A stretch of DNA of 64,000 nucleotides from positions 32,001-96,000 of the forward strand of contig CAVSZB010000004.1 in assembly GCA_963732385.1 (NCBI GenBank), written 5' to 3'. The notes below the pieces were generated by a model. The model did no database searches and was not told the DNA's origin. It worked only from the letters and a program-made list of their open reading frames with translations. Every line of letters begins with the position of its first letter. The stretch's first letter is position 1. The DNA comes from an uncultured bacterium (GTDB lineage Bacteria > Krumholzibacteriota > Krumholzibacteriia > LZORAL124-64-63). Below, one piece after another: positions 1 through 64,000 of this stretch. The translations under genes and the position numbers were made by a program.

Positions 1-1869
1 CCCGGGTACCCGTTCTTCCTGGGCGTTCTATACGGCGTCCTGCGGTTGTTCGGCCTCGATCCTGGCGAGCCGGGAGCGCGTCTGGCGACCTTGCTGGTGC
101 AGGCCTTCATTTCGGCTCTGGGCGCCGGATTCGTGGCGCTCTGTGCGGAGCGCGCGTGGAACCGGCGCGCCGGCTGGCTGGCCGGCGGCATCTTCGCCGC
201 GCTCTGGACCAGCATCTATTTCGCGGGCGAGCTGCTTTTCGAAACGCTGGTCACGACACTCGTGCTGTGGCTCGTCTGGCGGCTGCTGCGTGACGATGGC
301 GAGGGGGATGCCACGCCGCGCGCGTTCGGCCTGTTCGGCACCGGTCTGGTCGCCGGCCTTGGTGTGGCCACGCGTCCATCACTGCTGGTGCTCGTGCCGG
401 TGGTCGTCTTCTATCTGCGGCGCGGGCGGGGATTGCGCTGGCGCTCCTCAGGCTGGGCGGCGCTGGCGATCGGTCTGCTGCTGCCGATCCTGCCGGTGAC
501 GCTGCACAATGTCGTGCGCGGACATGATGCCGTGCTCATCGCCTCGCAGGGGGGGGTCAATTTCTGGATCGGGAACAACCCGCAGTCCGATGGCCGGACC
601 GCCATCGTGCCGGGGACGCGGGCGACCTGGCAGGGCGGATACGAGGACGCCATCGCGCTGGCGGAGCGCGAGGCTGGTCACCGGCTTCGCCCCTCGCAGG
701 TGGATGCGCACTACCTGCGCAAGGGACTTGCCTTCATCGCGCGTGAGCCGGGTCGGGCCGCGCTGCTCACGGCGCACAAGCTGCGGCTCCTGCTGGCGGC
801 GGGCGAACGGGGCAACAACAACAATCCCTACTTCTGGCGGCGCTGGTCGGCGGTTTTGCGCTGGCCGATCTGGCTGGGGTGGGCGCCGGTTCTCGCGCTG
901 GCGGTCGTGGGTTTCTGGCGGCGGGATCTGGCGCGGCCGCGCCGGACCCTGCTGCTGGGCGCCGCCGTGTTCTACGCCGGGTCGGTGCTGGCGTTCTTCG
1001 TCAACGGGAGGTTCCGACTGCCGCTGCTGGCGCTGCTCGCGGCGCCGGCCGGCGCCGGGCTGGAGCGGATCATCAGCGGTCTGCGGGCCCGACGCTGGCC
1101 GGACGGTCTGGCCGGTCCCCTGCTGGCGGTCGGGCTGCTGGCTTATTCCGCGTCCGATCTGCTCACCTTTCGCGAGAATCGCGTCGACGCCGATGTCTTC
1201 AGCCGTTTCGCCCTGGGCAATGCCCTGGCCGACAACGGCGACCTCGACGGCGCGCGGCGCGCCTACGAGGATGCGCTGGCTGTGCAGCAGCGTTTCCGGC
1301 TGACGCAGTTCGGGCTGATCGCGGAGCCGCTCTACGCCAGTCTCGGCCGAATCTACCTGTCCCAGCAGCGGACGGCCGACGCCCTGACTCTCTGCACGGA
1401 ATGGGTGCGCGCCCAACCGGCCACGATCACGGGCCGGGTGATGCTGGGCGAACTGCTGTTCCAGGCCGGACGCACCGCCGAGGCGGCGGCGCAGTTCGAG
1501 GTGGCCCTGCGGACGGCCCCGGATGATCAGGGGGCGCAACTCGGCCACGCCTGGATTCTGCGCGCCAATGGCGACCTGGGCGCGGCGCTGCGCCGGTTTC
1601 GCGGTCTGGTCGATGGACCGTCGGGTGTGCAGGCGCTGTTCGGGGCCGGACTCTGTCTCATGGATCTCGAGCGGTGGGGGGAGGCGGAACAGACGTTCCG
1701 TGAGGTTCTGCGGCGGCAACCGGACTACTGGCAGGCGCTCGGCAATCTCGCCGCCATCTACGACCGCTCCGGTCGGCAGGAGGAGGCGCGCCGGGCCTGC
1801 GAAGAGCTGGTCGCCCGTCGTCCCGGCGATCCCCAGGCCAGTCGCTGGCTGGCGGAGCATCCCCGCTGA
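1..1869 (+). CDS. Membrane glycosyltransferase (GT39/PMT-like) with C-terminal TPR repeats; 5'-truncated by the window
   Basis: Frame is open from base 1 (PGYPFFLG...). It has multiple TM segments, the 'SQGGVNFWIGNNP' and 'RFRLP' motifs seen in this family, and TPR-like repeats at the C-terminus. Confidence 0.75.
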   Translation, partial: PGYPFFLGVLYGVLRLFGLDPGEPGARLATLLVQAFISALGAGFVALCAERAWNRRAGWLAGGIFAALWTSIYFAGELLFETLVTTLVLWLVWRLLRDDGEGDATPRAFGLFGTGLVAGLGVATRPSLLVLVPVVVFYLRRGRGLRWRSSGWAALAIGLLLPILPVTLHNVVRGHDAVLIASQGGVNFWIGNNPQSDGRTAIVPGTRATWQGGYEDAIALAEREAGHRLRPSQVDAHYLRKGLAFIAREPGRAALLTAHKLRLLLAAGERGNNNNPYFWRRWSAVLRWPIWLGWAPVLALAVVGFWRRDLARPRRTLLLGAAVFYAGSVLAFFVNGRFRLPLLALLAAPAGAGLERIISGLRARRWPDGLAGPLLAVGLLAYSASDLLTFRENRVDADVFSRFALGNALADNGDLDGARRAYEDALAVQQRFRLTQFGLIAEPLYASLGRIYLSQQRTADALTLCTEWVRAQPATITGRVMLGELLFQAGRTAEAAAQFEVALRTAPDDQGAQLGHAWILRANGDLGAALRRFRGLVDGPSGVQALFGAGLCLMDLERWGEAEQTFREVLRRQPDYWQALGNLAAIYDRSGRQEEARRACEELVARRPGDPQASRWLAEHPR

Positions 1870-1887
1870 GGCCGTCGTCCGGGCCTT

Positions 1888-2250
1888 CTACGCTGGTCGA
1901 TAGGAGGCGCAGGAGGTCGGCGTCTCCTGCACCCTGACCTCCACCAGCAGCGGGAGCGCGGGCGATAGCTGGTCATGAATCCAGCGCGCCAGCAGTTCGG
2001 CGGTCGGATTTTCCAGCCCTGAGATGTCGTTCAGGCAGGCGTGATCCAGACGCTCCCGCAACGGCGCGAAAGCTGCCTTGATCTCCCCGAAGTCCACGAT
2101 CCAGCCGCTTTCCGTGCCGACCGGTCCCTCGATCACCAGGGTGGCCGTGTAGGTGTGGCCGTGCAGTCGACCGCAGGGATGCCCGGCCGGGACGCTTGGC
2201 AGGCGGTGCGCGGCGTCAAACGTGAAAGACTTGGTGATCCGCGTCGGCAT
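1888..2250 (-). CDS. queD: 6-carboxy-5,6,7,8-tetrahydropterin synthase
   Basis: MPTRITKSFTFDAAHRL...CGRLHGHTY...LENPTAE...VQETP; ATG at 2250; 120 aa. Confidence 0.92.
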   Translation of the reverse strand: MPTRITKSFTFDAAHRLPSVPAGHPCGRLHGHTYTATLVIEGPVGTESGWIVDFGEIKAAFAPLRERLDHACLNDISGLENPTAELLARWIHDQLSPALPLLVEVRVQETPTSCASYRPA

Positions 2251-2395
2251 GTGCGCTCCCGTCCGCGGCGCGGCCGCGCCGCGGGGGTGCGGCGGGGCGA
2301 CGGCGGCGTCCACAAGAATAAGCCGTGACCGGCGGGACGCCAGCGGACAGTCCTGGGCAACCGGAAGTCCCTCAAGCCATGTCTGATCCGGCCGA

Positions 2396-4357
2396 ATGCA
2401 CAGGCGCGGGGGTAGGGCCCCGCCCGCCACGGCCCGTTTCCGACCGACGGGGGATCGCTTGTCTGCCGAGGAACGCGAACTGCTGGAATTGCGGCAGGCG
2501 CTACAGGCGCTGGCGCGCCGGGTGTCCGTCGTTGAATCGACGGTAGCGGTGGCGGTGCCCCGCGCCGACGTGGCGCGGGAACGCGAGAAACCGCCCGCGG
2601 CGGCGCGCCCGGCGGCGGCCGCCGACCGTGCCGACATCGTTCCCCGCCGGACCGCGGTGGCTGTGACGCCGCCGCCGGGCCGTGTCGCGGAGGATACGGA
2701 CCCGGAGAGGCCGACGGCCGATTTGCGCGCCGGCCTGGCGGTGCTTGACGCGGCGGAGGATGTCAAGGACTTCCCCCGCTTCTTCGTGCGGCTCGCCCAG
2801 CAGACCGGCCTGGGCATGCTGCTGCTGAAGCGCTGGAGCTCGGGGCTCGAAATCCTGCTCGCCGAGGGGATCGAGCGCAGCCGCGCCGGCGGCGAAGCGG
2901 GTTCCCAGCCGGAAGGTCGCATTCCTGTTCGCGACGACGATCTCTTCGCCGCGCTGGCCGGGGACCACTGTGTCTATGCCGGGCCGGTGCCGGTGAAACA
3001 CTTCCCGCTCGATCTCTCGCTGCTGCTGGGGCGTGGTCAGGATCGCCACATCGTGGTCCTGCCGCTGCCGCTGCGCGGTCGCTGGAATACCTTCATTCTC
3101 CTCGACGCTCCGCACGCGGACCCCGCCGCGGTCGGGGCGGCCGAGCTGCTGGCGCGCTACGCGCTGGCCCGCCTGTTGCTGCTGGAGCACGGCGAGAAGA
3201 CAAAACCCCAGAAGAGCGCGGCGATCCTGACGCAGGAGTTGGCGCGGAGGGGCGGTGCCGGGTCGAGGGGGGAGGTCCCGGCCAGGCCCGTCCCCCGCGC
3301 CGGCACTCCGCCGGGGCGACCGGTCGCGTCCCAGCCGCCCGCGACACCGCCGGCAACACCGTCCGCGACACAGCCTGCGATGCGCGTCCGACCCCCCGCC
3401 ACGGTCCCCGGCGAAGGTCCGGTGCGCTCGCCCGCGGATCTGGCCACGATCCTGAGGGATGTCGGCGACGGGGCGACCGCGCCGGGCGTGCCGCGCCACG
3501 AAGCTGACTCCGAAGAGGCGGCAGCGAACGTGGACCCGGAGGATCTCATCCGTCGTGTCGGTGAACTGCCGGCGCTGCCGCGCGTGGCCAACCATATCCT
3601 TGCCCTGATCGCGGATCCGAACACGACCGCCGGCAAGCTCGAGAAGGCGATCATTCTGGATCAGGCCCTCACCGCCAAGATCCTCAAGATCGCCAACTCC
3701 TCCTTCTACGGCGGGTTGCGCGACGTGAACACGGTCAGCGAGGCGATCGTGCGCCTCGGTTTTGTCACGATCCGCAACTGGACGCTCGTTACGGCGGCCA
3801 AGTCGGTGTTCCTCGACGATGCATCCGGGCCGGCGCTGCAACAGATCTGGCAGCAGTCGGTGTTGTCGGCGATGTCCAGTCAACTCGTGGCCGAGCACGT
3901 GCGCCACTCCTCGCCGGAATCGGTGTTCGTCGGCGGGCTGATGCAGAACATCGGGCAACTGGCGCTGGCGAAGGCGTCGCCGGAACTGTCCCGACAGGTG
4001 CTTGATATGTCCGCGGACGCGCGGGTCCCCTACCATGTGGTCGAGCGCGAGCTGCTCGGGTTCGACCACGGAGCGCTTGGCGCACTGCTCATCCGCGAGT
4101 GGAATCTGAGCGACGAGCTGGAGGAGGCCGTACGCACGCACCATCGCCTCGCCGAGGCCGGAGTGGCGCGCCCCCTCGCCGCCATGATCGCGCTCGGGGA
4201 GGAGATCGCGGCCTGCAGCGGCAGCGTACCGGACGAAGGGCTGACGATCTGGGAGATGAGCGAGGCGGCCCGCCTGCTTGACGTTTCCGAAACGACCTAT
4301 GTCGATCTGCTGGAGAAGGCCCGTCGTCTGCGCATCGATCCGCGGCTGTTCAGTTGA
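2396..4357 (+). CDS. HDOD-domain signalling protein with N-terminal coiled coil/GAF-like region and Pro-rich linker (start uncertain)
   Basis: C-terminal 'LPALP...DQALTAKILKIANSSFY...AIVRLG...LLGFDHGALGALLIREWNL' is the HDOD pattern. Confidence 0.8.
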   Translation: MHRRGGRAPPATARFRPTGDRLSAEERELLELRQALQALARRVSVVESTVAVAVPRADVAREREKPPAAARPAAAADRADIVPRRTAVAVTPPPGRVAEDTDPERPTADLRAGLAVLDAAEDVKDFPRFFVRLAQQTGLGMLLLKRWSSGLEILLAEGIERSRAGGEAGSQPEGRIPVRDDDLFAALAGDHCVYAGPVPVKHFPLDLSLLLGRGQDRHIVVLPLPLRGRWNTFILLDAPHADPAAVGAAELLARYALARLLLLEHGEKTKPQKSAAILTQELARRGGAGSRGEVPARPVPRAGTPPGRPVASQPPATPPATPSATQPAMRVRPPATVPGEGPVRSPADLATILRDVGDGATAPGVPRHEADSEEAAANVDPEDLIRRVGELPALPRVANHILALIADPNTTAGKLEKAIILDQALTAKILKIANSSFYGGLRDVNTVSEAIVRLGFVTIRNWTLVTAAKSVFLDDASGPALQQIWQQSVLSAMSSQLVAEHVRHSSPESVFVGGLMQNIGQLALAKASPELSRQVLDMSADARVPYHVVERELLGFDHGALGALLIREWNLSDELEEAVRTHHRLAEAGVARPLAAMIALGEEIAACSGSVPDEGLTIWEMSEAARLLDVSETTYVDLLEKARRLRIDPRLFS

Positions 4358-4375
4358 CGTCGCGGTCGGTCCCGC

Positions 4376-4963
4376 TCAGCTCGCCGTACCCTCGCCCCCC
4401 TCGCCGGCCGGCGGCTCGAAACAGCGGCGGCAACGCGCCTCGTAAGTGCCCTGGGCGCCGACTACGATCTGATCCAGACTGGCGGTCAGACGCTGGGTGT
4501 GATTGGCGGGGTTGCCGCAGACCACGCAGATCGCGAGTTGTTTCGTGACGTATTCGGCGGTCGCCATCATGGCCGGCATCGGGCCGAACGGACGGCCACG
4601 GTAGTCCTGGTCCAGCCCCGCGACGATAACCCGTTTGCCGAGATTGGCGAGCCGGTTGCAGACATCCACCACGCCCGCGTCGAAAAACTGTCCCTCATCG
4701 ACACCCACGACTTCGGTCTTGTCTTCGAGGCGACCGAGAATGTCGGCGCTCGCCGCGACGACCTCGCCAGGCATGCGCTGCTGGCTGTGCGAAACGATAT
4801 CCGAGGCGTGGAAGCGGTTGTCGAGAGCCGGCTTGAAAACCTGCAGGCGCTGCCGCGCGATCTCGACGCGGCGCAGGCGACGGATGAGTTCCTCGCTCTT
4901 GCCGCTGAACATGGGCCCGCAAATGACCTCGATCCAGCCGATCCTGCCCTGGATGACCTGCAT
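4376..4963 (-). CDS. tdk: Thymidine kinase
   Basis: GPMFSGKSEELIRR P-loop, VDEGQFF, and Zn-binding CVVC...RCRRC; ATG at 4963. Confidence 0.95.
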   Translation of the reverse strand: MQVIQGRIGWIEVICGPMFSGKSEELIRRLRRVEIARQRLQVFKPALDNRFHASDIVSHSQQRMPGEVVAASADILGRLEDKTEVVGVDEGQFFDAGVVDVCNRLANLGKRVIVAGLDQDYRGRPFGPMPAMMATAEYVTKQLAICVVCGNPANHTQRLTASLDQIVVGAQGTYEARCRRCFEPPAGEGGEGTAS

Positions 4964-5289
4964 TGCCGCCTCCCGCCGCCCGTTCCTCCATGCGCTGTCC
5001 GGATCGCGGCAGAATGTAGCCGACGGAGGCGGTCCGGCCAACCCCGAAGCGGGAAGACGCGCATTCTGGGGGGTTTCGCACCGACCGTCGGGCCGTTATA
5101 ATGCCGTCGGTGGCGACTTGCCGCGCCGAAGCCGATGCAGAAAAATCCACACCCCCTGGCCCGCCGGACGAACGGCCGGATCGTCGACATGAGCCTGCAG
5201 CCTCCCGGGTCCGGACCGTTCCGCCCGGTCGATACCGCGCGTGTGGTCGCCTGCGTAACCGCCGCGAAAACCGAAGGGAGCGTCTCGCG

Positions 5290-6018
5290 ATGAAGGGCGT
5301 CATCCTGGCCGGCGGCCTCGGCAGTCGGCTGTTCCCCTGCACGAAGATCACCAACAAGCATCTGCTTCCGGTTTATGACCGCCCGATGATCTTCTATCCC
5401 ATCGAAGCGCTGGTGCACGCGGGAGTGCGCGACATCATGATCGTCACCGGCGGCAGCTTTGCCGGGGACTTCCTGCAGTTGCTCGGCAATGGCAAGGAGT
5501 TCGGGCTCAAGGAGCTGCATTACACGTATCAGGAGGGGGAAGGGGGCATCGCCGACGCGCTGCGGCTCGCGCAGGATTTTGCCGACGGCGGGCGCATCTG
5601 CGTGATCCTCGGCGACAACATCGTCGAGCGCTCCATCCTCCCCGCGGTCGAGGCTTTTCTGGGGCAGCCGTCGGGCGCGCGCATCCTGCTCAAGGAGGTC
5701 GATGATCCCCAGCGTTTCGGCGTGCCGGAGTTCGCCGGGGACCGCATCGTGCGCATCACGGAGAAGCCGCAGACGCCGAAGTCGCGCTTCGCCGTGACCG
5801 GGATCTATTTCTACGATCACCAGGTCTTCGAAATGATCTCGCGGCTGCAACCATCGCTGCGGGGCGAGCTGGAGATTTCGGACGTGAACAACATGTACAT
5901 CGAGCGCGATCAATTGCAGTGGAGCGTACTCGACGGCTGGTGGACCGACGCCGGTACTTTCCCGAGTCTGCTGCACGCCTCCACGCTCGTGGCGCGCGGC
6001 GGCGCCAACCGGCCATGA
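5290..6018 (+). CDS. Glucose-1-phosphate thymidylyltransferase-like sugar nucleotidyltransferase (short RmlA/SpsI type)
   Basis: MKGVILAGGLGSRL...NKHLLPVYDRPMI...RGELEISD...WTDAGT; adjacent to rfbB. Confidence 0.9.
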   Translation: MKGVILAGGLGSRLFPCTKITNKHLLPVYDRPMIFYPIEALVHAGVRDIMIVTGGSFAGDFLQLLGNGKEFGLKELHYTYQEGEGGIADALRLAQDFADGGRICVILGDNIVERSILPAVEAFLGQPSGARILLKEVDDPQRFGVPEFAGDRIVRITEKPQTPKSRFAVTGIYFYDHQVFEMISRLQPSLRGELEISDVNNMYIERDQLQWSVLDGWWTDAGTFPSLLHASTLVARGGANRP

Positions 6019-6064
6019 GGCGAGCGGCGCGCGGAATCAACGGGGACTGCCCGGGGAGCGGAAC

Positions 6065-7090
6065 ATGAACATCCTGGTCACGGGCGGGGCCGGCTTCATC
6101 GGTGCCAATCATGTGCGCTGGCTGCTCGCCAACACGGACGACCGCGTAATCAACCTGGATGTTCTGACTTACGCGGGGAATCTCGAGAACCTGGCCGGCC
6201 TGGAGGAGCACCCGCGCTACCGTTTCGTGCGCGGGGACATCGGCGACCGTGAACTCGTGCGAGCCCTGCTGGCCCGGGAATGCATCGAAGCGGTCGTGAA
6301 TTTCGCGGCGGAAAGTCACGTCGATCGCTCGCTCGACGCGCCGCGGCTCTTTCTCGAGACGAACGTGCTGGGTACGCAGAACCTGCTGGCCGCGGCGCGG
6401 GAAGCGGGCATCGACCGCTTTTTGCAGGTCAGCACCGACGAGGTGTACGGCTCGCTCGGCGCCGAGGGTAAATTCACCGAAGCGACACCGCTTGCTCCCA
6501 ACTCCCCCTATGCCGCCTCCAAGGCGGCGGCGGACCTGATCTGCCGGGCCTACCACCACACGTTCGGGTTCCCGGTGGTCATTACGCGTTGCAGCAACAA
6601 CTACGGTCCCTACCAGTTTCCTGAGAAGTTGATTCCGCTGATGATCGCCAACGCCCTCGATGGCCGTCCGCTGCCGGTCTATGGGGACGGTCTGAACGTG
6701 CGCGACTGGCTCTTCGTGGCGGACCACTGTGCCGCCCTCGACCTCGTGCTGCGTCGCGGCCGACCGGGCGAGGTCTACAATGTCGGCGGCGACAATGAGC
6801 TGCCGAACCTCGAACTGGTGCGTACGCTGCTGCGCCTGCTCGACCGGCCGGAGTCGCTCATCGCGTTCGTGGCGGACCGTCCCGGCCACGACCGTCGCTA
6901 TGCGATCGATGCCGCGAAGATCCGCCGCGAACTCGGCTGGGCTCCGGCGCATCATTTCGCGGATGGTCTGGCCGCCACGGTGCGCTGGTATCAGGACAAC
7001 CGGGCCTGGTGGGAGAAGATCCTCAGTGGCGCCTATCGCGATTATTATAAGACCCTCTACGGTCCCGACGGGAGGTACGGCGGTCGGTGA
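6065..7090 (+). CDS. rfbB: dTDP-glucose 4,6-dehydratase
   Basis: TGGAGFIG, AAESHVDRS, STDEVYG, YAASK, DRPGHDRRY motifs. Confidence 0.95.
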   Translation: MNILVTGGAGFIGANHVRWLLANTDDRVINLDVLTYAGNLENLAGLEEHPRYRFVRGDIGDRELVRALLARECIEAVVNFAAESHVDRSLDAPRLFLETNVLGTQNLLAAAREAGIDRFLQVSTDEVYGSLGAEGKFTEATPLAPNSPYAASKAAADLICRAYHHTFGFPVVITRCSNNYGPYQFPEKLIPLMIANALDGRPLPVYGDGLNVRDWLFVADHCAALDLVLRRGRPGEVYNVGGDNELPNLELVRTLLRLLDRPESLIAFVADRPGHDRRYAIDAAKIRRELGWAPAHHFADGLAATVRWYQDNRAWWEKILSGAYRDYYKTLYGPDGRYGGR

Positions 7091-7803
7091 ACGAGGGCCG
7101 GGATGACGGCGGCCGCCGGCTGGATCTGCCCGACGGCCGGGCCACGGCCGTCGCGGCGGAACTGGCCGGCGTGGTGCGCTGCGGCGTGCTGGCCTGCGAA
7201 GGCGTGGCGGTCGGCGACGCCCCGGACCTCGCGTCTGAGATGGCCGTCAGGGCGGTGGAATTGCGGCGGCTCTACCGCGGCCTATCGCCGGGAGACATCC
7301 CGGCTTTGGGTGAAGCGCGCCGGCTCTACCGGGCCGCCGGTGTCGATCCCACCCGGACCCGTCCCTCGTCGGAGGCGCTGTTGCGTCGGGTGCTCAGGGA
7401 GCAACCGCTGCCGCGCGTGAACGCGGCGGTCGATGCGATCAACCTCGCTTCGCTATTTTTTCTGCTGCCGATCGGTCTCTACGATCTTGACCGGGTGCGG
7501 GGCGATATCGAGTTGCGGCGCGGTAACGCGGGCGATGCGTACCCTGGCATCCGCAAGGGCGAGGTCCATCTCGAAGGTCGCCTCGCCCTGTTCGACGCCA
7601 CCGGCCCGTTCGGTTCGCCCACCAGCGACTCCTCGCGGACGAGCGTAGACGAGACGACGCGGCGACTGCTGGCGATCGTGTTCGCCACATCGGCGTATCC
7701 ATCGGCCTCGCTGGCCGGTGATCTCGATCTGCTGGCCGGTCTTGTCCGTCGTTATTGTGGCGGTCGCGTGGCCTGCGTCGGGTTTCTGCCGCGGATCGGC
7801 TGA
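7087..7803 (+). CDS. Stand-alone B3/B4 (PheT editing-like) domain protein
   Basis: 'GVDPTRTRPSSEALLRRV...N..VDAIN..SL...PIGLYDLD...GPFGSPTSDS' pattern. Confidence 0.8.
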   Translation: MNEGRDDGGRRLDLPDGRATAVAAELAGVVRCGVLACEGVAVGDAPDLASEMAVRAVELRRLYRGLSPGDIPALGEARRLYRAAGVDPTRTRPSSEALLRRVLREQPLPRVNAAVDAINLASLFFLLPIGLYDLDRVRGDIELRRGNAGDAYPGIRKGEVHLEGRLALFDATGPFGSPTSDSSRTSVDETTRRLLAIVFATSAYPSASLAGDLDLLAGLVRRYCGGRVACVGFLPRIG

Positions 7804-7956
7804 AACGCGCCGCCGCCGGGAGAACCGCCACGCATTTCCCGTCCGCCTTTGGCCGTGTTCTCCTGCTGCCTCTCCTTGCGGCAATCGCATCATCACGACG
7901 GTTTTGCAGGCGCTGGTGAACGTGGTCGACCTCAGCCCGGACCTGCGAACGGCCGG

Positions 7957-9333
7957 CTAATGGCGGCCCGGAGGATCGCAGCGGTGGGGGAAACGTCGCC
8001 GTACCCAGACCTCTGCGGCGTCCCGTGTAGGCAGTTCGCCATCGAGTTGGGCGGTCTCCAGTTCCCGCAGGATGCGGCCCAGCAGCGGCCCTGGCGGATA
8101 GCCGAAAGCCAGCAGGTCGGCGCCGCGCAGCAGCGGCGGCGGCGCCAGTTCCTCGCTGGAGAGTTCCACCAGCGTTTCCCGGCAGAATTCCCACTGGCCG
8201 AGTTCGCGGTGGCTGCTGAGGCAGTCGAGCCGGTGCAGTTCGAGATGGTCGGCAAAACCGGGCTGCCGCAGGAAGCGCTTGAGCGTGGACGGCCGCATAT
8301 GCCGCACCTCGATGAAGCGCAGGTGCTGGGCCACCAGGTCGGCCGCGCGTGCCACGTCCGCGGCGGCGTAGCGCAGGCGGCGTCCGATCGCGAGGGCCAT
8401 CTCGGCGCCCCGGGCGGCGTGTCCGTGAAAACGGATGCGGTCCGTGCGGGTGAGCGTGACCGGTTTCGCCACGTCGTGCAGCAGGATCGCCAGCCCGAGC
8501 GACAGCGAGCGTGCCGGCGAATGCCGGAACATCAGCACGGTGTGAACCCAAACATCCCCCTCCGGATGGAATTGGGGCGGTTGAGGGACGCCGCGCATGG
8601 CGTCGACCTCGGGCAGGATGATCGCCAGCAGCCCGCTGGCGGCCAATTCCTCAAGGGCATCGGCCGGCCCCGGTCCGGTCAGGATTCGTGCGAGCTCCTG
8701 GCCCACCCGCTCGGCGGCGATCCGGCGGATCCCCTCGCGGCTCGAAGCGAGCGCCGCACGCGTTTCGCTCGCGATCGTCAGTCCGCACTGCGCCGCCAAA
8801 CGGGGCGCGCGCAGCAGCCGCAGAGCATCCTCGCGAAACCGCTGGCCCGGTTCGCCGACGCAACGCAGCACACGTTGGGCGCAGTCGGCCGCGCCCCCGA
8901 CCGGATCGACGATGACTTCCGCGAGCGGATCGAGGTAGAGTGCGTTGACCGTGAAATCACGCCGGCGCGCGTCGGCCGGGAGCGAGGTGGTCAGGGCGAC
9001 GGAGTCGGGATGGCGCGCATCGCTGTACGGCCCCTCGACGCGGAAGGTCGCCGTTTCCACCAGGCTTCCCTGCTCGACCACGAGCACCACGGGGAAAGCG
9101 GCTCCCGCCTGTCGCGCGAGCGGAAACAGGGCGAGAATCTGCTCCGGAGAGGCGCTGGTGGCGACGTCGAAATCGCCCGGCTCGTGGTCGAGCAGCAGAT
9201 CCCGCACAGCTCCTCCAACCAGATAGGCCTGGTGGCCCGCGGCGGCCAGGCGGCGCACCACGCCCACCGCCGCAGCGGCGGTGGGCGGCAGCGGGCGCGG
9301 CAGAGGGACCGTCGGGATTGCGGGAGACATCAT
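7957..9333 (-). CDS. cca: Class II CCA tRNA nucleotidyltransferase with HD domain
   Basis: LVGGAVRD..D.D.AT, RRDFTVNA, EDALRLLRA, HPEGDVWVHT...LLHDVAKP. Confidence 0.88.
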   Translation of the reverse strand: MMSPAIPTVPLPRPLPPTAAAAVGVVRRLAAAGHQAYLVGGAVRDLLLDHEPGDFDVATSASPEQILALFPLARQAGAAFPVVLVVEQGSLVETATFRVEGPYSDARHPDSVALTTSLPADARRRDFTVNALYLDPLAEVIVDPVGGAADCAQRVLRCVGEPGQRFREDALRLLRAPRLAAQCGLTIASETRAALASSREGIRRIAAERVGQELARILTGPGPADALEELAASGLLAIILPEVDAMRGVPQPPQFHPEGDVWVHTVLMFRHSPARSLSLGLAILLHDVAKPVTLTRTDRIRFHGHAARGAEMALAIGRRLRYAAADVARAADLVAQHLRFIEVRHMRPSTLKRFLRQPGFADHLELHRLDCLSSHRELGQWEFCRETLVELSSEELAPPPLLRGADLLAFGYPPGPLLGRILRELETAQLDGELPTRDAAEVWVRRRFPHRCDPPGRH

Positions 9334-9405
9334 CCCCCCATATTCTCAGAGCCGTGCGGCGCGGTCAACGCGTGCCCGTACAGGCCCTCTCCGGGAGGAA
9401 GCGCT

Positions 9406-10701
9406 GTGGGACCGCGAGCGATCCTGTTCCGACTTCTGTCGGTGGCCCTGGCCGCGCTCCCGGTGGCGCCTGCGGAGGCTGCCCTGGTGGCCGCTGTGTC
9501 GGGTCCCGATGGCGAAGCGATGCTGGCGCGGGTGCGTACGCTCGCTGCGGCCCCCCTGGCGGGCCGGGGCAACGGAACGCGGGAGGCGCTGGCCGCGGCT
9601 GATAGCATCGCCTGCTGGTTCACCGCCGCCGGTCTCGCGCCGGGCGGTTCGCCCGGATGGTTCCAGGACTTCACGCTGCAGGGCGGCGACCTTGCCGGGC
9701 GGCCGGGCCGCAACGTGATCGGACGCCTCCCGGGCCGGGGGGCGCTCGCCTCCCGCTGGCTCGTCATCGGCGCGCACTATGACCACCTCGGGCCGGTCCG
9801 GGGCGAAGGCGCCGCCGGACGCTACCGCCCCGGCGCCGACGACAACGCATCGGGGGTGGCCGTGCTGGTCGAGGTGGCGCGGTTGCTCGCCGCCGGCGAC
9901 ACGCTCGATGGCGGTCATCCCGACGCGCGCGCGGTTCTCTGCGTCGCCTTCGCGGGGGAGGAGGACGGCCTGCAGGGCTCGGCATTTTTCGTGGGCGATC
10001 TGCCCGCCCCGCGCGATTCCCTCGACGCGATGCTCAACTTCGATTCGGTGGGACGTCTGCGCGACGACCGACTCTATGTGGCCGGCGTCGGCACGGCGGC
10101 GGCGCTGCCCGGACTCGTCACGGCGGCCAACGCCGCGCACGGGCTGCACCTGGAGATCAGTCGCGGCGGGTGGGAAGCCAGCGACCACGTCTCCTTCAAC
10201 GCGATCGGCATGCCGGTGCTCTTCCTCCTCACCGGGCCGCACGAGCAGTATCACACCCCGGCCGACGACTGGCCGCTCGTCGCGCCGGAGGGGCTCGTTA
10301 TCGTCGCGGACTTCGCGCGCGATCTCGCCGGCGGGCTGCGCAGCTGCCCCGGGCCGCTGGTCTACACGGCGGTCGGCGAGCCGCCGCCCTCGCAGCGCGC
10401 CCCGGATTCGCGCGGCGGAGGGGGTGGCGAGACGCGTCGCGCCTGGCTCGGTGTCATCCCGGATTTCGTGGAGGGGGCAGGTGGCGTCAAACTGGCGGGG
10501 GTGATGCCAGGCAGTCCCGCGGCGGCGGCCGGTCTGGTACGCGGCGATGTGCTCGTGGCGTTCGCGGGTCGCCCGGTAGCGGACCTGCAGACGTACACGC
10601 GCGAACTGTACGCGCGCGCACCCGGTGACACGGTGACGGTGGAAGTGCGGCGCGGCGCGACGACCGTCACGTTCCTGGTCGCCCTGGCCGCGCGGCGCTA
10701 G
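9406..10701 (+). CDS. Secreted M28-family aminopeptidase with C-terminal PDZ domain
   Basis: GTG at 9406 after GGAGGA; signal peptide; GAHYDH, GADDNASG, GEEDGL, SDH, YHTP; PDZ 'WLGVIPDF...PGSPAAAAGL..GD'. Confidence 0.88.
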   Translation: MGPRAILFRLLSVALAALPVAPAEAALVAAVSGPDGEAMLARVRTLAAAPLAGRGNGTREALAAADSIACWFTAAGLAPGGSPGWFQDFTLQGGDLAGRPGRNVIGRLPGRGALASRWLVIGAHYDHLGPVRGEGAAGRYRPGADDNASGVAVLVEVARLLAAGDTLDGGHPDARAVLCVAFAGEEDGLQGSAFFVGDLPAPRDSLDAMLNFDSVGRLRDDRLYVAGVGTAAALPGLVTAANAAHGLHLEISRGGWEASDHVSFNAIGMPVLFLLTGPHEQYHTPADDWPLVAPEGLVIVADFARDLAGGLRSCPGPLVYTAVGEPPPSQRAPDSRGGGGGETRRAWLGVIPDFVEGAGGVKLAGVMPGSPAAAAGLVRGDVLVAFAGRPVADLQTYTRELYARAPGDTVTVEVRRGATTVTFLVALAARR

Positions 10702-10713
10702 GCCGGCAACGGT

Positions 10714-12510
10714 CTATTGCCCTTCCGGGCTGCCGTAAAGCGTGTCGATCACCTCGCCGTACTTCTTTTGCACGACCCGTCGCTTCACTTTCATCGTCGG
10801 CGTCAGTTCGCCCGATTCGAGCGTGAAGTCGTGTTCGAGCACGGCGCACCGCCGGACCTGGCTGAACGGAGGCAGGGTCCGGTTAACGCGCTCGAGCTGG
10901 CGTTCGTACATGGCGATGATGTCGGGGTGTTTCGCGAGTCCGGACAGATCGGTGAACCCGATCTTGCGGCGGTTGGCATACTTCACGAGGTTCTCGAAGT
11001 TGGGCACCAGCAGGCAGGAGAGATAGGGGCGACGATCGCCGATCACCACGATCTGGCTGATGTAGCGGTTGTGCTTGAATTCGCTCTCGATCGGCTGGGG
11101 GGCGATGTTTTTGCCCCCGGCGGTGACGATCAGGTCCTTCTTGCGGTCGGTAATATAGACGAAGCCGTGCTCGTCGATGTGACCGATGTCGCCCGTGTGC
11201 AGCCAGCCCTCCGCGTCGAGAACCTCCCCCGTGGCATCGGGACGTTTGTAATAACCCATCATGATCTGCGGCCCGCGCGCCAGGATCTCACCATCCCCGG
11301 CGATCCGGATTTCGGTGTCGGCCATTGGCTGGCCCACGCTGCCCAGACGCATGTGCTCGAAAGTGTTCACCGACAGCACTGGCGAGCTTTCGGTCAGACC
11401 GTACCCCTCGAGAATGACCATGCCCGCCGCGTAGAAGAACTCGTTGATTTCCAGCGCCAGCGGCGCGCCGCCGGAAACGAAAAAGCGCAGCCGCCCGCCG
11501 GTGCGCTCCCGCACCTTGCTGAACACGATCCGGTCGGCGACATGGAACTTGGTGCGGGCCCACCAGTGGATCGGGAGCTTCTCGCGCTTGTGCTGCCCGT
11601 AACGCTCGCCCTGTCTCTTGGCCCAGAAAAAGATGTGCTTGCGCAGTTTTGGGCCGGCGAGGGCGGTGCCGAGGATGCGCGCGTAGATCTTTTCGTAGAG
11701 GCGCGGCACGCTCACCACGATCGTCGGCCGCACCGCCAGCATGTCCTGGGGGACCGTGTCGACGGCTTCCGCGTACGCAATCCCGATGCCGGCGTGCAGC
11801 ATGAGGTAGAAGCCGGCCATCCGCTCCAGCACGTGCGAGAGCGGCAGGAAGGAGAGACACCGGTCCGTTGTGAACAGGGGCACGCAGCCGGCGGCCGCCA
11901 GCACGTTTGACACGAAGTTGCCGTGCGAGAGCATGACCCCCTTCGGCTGGCCCGTCGTGCCCGAAGTGTAGATGATGCTCGCGAGATCCTGCGGAGCGAC
12001 GGCCGCCGGTGCCGGATCGGCGCCTTGCTCCTGCCGCAGACGGCGGCCTCTCTCGAGAAGTTCCGCGAAGGTGACCGAGCCGCGCAGTGGCGCCGGCTCG
12101 AAACAGAAGATGTGTTCGATGAAAGGCAGCTCGCCGCGGATGGCCGCGATCTTTTCCGCCTGCGCGGGGGTGGAGAGGAACAGGACCGTCGGTCGGCAGT
12201 CCTTGAGTATGAAGGCGATCGTCTCTGGCAGCAGTGTCGGATAGATCGGCACGTCGGCGCCGCCGTTGCCGAGCACGGCGAGGTCGGCGAGCGCCCACTC
12301 CACACGGTTCTCGGAGAGGATCGCCGCCCGGGTGCCCGGGACGATGCCCGCCTCCGCCAGCGCCAGCCTCAGCGCCTGGACCTGTTCCCAGGCGTCGGCC
12401 GAGGAGAGGGGCGCATAGCGTCCCAGGCGATCCTTGCTCGCGAAGCAGTCCGGACGGGGGCGCTCCCGCACGGCGTTGGCCCAGAGTTCGGGGATCGTCT
12501 GCGGGGCCAT
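10714..12510 (-). CDS. Long-chain fatty acid--CoA ligase (AMP-dependent synthetase)
   Basis: YTSGTTGQPKG, EGYGLTES, GWLHTGDIG, ELTPTMKVKR. Confidence 0.92.
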   Translation of the reverse strand: MAPQTIPELWANAVRERPRPDCFASKDRLGRYAPLSSADAWEQVQALRLALAEAGIVPGTRAAILSENRVEWALADLAVLGNGGADVPIYPTLLPETIAFILKDCRPTVLFLSTPAQAEKIAAIRGELPFIEHIFCFEPAPLRGSVTFAELLERGRRLRQEQGADPAPAAVAPQDLASIIYTSGTTGQPKGVMLSHGNFVSNVLAAAGCVPLFTTDRCLSFLPLSHVLERMAGFYLMLHAGIGIAYAEAVDTVPQDMLAVRPTIVVSVPRLYEKIYARILGTALAGPKLRKHIFFWAKRQGERYGQHKREKLPIHWWARTKFHVADRIVFSKVRERTGGRLRFFVSGGAPLALEINEFFYAAGMVILEGYGLTESSPVLSVNTFEHMRLGSVGQPMADTEIRIAGDGEILARGPQIMMGYYKRPDATGEVLDAEGWLHTGDIGHIDEHGFVYITDRKKDLIVTAGGKNIAPQPIESEFKHNRYISQIVVIGDRRPYLSCLLVPNFENLVKYANRRKIGFTDLSGLAKHPDIIAMYERQLERVNRTLPPFSQVRRCAVLEHDFTLESGELTPTMKVKRRVVQKKYGEVIDTLYGSPEGQ

Positions 12511-12656
12511 GACGGGCCTCCCGGGTCGAAGTTTCAGTGGCAAAGGCGGCAGTACGGAATTTCTGCCGCGTACAGAGGAAGTTGACAATGGCTAGCATGC
12601 CGTGGAAAGGTCTGTCAACGCCGTGTCTGGTACGCCCTGTACGAGGAGGTCTGTCC

Positions 12657-13478
12657 ATGTCTCCGTCGCGCGTCCGGATCTCGTTCGCTGTCATGCGGTT
12701 GGCCGCGTGCGTCTGTCTGGTTGTCGCCGGCGGCGCTTTCGCGCCGGTCCTGGCCGGGCCGTTGGCAGACTGTGAAACCGCGTATCTCGCCGGCGATCTG
12801 GCGACTTCGCGCATCGCCGCCGAAGCCGCCCTGGCCGCCGAGCCCCCCGACGTCGCCGCACACTGGATGCTGGCACGCGTGCTTATCGACCTGGGCAACC
12901 GGGAAACTGCCAAGCCGGCGCGCGAGGCGCTCTATGCCGAAGCGGAGAAACAGGCGCGGCGGGCGACTGAGTTGCAGCCGGCCGACACCTGGGGACACCA
13001 CTATCTCGCGGCGTCGCTGGGCAAACTGGCGCTGAGTGCCGGCGGCAAACGGAAGATCCAGCTTTCGAAGGAGGTTCGCGACGAGGCTGACCGCGCCGTC
13101 GAGCTCGATCCCCGCAACGATCGCTCGCTGCACATTCTGGGCCGGTGGAATCGGGAAATCGCCAATCTCAGTCCGTTCCTGAAGCTGGCCGCGAAGGTGG
13201 TCTATGGCGGTGTGCCCAAGGGGGCGAGCAACGCGCAGGCGGTCGAACTATTCCAGCGCGCCATGGCGATCGATCCGGCGCGGCTGAGCCATCGCCTCGA
13301 ACTGGGCGTGACTTATCTGGAAATGGAACGCGCGCAGGAAGCGATTCCGCTATTCCAGTCCGTCCTCGATCTCCCGGCGTGCGAACCCAACGACGGCGAC
13401 TACAAGGCGCAGGCCGCCAAGCTCCTGCCGAAGGCGCAGCGGCTGGCCAAGGAGCCGCCCCGCGACATTTCGCGCTGA
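12657..13478 (+). CDS. Secreted TPR-repeat protein
   Basis: AGGAGG RBS then ATG at 12657; hydrophobic signal-like N-terminus; TPR-like helices (AVELDPRN, AMAIDPAR). Confidence 0.75.
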   Translation: MSPSRVRISFAVMRLAACVCLVVAGGAFAPVLAGPLADCETAYLAGDLATSRIAAEAALAAEPPDVAAHWMLARVLIDLGNRETAKPAREALYAEAEKQARRATELQPADTWGHHYLAASLGKLALSAGGKRKIQLSKEVRDEADRAVELDPRNDRSLHILGRWNREIANLSPFLKLAAKVVYGGVPKGASNAQAVELFQRAMAIDPARLSHRLELGVTYLEMERAQEAIPLFQSVLDLPACEPNDGDYKAQAAKLLPKAQRLAKEPPRDISR

Positions 13479-14653
13479 TGGTGTCCGATCCCCTCTCGCC
13501 CCGGTCGGCGGCGGCCCTGCGCCGCCGACTGCTGGCATGGTACGACGAGCAGGGGCGCCGCCTGCCGTGGCGGGAGCGCCGGTCGACGTACGGCGCCTGG
13601 ATCGCCGAGATGATGCTGCAGCAGACAACGGTCGCTGTGGCCGTGCCGTACTGGGAGCGTTTTCTCGCCCGGTTTCCCGATGTGATCGCGCTCGCTGCAG
13701 CGCCGGGGCCGGAGGTGCTCGCGTCGTGGGCCGGTCTGGGTTACTACCGGCGGGCGCGCGATCTGCACGCGGCGGCCCGCACCATCGTGGCTCGCGACGG
13801 CGGACGCTTTCCGGACAGTTTCCGGGCCTGGCTGGCGCTGCCAGGCATTGGCCGCTACACGGCCGGGGCGATCGCCAGCATCGCCGGTGGCGAACGGGTG
13901 CCTGCGGTCGACGCGAACGCCCGCCGGGTGCTCCTGCGCTGGCTTTGCGATTCGTCCGACGAGGCGACCCGCGTGACGTCCCGATCACTGGAATTGGCAG
14001 CGGCGGTGCTCGTTCCCGTGGATCGTCCCGGCGACTGGAACCAGGCGCTGATGGATCTGGCCGCGGCGCTGTGCCGCCCCATTGCCCCGGCCTGCAACGC
14101 CTGCCCGGCGTCGCCCTGGTGCCGCGCGCGCTCTGCGGGCGTGGTGGACCGCGTACCGTCTCCTCCGGCACCACGCCCGCGTTCCTCCGCGCGACTCGGT
14201 CTTCTGGTCGTGCAGCGCGGAGGTGCGCTGTTGCTGCTCCCGCCGGGCGCGCCGCCGCAGATCGATCCGCCGCCAGGGACGGTTGTCAGCCGCGGCGATT
14301 TCCAGACTCTCACGCGTGGTCTATGGGGCCTGCCCTCCTCTCCGTGGTGCGCCGTGTCCCGACCGGACGCCGGCGATGCAGGGTTCGGACGCGACGTGGC
14401 GGATGGCTGGTCGGCGTGGCTGAATGGCGCGGGCGTGCGCGCGGCGCACTTCCGGCAGAGGGCCGGCGTTTTCCGGCACGGGATCACGACGTTCCGTCTG
14501 GATGTCGTCGTTGCCTGCGCCGAGCTCGGGAGGGAGGGGGGCGCGGGCGTCTGGCCGCCGGACGCGGTCTGGTGGGCGCCGGACGAGCCGCCGCCGCCCC
14601 TGTCAGGCCTCGCCCGCAAGGCGCTCAGTGCCGTCGGCTGCGCGCCGGTCTGA
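13478..14653 (+). CDS. mutY: A/G-specific adenine glycosylase
   Basis: TGATG coupling to the upstream gene; WIAEMMLQQT, GLGYYRRAR, HhH LPGIGRYTAGAI, and Fe-S motif C-x6-C-x2-C-x5-C. Confidence 0.9.
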   Translation: MVSDPLSPRSAAALRRRLLAWYDEQGRRLPWRERRSTYGAWIAEMMLQQTTVAVAVPYWERFLARFPDVIALAAAPGPEVLASWAGLGYYRRARDLHAAARTIVARDGGRFPDSFRAWLALPGIGRYTAGAIASIAGGERVPAVDANARRVLLRWLCDSSDEATRVTSRSLELAAAVLVPVDRPGDWNQALMDLAAALCRPIAPACNACPASPWCRARSAGVVDRVPSPPAPRPRSSARLGLLVVQRGGALLLLPPGAPPQIDPPPGTVVSRGDFQTLTRGLWGLPSSPWCAVSRPDAGDAGFGRDVADGWSAWLNGAGVRAAHFRQRAGVFRHGITTFRLDVVVACAELGREGGAGVWPPDAVWWAPDEPPPPLSGLARKALSAVGCAPV

Positions 14654-14760
14654 GTCGCCGGCAGCCGTTGCCCGGCGGTGCCGACGCGGCTATCATCGAA
14701 CGGGAATGGTCGAATTTCGCTTGCGGCCCCCCGGCGGTCCGCGTCACCCGGAGAGATGCC

Positions 14761-17700
14761 ATGGACAGCACCGCCACGAAGACAACGAGCGGCGCGCGAT
14801 TGCGCTATGTCACGGCCGCCGCTCTTTTCGACGGCCACGATGCCTCGATCAACATCATCCGGCGGCTGCTGCAGCAATCGGGAGCCGAGGTCATCCATCT
14901 GGGCCATAACCGTTCGGTCCCGGAGGTCGTGAGCGCGGTCCTGCAGGAGGACGCCGACGCGGTTGCAATCAGCAGTTACCAGGGCGGGCACGTGGAGTAC
15001 TTCACCTTCCTGCGCCACGAACTGGATACGCGCGGGCTCCGCCACGTGGCGATCTTCGGTGGCGGTGGCGGGGTCATCCTGCCGGGCGAGATCGCGGCCC
15101 TGCACGCCGTCGGCATCACGCGGGTCTATTCGCCCGACGACGGACGGACGCTCGGTCTCGAGGGCATGATCGCCGACATGCATGACCACGCGCGCGCCGC
15201 GCGCAGCGGCCGGCCGGCGGGGTTGCCGGCCATCACGGCCGGCACGGCCCCCGCGGATGACGCGGCGTTCGCCCGTGCGCTCACCCTGGCCGAGGCGGGG
15301 GAGGCGGTCACGCCGCCGGCGGCTGTGGCGGCCCGCGCTGGACGGATACCGGTCGTCGGCATCACAGGGACCGGTGGCGCGGGCAAGAGTTCGCTGACGG
15401 ACGAGTTGATCCGGCGATATCTGACGGCCCATCCGGAGCAGGCGGTGGCGCTGTTCGCCGTCGATCCGAGCAAACGCCGGACGGGCGGGGCGCTGCTGGG
15501 CGACCGCATCCGCATGAATGCGATCCACGACCCGCGCTGCTTCCTGCGCAGTTTCGCCACCCGCGGCGCCCGTGGCGAGTTGAGCGCTGCCGTCAGCGCT
15601 GCGATCGCGTTGGCGCGCGCCTGGGGATTCGACCTGATCCTGGTCGAGACGAGCGGAATCGGTCAGGGCGATTCCGCCATCGCCGAGATCAGCGACATTT
15701 CGCTCTACGTCATGACCAGCGAATTCGGCGCCGCGACCCAGCTCGAGAAGATAGACATGATCGACTTCGCCGACGTCATCGTCGTCAACAAGTTCGAGCG
15801 CCCCGGGGCGGAGGATGCCCTGCGCGACGTGCGTCGGCAGTACCGGCGGGGCCGCAACGAATTCGCGCGGCCCGACGCGCAGCTCCCGGTCTTCGGCACC
15901 GTGGCGAGCCGCTTCAACGACACCGGGGTCAACGCGCTCTTCGCCTGCCTGGAGCGCCTGCTGCTTTGTGCTCGCGGCAGCCGGCCGCTCGACGCAGGGC
16001 TCGCCGGTCCGGCGGGGGAACCCCGCGCGACGACGCAGGTCGGCACTCTGATCCCGCGTCATCGGGTCGGCTACCTGGGCGAGATTACGCGGGCCGTGCG
16101 GGCGCAACGCGCGCAGGCCGTTCGCGACGCCGAGTTGGTGCGGCGCTGCCAGAACCTGGCCGCGGCGCTCGGCGAGCTGGAGGTCGCCGCCGACACCGGA
16201 TCGCGCGCCGCCGCCGGCGCCCTGCGGCGCCATCTGGAGGCGGCGCGGGTCGCGGCGGGCGAGGCCGTGCTGGCGGAGGTGGCCGGCTGGGAGGACCTGG
16301 TGGCCGGAGCCGCCCGGGACGAGTTGGTGTTCCGCGTCCGCGACCGGGAGGTGCGGACCGCCGCGCACACCGTCACCCTGGCGGGAACGCGACTGCCGAA
16401 GGTGGCGCTGCCGGCCCTCCACGATGCGGGCGACCGTCTGCTCTTCCTCCGGCGCGAAAACCTGCCGGGAGCCTTCCCGTTCACCGCCGGCGTCTTCCCT
16501 TTCAAACGCGCCGACGAGGACCCGCGTCGCCAGTTCGCCGGCGAAGGCGCGCCCGCCCGCACGAACGCGCGCTTCCACTATCTCAGCCGTCACGACGAGG
16601 CCAAGCGTCTCAGCACGGCCTTCGACAGCCTGACGCTTTACGGCGAGGATCCCGACCGCCGGCCCGACATCTACGGCAAGATCGGCGAGGGGGGCGTGTC
16701 CATCTGCACGCTCGACGATATGAAAACGCTCTACGCCGGTTTTGATCTCTGCCACCCCAACACCAGTGTCTCCATGACGATCAACGGGCCGGCGCCGGTG
16801 ATCCTGGCCATGTTCTTCAATACGGCGATCGATCAGCAGATCGCCCGGCGAGAGGCGGACCTTGGCCGTCCGCTCACCGGGACCGAGCTTGCCGAAGTCA
16901 CCGCCCGGACCCTAGCCGGCGTGCGCGGTACGGTCCAGGCCGACATCCTGAAGGAGGATCAGGCGCAGAACACCTGCATTTTCTCCACCGAGTTCGCTTT
17001 GCGTCTGATGGGAGACGTGCAGGCGTTCTTCCTCGAACACGACATCCGGAACTACTATTCGGTCTCCATCAGCGGCTACCACATCGCCGAGGCCGGAGCC
17101 AACCCGATCAGCCAGCTCGCCTTCACGCTCGCCAACGGCTTCACGTACGTCGAGGCATGGCGCGCCCGGGGGATGGAAGTCGACGCCTTCGCGCCCAACC
17201 TCTCCTTTTTCTTCAGCAACGGGCTGGACGCGGAATATACCGTTATCGGCCGCGTGGCGCGGCGCATCTGGGCCATCGCCATGCGGGACCTCTACGGCGC
17301 GAGCGAGCGCAGTCAGAAACTGAAGTACCACATCCAGACTTCCGGCCGCTCGCTGCACGCCCAGGAGGTCGATTTCAACGACATCCGCACCACGCTGCAG
17401 GCGTTGATGGCGATCTTCGACAACTGCAACTCGCTCCACACCAACTCATACGATGAAGCCATCACCACTCCGAGCGAGGAGTCGGTGCGGCGCGCCATGG
17501 CGATCCAGCTGATCATCAGTCGGGAACTCGGTTGGGCGCGCAACGAAAATCCCCTGCAGGGCAGCGCCTTCATCGAGGCGCTGACCGATCTCGTCGAGGA
17601 GGCGGTGCTGCGGGAGTTTGAATGTCTCGACGCCCGCGGCGGCGTTCTGGGCGCGATGGAAACCCAGTACCAGCGGGGACGGATCCAGGAGGAAAGCCTG

Positions 17701-18027
17701 CTCTACGAACACCGCAAGCATGCCGGCGAACTGCCGATCGTCGGTGTGAACATGTTCGTTCGGGAGCGGCAGGCCGTCGAGACCGTCGAACAGCTCGTGC
17801 TCGCGCGCTGCGGAGCCGACGAGAAGGAGGCGCGCCTGGCCGATCTCGCCGCTTTCCGGGCCCGCCACGCGACGGTGGCCGACGCGGCGCTGGCGAGATT
17901 GAGCGAGGTTGCCCTGTCCGACGGCAATGTTTTCGCGGAATTGATGCGCACCGTCCGGGTCTGTTCCCTGGGGCAGATCACCCACGCCCTTTACCAGGTC
18001 GGAGGGCAGTATCGTAGAGCCATGTGA
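14761..18027 (+). CDS. icmF: Fused isobutyryl-CoA mutase / MeaB-like GTPase chaperone
   Basis: B12-binding FDGHDASINI, GTPase GTGGAGKS...ETSGIGQ, and mutase barrel (RLSTAFDS, GTVQADILKE, HIQTSGRSL); about 1088 aa. Confidence 0.93.
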   Translation: MDSTATKTTSGARLRYVTAAALFDGHDASINIIRRLLQQSGAEVIHLGHNRSVPEVVSAVLQEDADAVAISSYQGGHVEYFTFLRHELDTRGLRHVAIFGGGGGVILPGEIAALHAVGITRVYSPDDGRTLGLEGMIADMHDHARAARSGRPAGLPAITAGTAPADDAAFARALTLAEAGEAVTPPAAVAARAGRIPVVGITGTGGAGKSSLTDELIRRYLTAHPEQAVALFAVDPSKRRTGGALLGDRIRMNAIHDPRCFLRSFATRGARGELSAAVSAAIALARAWGFDLILVETSGIGQGDSAIAEISDISLYVMTSEFGAATQLEKIDMIDFADVIVVNKFERPGAEDALRDVRRQYRRGRNEFARPDAQLPVFGTVASRFNDTGVNALFACLERLLLCARGSRPLDAGLAGPAGEPRATTQVGTLIPRHRVGYLGEITRAVRAQRAQAVRDAELVRRCQNLAAALGELEVAADTGSRAAAGALRRHLEAARVAAGEAVLAEVAGWEDLVAGAARDELVFRVRDREVRTAAHTVTLAGTRLPKVALPALHDAGDRLLFLRRENLPGAFPFTAGVFPFKRADEDPRRQFAGEGAPARTNARFHYLSRHDEAKRLSTAFDSLTLYGEDPDRRPDIYGKIGEGGVSICTLDDMKTLYAGFDLCHPNTSVSMTINGPAPVILAMFFNTAIDQQIARREADLGRPLTGTELAEVTARTLAGVRGTVQADILKEDQAQNTCIFSTEFALRLMGDVQAFFLEHDIRNYYSVSISGYHIAEAGANPISQLAFTLANGFTYVEAWRARGMEVDAFAPNLSFFFSNGLDAEYTVIGRVARRIWAIAMRDLYGASERSQKLKYHIQTSGRSLHAQEVDFNDIRTTLQALMAIFDNCNSLHTNSYDEAITTPSEESVRRAMAIQLIISRELGWARNENPLQGSAFIEALTDLVEEAVLREFECLDARGGVLGAMETQYQRGRIQEESLLYEHRKHAGELPIVGVNMFVRERQAVETVEQLVLARCGADEKEARLADLAAFRARHATVADAALARLSEVALSDGNVFAELMRTVRVCSLGQITHALYQVGGQYRRAM

Positions 18028-18147
18028 GAGCCGGCCGCCGTCTTGCCTTTTTTTATATGACCAGGTGCTGCCTGATTTGACTTTACGGCTCCGCTTTCCC
18101 AGCTTTGTCGTCCGGCAGCAGTAGTGTTGACCTAGAAAGGGTGGCTC

Positions 18148-18546
18148 ATGCTTCAGATCACCCGTCAGACAGAATATGCGATTCGTGGTCTGCAGGAACT
18201 GGCGCGACGCAACAGCGACAAGCCGATCCAGCTCAAGGTCATCGCCCAGACCTGCGGCGTTTCTGAGGCGTTCCTGGCCAAGATCTTTCAGATGCTCTCG
18301 CAGCAGGACATCGTGAAGTCCCACCGCGGGGTAAAAGGGGGTTTCTCGCTCGGCCGCAAGCCGGAGGAGATCACTCTGCGCAGCATAGTCGAAGTGTGTG
18401 AGGGGGGCATTGCGCTGAACCACTGCCTGCGTAGCGTCGATCCCTGTGAGCGCCACGAGGATTGTCAGGTATCCGATGCCTGGCGCAAGGCCCAGCAGGC
18501 GCTCGTCAAGGCGCTCGACGAAACGCACCTGGCCGATCTGCTTTAG
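18148..18546 (+). CDS. Rrf2-family transcriptional regulator with three Cys (possible Fe-S sensor)
   Basis: TEYAIRGL...FLAKIFQ...SHRGVKGGFSL...ITLRSIV; C-x6-C-x5-C near the C-terminus. Confidence 0.9.
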   Translation: MLQITRQTEYAIRGLQELARRNSDKPIQLKVIAQTCGVSEAFLAKIFQMLSQQDIVKSHRGVKGGFSLGRKPEEITLRSIVEVCEGGIALNHCLRSVDPCERHEDCQVSDAWRKAQQALVKALDETHLADLL

Positions 18547-19671
18547 TCAGCCAGGTCTCCCCGCTTCGCCGGGAGGCTCCTCTCCGGGGGTGCTTCCGGC
18601 GACAGACGGGGTTGATGATTTTTGGCGCTGCCTCAGTTGCCCGCACGCCGCCGCAATCTCCTGACCACCACTCACCCGGATGTATGCCTGCAATCCCGCC
18701 TCCAGGAGCACGCGCTGGAAGGCGAGCACCTGATCAGCCCCGGGCGGCGACAACTGATCGTCGTCGAGCCGGTTGAGAGGTATCAGGTTTATCTTGAACG
18801 GGCGGCGGGCGACGAGAGCGGCGAGCGCGCGCGCCTCGGAGAGATTGTCGTTCACGCCCCCGATCAGCACATAGCCGAGTGTGACCTTGCGCTGGATGCG
18901 GCGGGCGTACTTCTCGGCCAGTTCCAGAAGCTGTATCAGCGGCGTGCGGGCGGAAACCGGCATCAGGCGCCGTCGCAGTTCGGGTGAAGCGGCGTTGACG
19001 GACAGGGTCAGTCCCACCGCCTGGGGCAGTCGCAGCAGTTGCAGAAGACCTTCCCGGTGCCCGGAGGTGGATATGGTCACCCGGCGGGGCGAGAGACCCC
19101 AGCCGTCGGGAGCGGTGAAGACTTTCAGCGCGGCGGAGACCTGCTCCCAGTTGTCGAGCGGCTCCCCCATGCCCATGAAGACCAGATTGAACCCGCGTGC
19201 GCCGAATCCGGGTGGTGGCTGGGCGGCCAGATCGCGGGCCAGGTGCACTACCTGCTCCTGGATCTCGGCGGAAGTAAGGTTGCGCACGAGCCCTCCCCGC
19301 GCCGTGGCGCAGAAGCGGCACGCCATGGCGCATCCCACCTGGGAGGAGAGGCAGAAAGTGAGGTGGTTCTCCATCGGGATGATGACGCTCTCAACGGTGG
19401 CGCCGTCGCGGAGGCGGAAGAGGAACTTGCGCGTGCCGTCCTCGGCTGCCAGGCGCTCGCTCGGTAACAGCCCCTGCAGGTCGTACAGGTCGGCCAGCCG
19501 GACGCGCAGATCGCGCGGCAGATCGCTGAGGGTTTCCCAGTCGAGTGCGTGCGCCCGGTGCAGCCAGAGCGCCAACTGTCGCGCCCGATAAGCTGGCTGG
19601 CCGAGCCGCTGGAGCAGGGGATCCAGCTCGTGCGCCGGCACGTCGCGCAGCAGCGGTTTAAGACCGGCCAT
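18547..19671 (-). CDS. rlmN: 23S rRNA (A2503)-C2 / tRNA methyltransferase, radical SAM
   Basis: CLSSQVGCAMACRFCAT, FMGMGEPL, AACGQL. Confidence 0.93.
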   Translation of the reverse strand: MAGLKPLLRDVPAHELDPLLQRLGQPAYRARQLALWLHRAHALDWETLSDLPRDLRVRLADLYDLQGLLPSERLAAEDGTRKFLFRLRDGATVESVIIPMENHLTFCLSSQVGCAMACRFCATARGGLVRNLTSAEIQEQVVHLARDLAAQPPPGFGARGFNLVFMGMGEPLDNWEQVSAALKVFTAPDGWGLSPRRVTISTSGHREGLLQLLRLPQAVGLTLSVNAASPELRRRLMPVSARTPLIQLLELAEKYARRIQRKVTLGYVLIGGVNDNLSEARALAALVARRPFKINLIPLNRLDDDQLSPPGADQVLAFQRVLLEAGLQAYIRVSGGQEIAAACGQLRQRQKSSTPSVAGSTPGEEPPGEAGRPG

Positions 19672-19821
19672 GGTTCTCTCTCGTGGCGACCGCGACTCCG
19701 CGCCCGCCGTGAAGGTCCCGCGTCGGGCGATCGATCTTGTCTTGACACCTGCGAGTCGTGCCGGTCAAGCTGGTTAAAGGATACGCATCTTCAGTCACGC
19801 GATCCGGCAATGAGGTAAGGG

Positions 19822-20181
19822 ATGACCTCGGCGGCCGCAAGTCTGCTCGCGCTGGGCGATCCAAATCGTCTGGTCCTTTTGCGCCTGCTGCTCGATCGCG
19901 CTCTCTCGGTCAGCGATTTGATGGCGGCCACCGGATTGGGCCAATCCCTGGTTTCGCATCATCTGGCGGTGCTGGTTCGTGGCGGCTGGCTGACCGCGCG
20001 GCGTCAGGGCCGCCGTCGCGTCTATGCCCCGATCATCGCCGGCACTCCCCTCGCGCCGCTGGCGGCCTGGATCCGCCGTGAGATCCCGGCCGCCGGCGCC
20101 CTGCCCTTGACCATCGCGCCAGTCGCTACCCCATTCGAGCGGGGGATCGGCCATGGCGTGCTCGAAGACTGGATGCTGTGA
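19822..20181 (+). CDS. ArsR/SmtB-family HTH regulator
   Basis: ALGDPNRL..L..L...SVSDL...QSLVSHHLAVL...RQGRRRVY. Confidence 0.85.
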   Translation: MTSAAASLLALGDPNRLVLLRLLLDRALSVSDLMAATGLGQSLVSHHLAVLVRGGWLTARRQGRRRVYAPIIAGTPLAPLAAWIRREIPAAGALPLTIAPVATPFERGIGHGVLEDWML

Positions 20182-20223
20182 TGCGCCCTCGAGGCTGCGC
20201 ATACCTGCGGGAAAGGACCTGCT

Positions 20224-21588
20224 TTGCGGACCATCCTCGTCGTTGACGACGAAATCGCCATCCGGACGGCGCTCGCCCGGATCCTGACCTATGAGAATTA
20301 CCGGGTCGTGCAGGCCGCTTCGGGCGCCGCCGCCCTGAAGGCTTTGGCCGGTGAGAGCATTGACGCCGTTCTGCTGGACATCAAGATGCCGGGCATGGAC
20401 GGTTTCGAGGTGCTCGATCTGATGGCGAAGTCGCCGGCGCCGCCGCCGGTGATCGTCATCTCCGGACACGGCAATATTGAAACCGCCGTGGAAGCAGTGC
20501 GCAAGGGCGCCTACGATTTCCTGGAAAAACCACCCGACCGCTCCAGGTTGCTGGTTACTTTGGAGAACTGCCTGGCGCACCGGCGCGTGCTTTTCGAGAA
20601 GGAGGACCTCAAGGCGCGGGGCGGTTTTCGCGATCCCCTCATTGGCGAATGTCCCCAGCTGCGCGAGGTGCGTTCTTTCATCGGGAAAGTCGCCCCCACC
20701 GACTCGACCGTTCTCATCACCGGCGAGAACGGAACAGGCAAGGAACTGGTTGTCCGAGCGTTGCACGAGCAGAGCCGCAGGCGCGAACAGGCGCTCGTGG
20801 AGGTGAACTGTGCCGCCATCCCACGCGAGCTCGTGGAAAGCGAACTGTTCGGGCATGAGAAGGGGGCCTTCACGGGCGCGGAGCGCCAGCGCATCGGCAA
20901 GTTCGAGCAGGCCGACGGCGGCACGCTCTTCCTCGATGAGATCGGCGACATGAGCGACGAGGCGCAGGCCAAGGTCCTGAAGGCTGTCGAGGAAAGCCGC
21001 TTCGAAAGGGTCGGCGGCAACGAAACGTTGCGGACCGATGTGCGCATCGTCGCGGCAACAAACCGCGATCTTGCGCGACCCGACTCCGGCTTCCGGCAGG
21101 ATCTGTTCTTCCGGCTCAACGTGCTGGCGATCCATCTGCCGCCGCTGCGCGACCGGGGCGATGACATTCCTCTTCTGCTTGAGTACTTCATGAGGATGCT
21201 CGCTCCCCACCTGAAGACGGTGCCCCGGGAGTTCAGCCCGGAAGCGCTGGCCCTCCTGCGCGAACACAACTGGCCGGGGAATGTCCGCGAACTACGAAAT
21301 CTCGTGGAGCGGCTGTTGATCCTCACGCCGGGCCCAGTGGTGCGTCCGGTCGATCTGCCTTTGTTGCGGCCGGTTCCCGAGGCTGGATCGGAGTTGGACG
21401 ATCTGTTGTCGTGCAAGGAGTTCCAGGATTTCAAGGCCCGGGCGGAGGCACTTTTCCTGCAGGCGAAACTGCGGGAGAATCGCTACAATGTCAGTCAGAC
21501 GGCAGAACAACTGGGAATGCAGCGGAGTAATCTTTACAAGAAGATCACCCGCTATCGCCTGAAAACCCAGCCCAACAGTCAGGATTGA
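20224..21588 (+). CDS. Sigma54-dependent response regulator (NtrX/NtrC-like: REC-AAA+-Fis HTH)
   Basis: ILVVDDE, LLDIKMP, ISGHG, GENGTGKE, GHEKGAFTGA, FLDEIGD, WPGNVREL. Confidence 0.93.
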   Translation: MRTILVVDDEIAIRTALARILTYENYRVVQAASGAAALKALAGESIDAVLLDIKMPGMDGFEVLDLMAKSPAPPPVIVISGHGNIETAVEAVRKGAYDFLEKPPDRSRLLVTLENCLAHRRVLFEKEDLKARGGFRDPLIGECPQLREVRSFIGKVAPTDSTVLITGENGTGKELVVRALHEQSRRREQALVEVNCAAIPRELVESELFGHEKGAFTGAERQRIGKFEQADGGTLFLDEIGDMSDEAQAKVLKAVEESRFERVGGNETLRTDVRIVAATNRDLARPDSGFRQDLFFRLNVLAIHLPPLRDRGDDIPLLLEYFMRMLAPHLKTVPREFSPEALALLREHNWPGNVRELRNLVERLLILTPGPVVRPVDLPLLRPVPEAGSELDDLLSCKEFQDFKARAEALFLQAKLRENRYNVSQTAEQLGMQRSNLYKKITRYRLKTQPNSQD

Positions 21589-21622
21589 TCGCCTCGGGGA
21601 GCGGGGAGGCGGGTTCCGGCAT

Positions 21623-21651
21623 TTGACTGGGAAAGCCAACTAACCTATAAT
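21623..21651 (+). promoter_or_regulatory. Near-consensus sigma70 promoter for the micro-protein / TPR-activator unit
   Basis: TTGACT (21623-28), 17-nt spacer, TATAAT (21646-51). Confidence 0.8.
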
Positions 21652-21755
21652 TATGCTTGCCTGATCGGGAGGATCGAGGTGGGCGGCCCGCAGCCGGTTT
21701 CCCGCAGCTTCCCTGGCGGGGCCACCCCACGGCCTCAAGGCTGAGGAGATCCGAT

Positions 21756-22091
21756 ATGAGCAAGATTCGATGGATCCTCGTGACCCTGCTGGCTTTGACA
21801 TTCTTCGGCGCTTCGGGTATTACTCCGGCAAGTGCAGCGACCGCGACCCAGCATCATGACCTGACCTTCGCGCCCGGCTCGACGGTGCTCCCACCGACCG
21901 CCGGAGTACTCGGGGGCGGTGGGGGTGGTGGCGTCACGAATGGCGATCCCGACGACATCATCGAGGGTAATCGCGTGTTTGCTGTGGCTGCCCGATCATC
22001 CACCGTGTCCTTTGCGTCGGTCGGTACGGCCGTACTGCTCTGGCTCAAGGTGGGTGGAGTGACCCTTCTGCTGCGGCGCCTGTTGCCGTAG
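21756..22091 (+). CDS. Small secreted/membrane-anchored protein (111 aa): signal peptide, Gly7 linker, NGDPDDIIEG motif, C-terminal hydrophobic helix plus RR
   Basis: GAGGAG RBS then ATG at 21756; MSKIRWILVTLLALTFFGASGITPASA signal; ends ...VGTAVLLWLKVGGVTLLLRRLLP. Confidence 0.75.
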   Translation: MSKIRWILVTLLALTFFGASGITPASAATATQHHDLTFAPGSTVLPPTAGVLGGGGGGGVTNGDPDDIIEGNRVFAVAARSSTVSFASVGTAVLLWLKVGGVTLLLRRLLP

Positions 22092-22175
22092 CGTTTGAGG
22101 CGATCACTAGTCGGGTGGCGGAGCCGCCGAAAGTGTGGGAGTGATCCATCCACCCACTCGCCAGGGGACGGGTTG

Positions 22176-25100
22176 ATGAGCGAGCAGCCGAGCGGGTACA
22201 GCAGGCATGAGGCGGAATATCCCGAGCGTTCGCACGCGCTCGACGCGGAGGAGTGCGATCGGTTGGAGGAGATCGGTGATCTCAACGCGCAGGCCTCTGC
22301 CTACAGTTCCTCGCTGGAGTACTATCGACGACTACTTGAAGGTGCCACGCTGCGGTTGCTCATCCCGGCCCGTCGGGCAGGAGTGCTGCGCAAGAGTGTC
22401 GATGCCGCGCTGAATATCGGTGATCTCGCCCTTGCGGAATCATTGCTTGGACTCGCTCCCTCTCTCTTCGACGCCGCCGACGATCTGACGGCCGAGGAGC
22501 GCGCCCATCTCCTTGCCCCTCTAATGGGCAGACGGGCCATTCTTCTCTCCCAGCTGGGACTGTTCAGCGACGCCCTGCAGGCCGCCAAGCATGCCTTCGC
22601 CATCCTGGCCGTGACGGACGAACATCGGGAGGTGGCGAACCTGCAGGTGACGATGGGGGCCTGCCACCAGCGCCTCGGACGTCTGGACAAGGCGGAGGAA
22701 TTTTATCTCGACGCACTCTCCAGTTATCGGCGGATCGGAGACGAACTGGGTGCGGCCACGCTGCACAACAACCTCGGGCTGCTCCACAAGAACGCCTGTC
22801 GCTGGAACCGGGCGCTCGATCTTCTCGAGAAGGCGGTAGCCATAGCGCAGCGTCATGGCGCCACACATCTGCTGGCCCGCCTGCACCTGAATCGCGGCAT
22901 CATTCTCGGGAAGATCGGACGTCTGGGCGAAGCTCGCGAGGATCTCGACCGCAGCCTGCGCCTGTCGCGGAGCCTCGGTGACCGGAATCGTCAGGCCAAG
23001 GTCTGTCTGGCCTACGGGCTGCTGGAAATGCGTGCTGGACGGCTCGTCAAAGCCGAGGAGTTCGTGCTTGAGGGCAAGAACCTGGCCGAACAGGAGCGGT
23101 ACCTGCGCGAGGAAACAATCGCCGACGAGTACCTTGGGGATATCCTGCTGCTGCGCGGCGAAACCGACAAGGCGCTCTTCAATTACAGTCTGGGTCTCGA
23201 CAAGAGTCGCACGATCGGCAAGGTCTGTGATCTGGAGGGCGAACTGCTCCGTCGGGTCGCCGAGGCGCAGCGGATGCGGGGCGACCTCGAACAGGCGATC
23301 GAAACCGGCCTCGCGGCGGTGGCGGTCTGCGAGAAGTGCGGCGAACTGTACGAACTGGGATTCTGCCATCTGACACTCGGCCGCGCCCGCACGACCCGGG
23401 GAGACTTTGCCGGAGCGGATGCGGAGTTCAGGCGCGCGATCCAGCTGTTCCGGCAGCAGAACCTGCCCCGACTTTGGATCGATGCGATCCTCGCTTTCCT
23501 TGATGCCCGGCTCGCCACGGCCGCCCAGCCGGAATTCCTGCTGTTGCGCCGCTATCTGAGCGAGGCTCAGGAGAGCGGGAGCGCTGTGCTGGATGACCGC
23601 CTGCTCTGCCGGCTGCAGCAGGGGCTGGCGGAAGTGCAGATGCGGCTCGGCCAGTTCGACGACGCTCTGCTGACGGCCTATGAACTCGAGCGCAACGCAG
23701 GCGGGCTGGGCGATGCCGGGCTCGGCCTCGCGATCAGCGATTTGCGCGGACGCATCGAACGCGCTCTGCTCGGCGACATCGGGAGCACCGAGAACCACCT
23801 CCAGGCGATTTCCGGAATCCCGGGCATCTTCAGTTGGCATGATGCCTCCATCCCGCGCAATCTCACGGCGGTCCTGCGGGCGGGGATGGACCGGGTACGC
23901 GCCGATCATGGTTTCATCGCTCTCGACTGGGCAGAGGCCGGGACACATCCGCTGCGTGTGGTGGCGCGCGAGGGGCTTTCCGACAATCTCTCGGATCAAC
24001 TCGGGCGCTGGTACCGCGAGAGTGTCCCCGCCAGCGTGGATTCGGCGAACCCCGTCCTTTTCTCCCGGCTGGCCGGGGGCGAACCGCTGCTGGCCGCCGT
24101 GCCGGCCCTCCGGGACAGGGCGGCCGGGTGTCTCTTCATGCCGATCACGCTCGAGGGCAGACGATTCGGCGTCCTCTACCTGGGACGCAGCAGCCTTGTG
24201 GGTGGTGAGGTGGCCTTCGGGCGCCCCGCGCTCGACTTTCTGGCGACCTACATGGGCTTTCTCGCACTGTTCCTGTTCGAGAAGGGGCGGGGACGTCTGC
24301 CCGGCGAGCCTCTTGTGCCGGTGGCGCCTTCAGGCGAGGCCCCCAGTTTCGAGCAGATCATCACCGAGAACGAGCAGATGCTCGAACTGCTCGCCCTCAT
24401 CCGCAAGGTGGCTCCCAGCGACCTCACCGTTCTGCTGACTGGAGAAACCGGCACCGGCAAGGGGCTGCTGGCTCAGGCAGTCCACTCGCTCAGCCGGCGG
24501 CACGGAGGTCGCTTCCTGGCGATCAACTGCGCGGCGATTCCCGAAACGCTGTTGGAAAGCGAGTTGTTCGGACACGTCAAGGGCAGTTTCACCGGGGCGA
24601 TCGGCGACAAGCGCGGGCTGCTTGCGGAGGCCGCGGGGGGCTCTGTCTTCCTGGACGAAATCGGGAAGATGCCGCTCAGCATGCAGGGCAAACTGCTTCA
24701 GTTCCTGGACACCAGGGTCATCCGTCCGGTCGGCTCCAACCAGGAGCGCCAGGTCGATGTGCGTATCATCTGCGCCAGCAAATCCGATCTCCACGACCTG
24801 ACGGAACGGGGACTTTTCCTCCAGGATCTTTTCTACCGGTTGCTCGATTTTCCGCTCGTTGTACCACCGCTGCGCACCCGTCGCGATGATATCCAGTTGC
24901 TCGCGCACCATTTCATCGAACGCTTTGCCGGGGAACTGGGGATTGCGCCACCCGGCTACACCTCCTCGTTCATGGATGCGCTGGTGGCGCACGACTGGCC
25001 CGGCAACATCCGCGAGCTGGAGAAGTCGGTCCGGAGGGCGATAGTCCTGGCCCAGGAGGAGCGCGTTCTCAAGCCGGAACATCTGCCGCGTGAGATCGGC

Positions 25101-25292
25101 GCGGGACGGTCGGCAGGGAAGGTCGGCCGACCTGCGCCGCTGCGCGAGACTCTGGCGACGGTCGAATGCCGGGAGATCGCCGAAGCACTCCGCCTGACGC
25201 GCGGGAACAAGTCGGAGACCGCCCGGATGCTGGAGATCAGCTACCCCAATCTGCTCAAGAAGATCCGTTTCTACGGCCTTCAGACTTCCTGA
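22176..25292 (+). CDS. Sigma54 enhancer-binding activator with a long N-terminal TPR array, GAF-like domain, AAA+ and HTH
   Basis: TPR-like repeats (e.g. ATLHNNLGLLHKNACRWNRALDLLEKA); GETGTGKG, ESELFGHVKGSFTGA, FLDEIGK, WPGNIREL, GNKSETARML; no receiver domain. Confidence 0.9.
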   Translation: MSEQPSGYSRHEAEYPERSHALDAEECDRLEEIGDLNAQASAYSSSLEYYRRLLEGATLRLLIPARRAGVLRKSVDAALNIGDLALAESLLGLAPSLFDAADDLTAEERAHLLAPLMGRRAILLSQLGLFSDALQAAKHAFAILAVTDEHREVANLQVTMGACHQRLGRLDKAEEFYLDALSSYRRIGDELGAATLHNNLGLLHKNACRWNRALDLLEKAVAIAQRHGATHLLARLHLNRGIILGKIGRLGEAREDLDRSLRLSRSLGDRNRQAKVCLAYGLLEMRAGRLVKAEEFVLEGKNLAEQERYLREETIADEYLGDILLLRGETDKALFNYSLGLDKSRTIGKVCDLEGELLRRVAEAQRMRGDLEQAIETGLAAVAVCEKCGELYELGFCHLTLGRARTTRGDFAGADAEFRRAIQLFRQQNLPRLWIDAILAFLDARLATAAQPEFLLLRRYLSEAQESGSAVLDDRLLCRLQQGLAEVQMRLGQFDDALLTAYELERNAGGLGDAGLGLAISDLRGRIERALLGDIGSTENHLQAISGIPGIFSWHDASIPRNLTAVLRAGMDRVRADHGFIALDWAEAGTHPLRVVAREGLSDNLSDQLGRWYRESVPASVDSANPVLFSRLAGGEPLLAAVPALRDRAAGCLFMPITLEGRRFGVLYLGRSSLVGGEVAFGRPALDFLATYMGFLALFLFEKGRGRLPGEPLVPVAPSGEAPSFEQIITENEQMLELLALIRKVAPSDLTVLLTGETGTGKGLLAQAVHSLSRRHGGRFLAINCAAIPETLLESELFGHVKGSFTGAIGDKRGLLAEAAGGSVFLDEIGKMPLSMQGKLLQFLDTRVIRPVGSNQERQVDVRIICASKSDLHDLTERGLFLQDLFYRLLDFPLVVPPLRTRRDDIQLLAHHFIERFAGELGIAPPGYTSSFMDALVAHDWPGNIRELEKSVRRAIVLAQEERVLKPEHLPREIGAGRSAGKVGRPAPLRETLATVECREIAEALRLTRGNKSETARMLEISYPNLLKKIRFYGLQTS

Positions 25293-25373
25293 CGCGCGCC
25301 AGCCTTTTTTTATAACCTCAGGCCAGATGCGCCCCGTCGTCTGTAAATTGTTTTAATACATTAAATAGCATTA

Positions 25374-25386
25374 TATCAACGACTTG
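25374..25386 (+). promoter_or_regulatory. IHF-like binding site
   Basis: TATCAA-CGAC-TTG matches WATCAANNNNTTR and is preceded by an AT tract (25343-25373) in a GC-rich genome. Confidence 0.65.
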
Positions 25387-25512
25387 CTCGTTCAGGCCCC
25401 GGGCTGTCAACGATTGAATCAATCGCGGGCCCCGACCTCCGATGAATACCGTTTCATGATTTGTAAATGACTTTTCTACAATAACTTAAGAATTTTCGAG
25501 CGAAGCAGTCTG

Positions 25513-25528
25513 TGGCACGCGGAGTGCT
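25513..25528 (+). promoter_or_regulatory. Sigma54 (-24/-12) promoter 1
   Basis: TGGCACGCGGAGTGCT: GG and GC are correctly spaced against TGGCACG-N4-TTGC, downstream of a sigma54 activator gene and an AT-rich region. Confidence 0.75.
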
Positions 25529-25539
25529 GTACATGGCGT

Positions 25540-25883
25540 CTGAAGGGGCTCTCGTTGCAGGGAAACAGCCGCTTCTCAAGGTCCAGGCCGCTGGGGCGGC
25601 AGAATTTGGGGAGGGATATCCGGGTTCGCGATCCTCACTGCTTACCGGCTGAAAGAGGAGGTTCTCTTCGTGGGTTCTGCCTGCGGGTTCTTGAGAGGTG
25701 GGGTCTTGAGGACCGATCGGGCAGAGTAGAGAGAACCGGCGGAACGGATCCCTCCCCGAAGTTCCATTCAAAGCCTGACCAGTCAGGCACGTGTCGGTGC
25801 GAGGAAAGAGCCGGGCTGGCCTTGAATTGGCGAGATTCAAGGTCGGCCGTGCCGGAACCCCGGCGGGCTCTTTCCTCATTTTT
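25540..25883 (+). ncRNA. Candidate sigma54-dependent structured non-coding RNA (~340 nt), family unknown
   Basis: Starts at the predicted TSS of the sigma54 promoter. Stems: 25568-75/25593-600; 25605-17/25748-60; internal TCTGCC/GGCAGA hairpin; 25773-88; GAGGAAAGAGCC (25801-12)/GGCTCTTTCCTC (25866-77) followed by ATTTTT. No credible long ORF. Confidence 0.6.
25801..25883 (+). terminator. Branched 3' stem with U-tract (probable intrinsic terminator of the ncRNA)
   Basis: 12-bp perfect closing stem enclosing two hairpins, then ATTTTT. Confidence 0.55.
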
Positions 25884-26174
25884 CCGTCTCACCGGACCGG
25901 CATGCAGCCTGTTCTCCCCTGTCCTGCGTCATCGGCTGCCAAGTCTGCTCCGCGTCTACTCCTGGAGATCCGCTGGACTCTGTTGAGCACAAAGGGGACG
26001 GTGCCGCCCATCGCGGGCGCACGCCGGCTGGCGGCAGTCGTCCTCTTCCACCTTTCGGGTTGGGGCGGGCTCAGCAATCAAGATCCTCTAATTAAACAAT
26101 TTACGCTGATGCATTCCTCCGCCGCGCACGGCATGCCGCCGTACGGCATCCGATCCGTGGCTGAGCCGTGAGCC

Positions 26175-26190
26175 TGGCACGATGTCTGCG
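26175..26190 (+). promoter_or_regulatory. Sigma54 (-24/-12) promoter 2
   Basis: TGGCACGATGTCTGCG with correct GG/GC spacing, about 80 nt upstream of the ATG at 26269. Confidence 0.7.
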
Positions 26191-26268
26191 ATACTCCAGG
26201 GCCCGGCCGTGACACATCACAGGTGCGGTGCGGGGCTGGCGGCGGCGGACGAAGTGAGGGAGGAAGAG

Positions 26269-27150
26269 ATGAAGCTGGCGCAGGCGGTGACCCTGGCGAT
26301 CCTGCCACTGGCGTTGGCGATCTGGCTCGGCGGCTGTTCCGAAGAAGATTGCATCGAGTGCGTGGACCGAGATCCCCCCGCGGTGCCGACCGGAGTGTAC
26401 AGTGTCACCGGAGACGGCCGTATCACCGTGTTTTGGAACGACATCTACCAGAGCGATCTGGCGGGCTACGCCGTTTATCGGGATGACAATGCCGACGGCG
26501 AATTCGAGCATCTCGCCGATCTCGCCTGGGACGAGAATTGGGATCAGACCACCGGCCTGCACCAGTACGTGGACGAACCGGTCACGAACGGCCTGACCTA
26601 CGAGTACGCGGTCGCTTCGTACGACGTGGCGGGGAACGAGAGCGAGCTCAGCTTCGAGGTCGTGCTCGACACGCCGCGTCCCGAGGGGTTCGATGTCGAT
26701 CTCTTCGACCGTCTCGTCACGCCGGCCGCCAGCGGCTTCGACTTCAGCCGCGCTCTGCGGGTCCCGGCTGCGGATGCCACGGCCGACATCTTTGTCGAGT
26801 GGTCCGGAGATGTCCCCTTCGTCTGTGCCGCGCGCAGTGATGTCGAACTGCAGGACTACGGCAACGTGATGACCGACTCGGGCTTCATCGATCTCGATCT
26901 GCTCAGCTACGCCCCCCTCGAGGGCTGGACGGTCGCGCGACGGGTCGAGGCGATTAGGGGCCATGCCTATGTCGTGCGTGTTGGCACTTCCACCTATCAC
27001 TACGCGAAGATCGCGGTCATGGCTCTCGACGGCATCACGGGCTCGATTACTGTTGATTGGGCGTATCAGATCGCCGCCGACAATCGGGAACTGAAGGCGA
27101 TGCCGGCGCCGCCTCGCACGGGAGTCGTCGTCGAAGTGATGAGTTTCTAG
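26269..27150 (+). CDS. Lipoprotein with fibronectin type III-like domain
   Basis: Lipobox LGG-C; 'PPAVPTGVYSVTGDGRITVFW...DLAGYAVYR...NGLTYEYAVASYDVAGNES' is an FN3-like pattern. Confidence 0.8.
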   Translation: MKLAQAVTLAILPLALAIWLGGCSEEDCIECVDRDPPAVPTGVYSVTGDGRITVFWNDIYQSDLAGYAVYRDDNADGEFEHLADLAWDENWDQTTGLHQYVDEPVTNGLTYEYAVASYDVAGNESELSFEVVLDTPRPEGFDVDLFDRLVTPAASGFDFSRALRVPAADATADIFVEWSGDVPFVCAARSDVELQDYGNVMTDSGFIDLDLLSYAPLEGWTVARRVEAIRGHAYVVRVGTSTYHYAKIAVMALDGITGSITVDWAYQIAADNRELKAMPAPPRTGVVVEVMSF

Positions 27151-27194
27151 GGGCTGCGGCGAGGCCGGCTGAAGGGCCGGCGAGGAGGCGTGAC

Positions 27195-28934
27195 ATGGAA
27201 CATCAGGGATATCGCACTCATCGTGGCATGGGCGGAGTAGCCCGGACCCGTCACGGGTCGGCGCGGCTCTCCCTGCTGCTCGTCGCGCTGTTGCTGGTTC
27301 CCCTTGCCGGAGCGGCGAACCCCGCTGCGAATCCGCCCGACGATGGCGTCGGGCCGAACTGGACCGGCTACGAGACTCAGCCGCTGCGCGTGAACATTAC
27401 GCAAGGACGCGGCGATGGAGATACGTACCGCCGGGGAGAGCAGATCAACATCTTATTCGAGGCGAACCAGGACGCCTACGCAGTCGTCTACCGCATCGAC
27501 TCCGATGGCGGGGTCACCATCCTCTGGCCACGTAGTCGGCTCGACGACGGCTTTGTCTTCGGCCGTCATCAGTACAGCCTGCCGGCCGCCGGGGCGCCCC
27601 GCCTGCGCGCCGGTTCCGAGCCGGGAGTCGAGTATGTCGAAGCCGTGGTCTCCCTGTACCCCTTCGACCTGCGGGATATCGAGGTGGACTTTCATCACGA
27701 GCCCGCGGACGAAGACTATCGCTACGCGGTAGCCGGTGATCCTTTCCTGGCGATGAACGAGGTCAATCACGCGATCACCCGCCTGGAAAACGCCGAGGAC
27801 TTCGTCGTGACGAACTACGTCAGCTACTTCGTCGAACGCCGGGTGGAGCATCCCCGCTACCTGTGCAGTCAGTGCCACGCCGGCGAGAACTACGATCCTT
27901 ACCGTGCGAGCTGCACGATCGCGATTCATCACGACTACGACTGGTCCAACCGCTGGTACGTCCGTTTCGGCTATTACCCGGTCTACCAGTACCCGGCCTA
28001 CTACTATGTCGATCCCTGGAGTTCGCGGCCGTGGATCAACTACTGGTACACCCCCTGGTATGACTGGCCGGGCTACGCGGTGTACGACTGGCCGTTCAGT
28101 TGCTACGTCTGGAACTATTCTCCCTACTGGCATGATGACGCCTGGAGCCGCTGGAAGTCAGGCGATCGTCGCTACACGCCGCTAGACAAGCGCGATATCC
28201 GTGACGAACGCTGGCGGCAGAAGCAGATCGCGCGTTCCACACCGTTCGTCCGCGAGGCGCGTCCGCCGCGCGACGTGGAAGAGGTCCTGCGCACCCGTAC
28301 GAAGCTCGACCGCGATAGGGTCCGCGTGCTGGGGGGCGGGGGCGGCGGACGCGGGGACTTCGCGAACGTGTCCCCCGACCTGCGCCAGCCGGTAACCTTC
28401 AGCGAGGGCCCGCGTCGTGACGCTCGCGAAGGCGGTCTGCGCGTGCGTGAAGACAGGGCACGGGGCGGCCGGGTGCCGCCGGTCGCAGGAGCACGGACGC
28501 GTCTCGGGGACGAACGGCCCGGCCCTGCGCGTCCGGTGTCGCCGGCGCGTGGCACTACCGACCGTGGCGCCATCAGGCCGCTCGATCCACGCAAGCCCGT
28601 CGCTCGTATCTGGTCGGGTGGACGGGGCGGATCGACCACCGAGCAGGGCGAGCGGACAGCGCCCGAGGCCCGTCGTGGGCGCGACACGAAGCCCGTGCGG
28701 GTGCGGGACGGGAGCGGAGAGACGCAGACGCCCGAATCCTCGCGCGGACAGGCGGTCCGCGGCGATAATCGTTCCTCAACCGACCGTCCCACACCGTCGC
28801 TGCGCCGCGAGGATCGCCCGACATCGCCCCCCTCGGCGCGTGCCGGGGGCGGTCCGAGCACAGCGCGTCCGGCGAGTGGCGGAGGCCGGACCAAGGGCGG
28901 CCAGGAAGATAACGGCGAGCAGCGCCGGCGCTGA
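27195..28934 (+). CDS. Secreted DUF4384-like protein with a CxxCH motif, Tyr/Trp/Pro-rich segment and disordered Arg-rich tail
   Basis: GAGGAGG RBS; hydrophobic signal; 'YRRGEQINILFEANQDAYAVVYRIDSDGGVTILWP'; CSQCH. Confidence 0.7.
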   Translation: MEHQGYRTHRGMGGVARTRHGSARLSLLLVALLLVPLAGAANPAANPPDDGVGPNWTGYETQPLRVNITQGRGDGDTYRRGEQINILFEANQDAYAVVYRIDSDGGVTILWPRSRLDDGFVFGRHQYSLPAAGAPRLRAGSEPGVEYVEAVVSLYPFDLRDIEVDFHHEPADEDYRYAVAGDPFLAMNEVNHAITRLENAEDFVVTNYVSYFVERRVEHPRYLCSQCHAGENYDPYRASCTIAIHHDYDWSNRWYVRFGYYPVYQYPAYYYVDPWSSRPWINYWYTPWYDWPGYAVYDWPFSCYVWNYSPYWHDDAWSRWKSGDRRYTPLDKRDIRDERWRQKQIARSTPFVREARPPRDVEEVLRTRTKLDRDRVRVLGGGGGGRGDFANVSPDLRQPVTFSEGPRRDAREGGLRVREDRARGGRVPPVAGARTRLGDERPGPARPVSPARGTTDRGAIRPLDPRKPVARIWSGGRGGSTTEQGERTAPEARRGRDTKPVRVRDGSGETQTPESSRGQAVRGDNRSSTDRPTPSLRREDRPTSPPSARAGGGPSTARPASGGGRTKGGQEDNGEQRRR

Positions 28935-29153
28935 TCCGGACAGGTTGCTCGTCAATTGTTCCCCCCAGCCGCCGGTCGGGGGGGCGCGGATCCGATCCCT
29001 GAAGAGGTTGGCAGCCAAGGGGAACGGGAGCCGCGACAGCCGACCGGCGGTGGTCATCAATGCCGGAGGGGACCGGGGTGAAGCTGTTGTCGATCAGGGG
29101 CGACAATATCGGATCCCCGGCCCTTCCGGACTCTTTCGTCGGCTGACCCTGCG

Positions 29154-29183
29154 TTGACGGGGTCGGCCGTTCGTCCTTATAAT
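29154..29183 (+). promoter_or_regulatory. Sigma70-type promoter
   Basis: TTGACG, 18-nt spacer, TATAAT; upstream of the ATG at 29242. Confidence 0.55.
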
Positions 29184-29241
29184 CGCCACATCTGTGGCCC
29201 GCCCGCGACGAATCCCCGCGCGACCCGTGAGGAAGATCGGC

Positions 29242-30036
29242 ATGCCGAAGTCGCCCAGTTCCCGGATCGGTGTTTCCGTGCCACATCCTGTCCGATGCCG
29301 GCGTTGGTGTGCGCTCCAGGCCGGTGTGATGCTGGTGCTGCTCGTCGCGGCCGTCGCCGTGCCGGCCGCTCCCGGGCCGTTGTCCCGCGCGCCCCGGCTG
29401 TTGCCGTCGGCGGTGCGGGAGGCCCTGGCCGAGCGGTCGGCACCGCTGCTCGCTGACGGTTCCCGTACCCTGCAACGCCAGCGTCTCGCGGGAGTCAGCC
29501 CCGCGGATACGCTGTCAGTGGTCGTGCTGCTCTGCGACTTCGCTGACAGTTTGCTGTATGGTCGGTATGGCACGGTTCCGGGCGAGTTTCCACCGCCCCG
29601 GCAGAGCGATTTCTACTATGCGGCGCACGACTCGCTTTTTTTCGCGCATCAGTTTGCCGACGTGGCCGCGTACTTCGACGCTGTCAGCGGCGGGCGTCTC
29701 ACGGTGCGCTGCGCGGTCGTGGGGGCCGTGGCGAATCTGGCCCGGCCGATGGGCTGGTATGGCGATCACCCCTTGGCGGGTGAGCAGCCGGTGTTGCTGG
29801 CGCGGGACGTGATCGCGGCACTCGACAACAGGGTGGACTTCTCACGCTTCGACACCGTGGTCATCGTACACGCGGGAGCGGGTGAGGAAACCGATCTGCT
29901 GAACGATTCGCCGGAACAGATCTACAGCACCTACCTCGGCCCCGAGGACTTTGCCCGCGCGGCGGAAGATACGATGCTGACCCGGCCTTACCTGCCCACC
30001 GACGATGTCGATGGGGGGGGGATCCGGTCGTTGTGA
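29242..30036 (+). CDS. N-terminal part of an M6 (immune inhibitor A)-like secreted protein; frameshifted at a G9 tract
   Basis: Signal-like region; 'VVLLCDFAD...YFDAVSGG...VDFSRFD..VIVHAGAGEE' is the M6 N-terminal pattern; the ORF ends just after G9 at 30013-30021. Confidence 0.7.
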   Translation: MPKSPSSRIGVSVPHPVRCRRWCALQAGVMLVLLVAAVAVPAAPGPLSRAPRLLPSAVREALAERSAPLLADGSRTLQRQRLAGVSPADTLSVVVLLCDFADSLLYGRYGTVPGEFPPPRQSDFYYAAHDSLFFAHQFADVAAYFDAVSGGRLTVRCAVVGAVANLARPMGWYGDHPLAGEQPVLLARDVIAALDNRVDFSRFDTVVIVHAGAGEETDLLNDSPEQIYSTYLGPEDFARAAEDTMLTRPYLPTDDVDGGGIRSL

Positions 30037-32714
30037 ATCAGGTGCTGGTGCTGCCGGAAACGGAATTCCAGGATCCGTTCGCCGGTTTCGGCGGCTACTT
30101 CGGCTCCCTGGGGGTCTACTGTTTCGAGATTGGACTGCGTCTGGGTATGTTTTCGCTGAGCGACTTCACGCCGGCGGGGCATCCCGACAGTCAGGGCGTG
30201 GGCGAATTCGACCTGATGGGCTACGGACTGTTCGTTGGCGCCGGCTTTATCCCCTGCCAGCCTTCCGCCTTCAACAAGCTCCTCATGGGCTGGATCGAAC
30301 CGTATGCCGTCGAACCGGGCGCCGGAGGGGTTTGGCGTCTGGATCCGATCGAGAGTGCGACCGGGGATTCGCTGGCGGCGCGGGTGGAGATCGGCGGACG
30401 GGAGTACTGGCTGCTCGAGTACCGCCTGCAGGATCCTGACGGGAACCGCATCTTCTCCTTCGCCGGTGATCTCAACGGCAACAATATCCCCGATTTTCTG
30501 GACGCGAATTCGGCCAACGGTGATGGCACCCCGACCGGTTTATTCGATCCCGCGACCGACACGCGTGAACTGCTGACCGGCGCCGAGTGGGACTTCTTCA
30601 TGAGCGAGAACCAGGCGCGGCAGCCAGGCGTGAAGGGAGCCGGCAGCGGGCTGTATGTCTGGCATGTCGACGAGGGGGTGATCACAGACGCCATCGAGGC
30701 GGAGGGAAGTCTCTTCAACTCCGATCCGCGCCGTAAGTCCGTCGATCTGGAGGAGGCCGACGGCATCCAGGATCTCGACTCGCGCCAGCCCTCGGAGTAC
30801 ATGCTCGGTGGCGACTTCGACAGCTTCCGGGGCGAGGACAACGCCACGTTCGGCCCGACGACCAACCCCGACAGCCGCTCAGCCGGCGGCGCCTGGACCG
30901 GCGTGGTGATCGATCAGATCGCCAACGTGGTGGCCGACTCCAGCGCGATCTCCACCGTCCCGCCACGGATATTCATTCGCTACGCCGACCATCTGACTTT
31001 CCGCTGCCGGCGAAACGAACCGGACACCGGCCCCGTGTTGGGCGTGGAGCGGCGGCTGGACGGCGTCGATCTTGCCGGTTCGCACCTGCTGGCGGTGGAT
31101 CTCGACGCGCCGCCCGATGGCCGGCTGGAGATCGTCGCCGGAGGGGCGCGTGGCGAGGTTTTCGCCTTTGAGTCGGACCTGTCCGAGCAGTACGACGGTG
31201 ACGCCACTCCCGCCACCAGCGGGATCCTGGCGATCGGGACCGACGCCGAAGGTGTGCCGGTGCGCTGGAACGGGCCTGCCGCCGCCGGCGATCTCGACGG
31301 GGACGGTCGGCAGGAGATCCTGCTCTGCGGACCGCATGGTCTGTACGCTTTCGACGGTGAGGACGGTCGTGAGCTTGCCGATGGTGACGACGATCCGGAC
31401 AGCTTCGGGCTGCTGGCGCCTCTGGAGCATTGCGCGCTGCCTCCGGTTCTGATTCCCGCCACAGGCGGTGTCGAGGCCTATGACCCGGGCCGCAGCGTCG
31501 TGGCCTGCGTGGTCGAGACGTACGGTGAGCCGGCGCGATCGCGTTTGCGCTGGTTCGACGCCGACGGACGGGACGCTCTGCCGCCGCTGTTGCTGGGGAC
31601 CGTCTCCGTCCTGGCGCCACCGACTCCGGTTGCCGCGACGCGTCTGGCGCTCGCGGTGGTGGATACGGCGACAGGAGAGTCGACGTTGCGGTTGGTCACG
31701 TGGGCCCCGCCGGCGACACCGGTCGTCGCGGCGACCTGGCCGCTCTCCCTGACCCCGGGGACGGCGCCCCTGCTGGCGGTCGTGGCCGAGGGTCCGCTGC
31801 GGGGCGCCGTGATCGTGGACTCGGAGGGTGCGGCCGAGACCGTGTGGTGGAACGAAAACGAGGAATTCGTGCGGCGGGATGCCTGGCCGATCGACTCACC
31901 GGTGCGCAGCCCGCTGTCGGCCGGCTGTGCTTATGTTGGCCAGGGGAGTCTGGCGAGAGTGACGGTTGTGGGCGCGCCGCTTACCGGCTGGCCGATGCGT
32001 CCCCGGCCGGAGATCGACGCCGCACCGGCCGCGATGGCCCCCGCGCCGCTGGAAGCGCGGTCGGCCGGCAGGGATCTGACGCTTTTCCAGAGCCGCGACG
32101 GCCGTCTCTATCTGAACGGGGATGATGGTCGCACCCAGGCCGGCTGGCCGGTGGCGGGACCTTCCGCAGCGTCCGGGACCGGTCTGCTCATCGATCTGGA
32201 CGGCGATTCCAGCCTGGAAATCTGCGTGGTGGGAGCTTTCGCGCGCATCGAGGGCCGGAACGTGGAGACGGGCGGCCTGCGCACGGATCCGGTTTCGCGC
32301 CTGGCGATCTACCGCACGGGGATCGTGGCGGAAGGTGATGGCGGTCCGGGCTGGTCGACATGGCAGGGGAATCCGTGGCGCTGGCCCCTGACGCGCCCGC
32401 AGTCCGTCGCCCCGACGTTGCCGGAGCTGATCTTGGCGGGAAGCCACATCTGCTATCCGACGCCGCTGGACCGCGGCCCCCTGCACGTGCGGGCCGAATT
32501 CGGGGCCGCGTGTGTGGCGCAGGCCACGCTGTATGATCTGATGGGCCAACTGGTGGCGACTTCGACGGCCGTGGCCATTCCTGGCCGCGGGCCGGGTGAG
32601 ATCGTGCTGTCGGCGGAGGGACTCGCCAGCGGGCTTTACCTCTGCCGACTGGTCGCTGAAAGGGCGGGGCTGCCTACCGGGACCAGTGTGGCTCCGGTGG
32701 CGGTGGTGCGCTGA
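30033..32714 (+). CDS. C-terminal part of the M6-like protein with FG-GAP-like repeats and a T9SS-like C-terminal domain
   Basis: 'VLPETE...LGVYCFEIGLRLG...GEFDLMGYG...KLLMGWI', GDLDGDGRQEI and DLDGDSSLEI repeats, C-terminal 'YPTP...YDLMGQLV...LASGLYLCRL'. Confidence 0.75.
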   Translation: MNQVLVLPETEFQDPFAGFGGYFGSLGVYCFEIGLRLGMFSLSDFTPAGHPDSQGVGEFDLMGYGLFVGAGFIPCQPSAFNKLLMGWIEPYAVEPGAGGVWRLDPIESATGDSLAARVEIGGREYWLLEYRLQDPDGNRIFSFAGDLNGNNIPDFLDANSANGDGTPTGLFDPATDTRELLTGAEWDFFMSENQARQPGVKGAGSGLYVWHVDEGVITDAIEAEGSLFNSDPRRKSVDLEEADGIQDLDSRQPSEYMLGGDFDSFRGEDNATFGPTTNPDSRSAGGAWTGVVIDQIANVVADSSAISTVPPRIFIRYADHLTFRCRRNEPDTGPVLGVERRLDGVDLAGSHLLAVDLDAPPDGRLEIVAGGARGEVFAFESDLSEQYDGDATPATSGILAIGTDAEGVPVRWNGPAAAGDLDGDGRQEILLCGPHGLYAFDGEDGRELADGDDDPDSFGLLAPLEHCALPPVLIPATGGVEAYDPGRSVVACVVETYGEPARSRLRWFDADGRDALPPLLLGTVSVLAPPTPVAATRLALAVVDTATGESTLRLVTWAPPATPVVAATWPLSLTPGTAPLLAVVAEGPLRGAVIVDSEGAAETVWWNENEEFVRRDAWPIDSPVRSPLSAGCAYVGQGSLARVTVVGAPLTGWPMRPRPEIDAAPAAMAPAPLEARSAGRDLTLFQSRDGRLYLNGDDGRTQAGWPVAGPSAASGTGLLIDLDGDSSLEICVVGAFARIEGRNVETGGLRTDPVSRLAIYRTGIVAEGDGGPGWSTWQGNPWRWPLTRPQSVAPTLPELILAGSHICYPTPLDRGPLHVRAEFGAACVAQATLYDLMGQLVATSTAVAIPGRGPGEIVLSAEGLASGLYLCRLVAERAGLPTGTSVAPVAVVR

Positions 32715-32816
32715 GGCGGCGGCTTCCGGTGTGGCGCCTCGGACACGGCATTCGTTAGTATGGTGATGCCCCCGGGACGGCGATGTCCGTCGCGTGGCGG
32801 CGCAGAAAGGCGGATC

Positions 32817-33758
32817 ATGGCGCGCGTGAACATGCGAATCGGGACGGTGGCGCTGTGGGCGCTGGCCGCCACCCTGGCCACCGGAGTTTCCGCGGCGCGG
32901 GCCGGAAAGCCGGGCGACGCCGGCCTCCTTTTCCTGCGGATGCCGGTGGGGGCGCGCGAAAGCGCGATGGGCGGCGCCGGAGTGGCCGCGCCGACAGGCG
33001 CGGCGGCGGTCTGGTGGAATCCGGCCCGCCTGGCGCTGGCGGGCGGCGGGACCGACCTCCTGCTGCAGCATCAGCGGCTCTACGGCCTGTTCAGCAAGGA
33101 GAGCGCCTGCCTGGCCCACCGCGCGGCGGGGGGCGTGATCGGGGTGCAGTTTTCCGGTTTCTATGCCGACGAGATCGATCGTTACGAGGAGGACACGGTC
33201 GGCGTCCCGCTGGGGACGTTCAAACCATACGACGTCGCCTTCGGCGTGAGCTACGCCCGGCAGGTTGCCGACCGGGTGGCGGTGGGGGCGACCGTGAAAG
33301 TACTGTACGAGAAGATCGACATCTACAGCGACACCGGTTTCGCCGCGGACCTGTTCGTCAGCCACGAAGCGGTGATCGAGGGACTCGTTCTCGGCGCTTC
33401 CGTGACGAATCTGGGCGGACAGATCAATCTGAATGCCGAGCCGTTCGACCTGCCCACCGCGGTGAGGCTGGGCGCTGCCTACGATCCGTCGCACCCGTTC
33501 CTGCGCGGGAAGGTGACGCTGGCCGGAGACATTTTCATGCCCAATGATGGCAATGCGAAGGCGCACATCGGGGCGGAGTACCGGATCGTACCGGAATTCG
33601 CGCTGCGGTTCGGATCGCGTGTCAACTACGACAATCAGGGGTTGACCGCCGGGCTGGGTCTGCGCAAGGGGACGCTCGAGGTGGGCTATGCCTTCGAGGA
33701 GTCCAAGGTTGTGGGTTTCGACGACCTGCACAAGTTCTCGCTCGAACTGCACTACTAA
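32817..33758 (+). CDS. PorV/PorQ-family outer-membrane beta-barrel protein
   Basis: Signal peptide; 'FLRMPVGARESAMGGA...AVWWNPARL', 'NLGG...LPTAVRLG', C-terminal 'HKFSLELHY'. Confidence 0.85.
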   Translation: MARVNMRIGTVALWALAATLATGVSAARAGKPGDAGLLFLRMPVGARESAMGGAGVAAPTGAAAVWWNPARLALAGGGTDLLLQHQRLYGLFSKESACLAHRAAGGVIGVQFSGFYADEIDRYEEDTVGVPLGTFKPYDVAFGVSYARQVADRVAVGATVKVLYEKIDIYSDTGFAADLFVSHEAVIEGLVLGASVTNLGGQINLNAEPFDLPTAVRLGAAYDPSHPFLRGKVTLAGDIFMPNDGNAKAHIGAEYRIVPEFALRFGSRVNYDNQGLTAGLGLRKGTLEVGYAFEESKVVGFDDLHKFSLELHY

Positions 33759-33831
33759 CCGACGCGTCGGGAGCGTCGAAGGGACGGTCGCGCGCAGGGC
33801 GGAACCCCCGCGCGCCGCGTTTCGGGTCGGA

Positions 33832-34614
33832 TCAGGCGTCGCCCTCGATGTCTCGAGGGGGCAGGTCGGGCAGGGGGTCCTGCGCGAAGTCGAGCAGGTC
33901 GAAGTCGCCGTGGCGCAGGAGACCGTACCCCTCGGTCTGCAGCCACCCAGCAAGGCAGGCCAGGGTCCGGCCGGCGTGCTTGGTGACATAGGGATGATGG
34001 ACATGACCGATGACGAGCAGGTCCCACGGTGCATCTCCGGCTGCGACGAGCTGCTCGCGGGCGCGTCGCTCGATCAGCGAGACCTCGTCGCGCGAGGCCA
34101 TCCGGCTGGTGCCGCTCAGCCAGGTGGAAAAGGCGTACAGCAATTCCGGGTGCAGGGTCTTCGCGCAAAGCACCGCGCTGCGCCTACGGACGAGGGCGCG
34201 GAAGGAGCGGTAGGCCATCCCTCGGGCCAGGAAGCCGTCCCCGTGGTCTAGCCGCACGCGCAGCGTTCCGAACCCGAGCGTGACCGCCTCGCCGTCGCCG
34301 GTCGTGCCGTAGCGCCGCCGCAGGTACTCGGTGGCCCAGATGTCGTGATTGCCGCCGACGAAATGCAGCCGCGTCCCCGCGGCGCGCACAGCATCGAGGG
34401 CGAGGAGCAGTTCCTCGTACCCGTCCAGCCGGAAGTGCGGATAAGCGAACCAGAAATCGAAGATATCACCCAGCAGGACGAGATCGGTGGCGCGGCGTGA
34501 AAATTTGAGAAACTCCAGGAACCGCTCGAGGCGGTTCCGCTCGGCGGCGTCGGGACGAAGATGGAAATGGCTGTCGGCGACGAACAGCACGGTCGATGCG
34601 ATACGGTTGCTCAT
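33832..34614 (-). CDS. lpxH: UDP-2,3-diacylglucosamine diphosphatase (metallophosphoesterase)
   Basis: ADSHF, LLGDIFDFW, GGNHD, HGDG, GHVH motifs. Confidence 0.8.
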   Translation of the reverse strand: MSNRIASTVLFVADSHFHLRPDAAERNRLERFLEFLKFSRRATDLVLLGDIFDFWFAYPHFRLDGYEELLLALDAVRAAGTRLHFVGGNHDIWATEYLRRRYGTTGDGEAVTLGFGTLRVRLDHGDGFLARGMAYRSFRALVRRRSAVLCAKTLHPELLYAFSTWLSGTSRMASRDEVSLIERRAREQLVAAGDAPWDLLVIGHVHHPYVTKHAGRTLACLAGWLQTEGYGLLRHGDFDLLDFAQDPLPDLPPRDIEGDA

Positions 34615-34694
34615 GAGGCCATCTTTGTATAAGAATGAGACGCCCGCCGCAACTGCGATCTGCGCGGGGTGGTCGCGACGCGCGAGGAGGCACC

Positions 34695-35273
34695 ATGTCG
34701 CTGTGGGAACAGGTCCGGGCCAACATGTCCGATTGGTACGCCGTCGCCGCTGACAAGACGGAGGAGATGGCTCGCATTGGCGTGCGCAAGTACGACAAGT
34801 TCACGATTTCGCGTGATATCGAGCGGGCCTTCACGGATCTGGGAAGCCATGTCTACTCGTCCGTCCGCGAGGGACTGACCGATTTCGCCCACGATGTCGC
34901 GGTTCACGACGCCGTGGAACGGCTGCGCACGCTCGAACTGCAACTCGATCAGAAGGAGCGTGAGATTGCAGTCATCCGGGGGGTGGCCCGGCCCGGCCCG
35001 CATGTCGGCGGCGGGAGCGGAGCGTCTGCGGCGGGTCCTGGCGCGGTGACCAACGCGGATCTTCCCGCCGGCGCCGGGGGCGCGCCACAGACCGGCGAAC
35101 CTGACGATGCCGAGATCGAGGCCTCCCTGGATCCTCTGGGGGGCGTTGGCAGCGGTGCGGAATCCGGCCCCTGGGACGATGAAATCGCGCTCTGGAGCGA
35201 ACCGTTGAATCTCGATGAAGAGTCCGAGGAAACGGGGGGAGCGGCCCGGGACCCGCGCACCGGGATTGATTGA
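34695..35273 (+). CDS. Hypothetical protein with N-terminal coiled coil and acidic disordered tail
   Basis: GGAGG RBS then ATG at 34695; helical N-terminal half. Confidence 0.7.
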   Translation: MSLWEQVRANMSDWYAVAADKTEEMARIGVRKYDKFTISRDIERAFTDLGSHVYSSVREGLTDFAHDVAVHDAVERLRTLELQLDQKEREIAVIRGVARPGPHVGGGSGASAAGPGAVTNADLPAGAGGAPQTGEPDDAEIEASLDPLGGVGSGAESGPWDDEIALWSEPLNLDEESEETGGAARDPRTGID

Positions 35274-35298
35274 CACCCGCGCGATTTTCTGCTAAATT
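35270..35298 (+). promoter_or_regulatory. Sigma70-type promoter upstream of the degP-like gene
   Basis: TTGACA, 17-nt spacer, TAAATT, with an extended -10 TG. Confidence 0.6.
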
Positions 35299-35442
35299 GT
35301 TCTCCTGTTCCCTGCACTGGGCGGCTCGCCACCGCCTGTCCTGCAATGATCCCCTGCCCGAAACCATGAAACGTGGAGACGTTGTGGTGTGCCCTGTCGC
35401 ACGCCGGCAAACGTCGCCGATTCTCCGGCGCGGGAGTGAAGC

Positions 35443-36921
35443 ATGGGCGTGGCTGGCGGAAGTGAACGCGGCAGTTCGCGACCGGGGCGGCGCGCGGGAT
35501 TCGGGGCTCTAGTAGCGCTGTGGGCGCTCGTCACCGTCGGTGTGTCCGCCGGTGCTGCGCCGGGGCCGGAGACCGGCCGCTCGCCCTTTGCGGCGGTAGT
35601 GAGCCGGGATGGGCCGTCGGTGGTCAATATCCGCGCGATGCGTTCCTCCGGGCCGGGCGGCGTGGAAAGCGGCCCGCTGCAGGAGATGTTCCGCCGTTTC
35701 TTCCCCCGTGGCGAGGATTCGCGGGGCCCACAACTGGATCGTTCCGGCACCGGTTCCGGTTTTGTCGTCTCCGCGGATGGTCTCATCCTCACGAATCACC
35801 ACGTAGTGGCGGGCGCTGATTCGGTGACTGTCCGCTTCAGCGGAGAGCGCGTCGAACACCCGGCCGTGGTGGTCGGCACCGACGCGAACACCGATCTGGC
35901 CCTGCTGAGAATCGCGGTCGGTCGGTCGCTGACCGCCCTGGAGTTCGGCGATTCTGATGCCATCGCGGTCGGTGATTGGGCGATCGCTATCGGCAATCCC
36001 TTCGGCAACCTCGAGGGCAGCGTCACCGTCGGCGTGATCAGCGCCAAGGGACGCGGCGACCTGGTCATCGCAGGCGGAACGCCACGCTATCAGGACTTTA
36101 TCCAGACCGACGCCTCCATCAACTTCGGCAACAGCGGCGGGCCGCTGGTCGACATCGACGGCCGGGTCATCGGTGTCAATACCGCGGTGAACACGGGCGG
36201 GCAGGGGATCAGCTTCGCGGTGCCGAGCAACCTGGCGCAGCGGGTCTGCGCGCAGCTACGTGCGCACGGGCGGGTGATCAGGGGCTGGATCGGCGTGCAA
36301 GCGGCCCGAGTGGTCGTAGCGGATTCCGGCCCTGGCGGCGTGGTCGGCGCCCGTGTGACGGCCGTGCTGCCCGGTTCCCCCGCCGAGGCGGCCGGTCTGG
36401 CCGTGGATGATGTGATCGTGGAGTTTGCCGGTATCGCCGTGGCGGACGATCGGGATCTGCAGTTCCAGATCGCGGCAACCCCCGTGGGCCGGCCGGCGGC
36501 CTGCCTGGTCGAGCGGGCCGGGGAGCGGCGGCGCCTGTCGATCATCCCGACCGAGTTGCCTTCCGGCGGAGAGATCGTGCGGAACCTCGATCCTGCCGCC
36601 GACTGGCTCGGCATGCAGGTCGCGGAGCTGACCGATCCGAGCCCTGGGGTGAGGCAGTTGATGGAGGCTCTCGGAGTGCCGGAGGGGAACGGGATCATTG
36701 TGACGGTGGTGCGGCCGGAGGGGCAGGCGGCTGCGGCGGGGATCCGCCCCGGCGATGTCGTGGCCGCCGTGGCTGGCCAGTCGATCGCCGGGCTGGACGA
36801 TCTGCGGCGGGTGCGTGGTGAGGTAGACGGCCGCCAACAGCCCCTCGAGCTTCTGATCCGGACCGGAACCCTGGAACGAGTGGTGCGCGTCCGGCCCGAT
36901 CGCCCGGACGCTGACGGGTGA
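35443..36921 (+). CDS. HtrA/DegP-family serine protease with two PDZ domains
   Basis: GSGFVV, TNHHVV, DLALL, QTDASINFGNSGG; two PDZ-like segments. Confidence 0.92.
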   Translation: MGVAGGSERGSSRPGRRAGFGALVALWALVTVGVSAGAAPGPETGRSPFAAVVSRDGPSVVNIRAMRSSGPGGVESGPLQEMFRRFFPRGEDSRGPQLDRSGTGSGFVVSADGLILTNHHVVAGADSVTVRFSGERVEHPAVVVGTDANTDLALLRIAVGRSLTALEFGDSDAIAVGDWAIAIGNPFGNLEGSVTVGVISAKGRGDLVIAGGTPRYQDFIQTDASINFGNSGGPLVDIDGRVIGVNTAVNTGGQGISFAVPSNLAQRVCAQLRAHGRVIRGWIGVQAARVVVADSGPGGVVGARVTAVLPGSPAEAAGLAVDDVIVEFAGIAVADDRDLQFQIAATPVGRPAACLVERAGERRRLSIIPTELPSGGEIVRNLDPAADWLGMQVAELTDPSPGVRQLMEALGVPEGNGIIVTVVRPEGQAAAAGIRPGDVVAAVAGQSIAGLDDLRRVRGEVDGRQQPLELLIRTGTLERVVRVRPDRPDADG

Positions 36922-36999
36922 TGGAGTTTTGATGATGGGTGGGTGATGGATGGAACAGCCGGTGCCGAATAACAACCCTGCGGAAGGCCGGTGATCAGG

Positions 37000-37857
37000 A
37001 TGAAACGTCGTAACTCGCTCCTGCCGCCGACGCACGAGAAGAGCCTGGAGGTCTATTTTCGCGAGATCAACCGCTACCCTCTGCTGACGCGTGAACAGGA
37101 GGCGGAGTTCGCGCGTCGCATCCACGAAGGGGACCAGCAGGCGCTGCAGTCCCTGGTGAATGCGAACCTGCGTTTCGTGGTGTCGGTGGCCAAGCGCTAC
37201 GTGAGCCAGGGGCTGACCCTGCCGGACCTCATCAACGAAGGCAACATGGGTCTGCTCAAGGCGGCGCATCGCTTCGACGAGAAGCGCGGGTACAAGTTCA
37301 TTTCCTACGCGGTCTGGTGGGTCCGACAGTCGATCCTGCAGGCGCTGCTCGACCAGGCACGCCTCGTGCGTCTGCCACAGAATCAGTCGGCCCTGCTCAT
37401 GAAGATCAATCGGGCGCGGCATGCCCTGCAGGGAGCGTCCGGAGGGCAGGTCGATGCGGAACAGATCGCGCAGCATATCGGCCGTCATGTGGAGGAGGTG
37501 CGCCACGCGCTGGGCCATGCCGGTCAGGAACTGACGTTGGACGATTGCGGTGGCGAGGGCGATGAGCGGTCGCTGGCCGAATCTCTGGTGGATGACAACC
37601 AGCCGGCGCCTGACGTTCCGCTTTTCGAGCGGGGTCTGCAGGAGGATGTGCGCCGTTGTCTGACGGCGTTGACCCCGCGAGAGGCCGACATCATCGTCCT
37701 CTATTTCGGGCTGGGCTCGGAGGAGGCCCTGACGCTGGAGGAGATCGGCCAGCGGATGGGACTGACCCGGGAGCGGATCCGGCAGATCAAGGAGAAGGCG
37801 TTGACCAGGATGCGGGGTTCGCTGGGGCAGGCCCTGCTGGCGGATTACTACAAGTAG
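37000..37857 (+). CDS. RpoD/SigA-family sigma factor lacking region 1.1
   Basis: ANLRFVVSVAKRY, DLINEGNMGL, KFISYAVWWVRQSI, TLEEIG...TRERIRQI. Confidence 0.92.
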   Translation: MKRRNSLLPPTHEKSLEVYFREINRYPLLTREQEAEFARRIHEGDQQALQSLVNANLRFVVSVAKRYVSQGLTLPDLINEGNMGLLKAAHRFDEKRGYKFISYAVWWVRQSILQALLDQARLVRLPQNQSALLMKINRARHALQGASGGQVDAEQIAQHIGRHVEEVRHALGHAGQELTLDDCGGEGDERSLAESLVDDNQPAPDVPLFERGLQEDVRRCLTALTPREADIIVLYFGLGSEEALTLEEIGQRMGLTRERIRQIKEKALTRMRGSLGQALLADYYK

Positions 37858-38036
37858 GGAGCGGAGTCGGGGCCGGTGTGGGCCGGCCTGTTTGGGCGTT
37901 ATTTGATCTTTTGATACGCGAAGGCCGCAGTTTCGACTCAGGCTTGACACCGGCCGGGCGATCTGTATGTTGATGCCTGCTGTTTTGCCGCCGGGAAATC
38001 CGATCTGACCGCACCGATTCCGCGGTGTTGGAGGCT

Positions 38037-38969
38037 ATGCTCCGCAAGCGCCACTACACCTTTCTGTATGTCCCGGACGATCACGCGCAGATGCGCCGGG
38101 TGCGGCTGCCCAGGGGGGCCGTGCTGGGTGGTGGCGCGGGGTTGCTGATCTTGGTGGTGCTTGCTCTCTGTTTCGTGGCCGGTTTCGGACGACACCCGGC
38201 CGGACCGACCGGGGGATCACGCGGCCTTGCCGCGGAGAATGCGGGCCTGCGGGCGGAGCTCACGCGGCTGGAGCAGAAGGTCTCTCTGCTGCGGCAGGAT
38301 CTGACCGCCTCTTTCCGCCTTCAGGACACCGTGGCTTTGACGGTTGGACTCGATACGCTCGGGTCCGTCGTGCAGGCGGCGGGAATCGGCGGGCGGGAAC
38401 CGCTGCCGGTTTCGCCGACGCTGCCGGCCGCGCGCGAGAATGCCAGGCTGGCCGGTCTCGATCTCACCCTCGATCAGATGCTGCGCCAGGCCAGGGTCCA
38501 GCGCCAGGGATACCAGACGATTCTGGATACGTTGAGCGGTCGCGCCTCCCGGCGCGATCGGATCCCCTCGATCCGCCCGGTGGACGGGGGCTGGGTGACC
38601 TCGGGGTTCGGCCAGAGGAACGATCCGTTCACGGGCCGGGCGACCCTGCATGAGGGCACCGACTTCTCCGTGCCCATGGGCACGGACGTCCACGTGACCG
38701 CCGACGGTGTCGTGCGCGAAGTCTCCTTCGAACGGGGTTTCGGGCACTGCGTCGTGGTCCAGCACGATAGTCGCACCGCCACCCGCTACGCGCACCTATC
38801 GCGGATTCTGGTCGAACGGGGCGTCGCGGTGCACCGCGGCCAGGTCATCGCGCTCTCGGGTCGGAGCGGACGCGCCACATCGCCTCATCTGCACTACGAG
38901 CTGCTGGTCGGCGGCAGACCGGTCGATCCGCTGCCGCATATCCTGGAAAGCTACGCCAGGCGGCGTTGA
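38037..38969 (+). CDS. M23-family peptidoglycan endopeptidase with N-terminal TM helix and coiled coil
   Basis: PSIRPV.GG.VTSGFG.R.DPFTG...HEGTDF...YAHL...PHLHYE. Confidence 0.9.
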   Translation: MLRKRHYTFLYVPDDHAQMRRVRLPRGAVLGGGAGLLILVVLALCFVAGFGRHPAGPTGGSRGLAAENAGLRAELTRLEQKVSLLRQDLTASFRLQDTVALTVGLDTLGSVVQAAGIGGREPLPVSPTLPAARENARLAGLDLTLDQMLRQARVQRQGYQTILDTLSGRASRRDRIPSIRPVDGGWVTSGFGQRNDPFTGRATLHEGTDFSVPMGTDVHVTADGVVREVSFERGFGHCVVVQHDSRTATRYAHLSRILVERGVAVHRGQVIALSGRSGRATSPHLHYELLVGGRPVDPLPHILESYARRR

Positions 38970-39079
38970 ATCGCCCCGGCTCGATCCACGCTGGTAAAGT
39001 CCGTTTCACGGCCGACAGCCCTGTGCTATCTTCCTGCCTGCCCGGCCGGCGAGGCCGGGAAGAGGAGCGTCCGGTTGGC

Positions 39080-40639
39080 ATGAGGCCTTTGTGGCGGGAA
39101 TTGAGATTGGCGGGGGTGGGCGGCTTCACCCTGCTCTGGCTGGGTGTGGGCCTCTGCTCGCCCGCCCTGGCCGGGGCGGCGAAGGCCCGCGCGACCGTCG
39201 TGCGGCAGGTCCGTACCTGGACGGCTCCCGACCACACGCGGATCGTGCTCGATCTGAGCGGCCCGACCGCGTACGAGGTCAGGCGGGTGACGAATCCGGA
39301 CCGGGTCGCGGTTAATATCGCCGGCGCGCGGTTCGCGTCCACATCCGCCCTGACGGTTGGTGACGGGGTCGTGGCGAAGGTGCGCCGCAACGCGCTGCGT
39401 GGCCGGGCCCAGTTGGTGATCGACCTGGGAGGGGCCGGCGAAATCCGCCACTTCCGGTTGCCGGCCGCGAATGGTCGGCCGCACCGGATTGTCGTGGATG
39501 TGTTCCGGCCGGTCGTGGTGGCGGCGCCGCCGGTCGGTTCCGGGGCGTCTGTCACAACTGACCCCGCCAGTACCGGGATGGTGGCCGGGGGGGACTCCGG
39601 AGCGATCGCGGAAGTGACGCCCGATTCAGGTGGTTCTCCGGAGGTGGCCGGCACGCCGCCCCTGGACGAGGGGAATCCCGGGCGCGCACAGGGGCCGGCG
39701 ACTCTCGCCACCACGGATGCAGCCGCGGCGTTGCCGGACCAGACCGCCGCCGTGGTGCCGACGCGCCTTTTCACAGTGATCATCGATCCCGGTCACGGCG
39801 GCATGGACCCGGGAGCGATCCGTAGCGGTGTGCAGGAGAAGGATATCACCTTGGAGGTGGCTCGGGAGATGGCGCGGCAGATCGCCGCGATCCCCGACTG
39901 CCGGGTCGTCCTGACCCGGGACGGGGATTACTTCGTCAGTCTGGCCGATCGCGTGCGGATTGCCCGCCGGGAGCGGGGTGATATCTTCGTCTCGCTTCAC
40001 TGCAACACGCACCCGCGGACCAGCACCGACGGCATGGAGGTATATTTTCTCTCTCTCCAGGGGGCGACCGACCGCGAAGCCCAGGAACTGGCCGACAAGG
40101 AGAATGCGGCCGACATGGTCGGGCTGCCGCCGGACGAGGCCTATGACGATTCGGTGTTGTCGATACTGATGGACCTGCGCATGGCGCGGGTGCTCGACCA
40201 GTCGAGCCGGCTGGCGGAGGCGATCCTGCAGTCGGCGCGCGGCTCGAATCTGATCGGCGCGCGCAGGGTCAAGCAGGCGCGCTTCCAGGTGCTGCGGTCG
40301 CTGGCGATGCCTTCGGCTCTGGTGGAGATGGCGTATCTTTCCAACGCTGGCGATCGGACGGTGCTGAACGTCGCCGCGGGACGCAGGCGGCTGGCCGGAC
40401 TGGTGGCCGATGGAGTGCTCTCCTGGCGCGGTGTCCCGGCGCCGTCGGCCGGTGACGGCGTGCCGCTCGCGGGCGCCGTCGATGCCTGGCGGCGGCGGTA
40501 TCGCGTGCGCCGTGGGGATACGCTCTGGGATCTGGCGCGACGGCACGGCACGACGATCGCGGAAATCTGCCGGCAAAACAGCCTGTCGGCGGCGAAAATC
40601 AGGGCAGGCCAGAATCTGCGCCTGCCGGGCGCGGACTGA
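39080..40639 (+). CDS. N-acetylmuramoyl-L-alanine amidase (AMIN + Amidase_3 + LysM)
   Basis: TRIVLDL (AMIN), IDPGHGGMDPGA, SLHCN, LVEMAY, YRVRRGDTLWDLARRHG (LysM). Confidence 0.9.
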   Translation: MRPLWRELRLAGVGGFTLLWLGVGLCSPALAGAAKARATVVRQVRTWTAPDHTRIVLDLSGPTAYEVRRVTNPDRVAVNIAGARFASTSALTVGDGVVAKVRRNALRGRAQLVIDLGGAGEIRHFRLPAANGRPHRIVVDVFRPVVVAAPPVGSGASVTTDPASTGMVAGGDSGAIAEVTPDSGGSPEVAGTPPLDEGNPGRAQGPATLATTDAAAALPDQTAAVVPTRLFTVIIDPGHGGMDPGAIRSGVQEKDITLEVAREMARQIAAIPDCRVVLTRDGDYFVSLADRVRIARRERGDIFVSLHCNTHPRTSTDGMEVYFLSLQGATDREAQELADKENAADMVGLPPDEAYDDSVLSILMDLRMARVLDQSSRLAEAILQSARGSNLIGARRVKQARFQVLRSLAMPSALVEMAYLSNAGDRTVLNVAAGRRRLAGLVADGVLSWRGVPAPSAGDGVPLAGAVDAWRRRYRVRRGDTLWDLARRHGTTIAEICRQNSLSAAKIRAGQNLRLPGAD

Positions 40640-40645
40640 GGACGG

Positions 40646-41050
40646 ATGAAGCGGATCGGGCTCAAACTGATCTGTCTGCTCGCGGCGCTGGTGCTCTGGC
40701 TCCAGGTCGCCGCCACGACCGTGGTGGATGACACCGTGGCGATGCCGCTGCAGGCGGTCGGGCTGCGGGAAGGGACAGCGCCCGCGTCGGGCGACCTGCC
40801 GCGTTCGGTTCGGGTGCGGGTGCGGGGCAGCAAACTGCAGTTGGTGGCCCATCGGTATTTCGGGCAGCGCGTCGGGACCGTGGTGGTCGATCTGGCGCGT
40901 CCCGCGCCCGGCAGCATTGTCGAGCAGGACGTCGGGACGGAGGACGTGCGGTCCGAACTGTCCGCGCTGTCCATCACACCGCCCGTTCGCCTGCGCGTCC
41001 GCATGGTGAACGCGGTCGCGGCGGCCGGTGGCGGGGAGGCGCGACGGTGA
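40646..41050 (+). CDS. YbbR/CdaR-like membrane protein (short)
   Basis: 'LKLICLLAALVLWLQV' N-terminal TM helix and 'P.SVRVRVRG' resemble YbbR. Confidence 0.55.
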   Translation: MKRIGLKLICLLAALVLWLQVAATTVVDDTVAMPLQAVGLREGTAPASGDLPRSVRVRVRGSKLQLVAHRYFGQRVGTVVVDLARPAPGSIVEQDVGTEDVRSELSALSITPPVRLRVRMVNAVAAAGGGEARR

Positions 41051-42003
41051 CATCCGCAACCCCGCCACCGCGGCCGGGTCGCGTGCGGTTGCCCCGTTCA
41101 ACCGTGTTGGCGGGAGCGGCGGTCGTCCTGCTGGCCGCGTCGGCGCTCTGGTGGCCGCCCCGCGGTTCCGCACCGGTCGAGGGGCTGTTCCTGGTGATCG
41201 ATCCCCTCGTCGAGGTGCGTGGCGATCAACTGTACGCTCCCCTGGCCGCTTGGCTGGCCGACGGCGTGGGACGACCGCTGCGCCTGCTGGTGGCCCGCCG
41301 GGTGGCGGACGTGCCGGCGCGCACGTGGCAGGATGTGGGACTGGTGCTCTGCCCGGACGGCGTGGCGCTCGGATTGCGATCGGAGGATTTCACCACCGTG
41401 GCCGCGGCGCGACGCCAGGCGCCGCAGAACCTGCGCCCCCGGTCAGTGCTCGTTTACCGTCTCGCCGCGGGATTCACGCCGGCGCCGTGGATCACGGCGC
41501 CCGCACGCACGATTCTCGGCGACAGTCTCTCGCTGGCCGGCTGCGGCGTGGCGTGCCGTCAGGGCGAGCGACCCTGGCGCGGTCGATCGTCACGACAGCA
41601 GGCCCCGATGGTCGGGGCGGATCCGTACGACCACGGACCGGTGCTGCAGACCCTCGCTCTGGGCTGCTTCGACTACGCTCTGGTGCGGGAATGGACCGCG
41701 CGGCGCTGGCGCGCGGCGGGACTGCTCGACCCGGCGACGTGGGAGATGGCGCCGGTCAGCGCGCCGTTGCCTGACGTGGTGGTCATGGTCTCGCGCCGCT
41801 GGCCCGCCGCAGACCGGGTGCGCACGGGAGAGCGGCTGGTCAGCATCGGTCGCCGGCAGGAAGCGGGTACGAGCGCGCCGGAGGTTTCGGCGTTGTCGGT
41901 TCTCGATCGCCTGGGGCTGGCGGGATTCAACCCGCTGCTCGAACCTGACTTCGAGTTGACCAGGCGGCAGTTCGCGCCGGGCTGGTCGGCGGGCAGGTTG
42001 TAG
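41047..42003 (+). CDS. PhnD-like periplasmic binding-fold protein (divergent)
   Basis: TM anchor; 'YAPLAAWLA...GRPLRL', 'HGPVLQTL..G..D', 'SAPLPD'. Confidence 0.5.
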   Translation: MTSATPPPRPGRVRLPRSTVLAGAAVVLLAASALWWPPRGSAPVEGLFLVIDPLVEVRGDQLYAPLAAWLADGVGRPLRLLVARRVADVPARTWQDVGLVLCPDGVALGLRSEDFTTVAAARRQAPQNLRPRSVLVYRLAAGFTPAPWITAPARTILGDSLSLAGCGVACRQGERPWRGRSSRQQAPMVGADPYDHGPVLQTLALGCFDYALVREWTARRWRAAGLLDPATWEMAPVSAPLPDVVVMVSRRWPAADRVRTGERLVSIGRRQEAGTSAPEVSALSVLDRLGLAGFNPLLEPDFELTRRQFAPGWSAGRL

Positions 42004-42084
42004 GCGCAGGTCGGGCGGCCGGCGGTGCCGGCTGGTGGAGCAACGGTCATCCAGGCTGCGCCGAGGCGCGGGTGAAGGGGTCTG

Positions 42085-43359
42085 ATGGAGCTCAGATATC
42101 GCCGGCTCAAGGGGACGCGGGACGTTCTGCTCGAGGAGGCCGAGCAGTGGCGCTGGTGCGAGGAGCGCTGGCGTGAAACGCTTGAGCGTTACGGGTATGG
42201 GGAGATCCGCACGCCGATCATGGAACCGACGGAGTTGTTCACCCGCTCCGTGGGCGAAGGGACCGACATCGTCGACAAGGAGATGTACACTTTCCTGACC
42301 AAGGGGGAGGAGAGTGTCACCCTGCGCCCGGAGGCCACGGCGTCGGTGGTGCGCGCCTATCTTGAGAACGGTCTGATGCGCCAGCCGGGCACGCTGAAGT
42401 TCTTCTACCTCGGGCCGATGTTCCGCCACGATCGCCCGCAGGCCGGACGGCTGCGGCAGTTCCACCAGGTGGGGGTGGAGGCGATCGGTTCGGCGAGTCC
42501 GGTGCTCGACGCCGAGGTGATCCGCGCGGCGCTGGCGCTGTTCGAAGCGGTGGACGCGGAGAACCTGGTCACCAGGATCAACAACATCGGCTGTCCCGTC
42601 TGCCGGCCCGGATACGTGGCCGGCCTGCAGTCCTGGGCGCGGGAGCGCGCGGACCGGTTCTGCGGTACCTGCCGCGCGCGCCTGCCGGTCAATCCGCTGC
42701 GCCTGTTCGACTGTAAGGAGGATGAGTGCCGGACGCTGCTCGCCGGCTACCCGGAGATCGTGGATTCGCTCTGCGGCGAGTGCGCGGAACACGAGCGCAC
42801 GGTGCGCGGCACCCTGGACGACATGGGTGTGCGGTATACGGTCGATCCCACGCTGGTGCGCGGGCTGGACTACTATACGCGAACCACGTTCGAGATCAGC
42901 GCCGTCGAAGGACGCAAGCAGAGTTCCCTCTGCGGCGGCGGGCGCTATGACGGGCTCATTGCGCAGTGCGGTGGTGATCCGACGCCGGCGGTCGGTTTTT
43001 CGCTCGGTGTGGAGCGCACGATCCGGCACCTCTACGCCGAGCCGGTCGATCCGCAGCGGAGCCGACGACCCCGTGTGGATGTCTATGTCGTCTGCCTGGG
43101 CCCGGCGGCCCAGCGGTACGCTCTGGCGCGCGTCGACGCGCTGCGCGGCGTCTGCCGGGTGGAGATCGACTGCTCCGGGCGGGCGGTAAAGGCACAGATG
43201 AAGTCGGCGGACGGCCGTCAGGCCCGCCTGGTCCTGCTCGCGGGCGACGAGGAGATGGCCGGGGAGACGCTGCAACTCAAGAATCTGGAATCGGGACAGC
43301 AGTACGGCATCGCCGCGGGTGGGGTTCTCGCGGCGGTGAGGGAGGTGCTCGGTCTGTGA
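42085..43359 (+). CDS. hisS: Histidine--tRNA ligase
   Basis: [44 protein letters not shown]. Confidence 0.96.
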
Positions 43360-45143
43360 ACGAGGTTGCGGGCAACGGCGCCCCGCGCACCCATCGCTGC
43401 GGCGAGGTCGCCGCGCACCTTGTCGGGCAGGAGATCGTCCTGGCCGGGTGGGCTGGTCGCGTGCGGGACATGGGCGGTGTGGTGTTCATCGATCTGCGCG
43501 ATCGGTGGGGCCTCGTGCAGGTGGTCTGCGACGAGGGCGCGCCGCTGGCACGGGGCAAGGGGCTCAAGATCGAGTCGGTGGTCCGGGTGCGGGGGCGCGT
43601 GCGGGCGCGGCCCGAGGGCATGGTCAATCCACACCTCTCCACCGGCGGCGTGGAAGTGGTCGCGCTGGAACTGACAGTGCTCAACAGTTGCCTGCCTCTG
43701 CCCTTCCAGCTCGATCAGGCGGAGAACGCGGGCGAGGAGTTGCGCCTCAAACACCGCTACATCCATCTGCGGCATCCGGGCATGGCGCGCAACCTCGAGG
43801 TGCGCCATCGGGCCGCCCAGGCGGTGCGACGATTCCTCTCGTCGCACGATTTTCTCGAGATCGAGACACCCATGTTGATCAAGACCACCCCCGAAGGGGC
43901 GCGTGACTACGTGGTGCCCAGCCGCGTGCACCGCGGACGCTTCTTCGCGCTGCCGCAGTCGCCGCAGCTCTACAAGCAGATCCTGATGGTGTCGGGAGTG
44001 GACCGCTACTTCCAGCTTGCCCGCTGCCTGCGCGACGAGGATCTGCGCAAGGACCGACAGCCGGAGCACACGCAGATCGATATCGAGATGAGTTTCGTGC
44101 GCGAGACCGACCTGTTCGCCCTGGTGGAAGAGATGCTGGCGATCGTGTTCGCGGAGGCGGCGGGTATCACGCTGGAAACGCCTTTCCCGCGCCTGGCCTA
44201 CGACGATGCTATGGCGCTCTACGGCTCGGACAAGCCGGACCTGCGGTTCGGGTGCCCGATGCGCGAGCTTGACGACCTCGTGCCTGGCTGTGGCTTCGGC
44301 GTGTTCGAAGCGGCGCTCACGGCGGGCGGGGTCGTGCGCTGTCTGTGCGCGCCCGGCCTCGGCGGCTGGAGCCGCAAACAGGTGGGCGAGCTGGAGGAGA
44401 TCGCGCGCGCCCGCGGTGCGCAGGGGCTGGCCTGGACGAAAGTTGCGGGTGGTCGCTGCGAGGGGGGTGTGGCGCGGTTGCTGTCGCCCACGTTCCAGAC
44501 CGGGCTGCTGGAGCGGACCAGTGCCCAGGAGGGCGATCTCCTGCTGTTCGGGGCCGGCGCGCGGGAGACCGTGCAGTCGGCGCTGGGCGTGGTGCGACTC
44601 GAACTGGCGCAGCGGGCCGGCTGGATCGCGCCGGGCACGTGGGCTCTGGCCTGGATCCACACCTTCCCGCTGTTTGAGGCGATGCCGGAAACGGGTGGCT
44701 GGACTGCGGCGCACCACATGTTCACCATGCCGCGTGACGAGGACCTGGCGCGGCTGGAGAGCGACCCGGGCGCGGTGCGCGCCCGGCTCTACGATCTGGT
44801 CTGCAACGGCGTGGAACTCGGCTCGGGGAGCATCCGCGTGCATCTGCGCGAGTTGCAGGAGCGCATTTTCGCGGTCTGCGGCCTGACCCCCGAGGAGTGG
44901 CGGGAGAAGTTCGGCTTCTTCCTCGACGCGCTCGAGTACGGCGCGCCGCCGCACGGCGGCATCGCGCTGGGACTTGATCGGGTCGTGATGCTGATGACCG
45001 GCAGCGCCTCCCTGCGCGAGGTGATCGCCTTCCCCAAGACGAACCTGGCGATCTCCCCCCTCGACAGCGCGCCCGGTCTCCTGGCGCCGGCTCAACTGGC
45101 CGAGTTGGGACTGCGCATCGTACCGGAAGAGGGGGCCCCATGA
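43356..45143 (+). CDS. aspS: Aspartate--tRNA ligase
   Basis: [44 protein letters not shown]. Confidence 0.96.
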
Positions 45144-46153
45144 CCGGGCGCGAGACGGGCGTTTCCGGGGAGGCGGGCGACGAGGTCACGCTGTCGCTCA
45201 CGGGTGTCGATCAGTTGGCGCTGCTGGGCTGGAATGATGGCAATCTGCGCCTGCTCGAAGCGCGTTGTGACGGGACCATCACCGTGCGCGGCGAGGCGAT
45301 GATCCTGCGGGGACCGCGCCGGCAACTGGAACCGTTGACCCGGGCCGCCCGCCGTCTGATCACGCTGGCGGGCGAGGGCCAGGCGCTCGACGCCGTGATG
45401 GTCTCCTATGTGCTCGATGAGGAGATGGGGGGGGGCGAGGCGCCGGCGGACCCCGAAGGCGGGGAGGGGGGGGAAGCCCTCCACTTCGCGGCCGGGAGCC
45501 GGCAGGCGATCCGTGCGCGCACCGCGGGACAGCGCGAATACGTGGAGGCGATCCGCGCTCATGACGTGGTCTTCTCGATCGGTCCGGCCGGCACGGGCAA
45601 GACCTACCTGGCCGTCGTGATGGCGATGGAGTACCTCAAGCGGCGACTCGTGGACCGGGTGCTGCTGGTGCGTCCCGCCGTCGAGGCGGGCGAGCAGCTC
45701 GGGTTCCTCCCGGGCGACCTGCAGGAGAAGATCGATCCGTACCTGCGCCCGCTCTACGACGCCCTGACAGATACCATCGGGTCGGGCAAGATTGGTCGTT
45801 ACATGGCCAACGGGACCATTGAGGCAGCGCCGCTGGCCTACATGCGCGGGCGGACGCTCAGCCACTCGTTCATCATTCTCGACGAAGCGCAGAACACCAC
45901 CACCGGCCAGATGAAGATGTTCCTGACCCGTCTCGGTCTGCAGTCGAAGGCTGTGATCACGGGCGACGTGACCCAGATCGATCTCAAGGACAAGCAGCAG
46001 TCGGGGCTGGTGGCAGTGCAGCGGATCCTGGCCCACACCGAGGGCGTAGCCTTCGTCCAGCTGGAGGGCCGCGACGTCGTGCGGCATCCCCTGGTGCGCC
46101 GCATCGTCGATGCGTTTCAACTCGCCGAGGAGCAGGACGGCAGGAGGATCTGA
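45140..46153 (+). CDS. phoH: PhoH-family ATPase
   Basis: [41 protein letters not shown]. Confidence 0.92.
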
Positions 46154-46157
46154 TTTG

Positions 46158-48452
46158 GTGCGCTGGTGGTCGCTCCGCTTCTTCAAACCGGCGGCATGGA
46201 TCGGCTGGCGGCAGACCCCGCAGGTCCGCCCCGGTCCGCGCACCGGCGTGGCCGCGTGGCGGAGCACGCGTGCGCTGCTGACGGCCGTTTTGGCAGCGCT
46301 GGCCCTGCTGGCGCTGCACCTGCTGCTGTTCCCGCCGTTGCCGCGCACGGGGGCCGTTTTCCCTCGGCAGGGCGAGGTCGCGCCGCGCCAGATCCGGGCG
46401 CCCTTCGCCTTCACCGCGCCGTTGCCCGAACGCGACGTGGAACTGATGCGGCTCGAGCGCGGGCTGGCCGAACCGCCGTTGCTGCGGCGGGAGGATCCGG
46501 CGCCGGGCGAGGGTTCGCTGCGGCGATTCGCCGTCTGGCGCGAGGCCTTCCTGGCGTTGCAGGAACGTCGCGGCGCGGACGCGCCGGAGCGCGTGGGCGA
46601 ACTGGCCGCGCGGTTCCCCGAACTCGATCGCGGGCTGCAGCGGCGCCTGCTTGGCGTTCCCCGTCCGGAGGCGGTCCTGGCGGTGATGGAGGCGGTGCTG
46701 CGCGAACTGCTGGCGACCGGCGTCGCCGACGTTCTGCCGCCCGGCAAATACACGCAGGTGCGCGTGCGGGAACGTGAGGGGGAGGTCGGGATCGACGCTG
46801 CGCTGATCCATGAAGAGGCGCGGCTCGGGGAACGGCTGCCCTGGCTGTTGCGCGCGCGGGGACTGGACCCCGCGGTGGCGGCGGCGGCGGCGGGGGTGAC
46901 GGGCGCCCTGCTGGTGCCCAACCTCGTCTACGACGAGGTGGCAACGCGCGCCCGGCAGGAGTTGGTGCGCTCGGCGGTGCCGGCGCGGCGCGAGTTCATC
47001 AAGGATGAGCGCATCGTCGAGCAGGGCGTGCGCGTGTCGGAGCAGGAGGCGATCTTCCTGAACCGGCTGTCCGAACTGCAGAATGAACGGGGGGCGGGAT
47101 TCGAGGGCGGCTCGCGGTTATCGCGTCTGGGGGCGCGGCTGCTGCTGCTGGGAACCGCCCTGGCGCTGTATGGCTGGATGGCGGTGCTCTATTTTTCCCC
47201 GGTGCTGGCGCGACCGAGGCATCTCGTGGCCGTGGCGGCCATCATGGCGCTTTTCCTGAGCGGGGCCGCCTGTGGGCTCGCGCGGCCGGGGCTGGGGATT
47301 TTTGCGGTGCCGGTGGCGCTGCTGGCCCTGCTGGCCACGGTCCTGTTCAAGGAGCGGGTTGGGCACGCCACGACGCTGCTGGGCACCGTGCTGCTGACAC
47401 CGGTGGCGGGGGTCGAAACGCACGCCGTGCTGATCTGGCTGCTGACCGGCGCGGTGGCGGTTGGGACGGTCCGGCACATCCAGCAACGCGGCCAGTTCTA
47501 CCGGACGCTCGCGATTCTCTGCGCCCTCGCGCTGTTCCTCATGATGACGCTGCGTCTCTCCGCCGGCGCGTCGCTGACCGCGCAGGGGGGACAGTACCTG
47601 GTGGCGTTTCTGACGCCGGTGGCGGCGGTGGCGCTCGCGCTGTTTCTGCTGCCCGTGGTCGAGCCGGTCATCGGAGTGGCGAGCGATCTGACGCTGCTTG
47701 AACTGTCGGATCTCAATCATCCGCTGCTCAAGCAGATGTCGCTCGAATCGCAGGGGACCTACCACCACAGCCAGGTGGTGAGTCAGTTGGCCGAACAGGC
47801 AGCGCGGGCGATCGGCGCGAACGCGATCCTGACCCGCGTGGGCGCGCTGTTCCACGACATCGGCAAGCTGAACAAGCCGGAATATTTCGTCGAAAACCAG
47901 CGCGGTGGGCCGAACAAGCACGACGAACTGAGCCCGAGCATGAGCGCCCTGGTCGTGGCGTCCCATGTGAAGGAGGGCATCGAACTGGCGCATCGCTGGC
48001 GTCTGCCGCAGGCGGTGATCGATTTCATCCCCGAGCACCACGGCACCGGCGTGATGGAGTTCTTCTACCACAAGGCGCTGGAGGCGGGCGAGACTGAGAC
48101 CGTGAAGGTGGACGATTTCCGCTATCCCGGACCGAAGCCGCGCTCCCGCGAGACGGCGATTCTCATGCTCGCCGACGCGGTCGAGGCGGCGGCGCGCTCG
48201 TTGGCGAAAGCGACGCCCGGCCGTATCCGCGAGGTCACCACACAGGTGATAGAGAAGCGGCTGCTGAGCGGCGAACTGGACGAGGCGCAGCTGACCATGG
48301 CCGATCTGGCGCGCGTCCGCGAGGCGTTCATCCCCTTGTTGACCGGCATCCACCACGCGCGCATTTCCTATCCGGGCCGGCGGGAGCGCGAGACGGGGCG
48401 TCCGCGTGAACGCGAGAATGGGCGCGTGGGCGAACGGGGACCGCTGGCGTGA
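46158..48452 (+). CDS. 7TM-HD (HDIG) membrane phosphohydrolase, PgpH-like
   Basis: Extracellular domain, multiple TMs, 'LLELSDLNHPLL...GTYHHS...HDIGK...EHHGT...FRYPGPKP...MLADAVEAA'. Confidence 0.88.
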   Translation: MRWWSLRFFKPAAWIGWRQTPQVRPGPRTGVAAWRSTRALLTAVLAALALLALHLLLFPPLPRTGAVFPRQGEVAPRQIRAPFAFTAPLPERDVELMRLERGLAEPPLLRREDPAPGEGSLRRFAVWREAFLALQERRGADAPERVGELAARFPELDRGLQRRLLGVPRPEAVLAVMEAVLRELLATGVADVLPPGKYTQVRVREREGEVGIDAALIHEEARLGERLPWLLRARGLDPAVAAAAAGVTGALLVPNLVYDEVATRARQELVRSAVPARREFIKDERIVEQGVRVSEQEAIFLNRLSELQNERGAGFEGGSRLSRLGARLLLLGTALALYGWMAVLYFSPVLARPRHLVAVAAIMALFLSGAACGLARPGLGIFAVPVALLALLATVLFKERVGHATTLLGTVLLTPVAGVETHAVLIWLLTGAVAVGTVRHIQQRGQFYRTLAILCALALFLMMTLRLSAGASLTAQGGQYLVAFLTPVAAVALALFLLPVVEPVIGVASDLTLLELSDLNHPLLKQMSLESQGTYHHSQVVSQLAEQAARAIGANAILTRVGALFHDIGKLNKPEYFVENQRGGPNKHDELSPSMSALVVASHVKEGIELAHRWRLPQAVIDFIPEHHGTGVMEFFYHKALEAGETETVKVDDFRYPGPKPRSRETAILMLADAVEAAARSLAKATPGRIREVTTQVIEKRLLSGELDEAQLTMADLARVREAFIPLLTGIHHARISYPGRRERETGRPRERENGRVGERGPLA

Positions 48453-49027
48453 AGGCGCGACTCCACGACCGGCGCCGCCTGCCGGCGGCGCCGCCGGCGG
48501 CCTGGAGGAAGGCGCTGGTGCGGCTGGCGGAGCCGGCCGGAGACCCGGCGTGGCCGGTCGATTTGGTGCTGGTGGATGACGCGGAGATCGCAGAGCTCAA
48601 CCGGCGGTGGCGGGGGCGCGACGAGGTTACCGACGTGCTCTCTTTCTCCTACCTGGCCGCGGAGGGAGCGGGGGCGCCGGCGCTGCGCGCGGGTTCCCGG
48701 CAGGCAGCGACCGGTCTCTGGCGGGACCCCGGCGATGCCGCCGCGCAGGCACCGGTGGGCGAACTGGTGATCGCGCCGGCGTTCGTGGCCCGGCAGTGCG
48801 CCGCGTACGGCTGGGATCTGGCTGCCGAATGGGCGCTGTTGACCGTGCACGGGCTGCTGCACCTGCTGGGCTGGACCCACGACGATCCGGCCGGGACGGT
48901 GGCTATGCGGAGTCGGGAGGCGCAGTTGCTGCTGGGCGCGGGATTCAGTCATCCCCTGCTGGCCAACGGCGCAGGGGCGGAGGCGTCATGGGAAGAAGAA
49001 GGAGCCGATGGATCACGCGATAAGTGA
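48449..49027 (+). CDS. ybeY: rRNA maturation endoribonuclease YbeY
   Basis: LNRRWR...TDVLSF, HGLLHLLGWTH. Confidence 0.9.
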   Translation: MKARLHDRRRLPAAPPAAWRKALVRLAEPAGDPAWPVDLVLVDDAEIAELNRRWRGRDEVTDVLSFSYLAAEGAGAPALRAGSRQAATGLWRDPGDAAAQAPVGELVIAPAFVARQCAAYGWDLAAEWALLTVHGLLHLLGWTHDDPAGTVAMRSREAQLLLGAGFSHPLLANGAGAEASWEEEGADGSRDK

Positions 49028-50330
49028 ATGGCCGGCGAGCGTGGCGTTCGCGGTGACCGTGGGGGCGTTCCTGCTGGCGATGCTGGCGGCGGGGCTGCTG
49101 GCCGCGCTGCTGCGGGTGCGCGGTCTGTCGGGACACGGCCTGCTGGAAGAGACCGGGACCGGCGGCGCGCTGCGCGCCTGTCTGCAATTGCCACGCCGCT
49201 TCGAAGTCACGGTCGGTTCGCTTTATCTGGCGCTCACGGTCGTGGGGGGCATTGCGGCCGGGCGGACCGCGGCCGCGCTGATTCCCGGTGCGCCGGCCTG
49301 GCGTTCCCTGCTGGTGACGGCGCTGATCGTGATGTTTGCGTGGACGCTCGGTGGTCTGGCGGGCCGGTCACTCGCCGCCGGTGCGGCTCTCGACACCACG
49401 CGCTGGGGAGCGCGGCTGCTGCTGCCGCTGCACTGGCTGCTGCGGCCGTGGACCGGCCTGGTCGTCTGGCTGCTCGATCGCGCTGGCGACACGCTCAGCG
49501 TTGGCGATGCCCTGCCGCCCCCCCTGACCGCCGGGGAGATCCGCAGTCTGCTGGCCGAGGAGGAGGGGGCGGTCGATCTGGAGGATGAGGAACGGGAGAT
49601 GATTCACAGCATCTTCGGTTTCCACGGCAAGATGGTCCGCGAGATCATGGTCCCGCGCATCGACATGATCTCGCTCGATGCGGCCGACCCGGTCGAGACC
49701 GCGGTCGCCACCGTCAATGCCACCCTCCACTCCCGCCTGCCGATCCACGACGGCACGGTGGACCGGATCACCGGGTTGCTCTACGCCAAGGATCTGCTGG
49801 CCCTGGTGGCAGAGGGGCGGTTGGCCGGCGAAGGCCGCGTGGTGGGCGACCTTGCCCGGCCCGCCTACTTCATCCCCGAGAGCAAGAAGATCGACGAGGT
49901 GCTGGCCGAGTTCCGCCACAAGCGGATCCACATGGCGATCGTGATCGACGAGTACGGCGGCACGGCCGGCCTGGTCACGCTGGAGGATGTCCTCGAGGAG
50001 ATCGTCGGCGAAATAGAAGACGAATTCGACGATCGCGAGCGGCTCTACGAGTGGCTCGACGAGCGCACGCTGCGCGTCGATCCGAAGATCGACCTGGAGG
50101 ATCTGCAGGAACTGCTGGGGGTCCCGCTGCCGGCCGAGGAGGGGAGCGAAACGCTCGCCGGTCTGGTCTACCAGGCGGCTGGTCGGGTGCCCGACGCTGG
50201 CGACCAGGTCACGATCGCCGATCTGACCGTAGTGGTGGAGGCGGTGGAGGACCAGCGGATCCTGCGCGTGCGGATCGTCGCGCCGGAGGCGCTGCCGGGC
50301 CACGCCGGTGCGCTCCGGACGGAAGGGTAG
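49008..50330 (+). CDS. Hemolysin/CorC-family protein (CNNM-CBS-CorC)
   Basis: VREIMVPR, HSRLP, IDEYGGTAGLVTLEDVLEEIVGEI.DEFD. Confidence 0.9.
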   Translation: MDHAISEWPASVAFAVTVGAFLLAMLAAGLLAALLRVRGLSGHGLLEETGTGGALRACLQLPRRFEVTVGSLYLALTVVGGIAAGRTAAALIPGAPAWRSLLVTALIVMFAWTLGGLAGRSLAAGAALDTTRWGARLLLPLHWLLRPWTGLVVWLLDRAGDTLSVGDALPPPLTAGEIRSLLAEEEGAVDLEDEEREMIHSIFGFHGKMVREIMVPRIDMISLDAADPVETAVATVNATLHSRLPIHDGTVDRITGLLYAKDLLALVAEGRLAGEGRVVGDLARPAYFIPESKKIDEVLAEFRHKRIHMAIVIDEYGGTAGLVTLEDVLEEIVGEIEDEFDDRERLYEWLDERTLRVDPKIDLEDLQELLGVPLPAEEGSETLAGLVYQAAGRVPDAGDQVTIADLTVVVEAVEDQRILRVRIVAPEALPGHAGALRTEG

Positions 50331-50336
50331 ATTCCG

Positions 50337-50978
50337 GTGACCAAGCTGCGGCAGTATTTCCTGGCCGGTCTGCTGTCGGTGGCGCCGCTGGTCATCACCG
50401 GCTGGGTGCTGCTGCAGATCTATCGTCTGGTGGATGGCGTTACCCGGCCGTGGCTGGAGCGGATCGTTGCGCTGCGCCAGGTGCCCGGTTTCATCCTGAC
50501 GCTGGGCGGGCTGACCGCGTTCCTCCTGCTGATCCTGCTGGCCGGCGTCCTGATGCAGAACGTTTTCGGAGTGGCGCTGTTCGGGCTGCTGGAGCGGTCC
50601 CTGCGGCGGATCCCGCTGCTGCGGGTCGTGTTCGACACGACGAAGCAGATCGGCGAGGTCGTGCTCAACCCGCAGCGGAATGCGTTCCAGAAGGTGGTGC
50701 TGTTCGAGTACCCGCGGCCGTGTTGCTGGTGCATCGGTTTCGTCACCGCGGATGACGGTCGCCAGGAATTCGTGGCGGTCTTTCTGGCCACCACCCCCAA
50801 TCCGACCTCCGGCTTCCTGCTGCTGCTGCCGCGCGGGGAGTTGCGGGTGCTGTCGTTGAGTGTCGAAGAGGGGATGCGACTCGTCATTTCGGGTGGCGCG
50901 CTGCTCACGCCGGAACTTGCGCGGATGCTGGCCGCGGCGGCGGACGGCGCCGGGAGCGGCCCCGGAGAGACGGCGTGA
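50337..50978 (+). CDS. DUF502 membrane protein
   Basis: FLAGLL...P...T; 'VFLATTPNPTSGFL'; 'ISGG'. Confidence 0.85.
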   Translation: MTKLRQYFLAGLLSVAPLVITGWVLLQIYRLVDGVTRPWLERIVALRQVPGFILTLGGLTAFLLLILLAGVLMQNVFGVALFGLLERSLRRIPLLRVVFDTTKQIGEVVLNPQRNAFQKVVLFEYPRPCCWCIGFVTADDGRQEFVAVFLATTPNPTSGFLLLLPRGELRVLSLSVEEGMRLVISGGALLTPELARMLAAAADGAGSGPGETA

Positions 50979-51805
50979 GCCTGCTGCCGCAACCGGTCGT
51001 GACGACCGACGCGATCGTTTTGCGCGTCTGGCCGACCGGCGAGACGAGCGTGGTGGCCGCGCTGCTCACTGCGCGCTGCGGACATCTGCGGGTCATCGCG
51101 AAGGGAGCGCGCAGCGCCGGTTCGGTACTGCGTCCACTGGTGCAGCCCGGTCGCCTGGTCGGCGTGGAATGCGGCCTCGATCCCCGCCGCCAGCTCCAGT
51201 ATCTGCGGGCGGGGGGGGTGCTGCTCGATCCGCTCGCGGGGGGCAACAGCCTCGAACGGACCGCCTTCCTGCTCGCCGGCCTCGAACTGATCGAGCTGTG
51301 CCGGCCCGCCGGCGAGCGCGAGGCCGGGTTGTTCGCGCTTGGCCGCGAGTTCCTCGCGATGTTATCCTGTGCGCCCCGTGAGGGGGCGGCGCGTCTGTTC
51401 TACGCCTTCGAGTTGGCGCTGCTGCAACTTCACGGCCTGGCGCCGGTGCTCGATGGCTGCGCGGCGTGCGACTCGTCGCTCCCCCGTGCCCCCGGGGTGG
51501 CGGTGCGCTTCAGCCCGGCCGTCGGCGGCGTGATCTGCGGCGCCTGCTCCGCGTCGGGGCGGGGACGCGACGGGCGTTCGCTGGCGTGGGAAACGCTCAC
51601 CGGGCTGCGCGCGCTGGCCGCCGGACCAGCTGCCGCGGCCGGTTGCGCGGCGCCCGCCTGGCGGGAGCGCGAAACCGGCATCGTCCTGCACAATTTTCTC
51701 GGCTACCACCTGCCGGGGTATCGGCTGCCGGCCGCGCTCGCCATGCTGCGGGCTGGCCGGTCGTCCGCGCCGGGGGCCGTTATCGGCGCCCGCGAGGAGG
51801 CTTGA
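50975..51805 (+). CDS. recO: DNA repair protein RecO
   Basis: TDAIVLR...ETS...IAKGAR; Zn finger CAAC...CGAC; upstream of glyQ. Confidence 0.88.
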
Positions 51806-52692
51806 TGGACTACCAGGAGATGATCGCCCGCCTGCACGCCTTCTGGGGGGCGCGCGGCTGCGTCCAGGTGCAGCCGTGGAACTCCGAACTCGGCGCCGGC
51901 ACGTTCAACCCGAACACCTTCCTGCGCGCCCTCGGCCCGGAGCCGTGGCGGGTGGCGCACGTCGAGCCGAGCAAGCGTCCCAAGGACGGACGCTACCTCG
52001 AAAACCCGAACCGGGTGCACCAGTTCTACCAGTACCAGGTGGTGCTCAAGCCGAATCCGCCCGACGCGCAGGCACTCTATGTGGAGTCGTTGCAGGCGAT
52101 GGGGATCGATCACCGCGATCACGACATCCGTTTCGTGGAGGACGATTGGGAGTCCCCCACGCTGGGCGCCGCCGGGCTCGGCTGGGAGGTCTGGCTCGAC
52201 GGCATGGAGATCAGCCAGTTCACCTACTTCCAGCAGGTGGGCAGCCTGCCGTGCCGGCCGGTCTCCGTGGAGCTGACCTACGGCCTCGATCGCCTCGCCA
52301 TGTTCATGCAGGGGGTGGACCACGTGAAGGACATCCGCTGGGGCGGGGGGCTGACGTGGGGCGAGGTGCAGGGCCAGTTCGAGCGGGAGTTCTGCGCTTT
52401 CAATTTCGAGCACGCCGACATCGAGACCTACCGTCGGCATTTCGAGGACCGTGAGCGTGAGGCGCGGACGCTGCTCGAAGCCGGATTGGTCTACCCCGGC
52501 TATGACGCTGTCATCAAGTGCAGCCATCTGTTCAACGTGCTGGAGGCGCGGGGGGCGATCTCCGTGACGGAGCGGACCGGATACATCACCCGGATCCGGG
52601 GACTTGCCCGGCAGGCCGCGCTCGCCTATGTGGCGAAGCGCGAGGCGCTGGGTTTTCCGCTGCTGGCGGGCGGGGAAGGGGGTAAGGCGTGA
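51805..52692 (+). CDS. glyQ: Glycine--tRNA ligase alpha subunit
   Basis: [34 protein letters not shown]. Confidence 0.96.
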
Positions 52693-54890
52693 TGGCCCGC
52701 GAAGACGCAACCACAGTCGCCTCCGGCATCGCGCGGCTCCCGTTCCTGCTCGAGGTCGGCAGTGACGATCTGCCGGCCCGTTTCCAGCCGCTGGCGATGA
52801 CGAACCTCGCCGAGACGACACGCAGACTCCTCGACGACCTCGACCTGCCTCACGCAGGTCTGCGCGTGCTGGCGGCGCCGCGGCGGCTTGCGCTGCTGGT
52901 GGAGGGGCTGGCGGTGCGGCAGTCCGACCGCACGCTCGAGGTGAAAGGGCCGCCGCTCTCCGCTGTGCGCGATGCGGCGGGCGCGCCGACGCCGGCCGCG
53001 CTCGGCTTCGCGCGCAAGAACGGCGTCGATCTGAAGGACTGCTTCACGCTGGAGGAGGCGAAGGGGACCTTCCTGGCGGCGCGCCGCCTCGTCTCCGGCC
53101 GCGCCACGGCCGACCTGCTGGCCGAGGCGCTGCCGCCGCTCGTGCTCGCCATCCCGTTCCCCAAGACGATGCGGTGGGGCGACAGCGACCTGCAGTGGGC
53201 CCGGCCGCTGCAGTGGGCCGTGGCGCTGCTGGGCGACGAGATCGTGCCGCTGCGTCTGGGCGAAATGACGGCCGGGCGCGAAAGCCGCGGCCACCGCACG
53301 CTCGACGATGATCGCCGGTTCGCCATCCAGTCCGCGACCGCCTACACCGAGACTCTCAGGGCTCATCATGTGGTGGTCGATCCGGACGAGCGGCGTCAGT
53401 CGATCAGCGCCGGTTTTACCGCCGCCGTGGCGGCGATACCGGGCGCGCGCTGGGTGCCGCACGCGGAACTGCTGGAGGAGGTCGTTTTTCTCAGCGAACA
53501 TCCGACGGTGCTGCTCGGATCGTACGAGGCGCGCTTCTTCGACCTGCCGACGGAGGTCATCGTGACGGCGCTGCGCGCCCATCAACGCTATTTCGCGGTG
53601 ACCGGTGCTGATGGCGGGTTGATTCCGCACTTCCTGACCGTGCGGGACGGCGGCGGCCGCGCGCTCGACATGGTGCGCCAGGGCAACGAACGGGTGCTGC
53701 GGGCGCGGCTGGCGGACGCCCTTTTCTACTGGGAGTTCGACCAGCGTCGCTCTCCCGCCGAACAGGCCGCGCGGCTTGGCTCGGTGACCTGGCTCGAAGG
53801 GTACGGCACAGTGCTGGACAAGACCAGGCGGCTGGCCTCGCTCAGCGCGCGCCTGTGGGAACTGGGGCTGGGCGACGGGGGAGGCGTTCCGCCCGGACTG
53901 ACCAGGGCCGCCGAGCTGTGCAAGAGCGACCTGGTGAGCGAGATGATTCGCGACGGCAAGGAGTTCACCCGGCTGGAGGGACTAATCGGCGCGCACTATG
54001 CCCGGCGCGCCGGCGAGGCGGAGGAGGTCTGCCGGGCGATCGAACGGCACTACCTGCCGCGCGGCGCGAGCGAAGAGCTGCCAGGCGACCGGATCAGCAG
54101 TGCTCTCGCCGTTGCTGACCGGCTCGATACGCTGGCCGGGTGCTGGCTGGCGGGGTTCGTGCCGACCGGCGCGCGGGACCCCTACGGGCTGCGCCGGCAG
54201 GCGCTGGCGGTGCTGCGCATCGTGCTGGATCTGGGCGCCCGGGTGCGGCTCCCGCTGCTGATCGACGAGGCCCTGGCCCCCTTCGCCGCGACGGCCGGTC
54301 CCGACCGTGTCGCGGCCGCGGCGGCCGAACTGCGCGAGTTCGTGCTCGTGCGGCTGGCCGGACAGCTCGAGACTCTCGGCTGTGCGTCCGAGACGGTGCG
54401 GGCGGTATTGCCGGCGCACGGTGACGACCCCGCGGAGGCGTTCGCCTGGGCGCGGGCGCTCGCCGGTTTCCGTGACCGGCCCGATTTCCAGCTCCTGGCG
54501 ACCGGCTTCAAACGGTGCAAGAACATCCTCGAAGGTCAATTCCTGACCGGCGAGGAGCTGGCCGACTGTCGCACCCGCTGGCGCAGGGGGGGCGAAACTC
54601 CCGGCGGGGAGGACTTCGTGCGTCTGCCCGATCCGGCCGAGCAGGCGCTCAGGAGCACTGTCGCGGCGGCGGTGCTGCCGCTTGAGGCGGCGCAGGGGGC
54701 AGGGGATTACGCCGCCGCGCTGCGCCAACTGTCCAGACTCGGGCCGGCGATCGACTGCTTTTTCGAGAAGGTGAGGGTCAACGTGGACGACGAGGATCTA
54801 CGCCGCTTGAGGCACGGGTTCCTGCGGGAGATCCACGGTCTGTTCGTGCGCTACGCCGATTTCTCGGAGGTGGCGCCGGCCGACGCCTGA
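52692..54890 (+). CDS. glyS: Glycine--tRNA ligase beta subunit
   Basis: LLEVGSDDLP, PRRL, KTMRWG, HQRYF, GNERVLRARLADA, DPYGLRR. Confidence 0.94.
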   Translation: MAREDATTVASGIARLPFLLEVGSDDLPARFQPLAMTNLAETTRRLLDDLDLPHAGLRVLAAPRRLALLVEGLAVRQSDRTLEVKGPPLSAVRDAAGAPTPAALGFARKNGVDLKDCFTLEEAKGTFLAARRLVSGRATADLLAEALPPLVLAIPFPKTMRWGDSDLQWARPLQWAVALLGDEIVPLRLGEMTAGRESRGHRTLDDDRRFAIQSATAYTETLRAHHVVVDPDERRQSISAGFTAAVAAIPGARWVPHAELLEEVVFLSEHPTVLLGSYEARFFDLPTEVIVTALRAHQRYFAVTGADGGLIPHFLTVRDGGGRALDMVRQGNERVLRARLADALFYWEFDQRRSPAEQAARLGSVTWLEGYGTVLDKTRRLASLSARLWELGLGDGGGVPPGLTRAAELCKSDLVSEMIRDGKEFTRLEGLIGAHYARRAGEAEEVCRAIERHYLPRGASEELPGDRISSALAVADRLDTLAGCWLAGFVPTGARDPYGLRRQALAVLRIVLDLGARVRLPLLIDEALAPFAATAGPDRVAAAAAELREFVLVRLAGQLETLGCASETVRAVLPAHGDDPAEAFAWARALAGFRDRPDFQLLATGFKRCKNILEGQFLTGEELADCRTRWRRGGETPGGEDFVRLPDPAEQALRSTVAAAVLPLEAAQGAGDYAAALRQLSRLGPAIDCFFEKVRVNVDDEDLRRLRHGFLREIHGLFVRYADFSEVAPADA

Positions 54891-54993
54891 ACCGCGGCCA
54901 CCACGGGCGGGATGATTTCGCAAGAAATTGAGAACGTTTTCAAATGGCGCGAGGGGCGACTGGCCATTTTCACCACTTTCCTGCAGAGAGCTA

Positions 54994-55022
54994 TTGACGA
55001 AGAGGCGACAATCGGTTACGCT
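54994..55022 (+). promoter_or_regulatory. Candidate sigma70 promoter for the large secreted protein, implying a leader of about 285 nt
   Basis: TTGACG, 17-nt spacer, TACGCT. Confidence 0.45.
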
Positions 55023-55313
55023 CTCCTAGCGACTCAGTGGGCAAAAGTTCGTGCAATGCGCGCTGTCCCTGGGTTCCACTCTCTCAGTCGCCCGATCACT
55101 TGACATTCGACGCTTAGGTTCGGTTTCGTGTCCTCGCCCACGTTACAATTTGAAGGAGGTTGGGTTCATTTCTCGTTCGGCTTTGCGCCGCGAAGTTGTG
55201 CGGGAAAGAACGTTTTCTTCCCTTGAATTGCGTCCGGCTGAGTGAGTAAGTGGCAGCCGGTGACGTGTGCGCAACCTTGACCGCGTTGATTTGATCAACG
55301 CTGGGGGAAAAAC

Positions 55314-58300
55314 ATGAAGAGACTCACATTTATCGTGTGTCTGTCTCTGGCACTGTTCGCCAGCCTCGCAATCGCTGGGGATTTTTCCAGAGATAACAGC
55401 GGACAGACTCAGCGTATCCCGTTTGACGCCAGAGGCGCCAACACCAGCATGCTTAATGGCTGGCCCATGAGCGCCGGCAAGGCCGCAGCCGAAACGGTTT
55501 ATATCCTGGGCGGCCCCAACCTGCAGACCGGCAAGTTCCAGAACACGTCGTTTGCGCCGGACGCTCAGGGTTGGTTCGGCATGGACTACACGGACATGAA
55601 GGCAAGTTGGCACATCGCCGACTACAATGCCGCGAATCTGGATCCCGTCGCCGATAACGTCGCCATGTGGTGCGGCGAGATTTTTTCCGGGGACTGCGGT
55701 GGCGGCGATACGGTTGAGGGCTACGATAACAACTACAACCTCTGGCTCGATTGGTACGGCCAGGTCGCGGACAATTCCCTGCCCACGTGGGTCACCGTGA
55801 AAGCGCATGTGAACAACGACTCCGAGCCCGACTACGACTATCTGACTCTCCAGGTCGAGACGGTCGGCGTGATGGAACTCGCGCATGCCGATGCCGTCTT
55901 TACCGGTGTTTCTGTCTATGGGGTCGATGCCGGTAGCGACATGAACGTGAGGTTCCAGGTGCAGCCTGACAGTTACGTCGGGGACGGCCTCGACGAGGTG
56001 CATCTGCGCTGGCTCGGTCAGGCGGACACCGGTTATTCCGACGGCGACTGCCTGTATCCCAGCAGTGGCCTCGCCCAGATCGACGACATCGAGGTCCTCT
56101 TCGGTGATCTCGGTTCGGAAGTGAGCCAGTCCTATGACACGTTCCAGCCCGGCGATCCGGTGAGCTGGGTCAACGTCAAGCCGCCGTTTGTCGGCGATTT
56201 CCACAAGGTGTGGCCGTTGCTGGGGGACTCCGACGAGTGCGCCAGCAATGTGTCTCCGCAGATGGCGTTCATCGACGATGGCGTTGTGGTTCCCGGGACG
56301 GGTGGTACCGTGTGCGGGACCTGGAACTACGGTCCCGGTGGCTTTGGCACGACGACAACCGGTGGTCTCGCCGGCGATCAATACGGGATCAACAACGATG
56401 TCTGGTCGCCTGTGATGGATTGGCCCGTGGGCGTGACCGCCAGCCTCGACGGCGCCAATTTCCTGTGGAACGTGTACACGCACCTTCCGATCGATAACGG
56501 GCTCTTTTACCAGTGGGGCATCCGCACCTCCCTGGACGGCGGCCTTACCTGGCCCGGCAGTTGGAAGGATAACAATACCGTGTACTACGGCGGCGGTCTG
56601 GCCACGTACGGCCGCGCCGGCTTTGCAGTGACCAGCAAGCTGAACTCCGGTCGCAACAAGGTCCAGATCGCGCTGGGCGTGACTGAGCCCTGGCTCGCGG
56701 ATTTCACCGGCAACGATAATACGCCGGCTCCGTACTTCGACAACGTGACGCTGCTCGCCTTCTCCTTCGGCGGGCCCGCGCTGTCGGTGACGGGTGCGTG
56801 GTCCTTGTTCAACGACAACTGGCCGGAAAATTCCGAAATCGACTATGCGGATCTGACCCAGAACTCGGTGCGCGTGGACATCGGGCAGAACATCGCTGCC
56901 AGAGCCACCGAGCGTAACGATCCGGGCGACTCTGTCGTCGTGACAATCAAGGCGGTCCGCACCGGTGCCGTGCTTACCGGTCGGCCCACCATGCACGTCA
57001 AGATGAAGATCAATCCTCTGTTCGATTCCACCTGCCGCACGGCCATTCCGGCCGGCTTTACTCAGGTTGGCAACATCATCACCGGCTCAGTGCTGGGCGA
57101 CACGGTCTGGACGACGTCCGTTCCGCCGGTTCGCATGGCTAACCTCTGGAAGTGGGACCTGCCCGACACCGGGTTCTTCTTCCCCGGCGACAGCTTCCAC
57201 TACTACTTCAGAGCCGAGGACACCCTGGGCGGAGTTCTCGGAGTCTCGCATATGCCGGCCGATACCGCCGGCTTCGCCTATTTCCCGGGCCACCCGCTCT
57301 ACGACTCGGGTCGCTATTATGAACTCTACAAGACTGACGCTCTGCCGACGATGATCACGGCGGTGAAGGACGTTGGTCAGCCTCACGTGCTGTTCTGGGA
57401 CGATTCCCAGGACCGTGCCAACCAGGATGAGTGGTTCGCTGCCCTGGACAATCTCGGCTTCCGTCAGGGCATCGACTATGACATCTACTGCGAGAACTCT
57501 CCGTCCTCCGGCCAGGGCAATGGCCTCGGCGGCCGGACGAACGCGCTGAAAATGTCCGGTTACAACACGATGCTTTACACGGCTGGGAATCTGGGCTCCT
57601 ACACGTTCTGCAACGGAGATCCCGCCGGCGATCCCGGCAACGATATCTTCGTGGTGGATTCCTGGCTGCAGCAGGGCGGCAAGAACATGTTTGCCACCGG
57701 CGATAACATCATCCAGGACCTGTCGGCCTCCGGCGCCAACGCGGTCGCTTTCAGGGACAAGTGGTTCGGGGTTGCCTACAACAACTTCGAAGTCAAGCCG
57801 CTCATTGGTGGCCAGATGGCGCCGCACGTGAGCCCGATCACCGTCGCGAGCGCGCCGGTGTTGAGCAAGCCCTACATCGCTCAGGGTGGCTGTGAGGGCG
57901 GCATCAACGACTTTGACGCCGTCACCGCGGTTGCTCCGGCGGTCCGGATTGCCCAGTTCACCAGCCCGACCGGCGCCCTCGGGGTCTACCCGTACGCTGC
58001 GGCGGTCTACAACAACGTCACGGTGAACACCGCTCGCGTCGTTCTCATGCCCTACGACCTGTGCTACATCTGGGACGGCGCCCCGACCGGCGGGATCGCG
58101 GTCCGTGCCCAGATTTTGCAGGACGTTCTGGCCTTCTTCGGCAATTTGCCTGGCGGGGCTGCAGTGGGCGTGACGCCCGAGGCAGTGTTCACGGCCAGGA
58201 ACTTCCCGAACCCGTTCAACCCGAGCACGAAGATCGAGTTCACCCTGCCGGCCAAGAGCCAGGTTGAGCTGAAGATCTACAACGTGCGCGGTGAACTGGT

Positions 58301-58457
58301 GAAGACGCTGCTGAACGAGAACATGGATGCGACGACGCACTCCGTGATCTGGGACGGCCGCAACTCCACCGGTCAGTCGGTCTCCTCGGGCGTGTACTTC
58401 TACAGCCTGAAGGCCGGCAGCTACGAGAAGATGGAGAAGATGACGCTGGTGAAGTAA
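55314..58457 (+). CDS. Large secreted protein (1047 aa) with C-terminal FlgD-Ig / T9SS-type sorting domain; possible major surface protein
   Basis: Signal peptide MKRLTFIVCLSLALFASLAIA; C-terminus 'NFPNPFNPSTKIEF...IYNVRGELV...WDGRN...SSGVYFY...KMTLVK'. Confidence 0.88.
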   Translation: MKRLTFIVCLSLALFASLAIAGDFSRDNSGQTQRIPFDARGANTSMLNGWPMSAGKAAAETVYILGGPNLQTGKFQNTSFAPDAQGWFGMDYTDMKASWHIADYNAANLDPVADNVAMWCGEIFSGDCGGGDTVEGYDNNYNLWLDWYGQVADNSLPTWVTVKAHVNNDSEPDYDYLTLQVETVGVMELAHADAVFTGVSVYGVDAGSDMNVRFQVQPDSYVGDGLDEVHLRWLGQADTGYSDGDCLYPSSGLAQIDDIEVLFGDLGSEVSQSYDTFQPGDPVSWVNVKPPFVGDFHKVWPLLGDSDECASNVSPQMAFIDDGVVVPGTGGTVCGTWNYGPGGFGTTTTGGLAGDQYGINNDVWSPVMDWPVGVTASLDGANFLWNVYTHLPIDNGLFYQWGIRTSLDGGLTWPGSWKDNNTVYYGGGLATYGRAGFAVTSKLNSGRNKVQIALGVTEPWLADFTGNDNTPAPYFDNVTLLAFSFGGPALSVTGAWSLFNDNWPENSEIDYADLTQNSVRVDIGQNIAARATERNDPGDSVVVTIKAVRTGAVLTGRPTMHVKMKINPLFDSTCRTAIPAGFTQVGNIITGSVLGDTVWTTSVPPVRMANLWKWDLPDTGFFFPGDSFHYYFRAEDTLGGVLGVSHMPADTAGFAYFPGHPLYDSGRYYELYKTDALPTMITAVKDVGQPHVLFWDDSQDRANQDEWFAALDNLGFRQGIDYDIYCENSPSSGQGNGLGGRTNALKMSGYNTMLYTAGNLGSYTFCNGDPAGDPGNDIFVVDSWLQQGGKNMFATGDNIIQDLSASGANAVAFRDKWFGVAYNNFEVKPLIGGQMAPHVSPITVASAPVLSKPYIAQGGCEGGINDFDAVTAVAPAVRIAQFTSPTGALGVYPYAAAVYNNVTVNTARVVLMPYDLCYIWDGAPTGGIAVRAQILQDVLAFFGNLPGGAAVGVTPEAVFTARNFPNPFNPSTKIEFTLPAKSQVELKIYNVRGELVKTLLNENMDATTHSVIWDGRNSTGQSVSSGVYFYSLKAGSYEKMEKMTLVK

Positions 58458-58485
58458 CCCGGTTGCTTCACGGCCGAGTCTGAAG

Positions 58486-58517
58486 GGAGCGGCCCCCCCG
58501 CGCGGGGGGGCCGCTTC
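58486..58517 (+). terminator. Strong GC hairpin after the large secreted protein gene
   Basis: AGCGGCCCCCCC-GCGC-GGGGGGGCCGCT, then a weak U-tract (TCTGCTT). Confidence 0.65.
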
Positions 58518-58582
58518 TGCTTGTCGGGGCTCCTCGAGTCTGCTTTTTCGAAGCGGTTGAGTGGTGCGGAGGGTCCCCGCAG

Positions 58583-58612
58583 TTGACAGCAATGGAACGG
58601 ACCCCCTATATT
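58583..58612 (+). promoter_or_regulatory. Sigma70-type promoter for the lipoprotein genes
   Basis: TTGACA, 18-nt spacer, TATATT. Confidence 0.5.
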
Positions 58613-58744
58613 TCACAAGCTTCAAGCGGAGCCCTGCCTGCCGGAAGGACGCGGGCTCCCATCCCTTAGGCGGTCGTCTGCCCTCGCGCCGACCGTGCTA
58701 TGTGAAAAGCGCGCCGGTCGCGCTGGAGGGGGTTTCGCGCAGCC

Positions 58745-61036
58745 ATGTGGAGCCGCAGACGTATCGTGGTTGGCCTGCTGCTGGGCTTGCTCGGCCTGAC
58801 GGTCCTCTTCGGCTGCCGGGCCTTCACGCCCGAAGTGGCCATCGTGAATCGGGCGCCGGAAACGTTTATCGTGGGGGCACCTGCCGAGACCTCGGGCGGC
58901 TACTACCATTTCCATCTCTACTGGTACGGCACTGATACTGACGGCGCGGTGACCAGGTTCGTATGGGCGGTGACCGATACGTCGATCCAGGACCACCGCT
59001 ACCTGGGTGACGAGGAGGACGGGCGCTTCAACCCCGCCACGAACGTCGGCACGCTCCGGATCGGGCACTACACCACTCGCACTGATACCGTTTTTGACTT
59101 TCAGATCGGCCAGGGGCCGATTGTGTCTTATGAGAAGACGTTTCATATTGTCGCCATGGATGATCAGGGGGATTTCGACCGCACGCCGGCGCGACTACGT
59201 TTTGTCAGCAATGCGCTCGGCAATCCGCGGCTCCGGTTCTACCGATCTGATATCGCCGGGTCCGGGCCGCTATTCGCCGATTTCGACACCGTGGCCTACG
59301 GTCACCCCTTCGCCCTGTCGTGGAGCGGAACTACGCCCAATATCCGTTCCTACAGCCCTGAGATGCTGGCGCAGCGCGATACTTTTCCGCCGATCGACGG
59401 GCTGCTTGGCTTCAAGTTCCGCCTGCAGGACAACGAATGCGACGGGAACGATTGCTGGCAGCCGCGGCGCTTCGACCCGGTCACGGGCGACAGCGTGAGC
59501 TATTACGGCGGACAGTCCCAGCTGCGCTTCTACAACGACGGCCGCTCCGAGGAAGCGCGGGGTGCGCGACTCGAATCCGGAGTGCACCGCCTGATGGTGA
59601 ATTCCATCGACATGGCGGGCGTGGAGGTGCCGGCGGCGAAGCAGGCAGTCAACTACGTGGTCAACTACGACCCCCAAACCCGGCTGCTCCGCGGAGAATC
59701 TGACCCCTTCAACCCATTCTACCTTGTGCCCGATGAAAAAATTTATCCCTACTACCGGGTCTTTCACCCGGACCATTCCGTCACGGAGCATCCGTTCGCC
59801 GAGGGGGACACCGTCCCTGACAAGGCATACGTTGTCTTCAAAGCGATCGGCTGGGACGATCCGCGGGATCTGCGAGTCGATTTAACCCAGGCGGATGTCC
59901 GGTTCCAGGGGGCTTTCGACGCCCGCGGAAAGTACGGCGGCCAGTCGATCTTCACGTTCGCGACGCGGTTCAGCGAACCCACCCGCACGCTGGCGTGGGA
60001 GCGCTCCGCGGCCGATGGGGGTGGCGGGGCGGATACGGTAGGTTTCCTGGTCGGACCGTTCGATTATACTGTGACGATGCGTTCCGTCGATGAATGGGAC
60101 AGACGTGACGGCACGCCGGAGCGATTCTCTTTCGTTGGCGATTTCAAACCTTGTGTACAGTGCGTCGAGTTGCTCGTTGGCGCGGAGTCTGCCGCCTCGG
60201 ACACCGATCTCGGTTGCCAGGACGCCGTCTGCGCCGCGGTTGTGGACACTATCTTCGCGCGTCTGAACCCGACCATTCCGGTGCCGTCCGGCTGGCGACA
60301 GGCGAGCCTGCTCGACGTCACCCCGCTCGCCAAGGATTTGTTGTGGTACAACACCAAGACCGGCGCGGTGTGGCTTGACGAACCACTTTCCACCGTGGAG
60401 CCTGATTCCATGCCGGGGTATTTCTTCGAGTACCGGCTGGCGCTGCACGGCCGGGAGCATCCGCTTGAGCCGTGGAGTGCGGACCGTCCCCAGGACCGGA
60501 TCATGTCTTGGAACTACCAGATTGTCGGGGAGCGGGACACCGTCAACGCAATCGCTGAGGGCGGTGGCAAGGACAACTTGGATTTCATCACCTACCGGTG
60601 GGAGGCCTACAACCCTCTGGCCACCCTCCCGCAGCCGATCGCCATCGATGACGACGGGGTCTGGACGTTGCGGGTAAAGTTTTTCGTGCCGGAGCTGGCG
60701 ATGGACCAGGGGGAGGCGATCTACATCAGCGACCTGCAGAGCAGGTACCAGAACTGGCAGGACGTCTACCGTCTGACCACCGGCCAGTTCGGATCGACAA
60801 CCGTGAAGGTGCGCGCCAATGACGCGAGCACGTGCGACTGGAACCCGGAGCGGTCGAAGTATTACTACTATACAAATTTGCGCGTGCCTCTGGAACACGG
60901 TATGGCTTGCGCCGGGTCTTATGAAGGGGTGTTGGGTTCGCTCCGACTGGCTGATTTCACGCGGTTCAGCGATGTTTCCACGAAGCGGCTCGTGGTCAAG
61001 GTATTTCCCAGTTCGGGCGGTGGCTTTTTCCCGTGA
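58745..61036 (+). CDS. Large lipoprotein with Ig-like modules, function unknown
   Basis: Lipobox LFG-C; 'NRAPETFI...WYGTDTDG...DRTPAR' module, with 'DGTPER' recurring later. Confidence 0.8.
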   Translation: MWSRRRIVVGLLLGLLGLTVLFGCRAFTPEVAIVNRAPETFIVGAPAETSGGYYHFHLYWYGTDTDGAVTRFVWAVTDTSIQDHRYLGDEEDGRFNPATNVGTLRIGHYTTRTDTVFDFQIGQGPIVSYEKTFHIVAMDDQGDFDRTPARLRFVSNALGNPRLRFYRSDIAGSGPLFADFDTVAYGHPFALSWSGTTPNIRSYSPEMLAQRDTFPPIDGLLGFKFRLQDNECDGNDCWQPRRFDPVTGDSVSYYGGQSQLRFYNDGRSEEARGARLESGVHRLMVNSIDMAGVEVPAAKQAVNYVVNYDPQTRLLRGESDPFNPFYLVPDEKIYPYYRVFHPDHSVTEHPFAEGDTVPDKAYVVFKAIGWDDPRDLRVDLTQADVRFQGAFDARGKYGGQSIFTFATRFSEPTRTLAWERSAADGGGGADTVGFLVGPFDYTVTMRSVDEWDRRDGTPERFSFVGDFKPCVQCVELLVGAESAASDTDLGCQDAVCAAVVDTIFARLNPTIPVPSGWRQASLLDVTPLAKDLLWYNTKTGAVWLDEPLSTVEPDSMPGYFFEYRLALHGREHPLEPWSADRPQDRIMSWNYQIVGERDTVNAIAEGGGKDNLDFITYRWEAYNPLATLPQPIAIDDDGVWTLRVKFFVPELAMDQGEAIYISDLQSRYQNWQDVYRLTTGQFGSTTVKVRANDASTCDWNPERSKYYYYTNLRVPLEHGMACAGSYEGVLGSLRLADFTRFSDVSTKRLVVKVFPSSGGGFFP

Positions 61037-61134
61037 AACGGGGGATGTCTCGGCGGCGATCGCGCACGTCCCTCACCGGTACGGACAGACGGTCGCGGTG
61101 AGCTGCTTCGGAACGCAGTTCAGGCGAGGAGTTC

Positions 61135-63723
61135 ATGATGACCTGCAGGAAAGCGATTCTACTGCTGCTCGGGCTGGCGATACTGGCCTTGCTGCCGGTG
61201 CTGCATGGCTGCTCTCCGAGCCAGGAACTGTCCGGCACCCCGGTGCCGAACGCGCTCCCGGACACGCGGGTGACCGGCCAGCCACCGACGCTGCGCGAGT
61301 CCGACTTCATCGTGCGCTTTTTCTGGACCGGAACCGACCCTGACGGGCGGATCCGGGGCTACCAATGGAAGCTGAGCAACAACGGGCTCGATGGCATCAG
61401 TCTGCGCGATACCCTCACCATCGATCCGGCCACCGGTGACACGCTGAATCCCTGGCACTTCACCACGGCGACGGACACCACCTTCGTCGTCCGCTCCGAT
61501 CGGACCGGTTTTCCGGGCGACAGCGGGCTTGTCCCCACGGACCAGCGCTCCTATGAAACCCATACCCTGTTCGTACGAGCGATCGACGCCGAGGGGGGAT
61601 TGGATCCGACGCCGGCCATCATCTCCTTTACCTCAACGACCATCGTGCCCCGGATCTGGGCCGACAGGCCAGTTAACATGCGCGGGTATGACGTCGCTCA
61701 GGTGGGGCCCCCCTCGATGTTTTTCGGCTGGACGGGGGTCGATGCGGACTTCGTCACCGGTGTGCCGGTGAAGGTGCGCTATCTGTGGAGACCGGCGCTG
61801 GCGGGAGGCCAGTACGTCCAGAGCAGTTCCTCTTTCTACAGAAACGTGGAAACTGTCTGCAGCTTCTCCGACCCGGGCTGGAGCGACTGGCTCCCTTACG
61901 CCGCGCGGCCCGAGGATCGGGTTGCTGTGTTTCAGGGGCAGCGGTTCGATGCTCTTGGCCGCGTCATGACTTACATCTTTGCAATCCAGGCTCAGGATAC
62001 CGCAGGCGCGTGCAGCGTGGAGCGGACCTACGCCCAGAACGTGCATAACGTCTCAATCGTCTATGACAAGACCCCCCTGCTCACCGTGCTGGAGACCTAT
62101 CTGGGAAGTGTTCAGGCAGTCGGGACGACCCGTCTGTTCGATTTTGACATCGCCCAGAACCAGCCGCTGAACGTAGCCTGGTACGGGGATGCGGAGGGGT
62201 ACGCCGGTGCCGTGAGCAGCTATCGCTATGGCTGGGACGTCACCGATACCTCTGACGAGGACGATTTGGGTTGGTCCTCGCAACCCGGCAATACTCCGCA
62301 GCATCGCCAGTCTCCGGAGAGGCGGTTCCAGTCCGGCGTGCATACCCTGACCGTGCAGTGCTTCGATACCTCGGACCAGATGACGATGCTCACGATACGC
62401 TTCGCGGTCGTACCGGTGCCGCAGCCGTATGACCAGAAACCGTTGCTGCTCGTGGATGACGTGCATGACCAGATCAGCAACGCCTGGCCCGACGCATCCG
62501 GCAGACCGCTGGACCTGGATGTCTATCGGGACGCGTTCTGGATGGAGGTTCTGGACGATGCGGGCGGCGTGGTGAACTTCGACTCCGCCAGCGACATTTT
62601 CGATACCGAGATCACCAAGGATTTCGGTTACCGGGAGGCTGTCAACTACGCCAACATCATCTGGGCCCACAGAAAGGGCACCAACAGTTATGTCAACGTC
62701 ACCTTCGATCCGGCCAGAGAGTTGCGGGACAAATACGTCTGGCTCACCAATTACCAGATCCAGGTCGGCAACGTCTTCTTGTGCGGGCAGCAGGCGCTGA
62801 ATTCGTTCATCGGGGATCGGGGTATGGTCTCCGCCCTGTTGTTCACAGGAGCCACCGCCACTGCGGCGTATTGGATGTCGCCGATAATCTTCGACACCGA
62901 AGAGGAAACCAGGATGTATGGGAACACATCCTACGCGCTCGGGTTCGGCTGGCGAAGGACTGCGGACGGGAATCTGACGCTTATCGGTAAGGAGCGCTAC
63001 CCTTACCTGATCTGGGGCATTGACGCGATTGATGCGCCGAGCTCTCTGGTTCGGATCTACCCCGGTTCCCCCGGCCTGGCTTCTCTGGCGCGCAAGGCGC
63101 CCTGTGTCGGCACGAAGGCGGTCGTGCTCGATCCGGCGTTCAAGGCGTCCTACGTCGATCCCGGTGCGATGGCGGACACCATCTATGCCGCGCGGAATAT
63201 TGACTGGGTCGACTATCCGGCGCCGACACTTGAGAATCCGTATTCCTACCCGCCGTTCAACTTGGTGACAACTTACGTCTGGGGATTGGACGAGTTTTAC
63301 GACACAAACATCACCCAGCGGCCGACCGCCATCATCAAGCAGAAGCTGAGCGATGGGCGGCCGGCGATGGAGCCGATGTGGCGGCTGTATTCGCGTTTCG
63401 ACTGGATCGATGACCTGCACGCGCAGAATGGCTATCCGGGCTGGCCGCAATACTATCCTCCCCCCAACGAGACCACGCGGCTCTATACCGACACGGACCT
63501 GCGCGGGATCTGCGGCGTGTACGGGCTGAATCTGCAGAAGCGGAGCGTGACCGGCGGGGCCGTGGTCGGCCTTATCTCGCGCAAGTTCGAACAGACGAAG
63601 CCGAGTGGACGTCCTGATGTCCTTTGGGGCTTCGACCCGTACCGGTTCAACAGAACCAAGATTAAACAGGCGATTCGCTGGGTTCTGCGCGAGGAATTCG
63701 GCATGCTGATGTCCTCACCGTGA
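61135..63723 (+). CDS. Large lipoprotein with Ig-like modules, related to the upstream gene
   Basis: Lipobox LHG-C; 'NALPDTRV...WTGTDPDG...DPTPA' module; repeated W.G.D motifs. Confidence 0.8.
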   Translation: MMTCRKAILLLLGLAILALLPVLHGCSPSQELSGTPVPNALPDTRVTGQPPTLRESDFIVRFFWTGTDPDGRIRGYQWKLSNNGLDGISLRDTLTIDPATGDTLNPWHFTTATDTTFVVRSDRTGFPGDSGLVPTDQRSYETHTLFVRAIDAEGGLDPTPAIISFTSTTIVPRIWADRPVNMRGYDVAQVGPPSMFFGWTGVDADFVTGVPVKVRYLWRPALAGGQYVQSSSSFYRNVETVCSFSDPGWSDWLPYAARPEDRVAVFQGQRFDALGRVMTYIFAIQAQDTAGACSVERTYAQNVHNVSIVYDKTPLLTVLETYLGSVQAVGTTRLFDFDIAQNQPLNVAWYGDAEGYAGAVSSYRYGWDVTDTSDEDDLGWSSQPGNTPQHRQSPERRFQSGVHTLTVQCFDTSDQMTMLTIRFAVVPVPQPYDQKPLLLVDDVHDQISNAWPDASGRPLDLDVYRDAFWMEVLDDAGGVVNFDSASDIFDTEITKDFGYREAVNYANIIWAHRKGTNSYVNVTFDPARELRDKYVWLTNYQIQVGNVFLCGQQALNSFIGDRGMVSALLFTGATATAAYWMSPIIFDTEEETRMYGNTSYALGFGWRRTADGNLTLIGKERYPYLIWGIDAIDAPSSLVRIYPGSPGLASLARKAPCVGTKAVVLDPAFKASYVDPGAMADTIYAARNIDWVDYPAPTLENPYSYPPFNLVTTYVWGLDEFYDTNITQRPTAIIKQKLSDGRPAMEPMWRLYSRFDWIDDLHAQNGYPGWPQYYPPPNETTRLYTDTDLRGICGVYGLNLQKRSVTGGAVVGLISRKFEQTKPSGRPDVLWGFDPYRFNRTKIKQAIRWVLREEFGMLMSSP

Positions 63724-63812
63724 GGGATGGCTCCGGGCGGCTCGCCCGCGCGCGCCGCCCACGTCAGCAGGCGCCTGGGTAAGCTCCGGACATTTTGAAA
63801 GGCAGGCTGACC

Positions 63813-64000
63813 GTGAAGATGGCAGAGAGTTGCCGGATTTTCGGACGGGTGTGGTTTGCCCTCTGCATCGCGGGATTGGCGGCGGGCGCCCCCGACCGGG
63901 CGCTGGCGCAGAGCTATACGCCCCCCGAGGCCTGTCGGGTGGACAGTCTGCGGCTATTGTCTCCTTACAGGGACGGGGTGCGTGTGCGCCTGGCGGAAGC
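63813..64000 (+). CDS. Secreted protein, 3'-truncated by the window
   Basis: GTG/ATG at 63813/63819; MAESCRIFGRVWFALCIAGLAAGAPDRALA-QSY signal peptide; frame open to the window end. Confidence 0.6.
   Translation, partial: MKMAESCRIFGRVWFALCIAGLAAGAPDRALAQSYTPPEACRVDSLRLLSPYRDGVRVRLAE

Follow-up and report, generated by a model that had tools for sequence, protein, structure and literature searches.

RRNPP systems, among them Rap-Phr, NprR-NprX, PlcR-PapR, PrgX and AimR-AimP, occur in Firmicutes and in their phages and plasmids. Their pro-peptide is processed outside the cell, and re-import of the mature peptide via Opp is a defining step. The peptide binds in extended form in the concave TPR groove of a receptor of ~300-450 aa, whose effector part is a DNA-binding HTH domain or else a phosphatase/anti-activator of the Rap type. 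The TPR grooves of kinesin light chain and LGN/Pins likewise hold short peptides, acidic or hydrophobic ones. On the output side, the sigma-54 activators LuxO of Vibrio and CbrB of Pseudomonas have adjacent sRNAs, Qrr and CrcZ, as their main direct output, and Qrr sRNAs feed back on luxO mRNA. In the portion of the RRNPP literature cited here, the system pairs the gene of a TPR-type receptor in the cytoplasm with an adjacent gene for a small pro-peptide that is secreted, and is a Firmicutes system (PMC10075063). In Myxococcus xanthus, the part of PMC5568312 drawn on here places the sRNA gene pxr directly 3' of the gene for the sigma-54 activator Nla19 (PxrR), with a sigma-54 promoter and an enhancer within a spacer of ~260 nt, and describes Pxr as a multi-stem-loop RNA. 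GlmY and GlmZ of enterobacteria are sigma-54-transcribed sRNAs tied to envelope precursor synthesis (PMC3162934, in part).

We compared with these systems a locus from an uncultured bacterium, contained in a stretch of 64,000 nucleotides (the window). As in RRNPP, a TPR-domain protein adjoins a small signal-peptide ORF, in all 34 loci considered, and modelling predicts binding in the groove. Unlike RRNPP, the receptor has 1038 aa and carries an AAA+ sigma-54 module, with an sRNA as its proposed output; the small protein, which is 100-119 aa long and bears a box in its interior and a tail at its C-terminus, differs from RRNPP pro-peptides; and the host is not a member of the Firmicutes but a diderm of the FCB group, with record titles beginning Candidatus Krumholzibacteri. 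The sensor is related in sequence to kinesin light chain and LGN/Pins and is predicted to hold an acidic box in its groove, although those proteins are eukaryotic scaffolds without transcription output and the protein here is a sigma-54 activator. An activator with an adjacent sRNA as its putative main direct output recalls LuxO-Qrr and CbrB-CrcZ, and the feedback that we propose below for RNA loop L3 would be analogous to that of Qrr on luxO mRNA. However, LuxO and CbrB are response regulators fed by phosphorelays, and their RNAs are unrelated to this one in sequence and size. Like the promoter of pxr, as far as the cited part of that work describes it, promoter P1 lies shortly past the activator gene, here 190-310 nt past the stop codon. 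Nla19, in contrast, is a response regulator with a receiver, whereas here the sensor is a TPR domain and a gene for a small exported protein accompanies that of the activator; Pxr measures ~108 nt, compared with an RNA of ~346 nt without an Rfam family match. GlmY and GlmZ, whose activator GlrR is a two-component regulator with no paired small protein, show no sequence relation to this RNA, and the covariance models of Pxr, CrcZ, Qrr and GlmY/Z were not matched by it in an Rfam cmscan.

Organization and conservation of the locus

The original prediction had combined into one circuit a strong sigma-70 promoter, a 111-aa secreted micro-protein, a receiver-less TPR-GAF-AAA+ activator, an AT-rich region with palindromic and IHF-like sites, two sigma-54 promoters, a structured RNA of ~340 nt, and a lipoprotein gene followed by a DUF4384-like gene. 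Every one of these elements occurs in the sequence where it had been placed (Table 1). Within the activator, the TPR and AAA+ assignments and the lack of a receiver hold, but GAF_2 is matched weakly and below cut-off (E 0.0048). Among homologues of the activator, as anticipated, a signal-peptide ORF with a GDPD-like box lies consistently 5' of the gene, and a -24/-12 promoter with a structured RNA consistently 3' of it. The layout, the synteny and the predicted peptide-TPR contact of the circuit are retained; joint control of the sRNA and the envelope genes has become doubtful.

In 33 related loci compared with the window, the order of elements is NtrC-type response regulator, sigma-70 promoter, small exported protein, TPR activator, palindromes, P1 and RNA. 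The regulator, small ORF, activator, P1 and RNA are present in the window and the 33 fetched loci, which span six families, and the same five components recur in a seventh family (f5) without a linked envelope operon. Near full-length activator orthologues were found in 34 of 41 related genomes. Our best explanation of the whole, which we hold with somewhat better than even confidence, is a regulatory cassette that Candidatus Krumholzibacteriota, an uncultured bacterial phylum, carries in single copy throughout the families sampled, and in which a sensor-ligand pair would act on P1 and P1 would yield the sRNA.

Table 1. Features of the locus, with positions counted from the first letter of the window
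Feature	Position	Strand	Remarks
NtrC-type response regulator, sigma-54 activator	20224..21588	+	Receiver, AAA+ with GAFTGA, HTH_8
Sigma-70-type promoter of small-protein gene	21623..21651	+	TTGACT-17-TATAAT; 11/12 positions matching
Small exported protein, 111 aa	21756..22091	+	Sec-type signal peptide; no known family
Acidic box GDPDDIIEGNR, residues 63-73, predicted TPR ligand	21942..21974	+	Alignment A7, co-fold
CUCGCC then AGGGGA Shine-Dalgarno of activator mRNA; predicted L3 pairing site	22157..22168	+	Complementarity
Receiver-less sigma-54 activator, 1038 aa	22176..25292	+	TPR, weak GAF-like, AAA+, lid, HTH_8
Enhancer-like palindrome UAS1, CTGTAAAttgttTTAATAC	25341..25359	.	Consensus CTRTMAA-N5-TTKAYAG; matches of at least 12/14 in relatives
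Second, weaker UAS1-like site, CTGTCAAcgattGAATCAA	25404..25422	.	By eye
AT-rich IHF-like bend region between UAS1 and P1	25458..25496	.	By eye, unscored
Sigma-54 promoter P1, TGGCACgcggaGTGC	25513..25527	+	TGGCAC-N5-GTGC; inferred start near 25539
Structured sRNA, ~346 nt	25539..25884	+	5' G-rich segment, three-way-junction core, 3' terminator domain; ends inferred
sRNA core domain	25608..25759	+	Model R1, 132.5 bits
sRNA 3' domain	25799..25884	+	Outer terminator stem AAGAGCC/GGCUCUU and U run
UAS2-like region 5' of P2, degenerate in the window	25952..25985	.	By eye, unscored
Sigma-54 promoter P2, TGGCACgatgtCTGC	26175..26189	+	TGGCAC-N5-CTGC; inferred start near 26200
Lipoprotein, 293 aa, lipobox LGGC, then acidic Cys-rich stretch	26269..27150	+	No family found; alignment A5
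Exported DUF4384 protein, long basic low-complexity tail	27195..28934	+	Pfam DUF4384 7.7e-12

The TPR activator and its putative small exported partner

The activator consists of a TPR superhelix (residues ~30-560; TPR_12 6.4e-23, TPR_MalT 8.6e-13), the weak GAF-like region (563-672), an AAA+ domain (728-893; Sigma54_activat PF00158, 1.9e-62), and then a lid, with AAA_lid_14 also matched, and a C-terminal Fis-type HTH (HTH_8, 1.5e-8); the domain search found no receiver in it. Its loop reads GSFTGA, and F805, T806, G807 and A808 are invariant among 26 orthologues. With a GAFTGA-type AAA+ domain, a Fis-type HTH, -24/-12 promoters, enhancers and rpoN, which is single-copy in the genome, the protein has the features that define bacterial enhancer-binding proteins. 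Its sensor part has 241 database homologues, and those among the 120 listed bear generic names. Sequence relatives with solved structures include the bacterial KLC-like 5o01 (6.8e-9), among the best, as well as GPSM2 and KLC1/2, and weak sequence similarity links the TPR part to Rap proteins (8rte 6.5e-6, 6t3h 0.015).

Upstream of the small ORF, at a distance of 95-181 nt, a TTGACn-16/18-TAnnnT site matches at least 9/12 positions in 25 of 27 loci and at least 10/12 in 16 of them. In the 111-aa protein, residues 1-27 have the sequence of a signal peptide of Sec type with the site ASA-A; behind them come a variable linker rich in Gly, a conserved box and a hydrophobic or amphipathic C-terminal tail; Pfam and NCBIfam contain no family for the protein. 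Across loci, these proteins typically have ~105 aa. An ORF of this kind with a G-D-P-D-D box lies directly 5' of the activator in 34/34 loci by eye and in 27/34 by a scripted filter, the two genes are 18-117 nt apart, and the pair is intact in every locus. G63 is the sole invariant column of alignment A7 of the small proteins, whose consensus is GDPDDxIxGN.

Modelling predicts that this box occupies the TPR groove. The co-fold of the small protein with the activator, for which we built both alignments ourselves and listed the genomes in one order, scored 0.81 (three runs 0.83, 0.80, 0.81), compared with 0.00 for the best of three controls; part of the score may stem from structures already solved for peptides bound to this type of TPR (kinesin light chain, LGN/Pins, Rap). 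It passes the mark for such scores, a mark that 116 of 157 solved complexes reach, as do 2 of 215 mismatched pairs; with alignments of our own as input, these counts apply roughly. The runs share at least 47% of contacts, pLDDT of the small protein is ~39-48, and its own fold is uncertain. Residues 60-76 of the small protein are placed within the groove formed by activator residues 35-393, so that the contact falls exactly on the NGDPDDIIEG box, the segment singled out in the original prediction. Conservation is higher at the groove contacts than in the remainder of activator residues 30-400 (mean identity 0.67 vs 0.58, Mann-Whitney p = 0.008); N199, D352, E356, E393 and C208 are invariant, and R166, K73, K205, K246 and N239 are conserved at 0.92-0.96. 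The co-fold favours, rather than demonstrates, binding of the GDPDD box in the groove.

Its cleavable-looking signal peptide should take the small protein out of the cytoplasm, the compartment of the TPR sensor. The locus was found to have no linked importer or processing enzyme, and two Opp-type binding proteins (SBP_bac_5 genes) are encoded in the genome away from it. The small protein might instead be an envelope or surface protein sharing an operon or regulon with the activator, in which case the TPR domain would sense another cytoplasmic partner and the co-fold would be a false positive. We consider this possible, though rather unlikely. It would fit the topology of the protein, with the AXA site of its signal peptide, its length of about twice that generally known for RRNPP pro-peptides, the conserved amphipathic C-terminal tail that plays no part in the co-fold, and the low pLDDT. 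However, the pair is retained in every locus, even in family f2, where insertions part it from the regulator gene; what the model puts in the groove is the sole conserved segment of an otherwise fast-evolving protein, and the three controls all scored 0.00; and the basic, conserved residues of the groove fit an acidic box. We retain the small protein as the putative ligand of the activator.

Enhancers, sigma-54 promoters and their candidate activators

The spacer following the activator gene is AT-rich, with a GC content of 0.52 at 25200-25599 compared with 0.60-0.68 in its flanks. UAS1 matches of at least 12/14 number 31 in 25 of 34 loci; all fall 13-203 nt past the stop codon of the activator, the rest of the ~350 kb having none, and in six loci two strong sites are spaced by 64-80 nt. 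By eye, strings resembling CAATAACTTA or AACAAnnnnTTA lie between UAS1 and P1 in most loci. The pattern TGGCAC-N6-TGC has two matches in the 64-kb window, P1 and P2, a number that is not beyond chance within one window, as at least two matches occur in 19 of 100 shuffles, so that the reality of both promoters is decided by conservation. In relatives, the strict P1 pattern is found at the spacing given above in 23/30 loci, and a relaxed pattern (GGYAY-N5-NYG[CA]) in 26/27. P2 is found in 29/30 loci by the strict and 27/27 by the relaxed pattern, at a conserved position 100-150 nt 5' of the lipoprotein start. The opposite strand gave no match to the P1/P2 pattern in the loci scanned. The UAS2 consensus of relatives, YGTCCCC-N4-GGGGAC followed by TGTCC...GCACA, is unlike UAS1.

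Because the palindrome of P2 is unlike that of P1 and the envelope genes are unlinked in one family, it is doubtful that one activator controls both the sRNA and the envelope genes, of which the lipoprotein gene has a tblastn match in 30/34 loci and the DUF4384 gene in 25/34. Judging from sequence, P2 is probably served by an activator other than the TPR protein, and the upstream NtrC-type regulator is a candidate. This regulator (Pfam Response_reg 7e-30, Sigma54_activat 1.2e-65) scores 422.8 bits with ntrC and 410.1 bits with NtrX of NCBIfam, both under their cut-offs, and has a tblastn match upstream of the cassette in 34/34 loci and also in f5 loci.

The same regulator, alone or with the TPR activator, could conceivably drive P1, leaving the TPR protein to act at P2 or as a co-activator. 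Its synteny is as tight as that of the TPR activator, in 34/34 loci and additionally in f5, which has no linked P2/envelope operon, and two activators on one sigma-54 sRNA promoter have a precedent in qrr1 of Vibrio fischeri, as described in the cited part of PMC10162802. Yet in f2, whose loci have 2.6-3.3 kb of inserted DNA separating the small ORF from the regulator gene, UAS1 and P1 are still directly 3' of the TPR activator gene, and the geometry of P1 is that of nla19-pxr, where, according to the part of PMC5568312 used here, the sRNA comes after its own activator, an analogy that points to the TPR protein. We judge control of P1 by the NtrC-type regulator, alone or jointly, to be unlikely and assign P1, provisionally, to the TPR activator.

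A new RNA family downstream of P1

The RNA that follows P1 is a new, previously undescribed RNA family: no match at E up to 1 emerged when 21000-29500 was searched by cmscan, under permissive filters, for 4227 Rfam families. Its predicted folding energy is -177.3 kcal/mol (z = -5.5 vs shuffles). In the core, a long closing helix UUYGGGAG/CUCCCGAA surrounds one hairpin, with the loop GCUnACCGGC (25644-25649), and one long arm, with a 7-nt GGUGGGG at its tip (25697-25703). The terminator stem of the 3' domain encloses a hairpin with the loop uuGGCGAGA (L3, 25829-25835) and a second small hairpin. Model R1 of the core matches at full length 24 times in 34 sources, and three of these matches lie outside its building set. 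In an alignment fitted to R1, 78.9% of cells pair, compared with 40-51% with a slid partner, two-sided changes occur in 48 of 54 pairs, and the covariation score is 0.512 vs 0.237 shuffled, a value reached by 0/500 shuffles. For the 3' domain, in a MAFFT alignment that was not structure-fitted, 84.5% of cells pair vs 31-54% when slid, with two-sided changes in 18 of 27 pairs. Compensatory changes beyond controls support the fold.

R1 has one copy in the genome and a match in 65 of 151 phylum genomes, with 55/60 in the window's own family (f1) and 9/9 in f6, compared with 0/71 in families f2, f3, f4, f5 and f7. In families without an R1 match the RNA 3' of P1 is divergent, and in f3 an RNA after P1 was not found. 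R1 also scores in 37 of 80 pattern-matched public loci, whose phylum-level labels, where given, begin Krumholzibacteri, the remainder being MAG records with no such name or with a wrong label. The RNA is present in RNA libraries: within 25300-26400, metatranscriptome contigs from two studies cover 25571-25854 only, and such contigs may hold DNA and carry no strand, end or level. The many GGA motifs in hairpin loops that characterize CsrB/RsmZ-type sponges were not found in the RNA, whose conserved loops are GGUGGGG, ACCGGC and GGCGAGA. CsrA is present in the genome.

In most families the RNA precedes the lipoprotein gene in the same orientation, which would also suit a long leader of the lipoprotein operon that acts in cis, as an attenuator or in the manner of a riboswitch. 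This is very unlikely, given the strong conserved terminator at the end of the RNA, the separate conserved P2 between the RNA and the operon, a distance of 2-4 kb from the RNA to P2 in f2 and in locus L040, and unrelated genes after the RNA in f5; as a weak hint, the RNA-library contigs end before 25855. Less probable still is a small protein encoded in the gap (25293-26268) in place of an RNA. ORFs of 126-143 aa can be drawn there on both strands, but such ORFs are expected in a 63% GC genome, conservation takes the form of short islands between length-variable stretches, with paired compensatory changes, and tblastn with the flanking genes as queries left the gap empty in every locus. We treat the P1 transcript as a free sRNA.

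Predicted pairing of the RNA with the activator mRNA

The conserved loop GGCGAGA is complementary to the ribosome-binding region of the activator, which suggests feedback. CTCGCC occurs between -40 and +14 of the estimated activator start in 26 of 34 loci, mostly at -16 to -21, compared with a background expectation of 0.043 per 55-nt window. In a duplex screen of 20 loop-by-gene combinations, L3 with the activator start was the sole one to give a clear excess of pairing energy (mean z = -1.69; z under -1.5 in 53% of loci), and loop L2 gave none. The pairing spans just 6-7 bp, its flanking pair is not kept, and it is absent in f4 and f7. Two f5 genera (g39 and g40) have CCCCAC at that mRNA position, complementary to GUGGGG of the RNA. 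Complementarity suggests that the RNA may feed back on the mRNA of its activator via L3.

Discussion

We propose that the sigma-70 promoter yields a protein of ~105 aa that would be exported via its Sec signal peptide, and that the next gene supplies a cytoplasmic, receiver-less sigma-54 activator with the TPR superhelix as its sole recognisable sensor. The basic, Asn-lined groove of this sensor is predicted to hold the acidic box GDPDDxIxGN, and groove occupancy would set the activity of the AAA+ ring. Bound at one or two CTRTMAA-N5-TTKAYAG palindromes just past its own stop codon, and aided by the IHF-like bend, the activator would fire P1 and produce an RNA ending at the intrinsic terminator. 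This RNA would be the dedicated output of the cassette, its conserved G-rich loops may be offered for action in trans, and one of them probably pairs with CUCGCC beside the Shine-Dalgarno of the activator, giving feedback. P2 and the envelope genes would form a neighbouring sigma-54 unit with another enhancer and probably another activator, for which the NtrC-type regulator is a candidate.

An exported protein, a TPR sigma-54 activator and an RNA, with binding predicted by modelling, together resemble peptide signalling of a kind that is not known from bacteria with two membranes. Tentatively, and we think it unlikely on present evidence, the locus could serve true cell-to-cell peptide signalling in such a bacterium: the exported protein would be cut, the GDPDD-box peptide would re-enter the cell and bind the TPR groove, and a population signal would be read out via one sRNA with receptor feedback. 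If true, this would be cytoplasmic-receptor peptide signalling outside Firmicutes.

Anatomy and conservation of the locus

We examined the locus in the window and in related genomes. The original prediction had described a sigma-70 promoter, a small secreted ORF, a TPR activator, an AT-rich gap, two sigma-54 promoters, a lipoprotein gene and a DUF4384-like gene, and each of these was confirmed in the window, where all features from 20224 to 32714 are on the plus strand. The activator had further been read as a TPR-GAF-AAA+ protein that lacks a receiver; a domain search recovers the TPR and AAA+ parts and no receiver domain, and the GAF match falls below the cut-off. The gap between the activator and the lipoprotein gene (976 nt) contains no convincing gene, is AT-rich at its 5' end and holds the only two matches to TGGCAC-N6-TGC in the 64-kb window, the sigma-54 promoters P1 (25513) and P2 (26175). 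The window's genome (3.8 Mb, 9 contigs, 96% complete) carries rpoN in one copy, and the window annotation places no histidine kinase gene beside the NtrC-type response regulator.

Features of the locus and its flanks, in window positions
Feature	Position	Strand	Remark
Rrf2-family regulator	18148-18546	+	upstream of cassette
RlmN-like radical-SAM methyltransferase	18547-19671	-	upstream of cassette
ArsR/SmtB-type regulator	19822-20181	+	upstream of cassette
NtrC-type response-regulator activator	20224-21588	+	
Near-consensus sigma-70 promoter	21623-21651	+	
Small protein ORF	21756-22091	+	111 aa
Activator	22176-25292	+	1038 aa; TPR_12/TPR_MalT, sigma-54 AAA+, lid, Fis-type HTH
Lipoprotein gene	26269-27150	+	
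DUF4384 gene	27195-28934	+	
Two overlapping ORFs, jointly a T9SS-dependent, inactivated M6-like metalloprotease	29194-30036 and 30033-32714	+	NCBIfam

The activator has a near full-length match in 34 of 41 related genomes, with fragments at contig ends in three more. We fetched 33 loci from six families and mapped the window's proteins onto them (counts of 34 include the window). The response regulator is upstream in all 34, the lipoprotein is downstream in 30 (two of the four misses are cut by contig ends, and two have the gene further away), and DUF4384 is downstream in 25. Between regulator and activator, 30 loci have a gap of 420-690 nt and four, all from family f2, one of 2.6-3.3 kb; between activator and lipoprotein gene, the gap measures 760-1210 nt for 27 loci and 2.0-4.2 kb for another three. 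Homologues consistently have the small signal-peptide ORF upstream and a -24/-12 promoter plus structured RNA downstream of the activator, as the original prediction anticipated. The layout of the locus is real and strongly conserved.

Family f5 retains the regulator, the small protein, a TPR activator of only 855 aa, the enhancer-like palindrome UAS1 described below, P1 and a terminated RNA. The cassette is followed there by unrelated cytochrome and oxidoreductase-like genes, and the lipoprotein homologue is encoded elsewhere, without a sigma-54 promoter. Because f5 keeps the cassette without linked envelope genes, the universal module, as judged from gene order, is the regulator, small protein, TPR activator and RNA, with the envelope operon a frequent neighbour. 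At one f5 locus, L171 (G038:C11:669300-674700), the TPR sensor is a 534-aa frame ending before the AAA+ domain, with no P1 within 800 nt past its stop; this activator may be split or decayed.

Several neighbouring genes were also inspected. The two M6-like ORFs overlap by 4 nt in different frames, match profile positions 83-206 and 277-531 of one NCBIfam model, and are adjacent in relatives as well; the second carries an FG-GAP repeat. The pair is either one gene, split or frameshifted, or else a conserved arrangement of two genes. A role as processing protease is unlikely, with NCBIfam describing the protein as an inactivated M6-like T9SS cargo and the HExxH position reading FEIGL by eye. Further upstream, a 1496-aa ORF (13537-18027) resembles, by eye only, a fused G-protein chaperone and B12-dependent acyl-CoA mutase over its C-terminal two thirds, and its initial ~400 residues resemble a spurious GC-rich extension.

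The small exported protein

A plus-strand ORF of 91-119 aa is seen by eye upstream of the activator in 34/34 loci, ending 18-117 nt before the activator start. A scripted filter for a hydrophobic N-terminus and an acidic box finds it in 27/34, and the ORF is found in f5 as well. It is preceded by a Shine-Dalgarno sequence and a TTGACn-17-TAnnnT promoter, which scores at least 9/12 in 25/27 loci. The protein begins with a Sec-type signal peptide (Lys/Arg, a hydrophobic core of 12-15 residues and a small-x-small site) and ends in a hydrophobic or amphipathic tail. Its overall identity is 23% and G63 is the sole invariant column. The acidic box reads GDPDDxIxGN in f1, the window's own family, and f6, GDADDYANGR in f3 and f7, GDADG in f4, and GDDDxPNR in f2. 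At two f3 loci (L043, L045) the order differs: the signal peptide is followed at once by an amphipathic Trp/Tyr-rich helix, with the GDADDYANGR box nearer the C-terminus. The protein matches no Pfam or NCBIfam family, and the ESM Atlas gave no usable match.

Two sigma-54 promoters with different upstream palindromes

The strict sigma-54 pattern places P1 190-310 nt past the activator stop in 23/30 loci and P2 100-150 nt ahead of the lipoprotein start in 29/30; the same pattern has no match on the opposite strand of these 30 loci. With relaxed flanks and GG-N10-GC fixed, all 27 loci compared have P2 and 26 of them have P1. Between the activator stop and P1 we found a 19-bp palindrome, CTRTMAA-N5-TTKAYAG (UAS1), with 31 sites at 12/14 or better in 25/34 loci. 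All 31 lie 13-203 nt after the activator stop, and the rest of the roughly 350 kb scanned has none. In six loci the palindrome occurs twice, at a distance of 64-80 nt, and an AT-rich, IHF-like string is seen by eye downstream. A GC hairpin and U run right behind the activator stop (25293-25320 in the window, 6226-6290 in locus L156), with UAS1 inside or beside it, looks like the activator gene's own terminator.

The UAS1 palindrome is absent upstream of P2, where most loci show by eye YGTCCCC-N4-GGGGAC, then TGTCC...GCACA, about 130-200 nt before the promoter. Since the upstream palindromes differ, P1 and P2 are probably served by different activators. The two promoters of the original proposal are conserved; control of both the sRNA and the envelope genes by a single activator is doubtful, given the differing palindromes and the unlinked envelope genes of f5.

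A new family of structured RNA

Alignment of the P1-P2 interval shows short near-invariant islands (GAAGGGG, GCAGGGA, ACCGGC, GUUYUC, GAGGUGGGGUC and GGCGAGA) separated by length-variable stretches, and the transcript is closed by a long GC stem and U run. The window's transcript (about 346-349 nt) folds at -177.3 kcal/mol (z = -5.5). Single-sequence folds of at least 20 relatives share one architecture, with a long closing helix (UUYGGGAG/CUCCCGAA), a three-way junction, a hairpin with loop GCUnACCGGC, and a GUUYUC/GARAAC helix leading into a long arm with the 7-nt loop GGUGGGG.

A covariance model of the core, R1 (154 positions, 54 pairs), was applied to 34 sources and matches at full length 24 times (57-133 bits); three of the matched loci (L022, L037, L040) lie outside the training set. 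In the R1-fitted alignment of 23 sequences, which is biased toward the model, 78.9% of cells are standard pairs vs 40-51% with partners slid 1-3 columns; both sides change in 48/54 pairs, and the covariation score is 0.512 vs 0.237 for shuffled alignments (0/500 reach it) and 0.12-0.21 for slid partners. Because the fitted alignment leans to R1, the 3' domain was counted on a plain MAFFT alignment, in which 84.5% of cells pair (31-54% slid) and 18/27 pairs vary on both sides. RNAalifold on the plain whole-RNA alignment recovered the GGUGGGG arm, the terminator and the GGCGAGA hairpin. A model of the 3' domain, R2, matches f1 only (20 loci), plus one weak f6 match and two weak stray matches; it was rejected as a general model, since as modelled it misses f2 and f7, though their RNAs carry the GGCGAG hairpin. 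Rfam gave no match at E up to 1. CsrA is encoded in the genome, and a reading of the RNA as a CsrA sponge is ruled out by the loop sequences. The RNA is a new family, well supported by conserved pairing and covariation.

R1 has one match in the window's genome and is found, always singly, in 65 of 151 sampled genomes of the phylum (55/60 in f1, 9/9 in f6), with none in 81 genomes of f2, f3, f4, f5, f7, f8 and f9. Families missed by R1 keep P1, followed by a divergent terminated RNA with a GUGGGG loop, joined in f2 and f7 by a GGCGAG loop; in f3 no RNA was found behind the activator (R1, 0/33 genomes). In the lipoprotein alignment, conservation is too low throughout to provide a query for related loci. 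A wider search with a DNA pattern of the RNA, one genome per species across bacteria and archaea, gave 90 places, of which 80 were fetched. R1 scores 73-134 bits in 37 of them, and the phylum-level labels among these are Krumholzibacteri*; the remainder come from unnamed bacterial MAGs, from MAGs that carry the label uncultured Fibrobacteraceae, and from a single 2-kb contig filed as Chromatiaceae. The other 43 (Streptomyces, Acidobacteriota and others) have no R1 score and were dismissed as chance matches. The Chromatiaceae contig (L132; JBGSTR010000061.1, 2067 nt) has a full-length R1 match of 122 bits and is probably a mis-binned Krumholzibacteriota fragment. Many contigs among L066-L145 with the Krumholzibacteriota RNA and locus are titled 'uncultured Fibrobacteraceae bacterium', and the taxonomic labelling of these MAG sets seems unreliable.

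Assembled contigs in two metatranscriptome runs, taken from separate studies, map to 25571-25721 and 25704-25854 (word depth 31) as well as to 25657-25793; they derive from close relatives (90-99% alike), are blind to strand, ends and level, and may include carried-over DNA. Neither run has a contig on the 270 nt preceding or the 545 nt following the span so covered. A DNA run gave contig coverage of 25824-26117, RNA run X24 has no contig on the locus, and a search across sequencing runs found small word shares only. These data are a supportive hint that the RNA is expressed.

The activator mRNA as a candidate target

In 19 genomes, four conserved RNA segments were screened for pairing around the starts of five genes of the neighbourhood. 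The GGCGAGA loop (L3) against the activator start region gave a mean z of -1.69, with 53% of loci below -1.5, and the other 19 loop-gene combinations gave no signal (mean z -0.81 to +0.41); loops L1 and L2 and the RNA 5' end showed no excess pairing with the regulator, small protein, activator, lipoprotein or DUF4384 starts. The activator mRNA carries yCUCGCC(A/G)GGGGA, with CUCGCC touching the Shine-Dalgarno sequence, in 26/34 loci (0.043 expected per window). RNA and mRNA motifs occur together in 25 loci, neither occurs in four (f3, f4), the RNA motif is alone in four, and the mRNA motif is alone in one, whose contig ends within the RNA. Two other f5 genera have, at the same pre-Shine-Dalgarno place, CCCCAC, complementary to GUGGGG in the RNA. 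The predicted duplex with the activator mRNA spans only 6-7 bp, and the pair next to it is not conserved. We put the chance that the RNA feeds back on activator translation at about even. The 5' UTR of the small protein was discarded as a target, having no conserved complement (CCCCAC 3/27, GCCGGT 4/27).

The TPR sensor is predicted to hold the acidic box

It had been suggested that the TPR domain could be co-folded with the NGDPDDIIEG region of the small protein. For the co-fold, an alignment of 26 orthologues was supplied for each partner, activator residues 1-700 and small-protein residues 28-111. The score is 0.81 (runs 0.83, 0.80 and 0.81), and the best of three controls scored 0.00; the pass mark is reached by 116/157 solved complexes and 2/215 mismatched pairs, approximate counts here, custom alignments being used. 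Runs share at least 47% of contacts, and partner pLDDT is at least 39, the partner's own fold being uncertain. The confident predicted interface joins small-protein residues 60-76 (VTNGDPDDIIEGNRVFA), which are the conserved box, to the concave face of TPR residues 35-393. Conservation is higher at the 59 groove contacts than at the remaining 312 positions of residues 30-400 (mean identity 0.67 vs 0.58, Mann-Whitney p = 0.008), and 24% of contacts vs 14% of others reach at least 0.9 identity. Among the contact residues are asparagines arranged as a ladder (N198, N199, N206, N239), together with basic side chains (R72, K73, R119, R166, K205, K246) that would suit an acidic peptide.

The solved structures closest to the sensor in sequence are those of a bacterial kinesin-light-chain-like protein (6.8e-9), of Rap105 (6.5e-6), and of LGN/Pins and kinesin light chains. 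Since these are all groove-binding TPR proteins with solved peptide complexes, the co-fold pass may partly reflect likeness to them. Database relatives of the sensor have generic names only, among the 120 listed, and the ESM Atlas returned only generic TPR and GAF clusters. The co-fold supports binding of the small protein in the TPR groove and does not prove it.

The topology is in conflict, with the box on an exported protein and the sensor having no membrane segment. The box could reach the sensor through re-import of a processed peptide, as in the RRNPP pairs of TPR receptors and secreted peptides, and the genome encodes two Opp-type binding proteins; it is also possible that the sensor reads the unexported precursor. 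The predicted peptide-sensor role passed both tests run, synteny and co-folding, and rests on prediction.

Relation to known systems and significance

In CbrB-CrcZ and LuxO-Qrr, an activator gene is likewise followed by a spacer with a sigma-54 promoter and then an sRNA, the geometry of the Krumholzibacteriota locus. The same geometry is described for Myxococcus nla19-pxr, with a ~260-nt spacer (PMC5568312), and GlmY is another sigma-54 sRNA (PMC3162934). The RRNPP system, described for Firmicutes (PMC10075063), pairs a secreted small protein with a cytoplasmic TPR receptor. The locus resembles it in having a small secreted protein beside a cytoplasmic TPR receptor and differs in effector domain, size and taxon, so that it falls outside the RRNPP family; it may nevertheless work like an RRNPP system. 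Within the literature searched, cytoplasmic TPR receptors that read peptide signals are a speciality of Firmicutes. Phosphorylation or small molecules are the usual switches of sigma-54 activators. The freely accessible main-text literature on sigma-54 or small RNAs in Krumholzibacteriota, where the small-RNA work concerns CsrA, on RRNPP with Gram-negatives or sigma-54, and on enhancer-binding proteins with tetratricopeptide repeats yielded no description of the system, and among titles and abstract openings on bEBPs with TPR domains none appears to describe such a sensor.

Across the phylum, a TPR sensor fused to a sigma-54 motor is paired with an exported protein that has a single conserved segment, the predicted occupant of the sensor's groove. 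The proposed output of the system is a well-folded 346-nt RNA of a new kind. Should the ligand idea fail, the locus still offers a new RNA family that shows strong covariation and has its promoter, enhancer and terminator defined. If the binding is real, it would extend RRNPP-like logic to diderm bacteria, add a new type of input for sigma-54 activators, and provide a compact three-part circuit of peptide, activator and promoter/RNA that could be rebuilt in E. coli without culturing the host.

Follow-up and report, generated by a model that had tools for sequence, protein, structure and literature searches.

A small precursor gene paired with a TPR-containing sigma54 activator in Candidatus Krumholzibacteriota

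The window, a stretch of 64,000 nucleotides, carries on its forward strand a small open reading frame (ORF) of 111 amino acids (21756..22091), followed after a gap of 84 nt by the gene for a TPR-GAF-AAA+(sigma54)-HTH activator of 1038 residues (22176..25292); the other features at this locus lie on the same strand. The translated small ORF starts with basic residues, continues into a hydrophobic stretch and shows an ASA-A site at residues 25-28. Residues 1-27 (21756..21836) are predicted to be a Sec signal peptide, both the signal peptide and its cleavage site being judged from composition alone and the family counts being given below. Further on, a Gly7 linker (residues 53-59, 21912..21932) is followed by the acidic segment NGDPDDIIEGNR at residues 62-73, which contains the conserved core GDPDDIIEGNR (residues 63-73, 21942..21974), predicted to dock in the activator's TPR groove. 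The ORF closes with a hydrophobic tail (22011..22088) that has a top 19-residue hydropathy of 1.75 and an RR close to its terminus. The precursor-like layout described for this ORF in the initial annotation is indeed present in the window copy.

A sigma70-type promoter, TTGACT-17-TATAAT (21623..21651), lies ahead of the pair; it matches at 11 of 12 positions (shuffles gave a mean of 0.7) and is the single sigma70-like site found in 21400-26400. A comparable site, scoring 8-11/12, was found upstream in all 28 loci scanned, and a ribosome binding site, GAGGAG (21743..21748), precedes the small ORF. In three RNA runs on freshwater sediment, all from a single study, contigs of relatives approximately 90-95% identical cover the gene pair; one of these, from a relative of about 91% identity, spans 21668-22163 and starts just past the predicted promoter, and the same three runs gave no contig coverage of 21500-21663. 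These contigs lend weak support to transcription of the pair, not to its translation; none extends over the structured RNA downstream (see below), a gap from which nothing follows. Judged by its deduced protein, its orthologue loci and the RNA-library contig, the 111-aa ORF is a real gene. It matched no Pfam or NCBIfam family, nor did an alignment of 28 precursors at any meaningful level, and a search with the precursor profile retrieved 62 homologues that are all named merely 'hypothetical protein'; a protein atlas search gave no usable match, a result that says nothing on novelty or absence.

The pair resides in the phylum Ca. Krumholzibacteriota, where the activator was found in 120 of 121 genomes; it is also present in 40 of 41 relatives, and the related loci are mostly labelled Ca. 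Krumholzibacteriota or unclassified. At all 30 orthologue loci fetched first, the activator is preceded by a small ORF whose product begins like a signal peptide and contains a GD-type core; 28 were recognised through a pattern and two (L029 and L030) through inspection. Eighty additional loci overlap partly with the first genomes and come from related, hence non-independent, genomes; five with too little upstream DNA were left out, and 67 of the 75 scored passed a fixed pattern for the upstream precursor, as compared with 2 of 1988 control windows. The pairing is thus far above chance, and conservation of the ORF in synteny with a GD-type core, on which the original proposal depended, is borne out by both sets. 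The eight misses consist of four loci with a variant core, two with a signal-bearing ORF that is apparently frameshifted, and two with nothing. The peptide profile also reached three genomes outside its building set (E 3e-6 or better), in each of which the match adjoins the activator. The activator family extends to Ca. Eisenbacteria, the name on 3 of 10 clusters looked up; a metagenome scan toward Eisenbacteria-type loci yielded 80 loci that match in the C-terminal part only, mostly the AAA+ domain, and the precursor gene counts cover Krumholzibacteriota loci only. A search of plasmids gave just three partial TPR matches.

We have counted the traits of the precursor in 67 non-redundant orthologue pairs, whose receptors are less than 95% identical. 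The core type across this family is GDPDDxxxGN[RK], 11 residues long, and its pairwise identity of 0.91, 0.66 and 0.49 over steps of falling receptor identity is far above that of the flanks over the same steps (0.46-0.31, 0.15-0.10 and 0.09-0.08), so the acidic segment, singled out at the outset as the informative part, is the conserved element of the precursor. The invariance of the first two core positions, GD, is partly circular since GD was used for locating the core, but Pro +2 (54/67), Asp +3 (49/67), Asp +4 (51/67) and Gly +8 (61/67) were left free, or nearly so, by the search pattern. Third codon positions of the core Gly and Asp vary freely (identity 0.40), which indicates that selection on the core acts at the protein level. 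Retention of the core as an RNA target was considered and rejected, because of these free third positions and because the loop-complementary GACCCC occurs in just 7 of 67 coding regions. The variants GDPDDIIEGNR, GDPDDAITGNR, GDPGDAGDG and GDADDYANGR track receptor clades in a quick tree that gave long-branch warnings, as is expected from shared ancestry alone.

The remainder of the precursor, 99-126 aa long with a median of 107, is more loosely kept. All 67 orthologues have K/R within residues 2-5, and a loose small-x-small motif is found in 63 of them, with a lipobox in one. In every orthologue the core lies inside the precursor on variable linkers, at a distance of 31-56 residues from the C-terminus, and the residue preceding it is so variable that no cleavage signature is seen. 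Two elements of the initial annotation do not extend to the family: a Gly run of at least four residues occurs in 1/67, confining the poly-Gly linker to the window copy, and the proposed transmembrane helix with RR dissolves into a tail of transmembrane strength in 10/67 and a terminal basic pair in 4/67. What is shared by 67/67 is a second hydrophobic element, a short hydrophobic or amphipathic helix usually below transmembrane strength, which follows the core in 56 precursors and precedes it in 11. These 11 precursors, all of the GDAD type (L025, L026, L028, L130, L137, L140, L141, L143, L144, L147 and L150), imply that a fixed C-terminal membrane anchor is not required. Two copies of the GDP core are present in the precursors encoded upstream of the L086 and L131 activators.

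The activator carries the features of a sigma54 enhancer-binding protein: besides an N-terminal TPR region (TPR_12, E 6e-23 in Pfam) and a weak GAF match, it has a Sigma54_activat domain whose AAA+ loop reads GSFTGA (GAFTGA-type) and a C-terminal Fis-type HTH (HTH_8), and RpoN and -24/-12 sites go with it. Its best 19-residue hydropathy of 1.39 (1.14-1.98 in orthologues) points to no clear transmembrane segment, in agreement with what had been noted from the sequence at first. The TPR superhelix spans about 22239-23795, and a model of residues 22-540 is all-helical with a pLDDT of 92.5. Foldseek ranked LGN first for this model; upon re-alignment the Z scores were 29.7 for APPBP2, 27.5 for phi3T Rap (rmsd 4.2, 352 residues aligned), 26.9 for Bacillus Rap, 26.1 for MalT domain III, 26.0 for LGN and 25.7 for NprR, with the Rap, NprR and MalT-III alignments covering about 350 residues at an rmsd of 3.5-5.0. 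As APPBP2 and LGN rank alongside the others, the match is non-specific, and the modelled TPR domain is best described as a peptide-binding TPR fold, not specifically one of the RRNPP type.

We have modelled the TPR region together with a 31-mer around the core, and obtained a score of 0.82 against 0.19 for the best of three controls; the mark used for this score is one that 116 of 157 solved complexes attained, against 2 of 215 mismatched pairs, a calibration that holds only roughly for our own alignments. The runs had at least 56% of contacts in common, with a partner pLDDT of at least 51, and confident contacts are limited to residues 11-24 of the 31-mer, that is, to the core. The predicted contacts centre on Asn199 (conservation 1.0) and Asn239 (0.97). 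The 50 interface positions are more conserved than the 306 others (0.68 vs 0.60; for polar residues 0.70 vs 0.56), and include the invariant residues Asp352, Glu356, Glu390 and Glu393. Such an acidic patch beside an acidic peptide might serve to bind a metal ion or a free amino terminus. The score may in part reflect likeness to solved TPR-peptide complexes, yet the predicted complex supports binding of the core in the TPR groove, and the early suggestion that the acidic segment is a ligand of the adjoining activator has gained a structural model in its favour.

Similar pairs are found elsewhere in these genomes. The genome of the window contains a second one (G000:C5:404840-407993, minus strand), in which an ORF with a signal-like start and GDPDD has a TPR-sigma54 gene behind it; about 19 kb away lies a second, frame-split match to the RpoN core-binding domain (C5:426364-426926). 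A survey of 40 weaker TPR matches, taken from the top of the match list, gave 36 sigma54 activators. An ORF with signal and core lies upstream of 28 of these 36, often overlapping the activator start; in one further case the core is cut by the contig end, two have a signal-bearing ORF without a core, and five are orphans. Upstream of the four non-sigma54 TPR genes no precursor was found, barring one borderline pattern match. The supposition that the small gene travels with TPR-sigma54 activators is upheld by these 28 of 36 paralogues in addition to the loci above, and the pairs were duplicated as two-gene units.

Downstream of the activator, a sigma54 -24/-12 promoter lies at 25513..25527; a site of this kind, some 200-240 nt past the activator, was found in 50 of 61 loci, as compared with 103 of 866 background windows. 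It precedes a conserved structured non-coding RNA of about 345 nt (25539..25886, ends approximate; z -5.29), in which two-sided changes support 29 of 35 pairs, a count reached by none of 500 shuffles and above all slid controls. Its invariant loops are GGUGGGGUC and GGCGAG, its 3' end is terminator-like, and an Rfam search with it gave no credible match. (At the locus L140, positions 1566-1620 of the plus strand match Rfam DUF3800-VI above the gathering score, unrelated to the peptide pair.) A second sigma54 promoter (26175..26189), assigned by site match and synteny, precedes two genes, one for a lipoprotein (26269-27150) and one for a DUF4384 protein. The structured RNA is likely an output of the activator. 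A conserved CTCGCC (22157..22162), complementary to the GGCGAG loop, adjoins the ribosome site of the activator in 58 of 67 loci vs 15 of 67 control windows, and in 44 of 45 loci in a second count. In pairing energy with the RNA loop, 19 of 44 target windows fell in the best 5%, a weak result, and one obtained with windows selected for the site itself. The conserved neighbour just upstream of the pair encodes an NtrX-like response regulator, an activator that could equally drive the sigma54 promoters.

Taken together, the sequences themselves show a gene pair that is conserved and co-duplicated, a core under selection at the protein level, the domains of the activator and two downstream sigma54 promoters, one of them followed by a structured RNA. 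The mechanism that we favour on balance is one in which the core of a probably exported precursor would, after trimming and re-import, bind the TPR groove of the cytoplasmic sigma54 activator and switch sigma54 transcription. That the TPR domain recognises the core directly is its best-supported step and a probable one; for the route of the core, analogy with RRNPP systems (PMC9765709) and with PatX-HetR of diderm cyanobacteria (PMC12756182) tips us toward export, trimming and Opp-type import. The precursor would be exported by Sec to the periplasm, proteases would free the core, and an Opp/Dpp-type transporter would take it up; the peptide may leave the cell as a quorum signal or cycle via the cell's own periplasm. 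In the cytoplasm, according to the model, the core would occupy the TPR groove and rest on Asn199 and Asn239, from where it would control the AAA+ domain, as an activator or an inhibitor with about even chances. The adjoining sigma54 promoters would be targets of the activator, and the structured RNA may feed back on the activator's ribosome site. An acidic 11-mer would cross an outer membrane poorly. LpxC, RpoN and Opp/Dpp-type genes are present in the window's genome, and an Opp-type binding protein was found in 41 of 41 genomes, a count that says little, as 11 of 14 control genomes have Opp as well. A secreted-looking gene at 29194-32714 (plus strand) lies in two overlapping frames with a break near 30033; the second part has an FG-GAP match, and the first, with no Pfam match, resembles by eye what we take to be an M6-type metalloprotease, making this gene a candidate precursor-processing enzyme. 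A broader reading, in which re-imported, clade-specific acidic peptides would switch TPR-sigma54 activators across the phylum as parallel channels, with RNA feedback at the core locus, is put forward tentatively, as the less probable extension.

Alternatively, the full-length precursor could be bound by the TPR domain while still in the cytoplasm, ahead of its export or in place of it, such that the activator would read Sec capacity or envelope stress. This would need neither trimming nor import and would sidestep the outer-membrane problem; it also accords with a model that docks the core with both flanks attached, with a core that is always internal on variable linkers and bears no cleavage signature, and with a main pair that is near-universal, syntenic and next to envelope genes, as suits a housekeeping role. 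Nevertheless, clade-specific cores, and the occurrence in one genome of several paralogous pairs in parallel, are more in keeping with separate signal channels than with a single stress sensor, and duplicated cores such as those of L086 and L131 are a trait reported for RRNPP propeptides (PMC9765709). We regard this explanation as unlikely, though the most serious of the competitors to re-import.

Rather improbable, in our judgement, is signalling through a membrane relay by a precursor held by its amphipathic helix, with the TPR docking a modelling artefact: the second hydrophobic helix in every precursor and the NtrX-like response regulator as conserved neighbour would agree with it, but the paralogous pairs are duplicated as two-gene units with no relay gene seen in their immediate neighbourhoods, and the model picks exactly the conserved core and the conserved groove residues. 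That the core stalls the ribosome in the manner of SecM, controlling translation of the activator, is very improbable indeed. The small upstream ORF, its signal sequence and a spacer of more than 30 residues before a conserved Pro/Asp motif recall such arrest peptides, and the precursor shares part of the screening traits set out in PMC10987492. In the Sec/YidC arrest class (SecM, ApdP), however, a C-terminal motif lies upstream of sec or yidC; here the motif is internal with 31-100 residues following, is not RAPP-like, and is conserved downstream of GDP, not upstream, and the next gene is the activator, neither sec nor yidC.

The proposed re-import mechanism has its closest counterpart in the RRNPP(A) systems of Bacillota (Rap-Phr, NprR-NprX, PlcR-PapR and AimR-AimP). 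There, too, the gene for a cytoplasmic TPR protein adjoins that for a small precursor of (here predicted) Sec type, the peptides vary by clade, pairs have paralogues, some receptors are orphans and cores are occasionally duplicated; Rap and NprR align to our TPR model with Z scores of 25.7-27.5. PMC10075063 describes such signalling, in which a cytoplasmic TPR receptor reads a peptide, for Gram-positive Bacillota, and sets as criteria a propeptide of 10-100 aa with a Sec signal peptide, a receptor of 250-500 aa with C-terminal TPRs whose groove binds the cognate peptide, adjacent genes, and maturation outside the cell with Opp re-import; NprX is the stated exception to C-terminal mature peptides. 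Set beside these criteria, the Krumholzibacteriota genes are adjacent (84 nt apart) and the receptor carries TPRs (TPR_12, all-helical model); the signal peptide is predicted from composition, groove binding has the support of the modelled complex, and Opp-type genes are present; but the precursor has 111 aa (99-126 aa in orthologues) and the receptor has 1038 aa with N-terminal TPRs, thereby departing from two of the five published criteria and from the C-terminal TPR layout (PMC10075063). The published detector would miss the pair because of size and domain order (PMC10075063). The pair further differs in its diderm host, a receptor of 780-1040 aa with sigma54 AAA+ output, an internal acidic 11-mer, an extra amphipathic helix, and the near-universality of the main pair in its phylum. 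The pair would thus represent peptide-TPR signalling of RRNPP-like working in a variant form; the modelled likeness to RRNPP receptors is that of a generic TPR fold.

MalT domain III and the TPR of LGN/GPSM2 show a similar superhelix (Z about 26), but neither is known to have a secreted-peptide gene partner or a sigma54 domain. On the output side, in the LuxO-Qrr and CbrB-CrcZ circuits, too, a structured RNA transcribed from a sigma54 promoter lies beside the gene of a sigma54 activator and may feed back on that activator's mRNA. Their input is phosphorylation of a receiver domain, whereas the Krumholzibacteriota activator has a TPR domain, for which a peptide is the predicted ligand, and the Krumholzibacteriota RNA has no Rfam match. 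A diderm parallel is the PatX-PatP-HetR system, whose regulator HetR is not known to be a TPR or sigma54 protein. According to PMC12756182, in these filamentous cyanobacteria a Sec-exported precursor is cleaved in the periplasm and its peptide acts on a cytoplasmic regulator. The arrangement proposed here is alike in its diderm host, its small precursor of predicted Sec type and a short peptide that would target a transcription regulator in the cytoplasm, and unlike in that the PatX peptide is basic (HRGTGR, PMC12756182) and the Krumholzibacteriota core acidic.

No description of a peptide-TPR-sigma54 pair was found in the literature searched, whose coverage stops short of most subscription journals and of preprint supplements, and a term search of bioRxiv 10.1101/2023.09.19.558401 gave no matching passages; within that literature the pair is undescribed, and the peptide falls under no family model or named database entry. 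A conserved module of peptide, TPR receptor and sigma54 output, present in almost all genomes of a diderm phylum, would give sigma54 activators a new input mode. If the broader, less probable reading of phylum-wide re-imported peptides is true, it would be a peptide quorum circuit with an intracellular receptor in double-membrane bacteria, joining an RRNPP-like input to a LuxO/Qrr-like output. The pair can be tested without culturing the host, since it offers an 11-residue peptide, a high-confidence TPR model, and natural cognate and non-cognate pairs.

Some loci also carry variant partnerships. Five paralogous activators (L032, L034, L036, L042 and L047) are without the Walker A and GAFTGA-type patterns scanned and have kept a GDPGDG precursor; they are possibly sigma54-independent. 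At L037 (G032:C18), upstream of an activator of about 990 aa, the signal-peptide ORF carries a different, non-GDP segment. In the window's own genome, the small ORF behind a TPR-containing sigma54-type activator of about 1500 aa (G000:C8:187105-192125, plus strand) has a signal peptide but lacks the GDP core, and frames of 1400-1570 aa like this activator recur in relatives.

What the first reader, a model, noticed from the sequence alone, without database searches (positions are those of the whole stretch)
25540..25883. Highly structured ~340-nt candidate ncRNA behind a sigma54 promoter
Dense pairing is visible. There is a 13-bp long-range stem, TTTGGGGAGGGAT (25605-17) with ATCCCTCCCCGAA (25748-60). 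Nested inside are AAGAG/CTCTT, TCTGCC/GGCAGA and GGTTCTTGAGA/TCTTGAGGACC, the last fully paired only with G-U wobbles, which points to selection at the RNA level on the + strand. Downstream are the hairpin GCCTGA/TCAGGC (25773-88) and a 12-bp stem (25801-12/25866-77) enclosing two hairpins and ending in ATTTTT. It does not match any RNA family I recognise.
Basis: partly seen in the sequence, partly recalled or inferred. Interest (0 to 1): 0.85.

Follow-up and report, generated by a model that had tools for sequence, protein, structure and literature searches.

The report
Sigma-54-driven structured RNA beside its activator
This is a real, previously uncatalogued non-coding RNA gene of about 345 bases, with a conserved fold, that sits between a sigma-54 activator gene and a surface-protein operon in an uncultured bacterial phylum; what it acts on is still unknown.

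Summary
Window 25539-25883 (+) is a stand-alone RNA gene. It has a sigma-54 promoter (TGGCAC-N5-GTGCT, 25513-25528), about 345 nt of dense structure and a Y-shaped intrinsic terminator. The + strand folds far better than shuffles (z -4.84; - strand -2.56). Rfam 15 gives no hit in the window or in 20 homologous loci. Homologues are single-copy in 78 of 91 genomes of the same family and in 8 of 9 sampled genomes of a second family; their named records are mostly titled Candidatus Krumholzibacteriota. The gene order is always activator (TPR + sigma-54 AAA+ + HTH), RNA, second sigma-54 promoter, Fn3-like lipoprotein, DUF4384 protein. Covariation is strong: 44 of 49 core pairs and 17 of 26 pairs in the 3' domain show compensatory changes. 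No ORF is conserved. Two metatranscriptomes hold contigs that cover only the RNA body. The invariant hairpin GA-GGUGGGG-UC also lies in the same gap in five further families (34 of 50 loci). The most likely role is a trans-acting regulatory RNA switched on by the neighbouring activator and acting through its invariant G-rich loops (GGUGGGG, GGCGAGA). The partner is unknown: tests for pairing with the neighbouring mRNA and for a CsrA-sponge design gave nothing. The logic resembles CbrB-CrcZ, without homology. This scan already noted the same RNA in another genome (e1-1501466).

The parts
22095..25292 (+). Gene of the probable activator: TPR repeats + sigma-54 interaction AAA+ domain + Fis-type HTH (bEBP); the start codon is uncertain
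   Evidence: Pfam: Sigma54_activat 2e-62, AAA_lid_14, TPR_12, TPR_MalT, HTH_8. A homologue lies upstream on the same strand in 35 of 35 loci and in 7 of 8 loci of the second family.
25342..25480 (+). Candidate enhancer region: three TGTAAA/TTTACA-like sites about 60 bp apart (25342-60, 25405-21, 25462-80); the first overlaps the terminator-like hairpin of the activator gene (25324-43)
   Evidence: Read by eye. Half-sites TGTAAA/TTTACA: 42 in 7.35 kb upstream of the RNA promoters against 22 in 264 kb of background. Terminator-like site. That the activator binds here is inferred.
25513..25528 (+). Sigma-54 promoter P1, TGGCACgcggaGTGCT (GG at 25514-15, GC at 25526-27); predicted start near 25539
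   Evidence: Sequence. One such match at the same distance in 35 of 35 homologues. rpoN is present in the genome.
25539..25883 (+). The RNA, about 345 nt (310-365 nt in 35 homologues)
   Evidence: RNA-library contigs cover 25571-25854.
25542..25575 (+). 5' hairpin: GAAGGGGCU/AGCCGCUUC with the conserved loop GUUGCAGGGAAAC (25554-66)
   Evidence: Alignment A6. The stem is conserved mainly in sequence: 77% of cells paired against 37-55% when slid; covariation is weak.
25605..25760 (+). Core domain: long closing helix 25605-17/25748-60; CCUC/GAGG helix 25632-36/25655-59 around the mini-hairpin GCU-UACC-GGC (25640-49); helix 25660-67/25728-35; long arm 25676-81/25720-25 and 25686-96/25704-14
   Evidence: RNAalifold on A3, model R1. 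89.5% of cells paired against 40-50% when slid; 44 of 49 pairs have compensatory changes; 0 of 500 shuffles reach this.
25697..25703 (+). Invariant heptaloop GGUGGGG, closed by G-C and A-U
   Evidence: GAGGTGGGGTC is nearly invariant in 35 sequences (one row reads GGTGGGAT). The closing pairs are GC 51/53 and AU 53/53. GGTGGGGT lies in the same gap in 34 of 50 loci of other families.
25773..25788 (+). Variable linker hairpin GCCUGA-CCAG-UCAGGC
   Evidence: Other genomes have a different hairpin at this place, for example GGAUC...GAUCC.
25801..25883 (+). 3' Y-shaped domain and terminator: outer stem 25801-12/25866-77; hairpin 25814-26/25836-48 with loop UUGGCGAGA (25827-35); hairpin 25851-64; U-run 25879-83
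   Evidence: A5: 89.9% of cells paired against 58% or less when slid; 17 of 26 pairs compensatory. TTGAAnnGGCGAGATTCAA is invariant in 35 sequences.
25952..25991 (+). Conserved element of unknown role between the terminator and the second promoter (GCGTCTACTCCTGGAGATCCGCTGGACTCTGTTGAGCACA; elsewhere GTCYCC-N4-GGRGAC followed by TGTCC)
   Evidence: Seen by eye in most loci of both families. Not counted or tested.
26175..26189 (+). Second sigma-54 promoter P2, TGGCACgatgtCTGC, in front of the surface-protein genes
   Evidence: A TGG[CT]A-type match lies 215-367 nt after the 3' hairpin in 30 of 35 loci. Of the other five, two have too little DNA, one has a variant the pattern excluded, and two have no clear match.
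26269..27150 (+). First gene after P2: lipoprotein (LGGC lipobox) with a fibronectin-type-III-like region
   Evidence: Translation. Atlas neighbours carry fn3 or Fn3_SaeA. No Pfam hit. A homologue lies downstream in 32 of 35 loci.
27057..28934 (+). Second gene: DUF4384 protein (start uncertain)
   Evidence: Pfam DUF4384 8.6e-12. Downstream in 24 of 35 loci; the others have short flanks.

Best explanation
A stand-alone, highly structured non-coding RNA of about 345 nt is transcribed from a sigma-54 promoter and ended by its own Y-shaped intrinsic terminator. The gene, its strand, fold, conservation and synteny are shown; RNA-library contigs hint that it is expressed. The rest is inferred. The TPR-type enhancer-binding protein encoded directly upstream probably binds TGTAAA/TTTACA-like sites in front of the promoter and switches the RNA on when its TPR sensor part is triggered. 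The RNA then acts in trans. Its invariant, exposed G-rich loops (GGUGGGG on the long arm, NNGGCGAGA in the 3' domain) would be the contact surfaces for a protein or a pyrimidine-rich RNA. Through this it would tune expression of cell-surface functions together with the adjacent sigma-54 surface-lipoprotein operon. My odds: real sigma-54-dependent non-coding RNA 0.9; controlled by the neighbouring activator 0.7; acts by binding or titrating a protein 0.35; acts by pairing with mRNAs 0.3.
For: The promoter is conserved in 35 of 35 homologues and rpoN is present. The activator gene lies upstream on the same strand in 35 of 35 loci and in 7 of 8 loci of a second family. Half-sites are about 69-fold enriched upstream of the RNA promoter. 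The fold has z -4.84. In the core, 44 of 49 pairs are compensatory and 89.5% of cells are paired against 40-50% in slid controls. In the 3' domain, 17 of 26 pairs are compensatory. The RNA is single copy in the genome and in 78 of 91 family genomes, 53 of 55 high-quality ones. No ORF is conserved, and the overlapping ORFs have no Pfam hit. RNA-library contigs of two studies cover only 25571-25854 and 25657-25793. The loop sequences are invariant while their stems covary: GGCGAGA has different stems in the second family, and GGUGGGG recurs in the same gap in five more families.
Against: No target or partner is identified. The duplex test against the 5' UTR of the next gene gave a mean z of -0.25 over 30 genomes. 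No conserved complement of either loop lies in the loci. Hfq was not found in a genome that is 95.8% complete. Expression rests on Logan contigs, which cannot show ends, strand or level and could come from DNA in the library. Dependence on sigma-54 and on this activator is untested. The second promoter does not share the half-site enrichment (3 in 6.5 kb), so co-regulation of the RNA and the operon is not shown.
Confidence: 0.75

Rival explanations
1. It is a cis-acting leader or attenuator of the downstream surface-protein operon. Transcription from P1 would normally stop at the Y-shaped terminator, and a signal read by the structured RNA would let it run on into the lipoprotein gene.
For: It has the same orientation as the operon and lies directly upstream of it in every locus. 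In the second family several terminators lack a clear U-run. The fold is complex enough to bind a ligand.
Against: A separate sigma-54 promoter lies 215-367 nt further on in 30 of 35 loci, with its own short 5' UTR and Shine-Dalgarno sequence. The terminator stem with a U-run is conserved in 35 sequences. No contig bridges the RNA and the gene (contigs cannot exclude a bridge).
Confidence: 0.12
2. It is a CsrA-titrating RNA. The 5' hairpin loop (UACAGGGAU in many relatives, GCAGGGAA here) would hold CsrA and so relieve repression of the lipoprotein mRNA, whose Shine-Dalgarno region often sits in a GGA-containing hairpin.
For: A CsrA gene is present. The loop resembles the published CsrA selection consensus, which I recall and did not look up. 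Several 5' UTRs of the next gene read GACC-UGGA-GGUC or ACAGGAGG.
Against: Only one conserved GGA lies in a loop, whereas known sponges carry many. The motif is missing from the 5' region of the second family and of other families, where the loop differs. Binding was not tested.
Confidence: 0.07
3. It is not an RNA gene at all: a protein-coding ORF (window 25555-25986 + or 25454-25879 -), a repeat or a mobile-element end.
For: Both ORFs are open in the window.
Against: Neither ORF has a Pfam hit. An open frame of 100 codons or more is kept in only 9 of 35 (+) and 12 of 35 (-) homologues. Indels are not in threes. Changes are compensatory in stems. It is single copy and syntenic.
Confidence: 0.02

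Closest known systems
CrcZ/CrcY under CbrB (Pseudomonas)
   Same: A regulatory RNA directly activated by a sigma-N-dependent enhancer-binding protein together with IHF. CbrB binds several TGTTAC/GTAACA subsites, and the RNA acts by sequestering a protein (passages of PMC6296734). Here there is also a sigma-54 promoter and several TGTAAA/TTTACA-like sites. That crcZ lies next to cbrB is recalled, not read.
   Different: There is no sequence or structure match: Rfam gave no hit. The RNA is G+C-rich and tightly folded, not built of A-rich single-stranded motifs (recalled). No Hfq was found. The activator has a TPR sensor part, not a receiver domain. The RNA sits between the activator and a second sigma-54 promoter.
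Qrr sRNAs under LuxO (Vibrio)
   Same: Sigma-54-dependent small RNAs switched on by an NtrC-type activator (start of the abstract of bioRxiv 10.1101/2021.07.01.450815, listing).
   Different: Qrr RNAs are about 100 nt, Hfq-dependent and act by base pairing (recalled). Here the RNA is about 345 nt with a covarying multi-helix fold and no Hfq was found. No Rfam match.
GlmY/GlmZ with GlrK/GlrR, NrsZ with NtrC, Pxr of Myxococcus (all recalled, not read here)
   Same: Further examples of sRNA genes with sigma-54 promoters, some next to their activator genes.
   Different: All are much smaller and unrelated in sequence. None matched the window in Rfam.
Large structured bacterial ncRNAs of unknown function (OLE, GOLLD, ROOL, raiA; recalled)
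   Same: Size above 300 nt, many covarying helices, invariant loops, narrow phyletic range and unknown biochemical role.
   Different: No match to any of their Rfam models. This RNA has a dedicated sigma-54 promoter and activator, which those do not (recalled).

Membership tests
Sigma-54/bEBP-dependent regulatory RNA encoded beside its activator (CbrB-CrcZ-type arrangement) | Sigma-54 promoter (GG-N10-GC) at the 5' end of the RNA | tested here: met
   TGGCACgcggaGTGCT at 25513-28. One match at the same distance in 35 of 35 homologues and in the 8 loci of the second family (by eye).
Sigma-54/bEBP-dependent regulatory RNA encoded beside its activator (CbrB-CrcZ-type arrangement) | Adjacent gene for an enhancer-binding protein, and sigma-54 in the genome | tested here: met
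   Pfam Sigma54_activat 2e-62 + HTH_8. Synteny in 35 of 35 loci and 7 of 8. rpoN found.
Sigma-54/bEBP-dependent regulatory RNA encoded beside its activator (CbrB-CrcZ-type arrangement) | Activator-binding sites upstream of the promoter | tested here: inconclusive
   Half-sites TGTAAA/TTTACA are enriched (42 in 7.35 kb against 22 in 264 kb). A strict palindrome pattern matched only 5 of 35 loci, and binding is untested.
Sigma-54/bEBP-dependent regulatory RNA encoded beside its activator (CbrB-CrcZ-type arrangement) | Transcription depends on sigma-54 and the activator | not testable with these tools
   Needs genetics or in vitro transcription.
CrcZ/CrcY, Qrr, GlmY/Z, Pxr, NrsZ, 6S and all other Rfam 15 families (homology) | Match to the family's covariance model at gathering score | tested here: not met
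   0 matches in the 64-kb window. Only Yfr1 at E 6.5 in the permissive scan of 25300-26200. 0 matches in 20 homologous loci.
CsrB/RsmZ-type CsrA sponge | Many GGA motifs exposed in hairpin loops | tested here: not met
   Only one conserved loop holds GGA (the 5' hairpin), and it is not kept in other families.
Hfq-dependent base-pairing sRNA | Hfq present in the genome | tested here: not met
   PF17209 not found in the genome, which is 95.8% complete. Absence is not proven.
Intrinsic (Rho-independent) terminator | G+C-rich stem followed at once by a U-run | tested here: met
   12-bp stem 25801-12/25866-77, then AUUUUU. Conserved with covariation. It is branched, which is why the simple scan did not list it.

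The most novel reading that the evidence does not exclude
The RNA is not a simple antisense regulator. It would be the RNA subunit or ligand of a phylum-wide sigma-54 control module. Its invariant GA-GGUGGGG-UC hairpin, kept in the same gap in at least seven of the nine sampled families while the rest of the RNA diverges beyond recognition, would be a specific docking site for a protein of the circuit. Candidates are the TPR part of the activator or the sigma-54 holoenzyme, giving RNA-mediated feedback on sigma-54 transcription, a sigma-54 counterpart of 6S RNA.
Probability: 0.07. Interest if true: 0.88.

Novelty: new variant of a known kind. Interest (0 to 1): 0.62.

Why it matters
Structured bacterial RNAs above 300 nt with many covarying helices and invariant loops are rare, and several such classes have turned out to have unusual biochemistry. 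This one has a clear genetic handle: a dedicated sigma-54 promoter, a neighbouring activator with a TPR sensor part, and a fixed place in front of a sigma-54 surface-protein operon. It occurs throughout much of a phylum that has no cultured model. It adds a deep-branching, non-proteobacterial example to the few known pairs of a sigma-54 activator and a regulatory RNA. It fits the published view of sigma-54 as a controller of the cell exterior (PMC3162934; title and start of abstract seen). It also offers a defined RNA whose invariant loops can be tested directly.

Tried and rejected
1. Known RNA family: rejected by Rfam.

2. Protein-coding: rejected.

3. Opposite-strand RNA: the fold is weaker, G-U pairs are needed on the + strand, and promoter and terminator face the + strand.

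4. Pairing with the 5' UTR and start of the next gene: RNA.duplexfold against 60 mononucleotide shuffles in 30 genomes gave a mean z of -0.25. This is a crude method that allows large loops. I see no signal.

5. A complement of the loops (TCTCGCC, CCCCACC and their 6-mers) at a conserved place in the loci: none.

6. CsrA sponge: one motif only, and it is not conserved outside the family.

7. A kissing contact between the UACC tetraloop and GGUG of the heptaloop: the three relatives with other tetraloops (CUAG, CUCG, UUAG) keep GGUGGGG, so there is no covariation (by eye).

8. A shared full palindrome TGTnAA-N4-9-TTnACA at both promoters: 5 of 35 at P1 and 0 at P2.

9. Model R1 on other families with filters off: only the apical hairpin matched, at E 0.01-0.09. 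Homology along the whole length is therefore not shown there.

10. Runs X3 and X6 gave no cover of the RNA. X3 covers only 25203-25241 of the activator gene. This is no evidence of silence.

11. Literature: three searches ('Krumholzibacteriota' + 'RNA motif'; 'sigma-54' + 'small RNA' + 'enhancer-binding protein' + 'intergenic'; 'Krumholzibacteriota' or 'sigma-54') listed no paper describing this RNA. Subscription journals and supplements were not searched.

Full report
**What is in the sequence**

- TGGCACGCGGAGTGCT (25513-25528) fits the sigma-54 pattern GG-N10-GC. It places the start of transcription near 25539.
- The RNA body runs to the U-run at 25879-25883.
- The + strand folds to -177.7 kcal/mol, with z -4.84 and none of 100 dinucleotide shuffles as good. 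The - strand reaches z -2.56, with 1 of 100 as good.
- The AAGAG/CTCTT hairpin is in neither the minimum-energy fold nor the consensus model.

**It is not a known RNA family**
- Rfam 15 gave no match at gathering score in the whole window.
- The permissive scan of 25300-26200 gave only Yfr1 at E 6.5.
- Twenty homologous loci gave no match.
- Three literature searches listed no description of it.

**Homologues**
- blastn against 61 related genomes found 10 with a match, all in the window's own family f1.
- A scan of one genome per species for the invariant 3' hairpin, TTGAANNGGCGAGATTCAA, returned 67 loci. About 70 chance matches are expected for 17 fixed bases in 596 Gb.
- 35 of the 67 also carry the other conserved blocks. 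Nine of those duplicate loci, leaving 26 new ones. Their record titles are mostly Candidatus Krumholzibacteriia or Krumholzibacteriota, with some 'uncultured Fibrobacteraceae' and a few odd labels.
- These 26, together with the nine full-length loci L001-L009, gave 35 non-redundant sequences. Each has exactly one GG[CT]A[CT]-N5-nTG[CA] match 270-340 nt upstream of the 3' hairpin.
- Their lengths from the predicted start are 310-365 nt, median 329.

**Structure**

The 35 sequences align at 56% mean column identity.
- RNAalifold on the whole alignment gave 53 pairs, 35 of them with compensatory changes.
- A model of the core (R1: 169 positions, 49 pairs) re-aligned 72 matches, 53 of them distinct.
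- On that alignment 89.5% of cells form standard pairs, against 40-50% when the 3' partners are slid by 1-3 columns. 44 of 49 pairs have changes on both sides, and no shuffle of 500 reaches any of the five measures. The alignment is fitted to the model, which favours it, but the margin is large.
- In the 3' domain 89.9% of cells are paired, against 58% or less when slid, and 17 of 26 pairs are compensatory.
- The 5' hairpin is conserved mostly in sequence, so its support is weaker: 77% paired against 37-55% when slid.

The architecture, from 5' to 3', is:
- a 5' hairpin with the loop GUUnCAGGGAA;
- a core closed by a long helix (25605-17/25748-60 in the window), which holds the mini-hairpin GCU-UACC-GGC and a long arm capped by GA-GGUGGGG-UC;
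- a variable hairpin;
- a Y-shaped 3' domain, whose outer stem followed by a U-run is the terminator. Its first inner hairpin carries the loop NNGGCGAGA on the invariant stem UUGAA/UUCAA.

**Not coding, single copy**
- The two ORFs that overlap the region in the window have no Pfam hit.
- An open frame of 100 codons or more survives in only 9 of 35 (+) and 12 of 35 (-) homologues.
- R1 finds one copy in the window's genome.
- R1 finds one copy in each of 78 of 91 genomes of family f1. That is 53 of 55 genomes of high quality and 26 of 28 genera.

**Context**
- The upstream gene (22095-25292) encodes TPR repeats, a sigma-54 interaction AAA+ domain and a Fis-type HTH.
- By tblastn, a homologue lies upstream on the same strand in 35 of 35 loci.
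- The next gene downstream is found in 32 of 35 loci; the three misses have almost no downstream DNA. The DUF4384 gene is found in 24 of 35 loci; the rest have short flanks.
- The next gene downstream starts at 26269. It encodes a lipoprotein with an Fn3-like region.
- A second sigma-54 promoter (window 26175-26189) lies 215-367 nt beyond the 3' hairpin in 30 of 35 loci. Of the other five, L053 and L067 are too short, L036 has TGGCACGATGCATGC, which the pattern excluded, and L005 and L007 show no clear match.
- Further downstream are an FG-GAP protein and a weak PorV-like barrel.
- The genome has rpoN and CsrA. Hfq was not found; the genome is 95.8% complete.
- No second activator gene lies in the window.

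**Enhancer sites**
- Upstream of the RNA promoter the half-sites TGTAAA/TTTACA occur 42 times in 7.35 kb, against 22 times in 264 kb of the remaining locus DNA.
- Upstream of the second promoter they occur only 3 times in 6.5 kb.
- A strict palindrome pattern matched 5 of 35 loci at P1 and none at P2.
- The RNA promoter therefore has an enhancer signature of its own. Whether the same activator serves both promoters stays open.

**Range**
- In a sample of 151 genomes of the phylum, R1 matched 54 of 60 in f1 and 8 of 9 in f6, and none in seven other families (the strict filters lose weak matches).
- The f6 loci keep the order activator, RNA, lipoprotein, DUF4384 and the sigma-54 promoter. They carry two GGCGAGA loops on stems of different sequence.
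- Homologues of the lipoprotein occur in 136 of 151 genomes, in all families.
- I fetched the DNA upstream of 50 of them in the other families. GGTGGGGT lies between an activator homologue and the lipoprotein gene in 34 of 50. By family: f4 10 of 11, f8 6 of 7, f3 13 of 14, f7 4 of 4, f9 1 of 1, f5 0 of 8, f2 0 of 5. It mostly comes with a sigma-54 promoter 120-300 nt before it, and in f3, f7 and f9 with a GGCGAGA hairpin after it.
- An 8-mer is expected about 0.014 times per 900-nt gap.
- With filters off, R1 matches only the apical hairpin there, at E 0.01-0.09. These are probably distant relatives that share the hairpin and the position, but homology along the whole length is not shown.

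**Expression**
- One search found two metatranscriptomic runs, from two studies, holding a small share of the words.
- In X1, two 151-nt contigs (depth about 31; 3 and 8 differences) cover 25571-25854.
- In X2, one contig (depth 2.2) covers 25657-25793.
- Neither run covers the flanking genes.
- These contigs come from close relatives. They cannot show ends, strand or level, and DNA in the library is not excluded. This is a hint, not proof.

**Mechanism**

What is shown is a conserved, folded, promoter- and terminator-bounded gene. Everything about its action is inferred.
- Invariant loops on covarying stems point to sequence-specific contacts.
- The two G-rich loops share the pattern GGYGRGR, which I saw by eye.
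- Pairing with the neighbouring mRNA found no support, nor did local complements of the loops.
- A CsrA-sponge design is not met.
- The nearest described logic is CbrB-CrcZ. There, a sigma-N-dependent activator with IHF binds several TGTTAC/GTAACA subsites and drives an RNA that sequesters a protein (passages of PMC6296734).

**Earlier notes of this scan**

Note e1-1501466, on another genome that shares 90 of 165 words, had already described an RNA of about 345 nt behind one of two sigma-54 promoters in front of surface-protein genes. My results agree with it. They extend it with the second family, the hairpin in five more families, the covariation counts and the RNA-library contigs.

Noticed in passing
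window 25952-25991; also L112-L119 and most f1 loci, 20-120 nt after the RNA terminator: A conserved element follows the RNA: an inverted repeat GTCYCC-N4-GGRGAC (some copies need a G-U pair on the + strand), then TGTCC and CACA. It could be the enhancer of the second promoter, an operator or a small RNA hairpin.
   Followed up: partly
L135, L137, L139, L131 (families f7, f9, f3, f8): Here the Y-shaped GGCGAGA module stands apart from the GGUGGGG unit, which has its own terminator-like hairpin. The module's second hairpin has a conserved loop AUGGACAUCCCCUCCGGUG; its CCCCUCC is the exact complement of a GGAGGGG near the 5' end of the L139 unit. This may mean two RNAs that pair, or one long RNA.
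   Followed up: no
5' UTRs of the lipoprotein gene in L013, L016, L034, L039, L042, L050, L076: A conserved hairpin GACC-UGGA-GGUC half-buries the Shine-Dalgarno sequence just before the start codon. Translation of this gene may be regulated.
   Followed up: no
window 13537-18027 (+): A 1496-residue fusion of a B12-binding domain, a MeaB GTPase and methylmalonyl-CoA mutase in one frame.
   Followed up: no
window 32760-33758 (+) and 55314-58454 (+): A weak PorV-like barrel (E 5.5e-5, below Pfam's cut-off) ends the surface-protein gene row. A 1047-residue protein carries a type IX secretion C-terminal sorting domain.
   Followed up: no
L041, L052, L073 and others, between the two distal enhancer-like sites upstream of the RNA promoter: The terminator hairpin of the activator gene lies between the candidate enhancer sites of the RNA promoter, so the two genes share their control region.
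   Followed up: no
L148, L153 (f4, f8) and all f5 and f2 loci: In these loci the lipoprotein homologue lies in another context, with no activator gene within 2 kb. In f5 it also lacks the sigma-54 promoter, while the f2 loci (L173-L176) and L148 and L153 keep the promoter just upstream of the gene. L153 also holds 100 withheld bases. One f2 locus, L175, is an exception: it has the activator homologue and a first sigma-54 promoter but no GGTGGGGT. The module is not universal in the phylum.
   Followed up: partly
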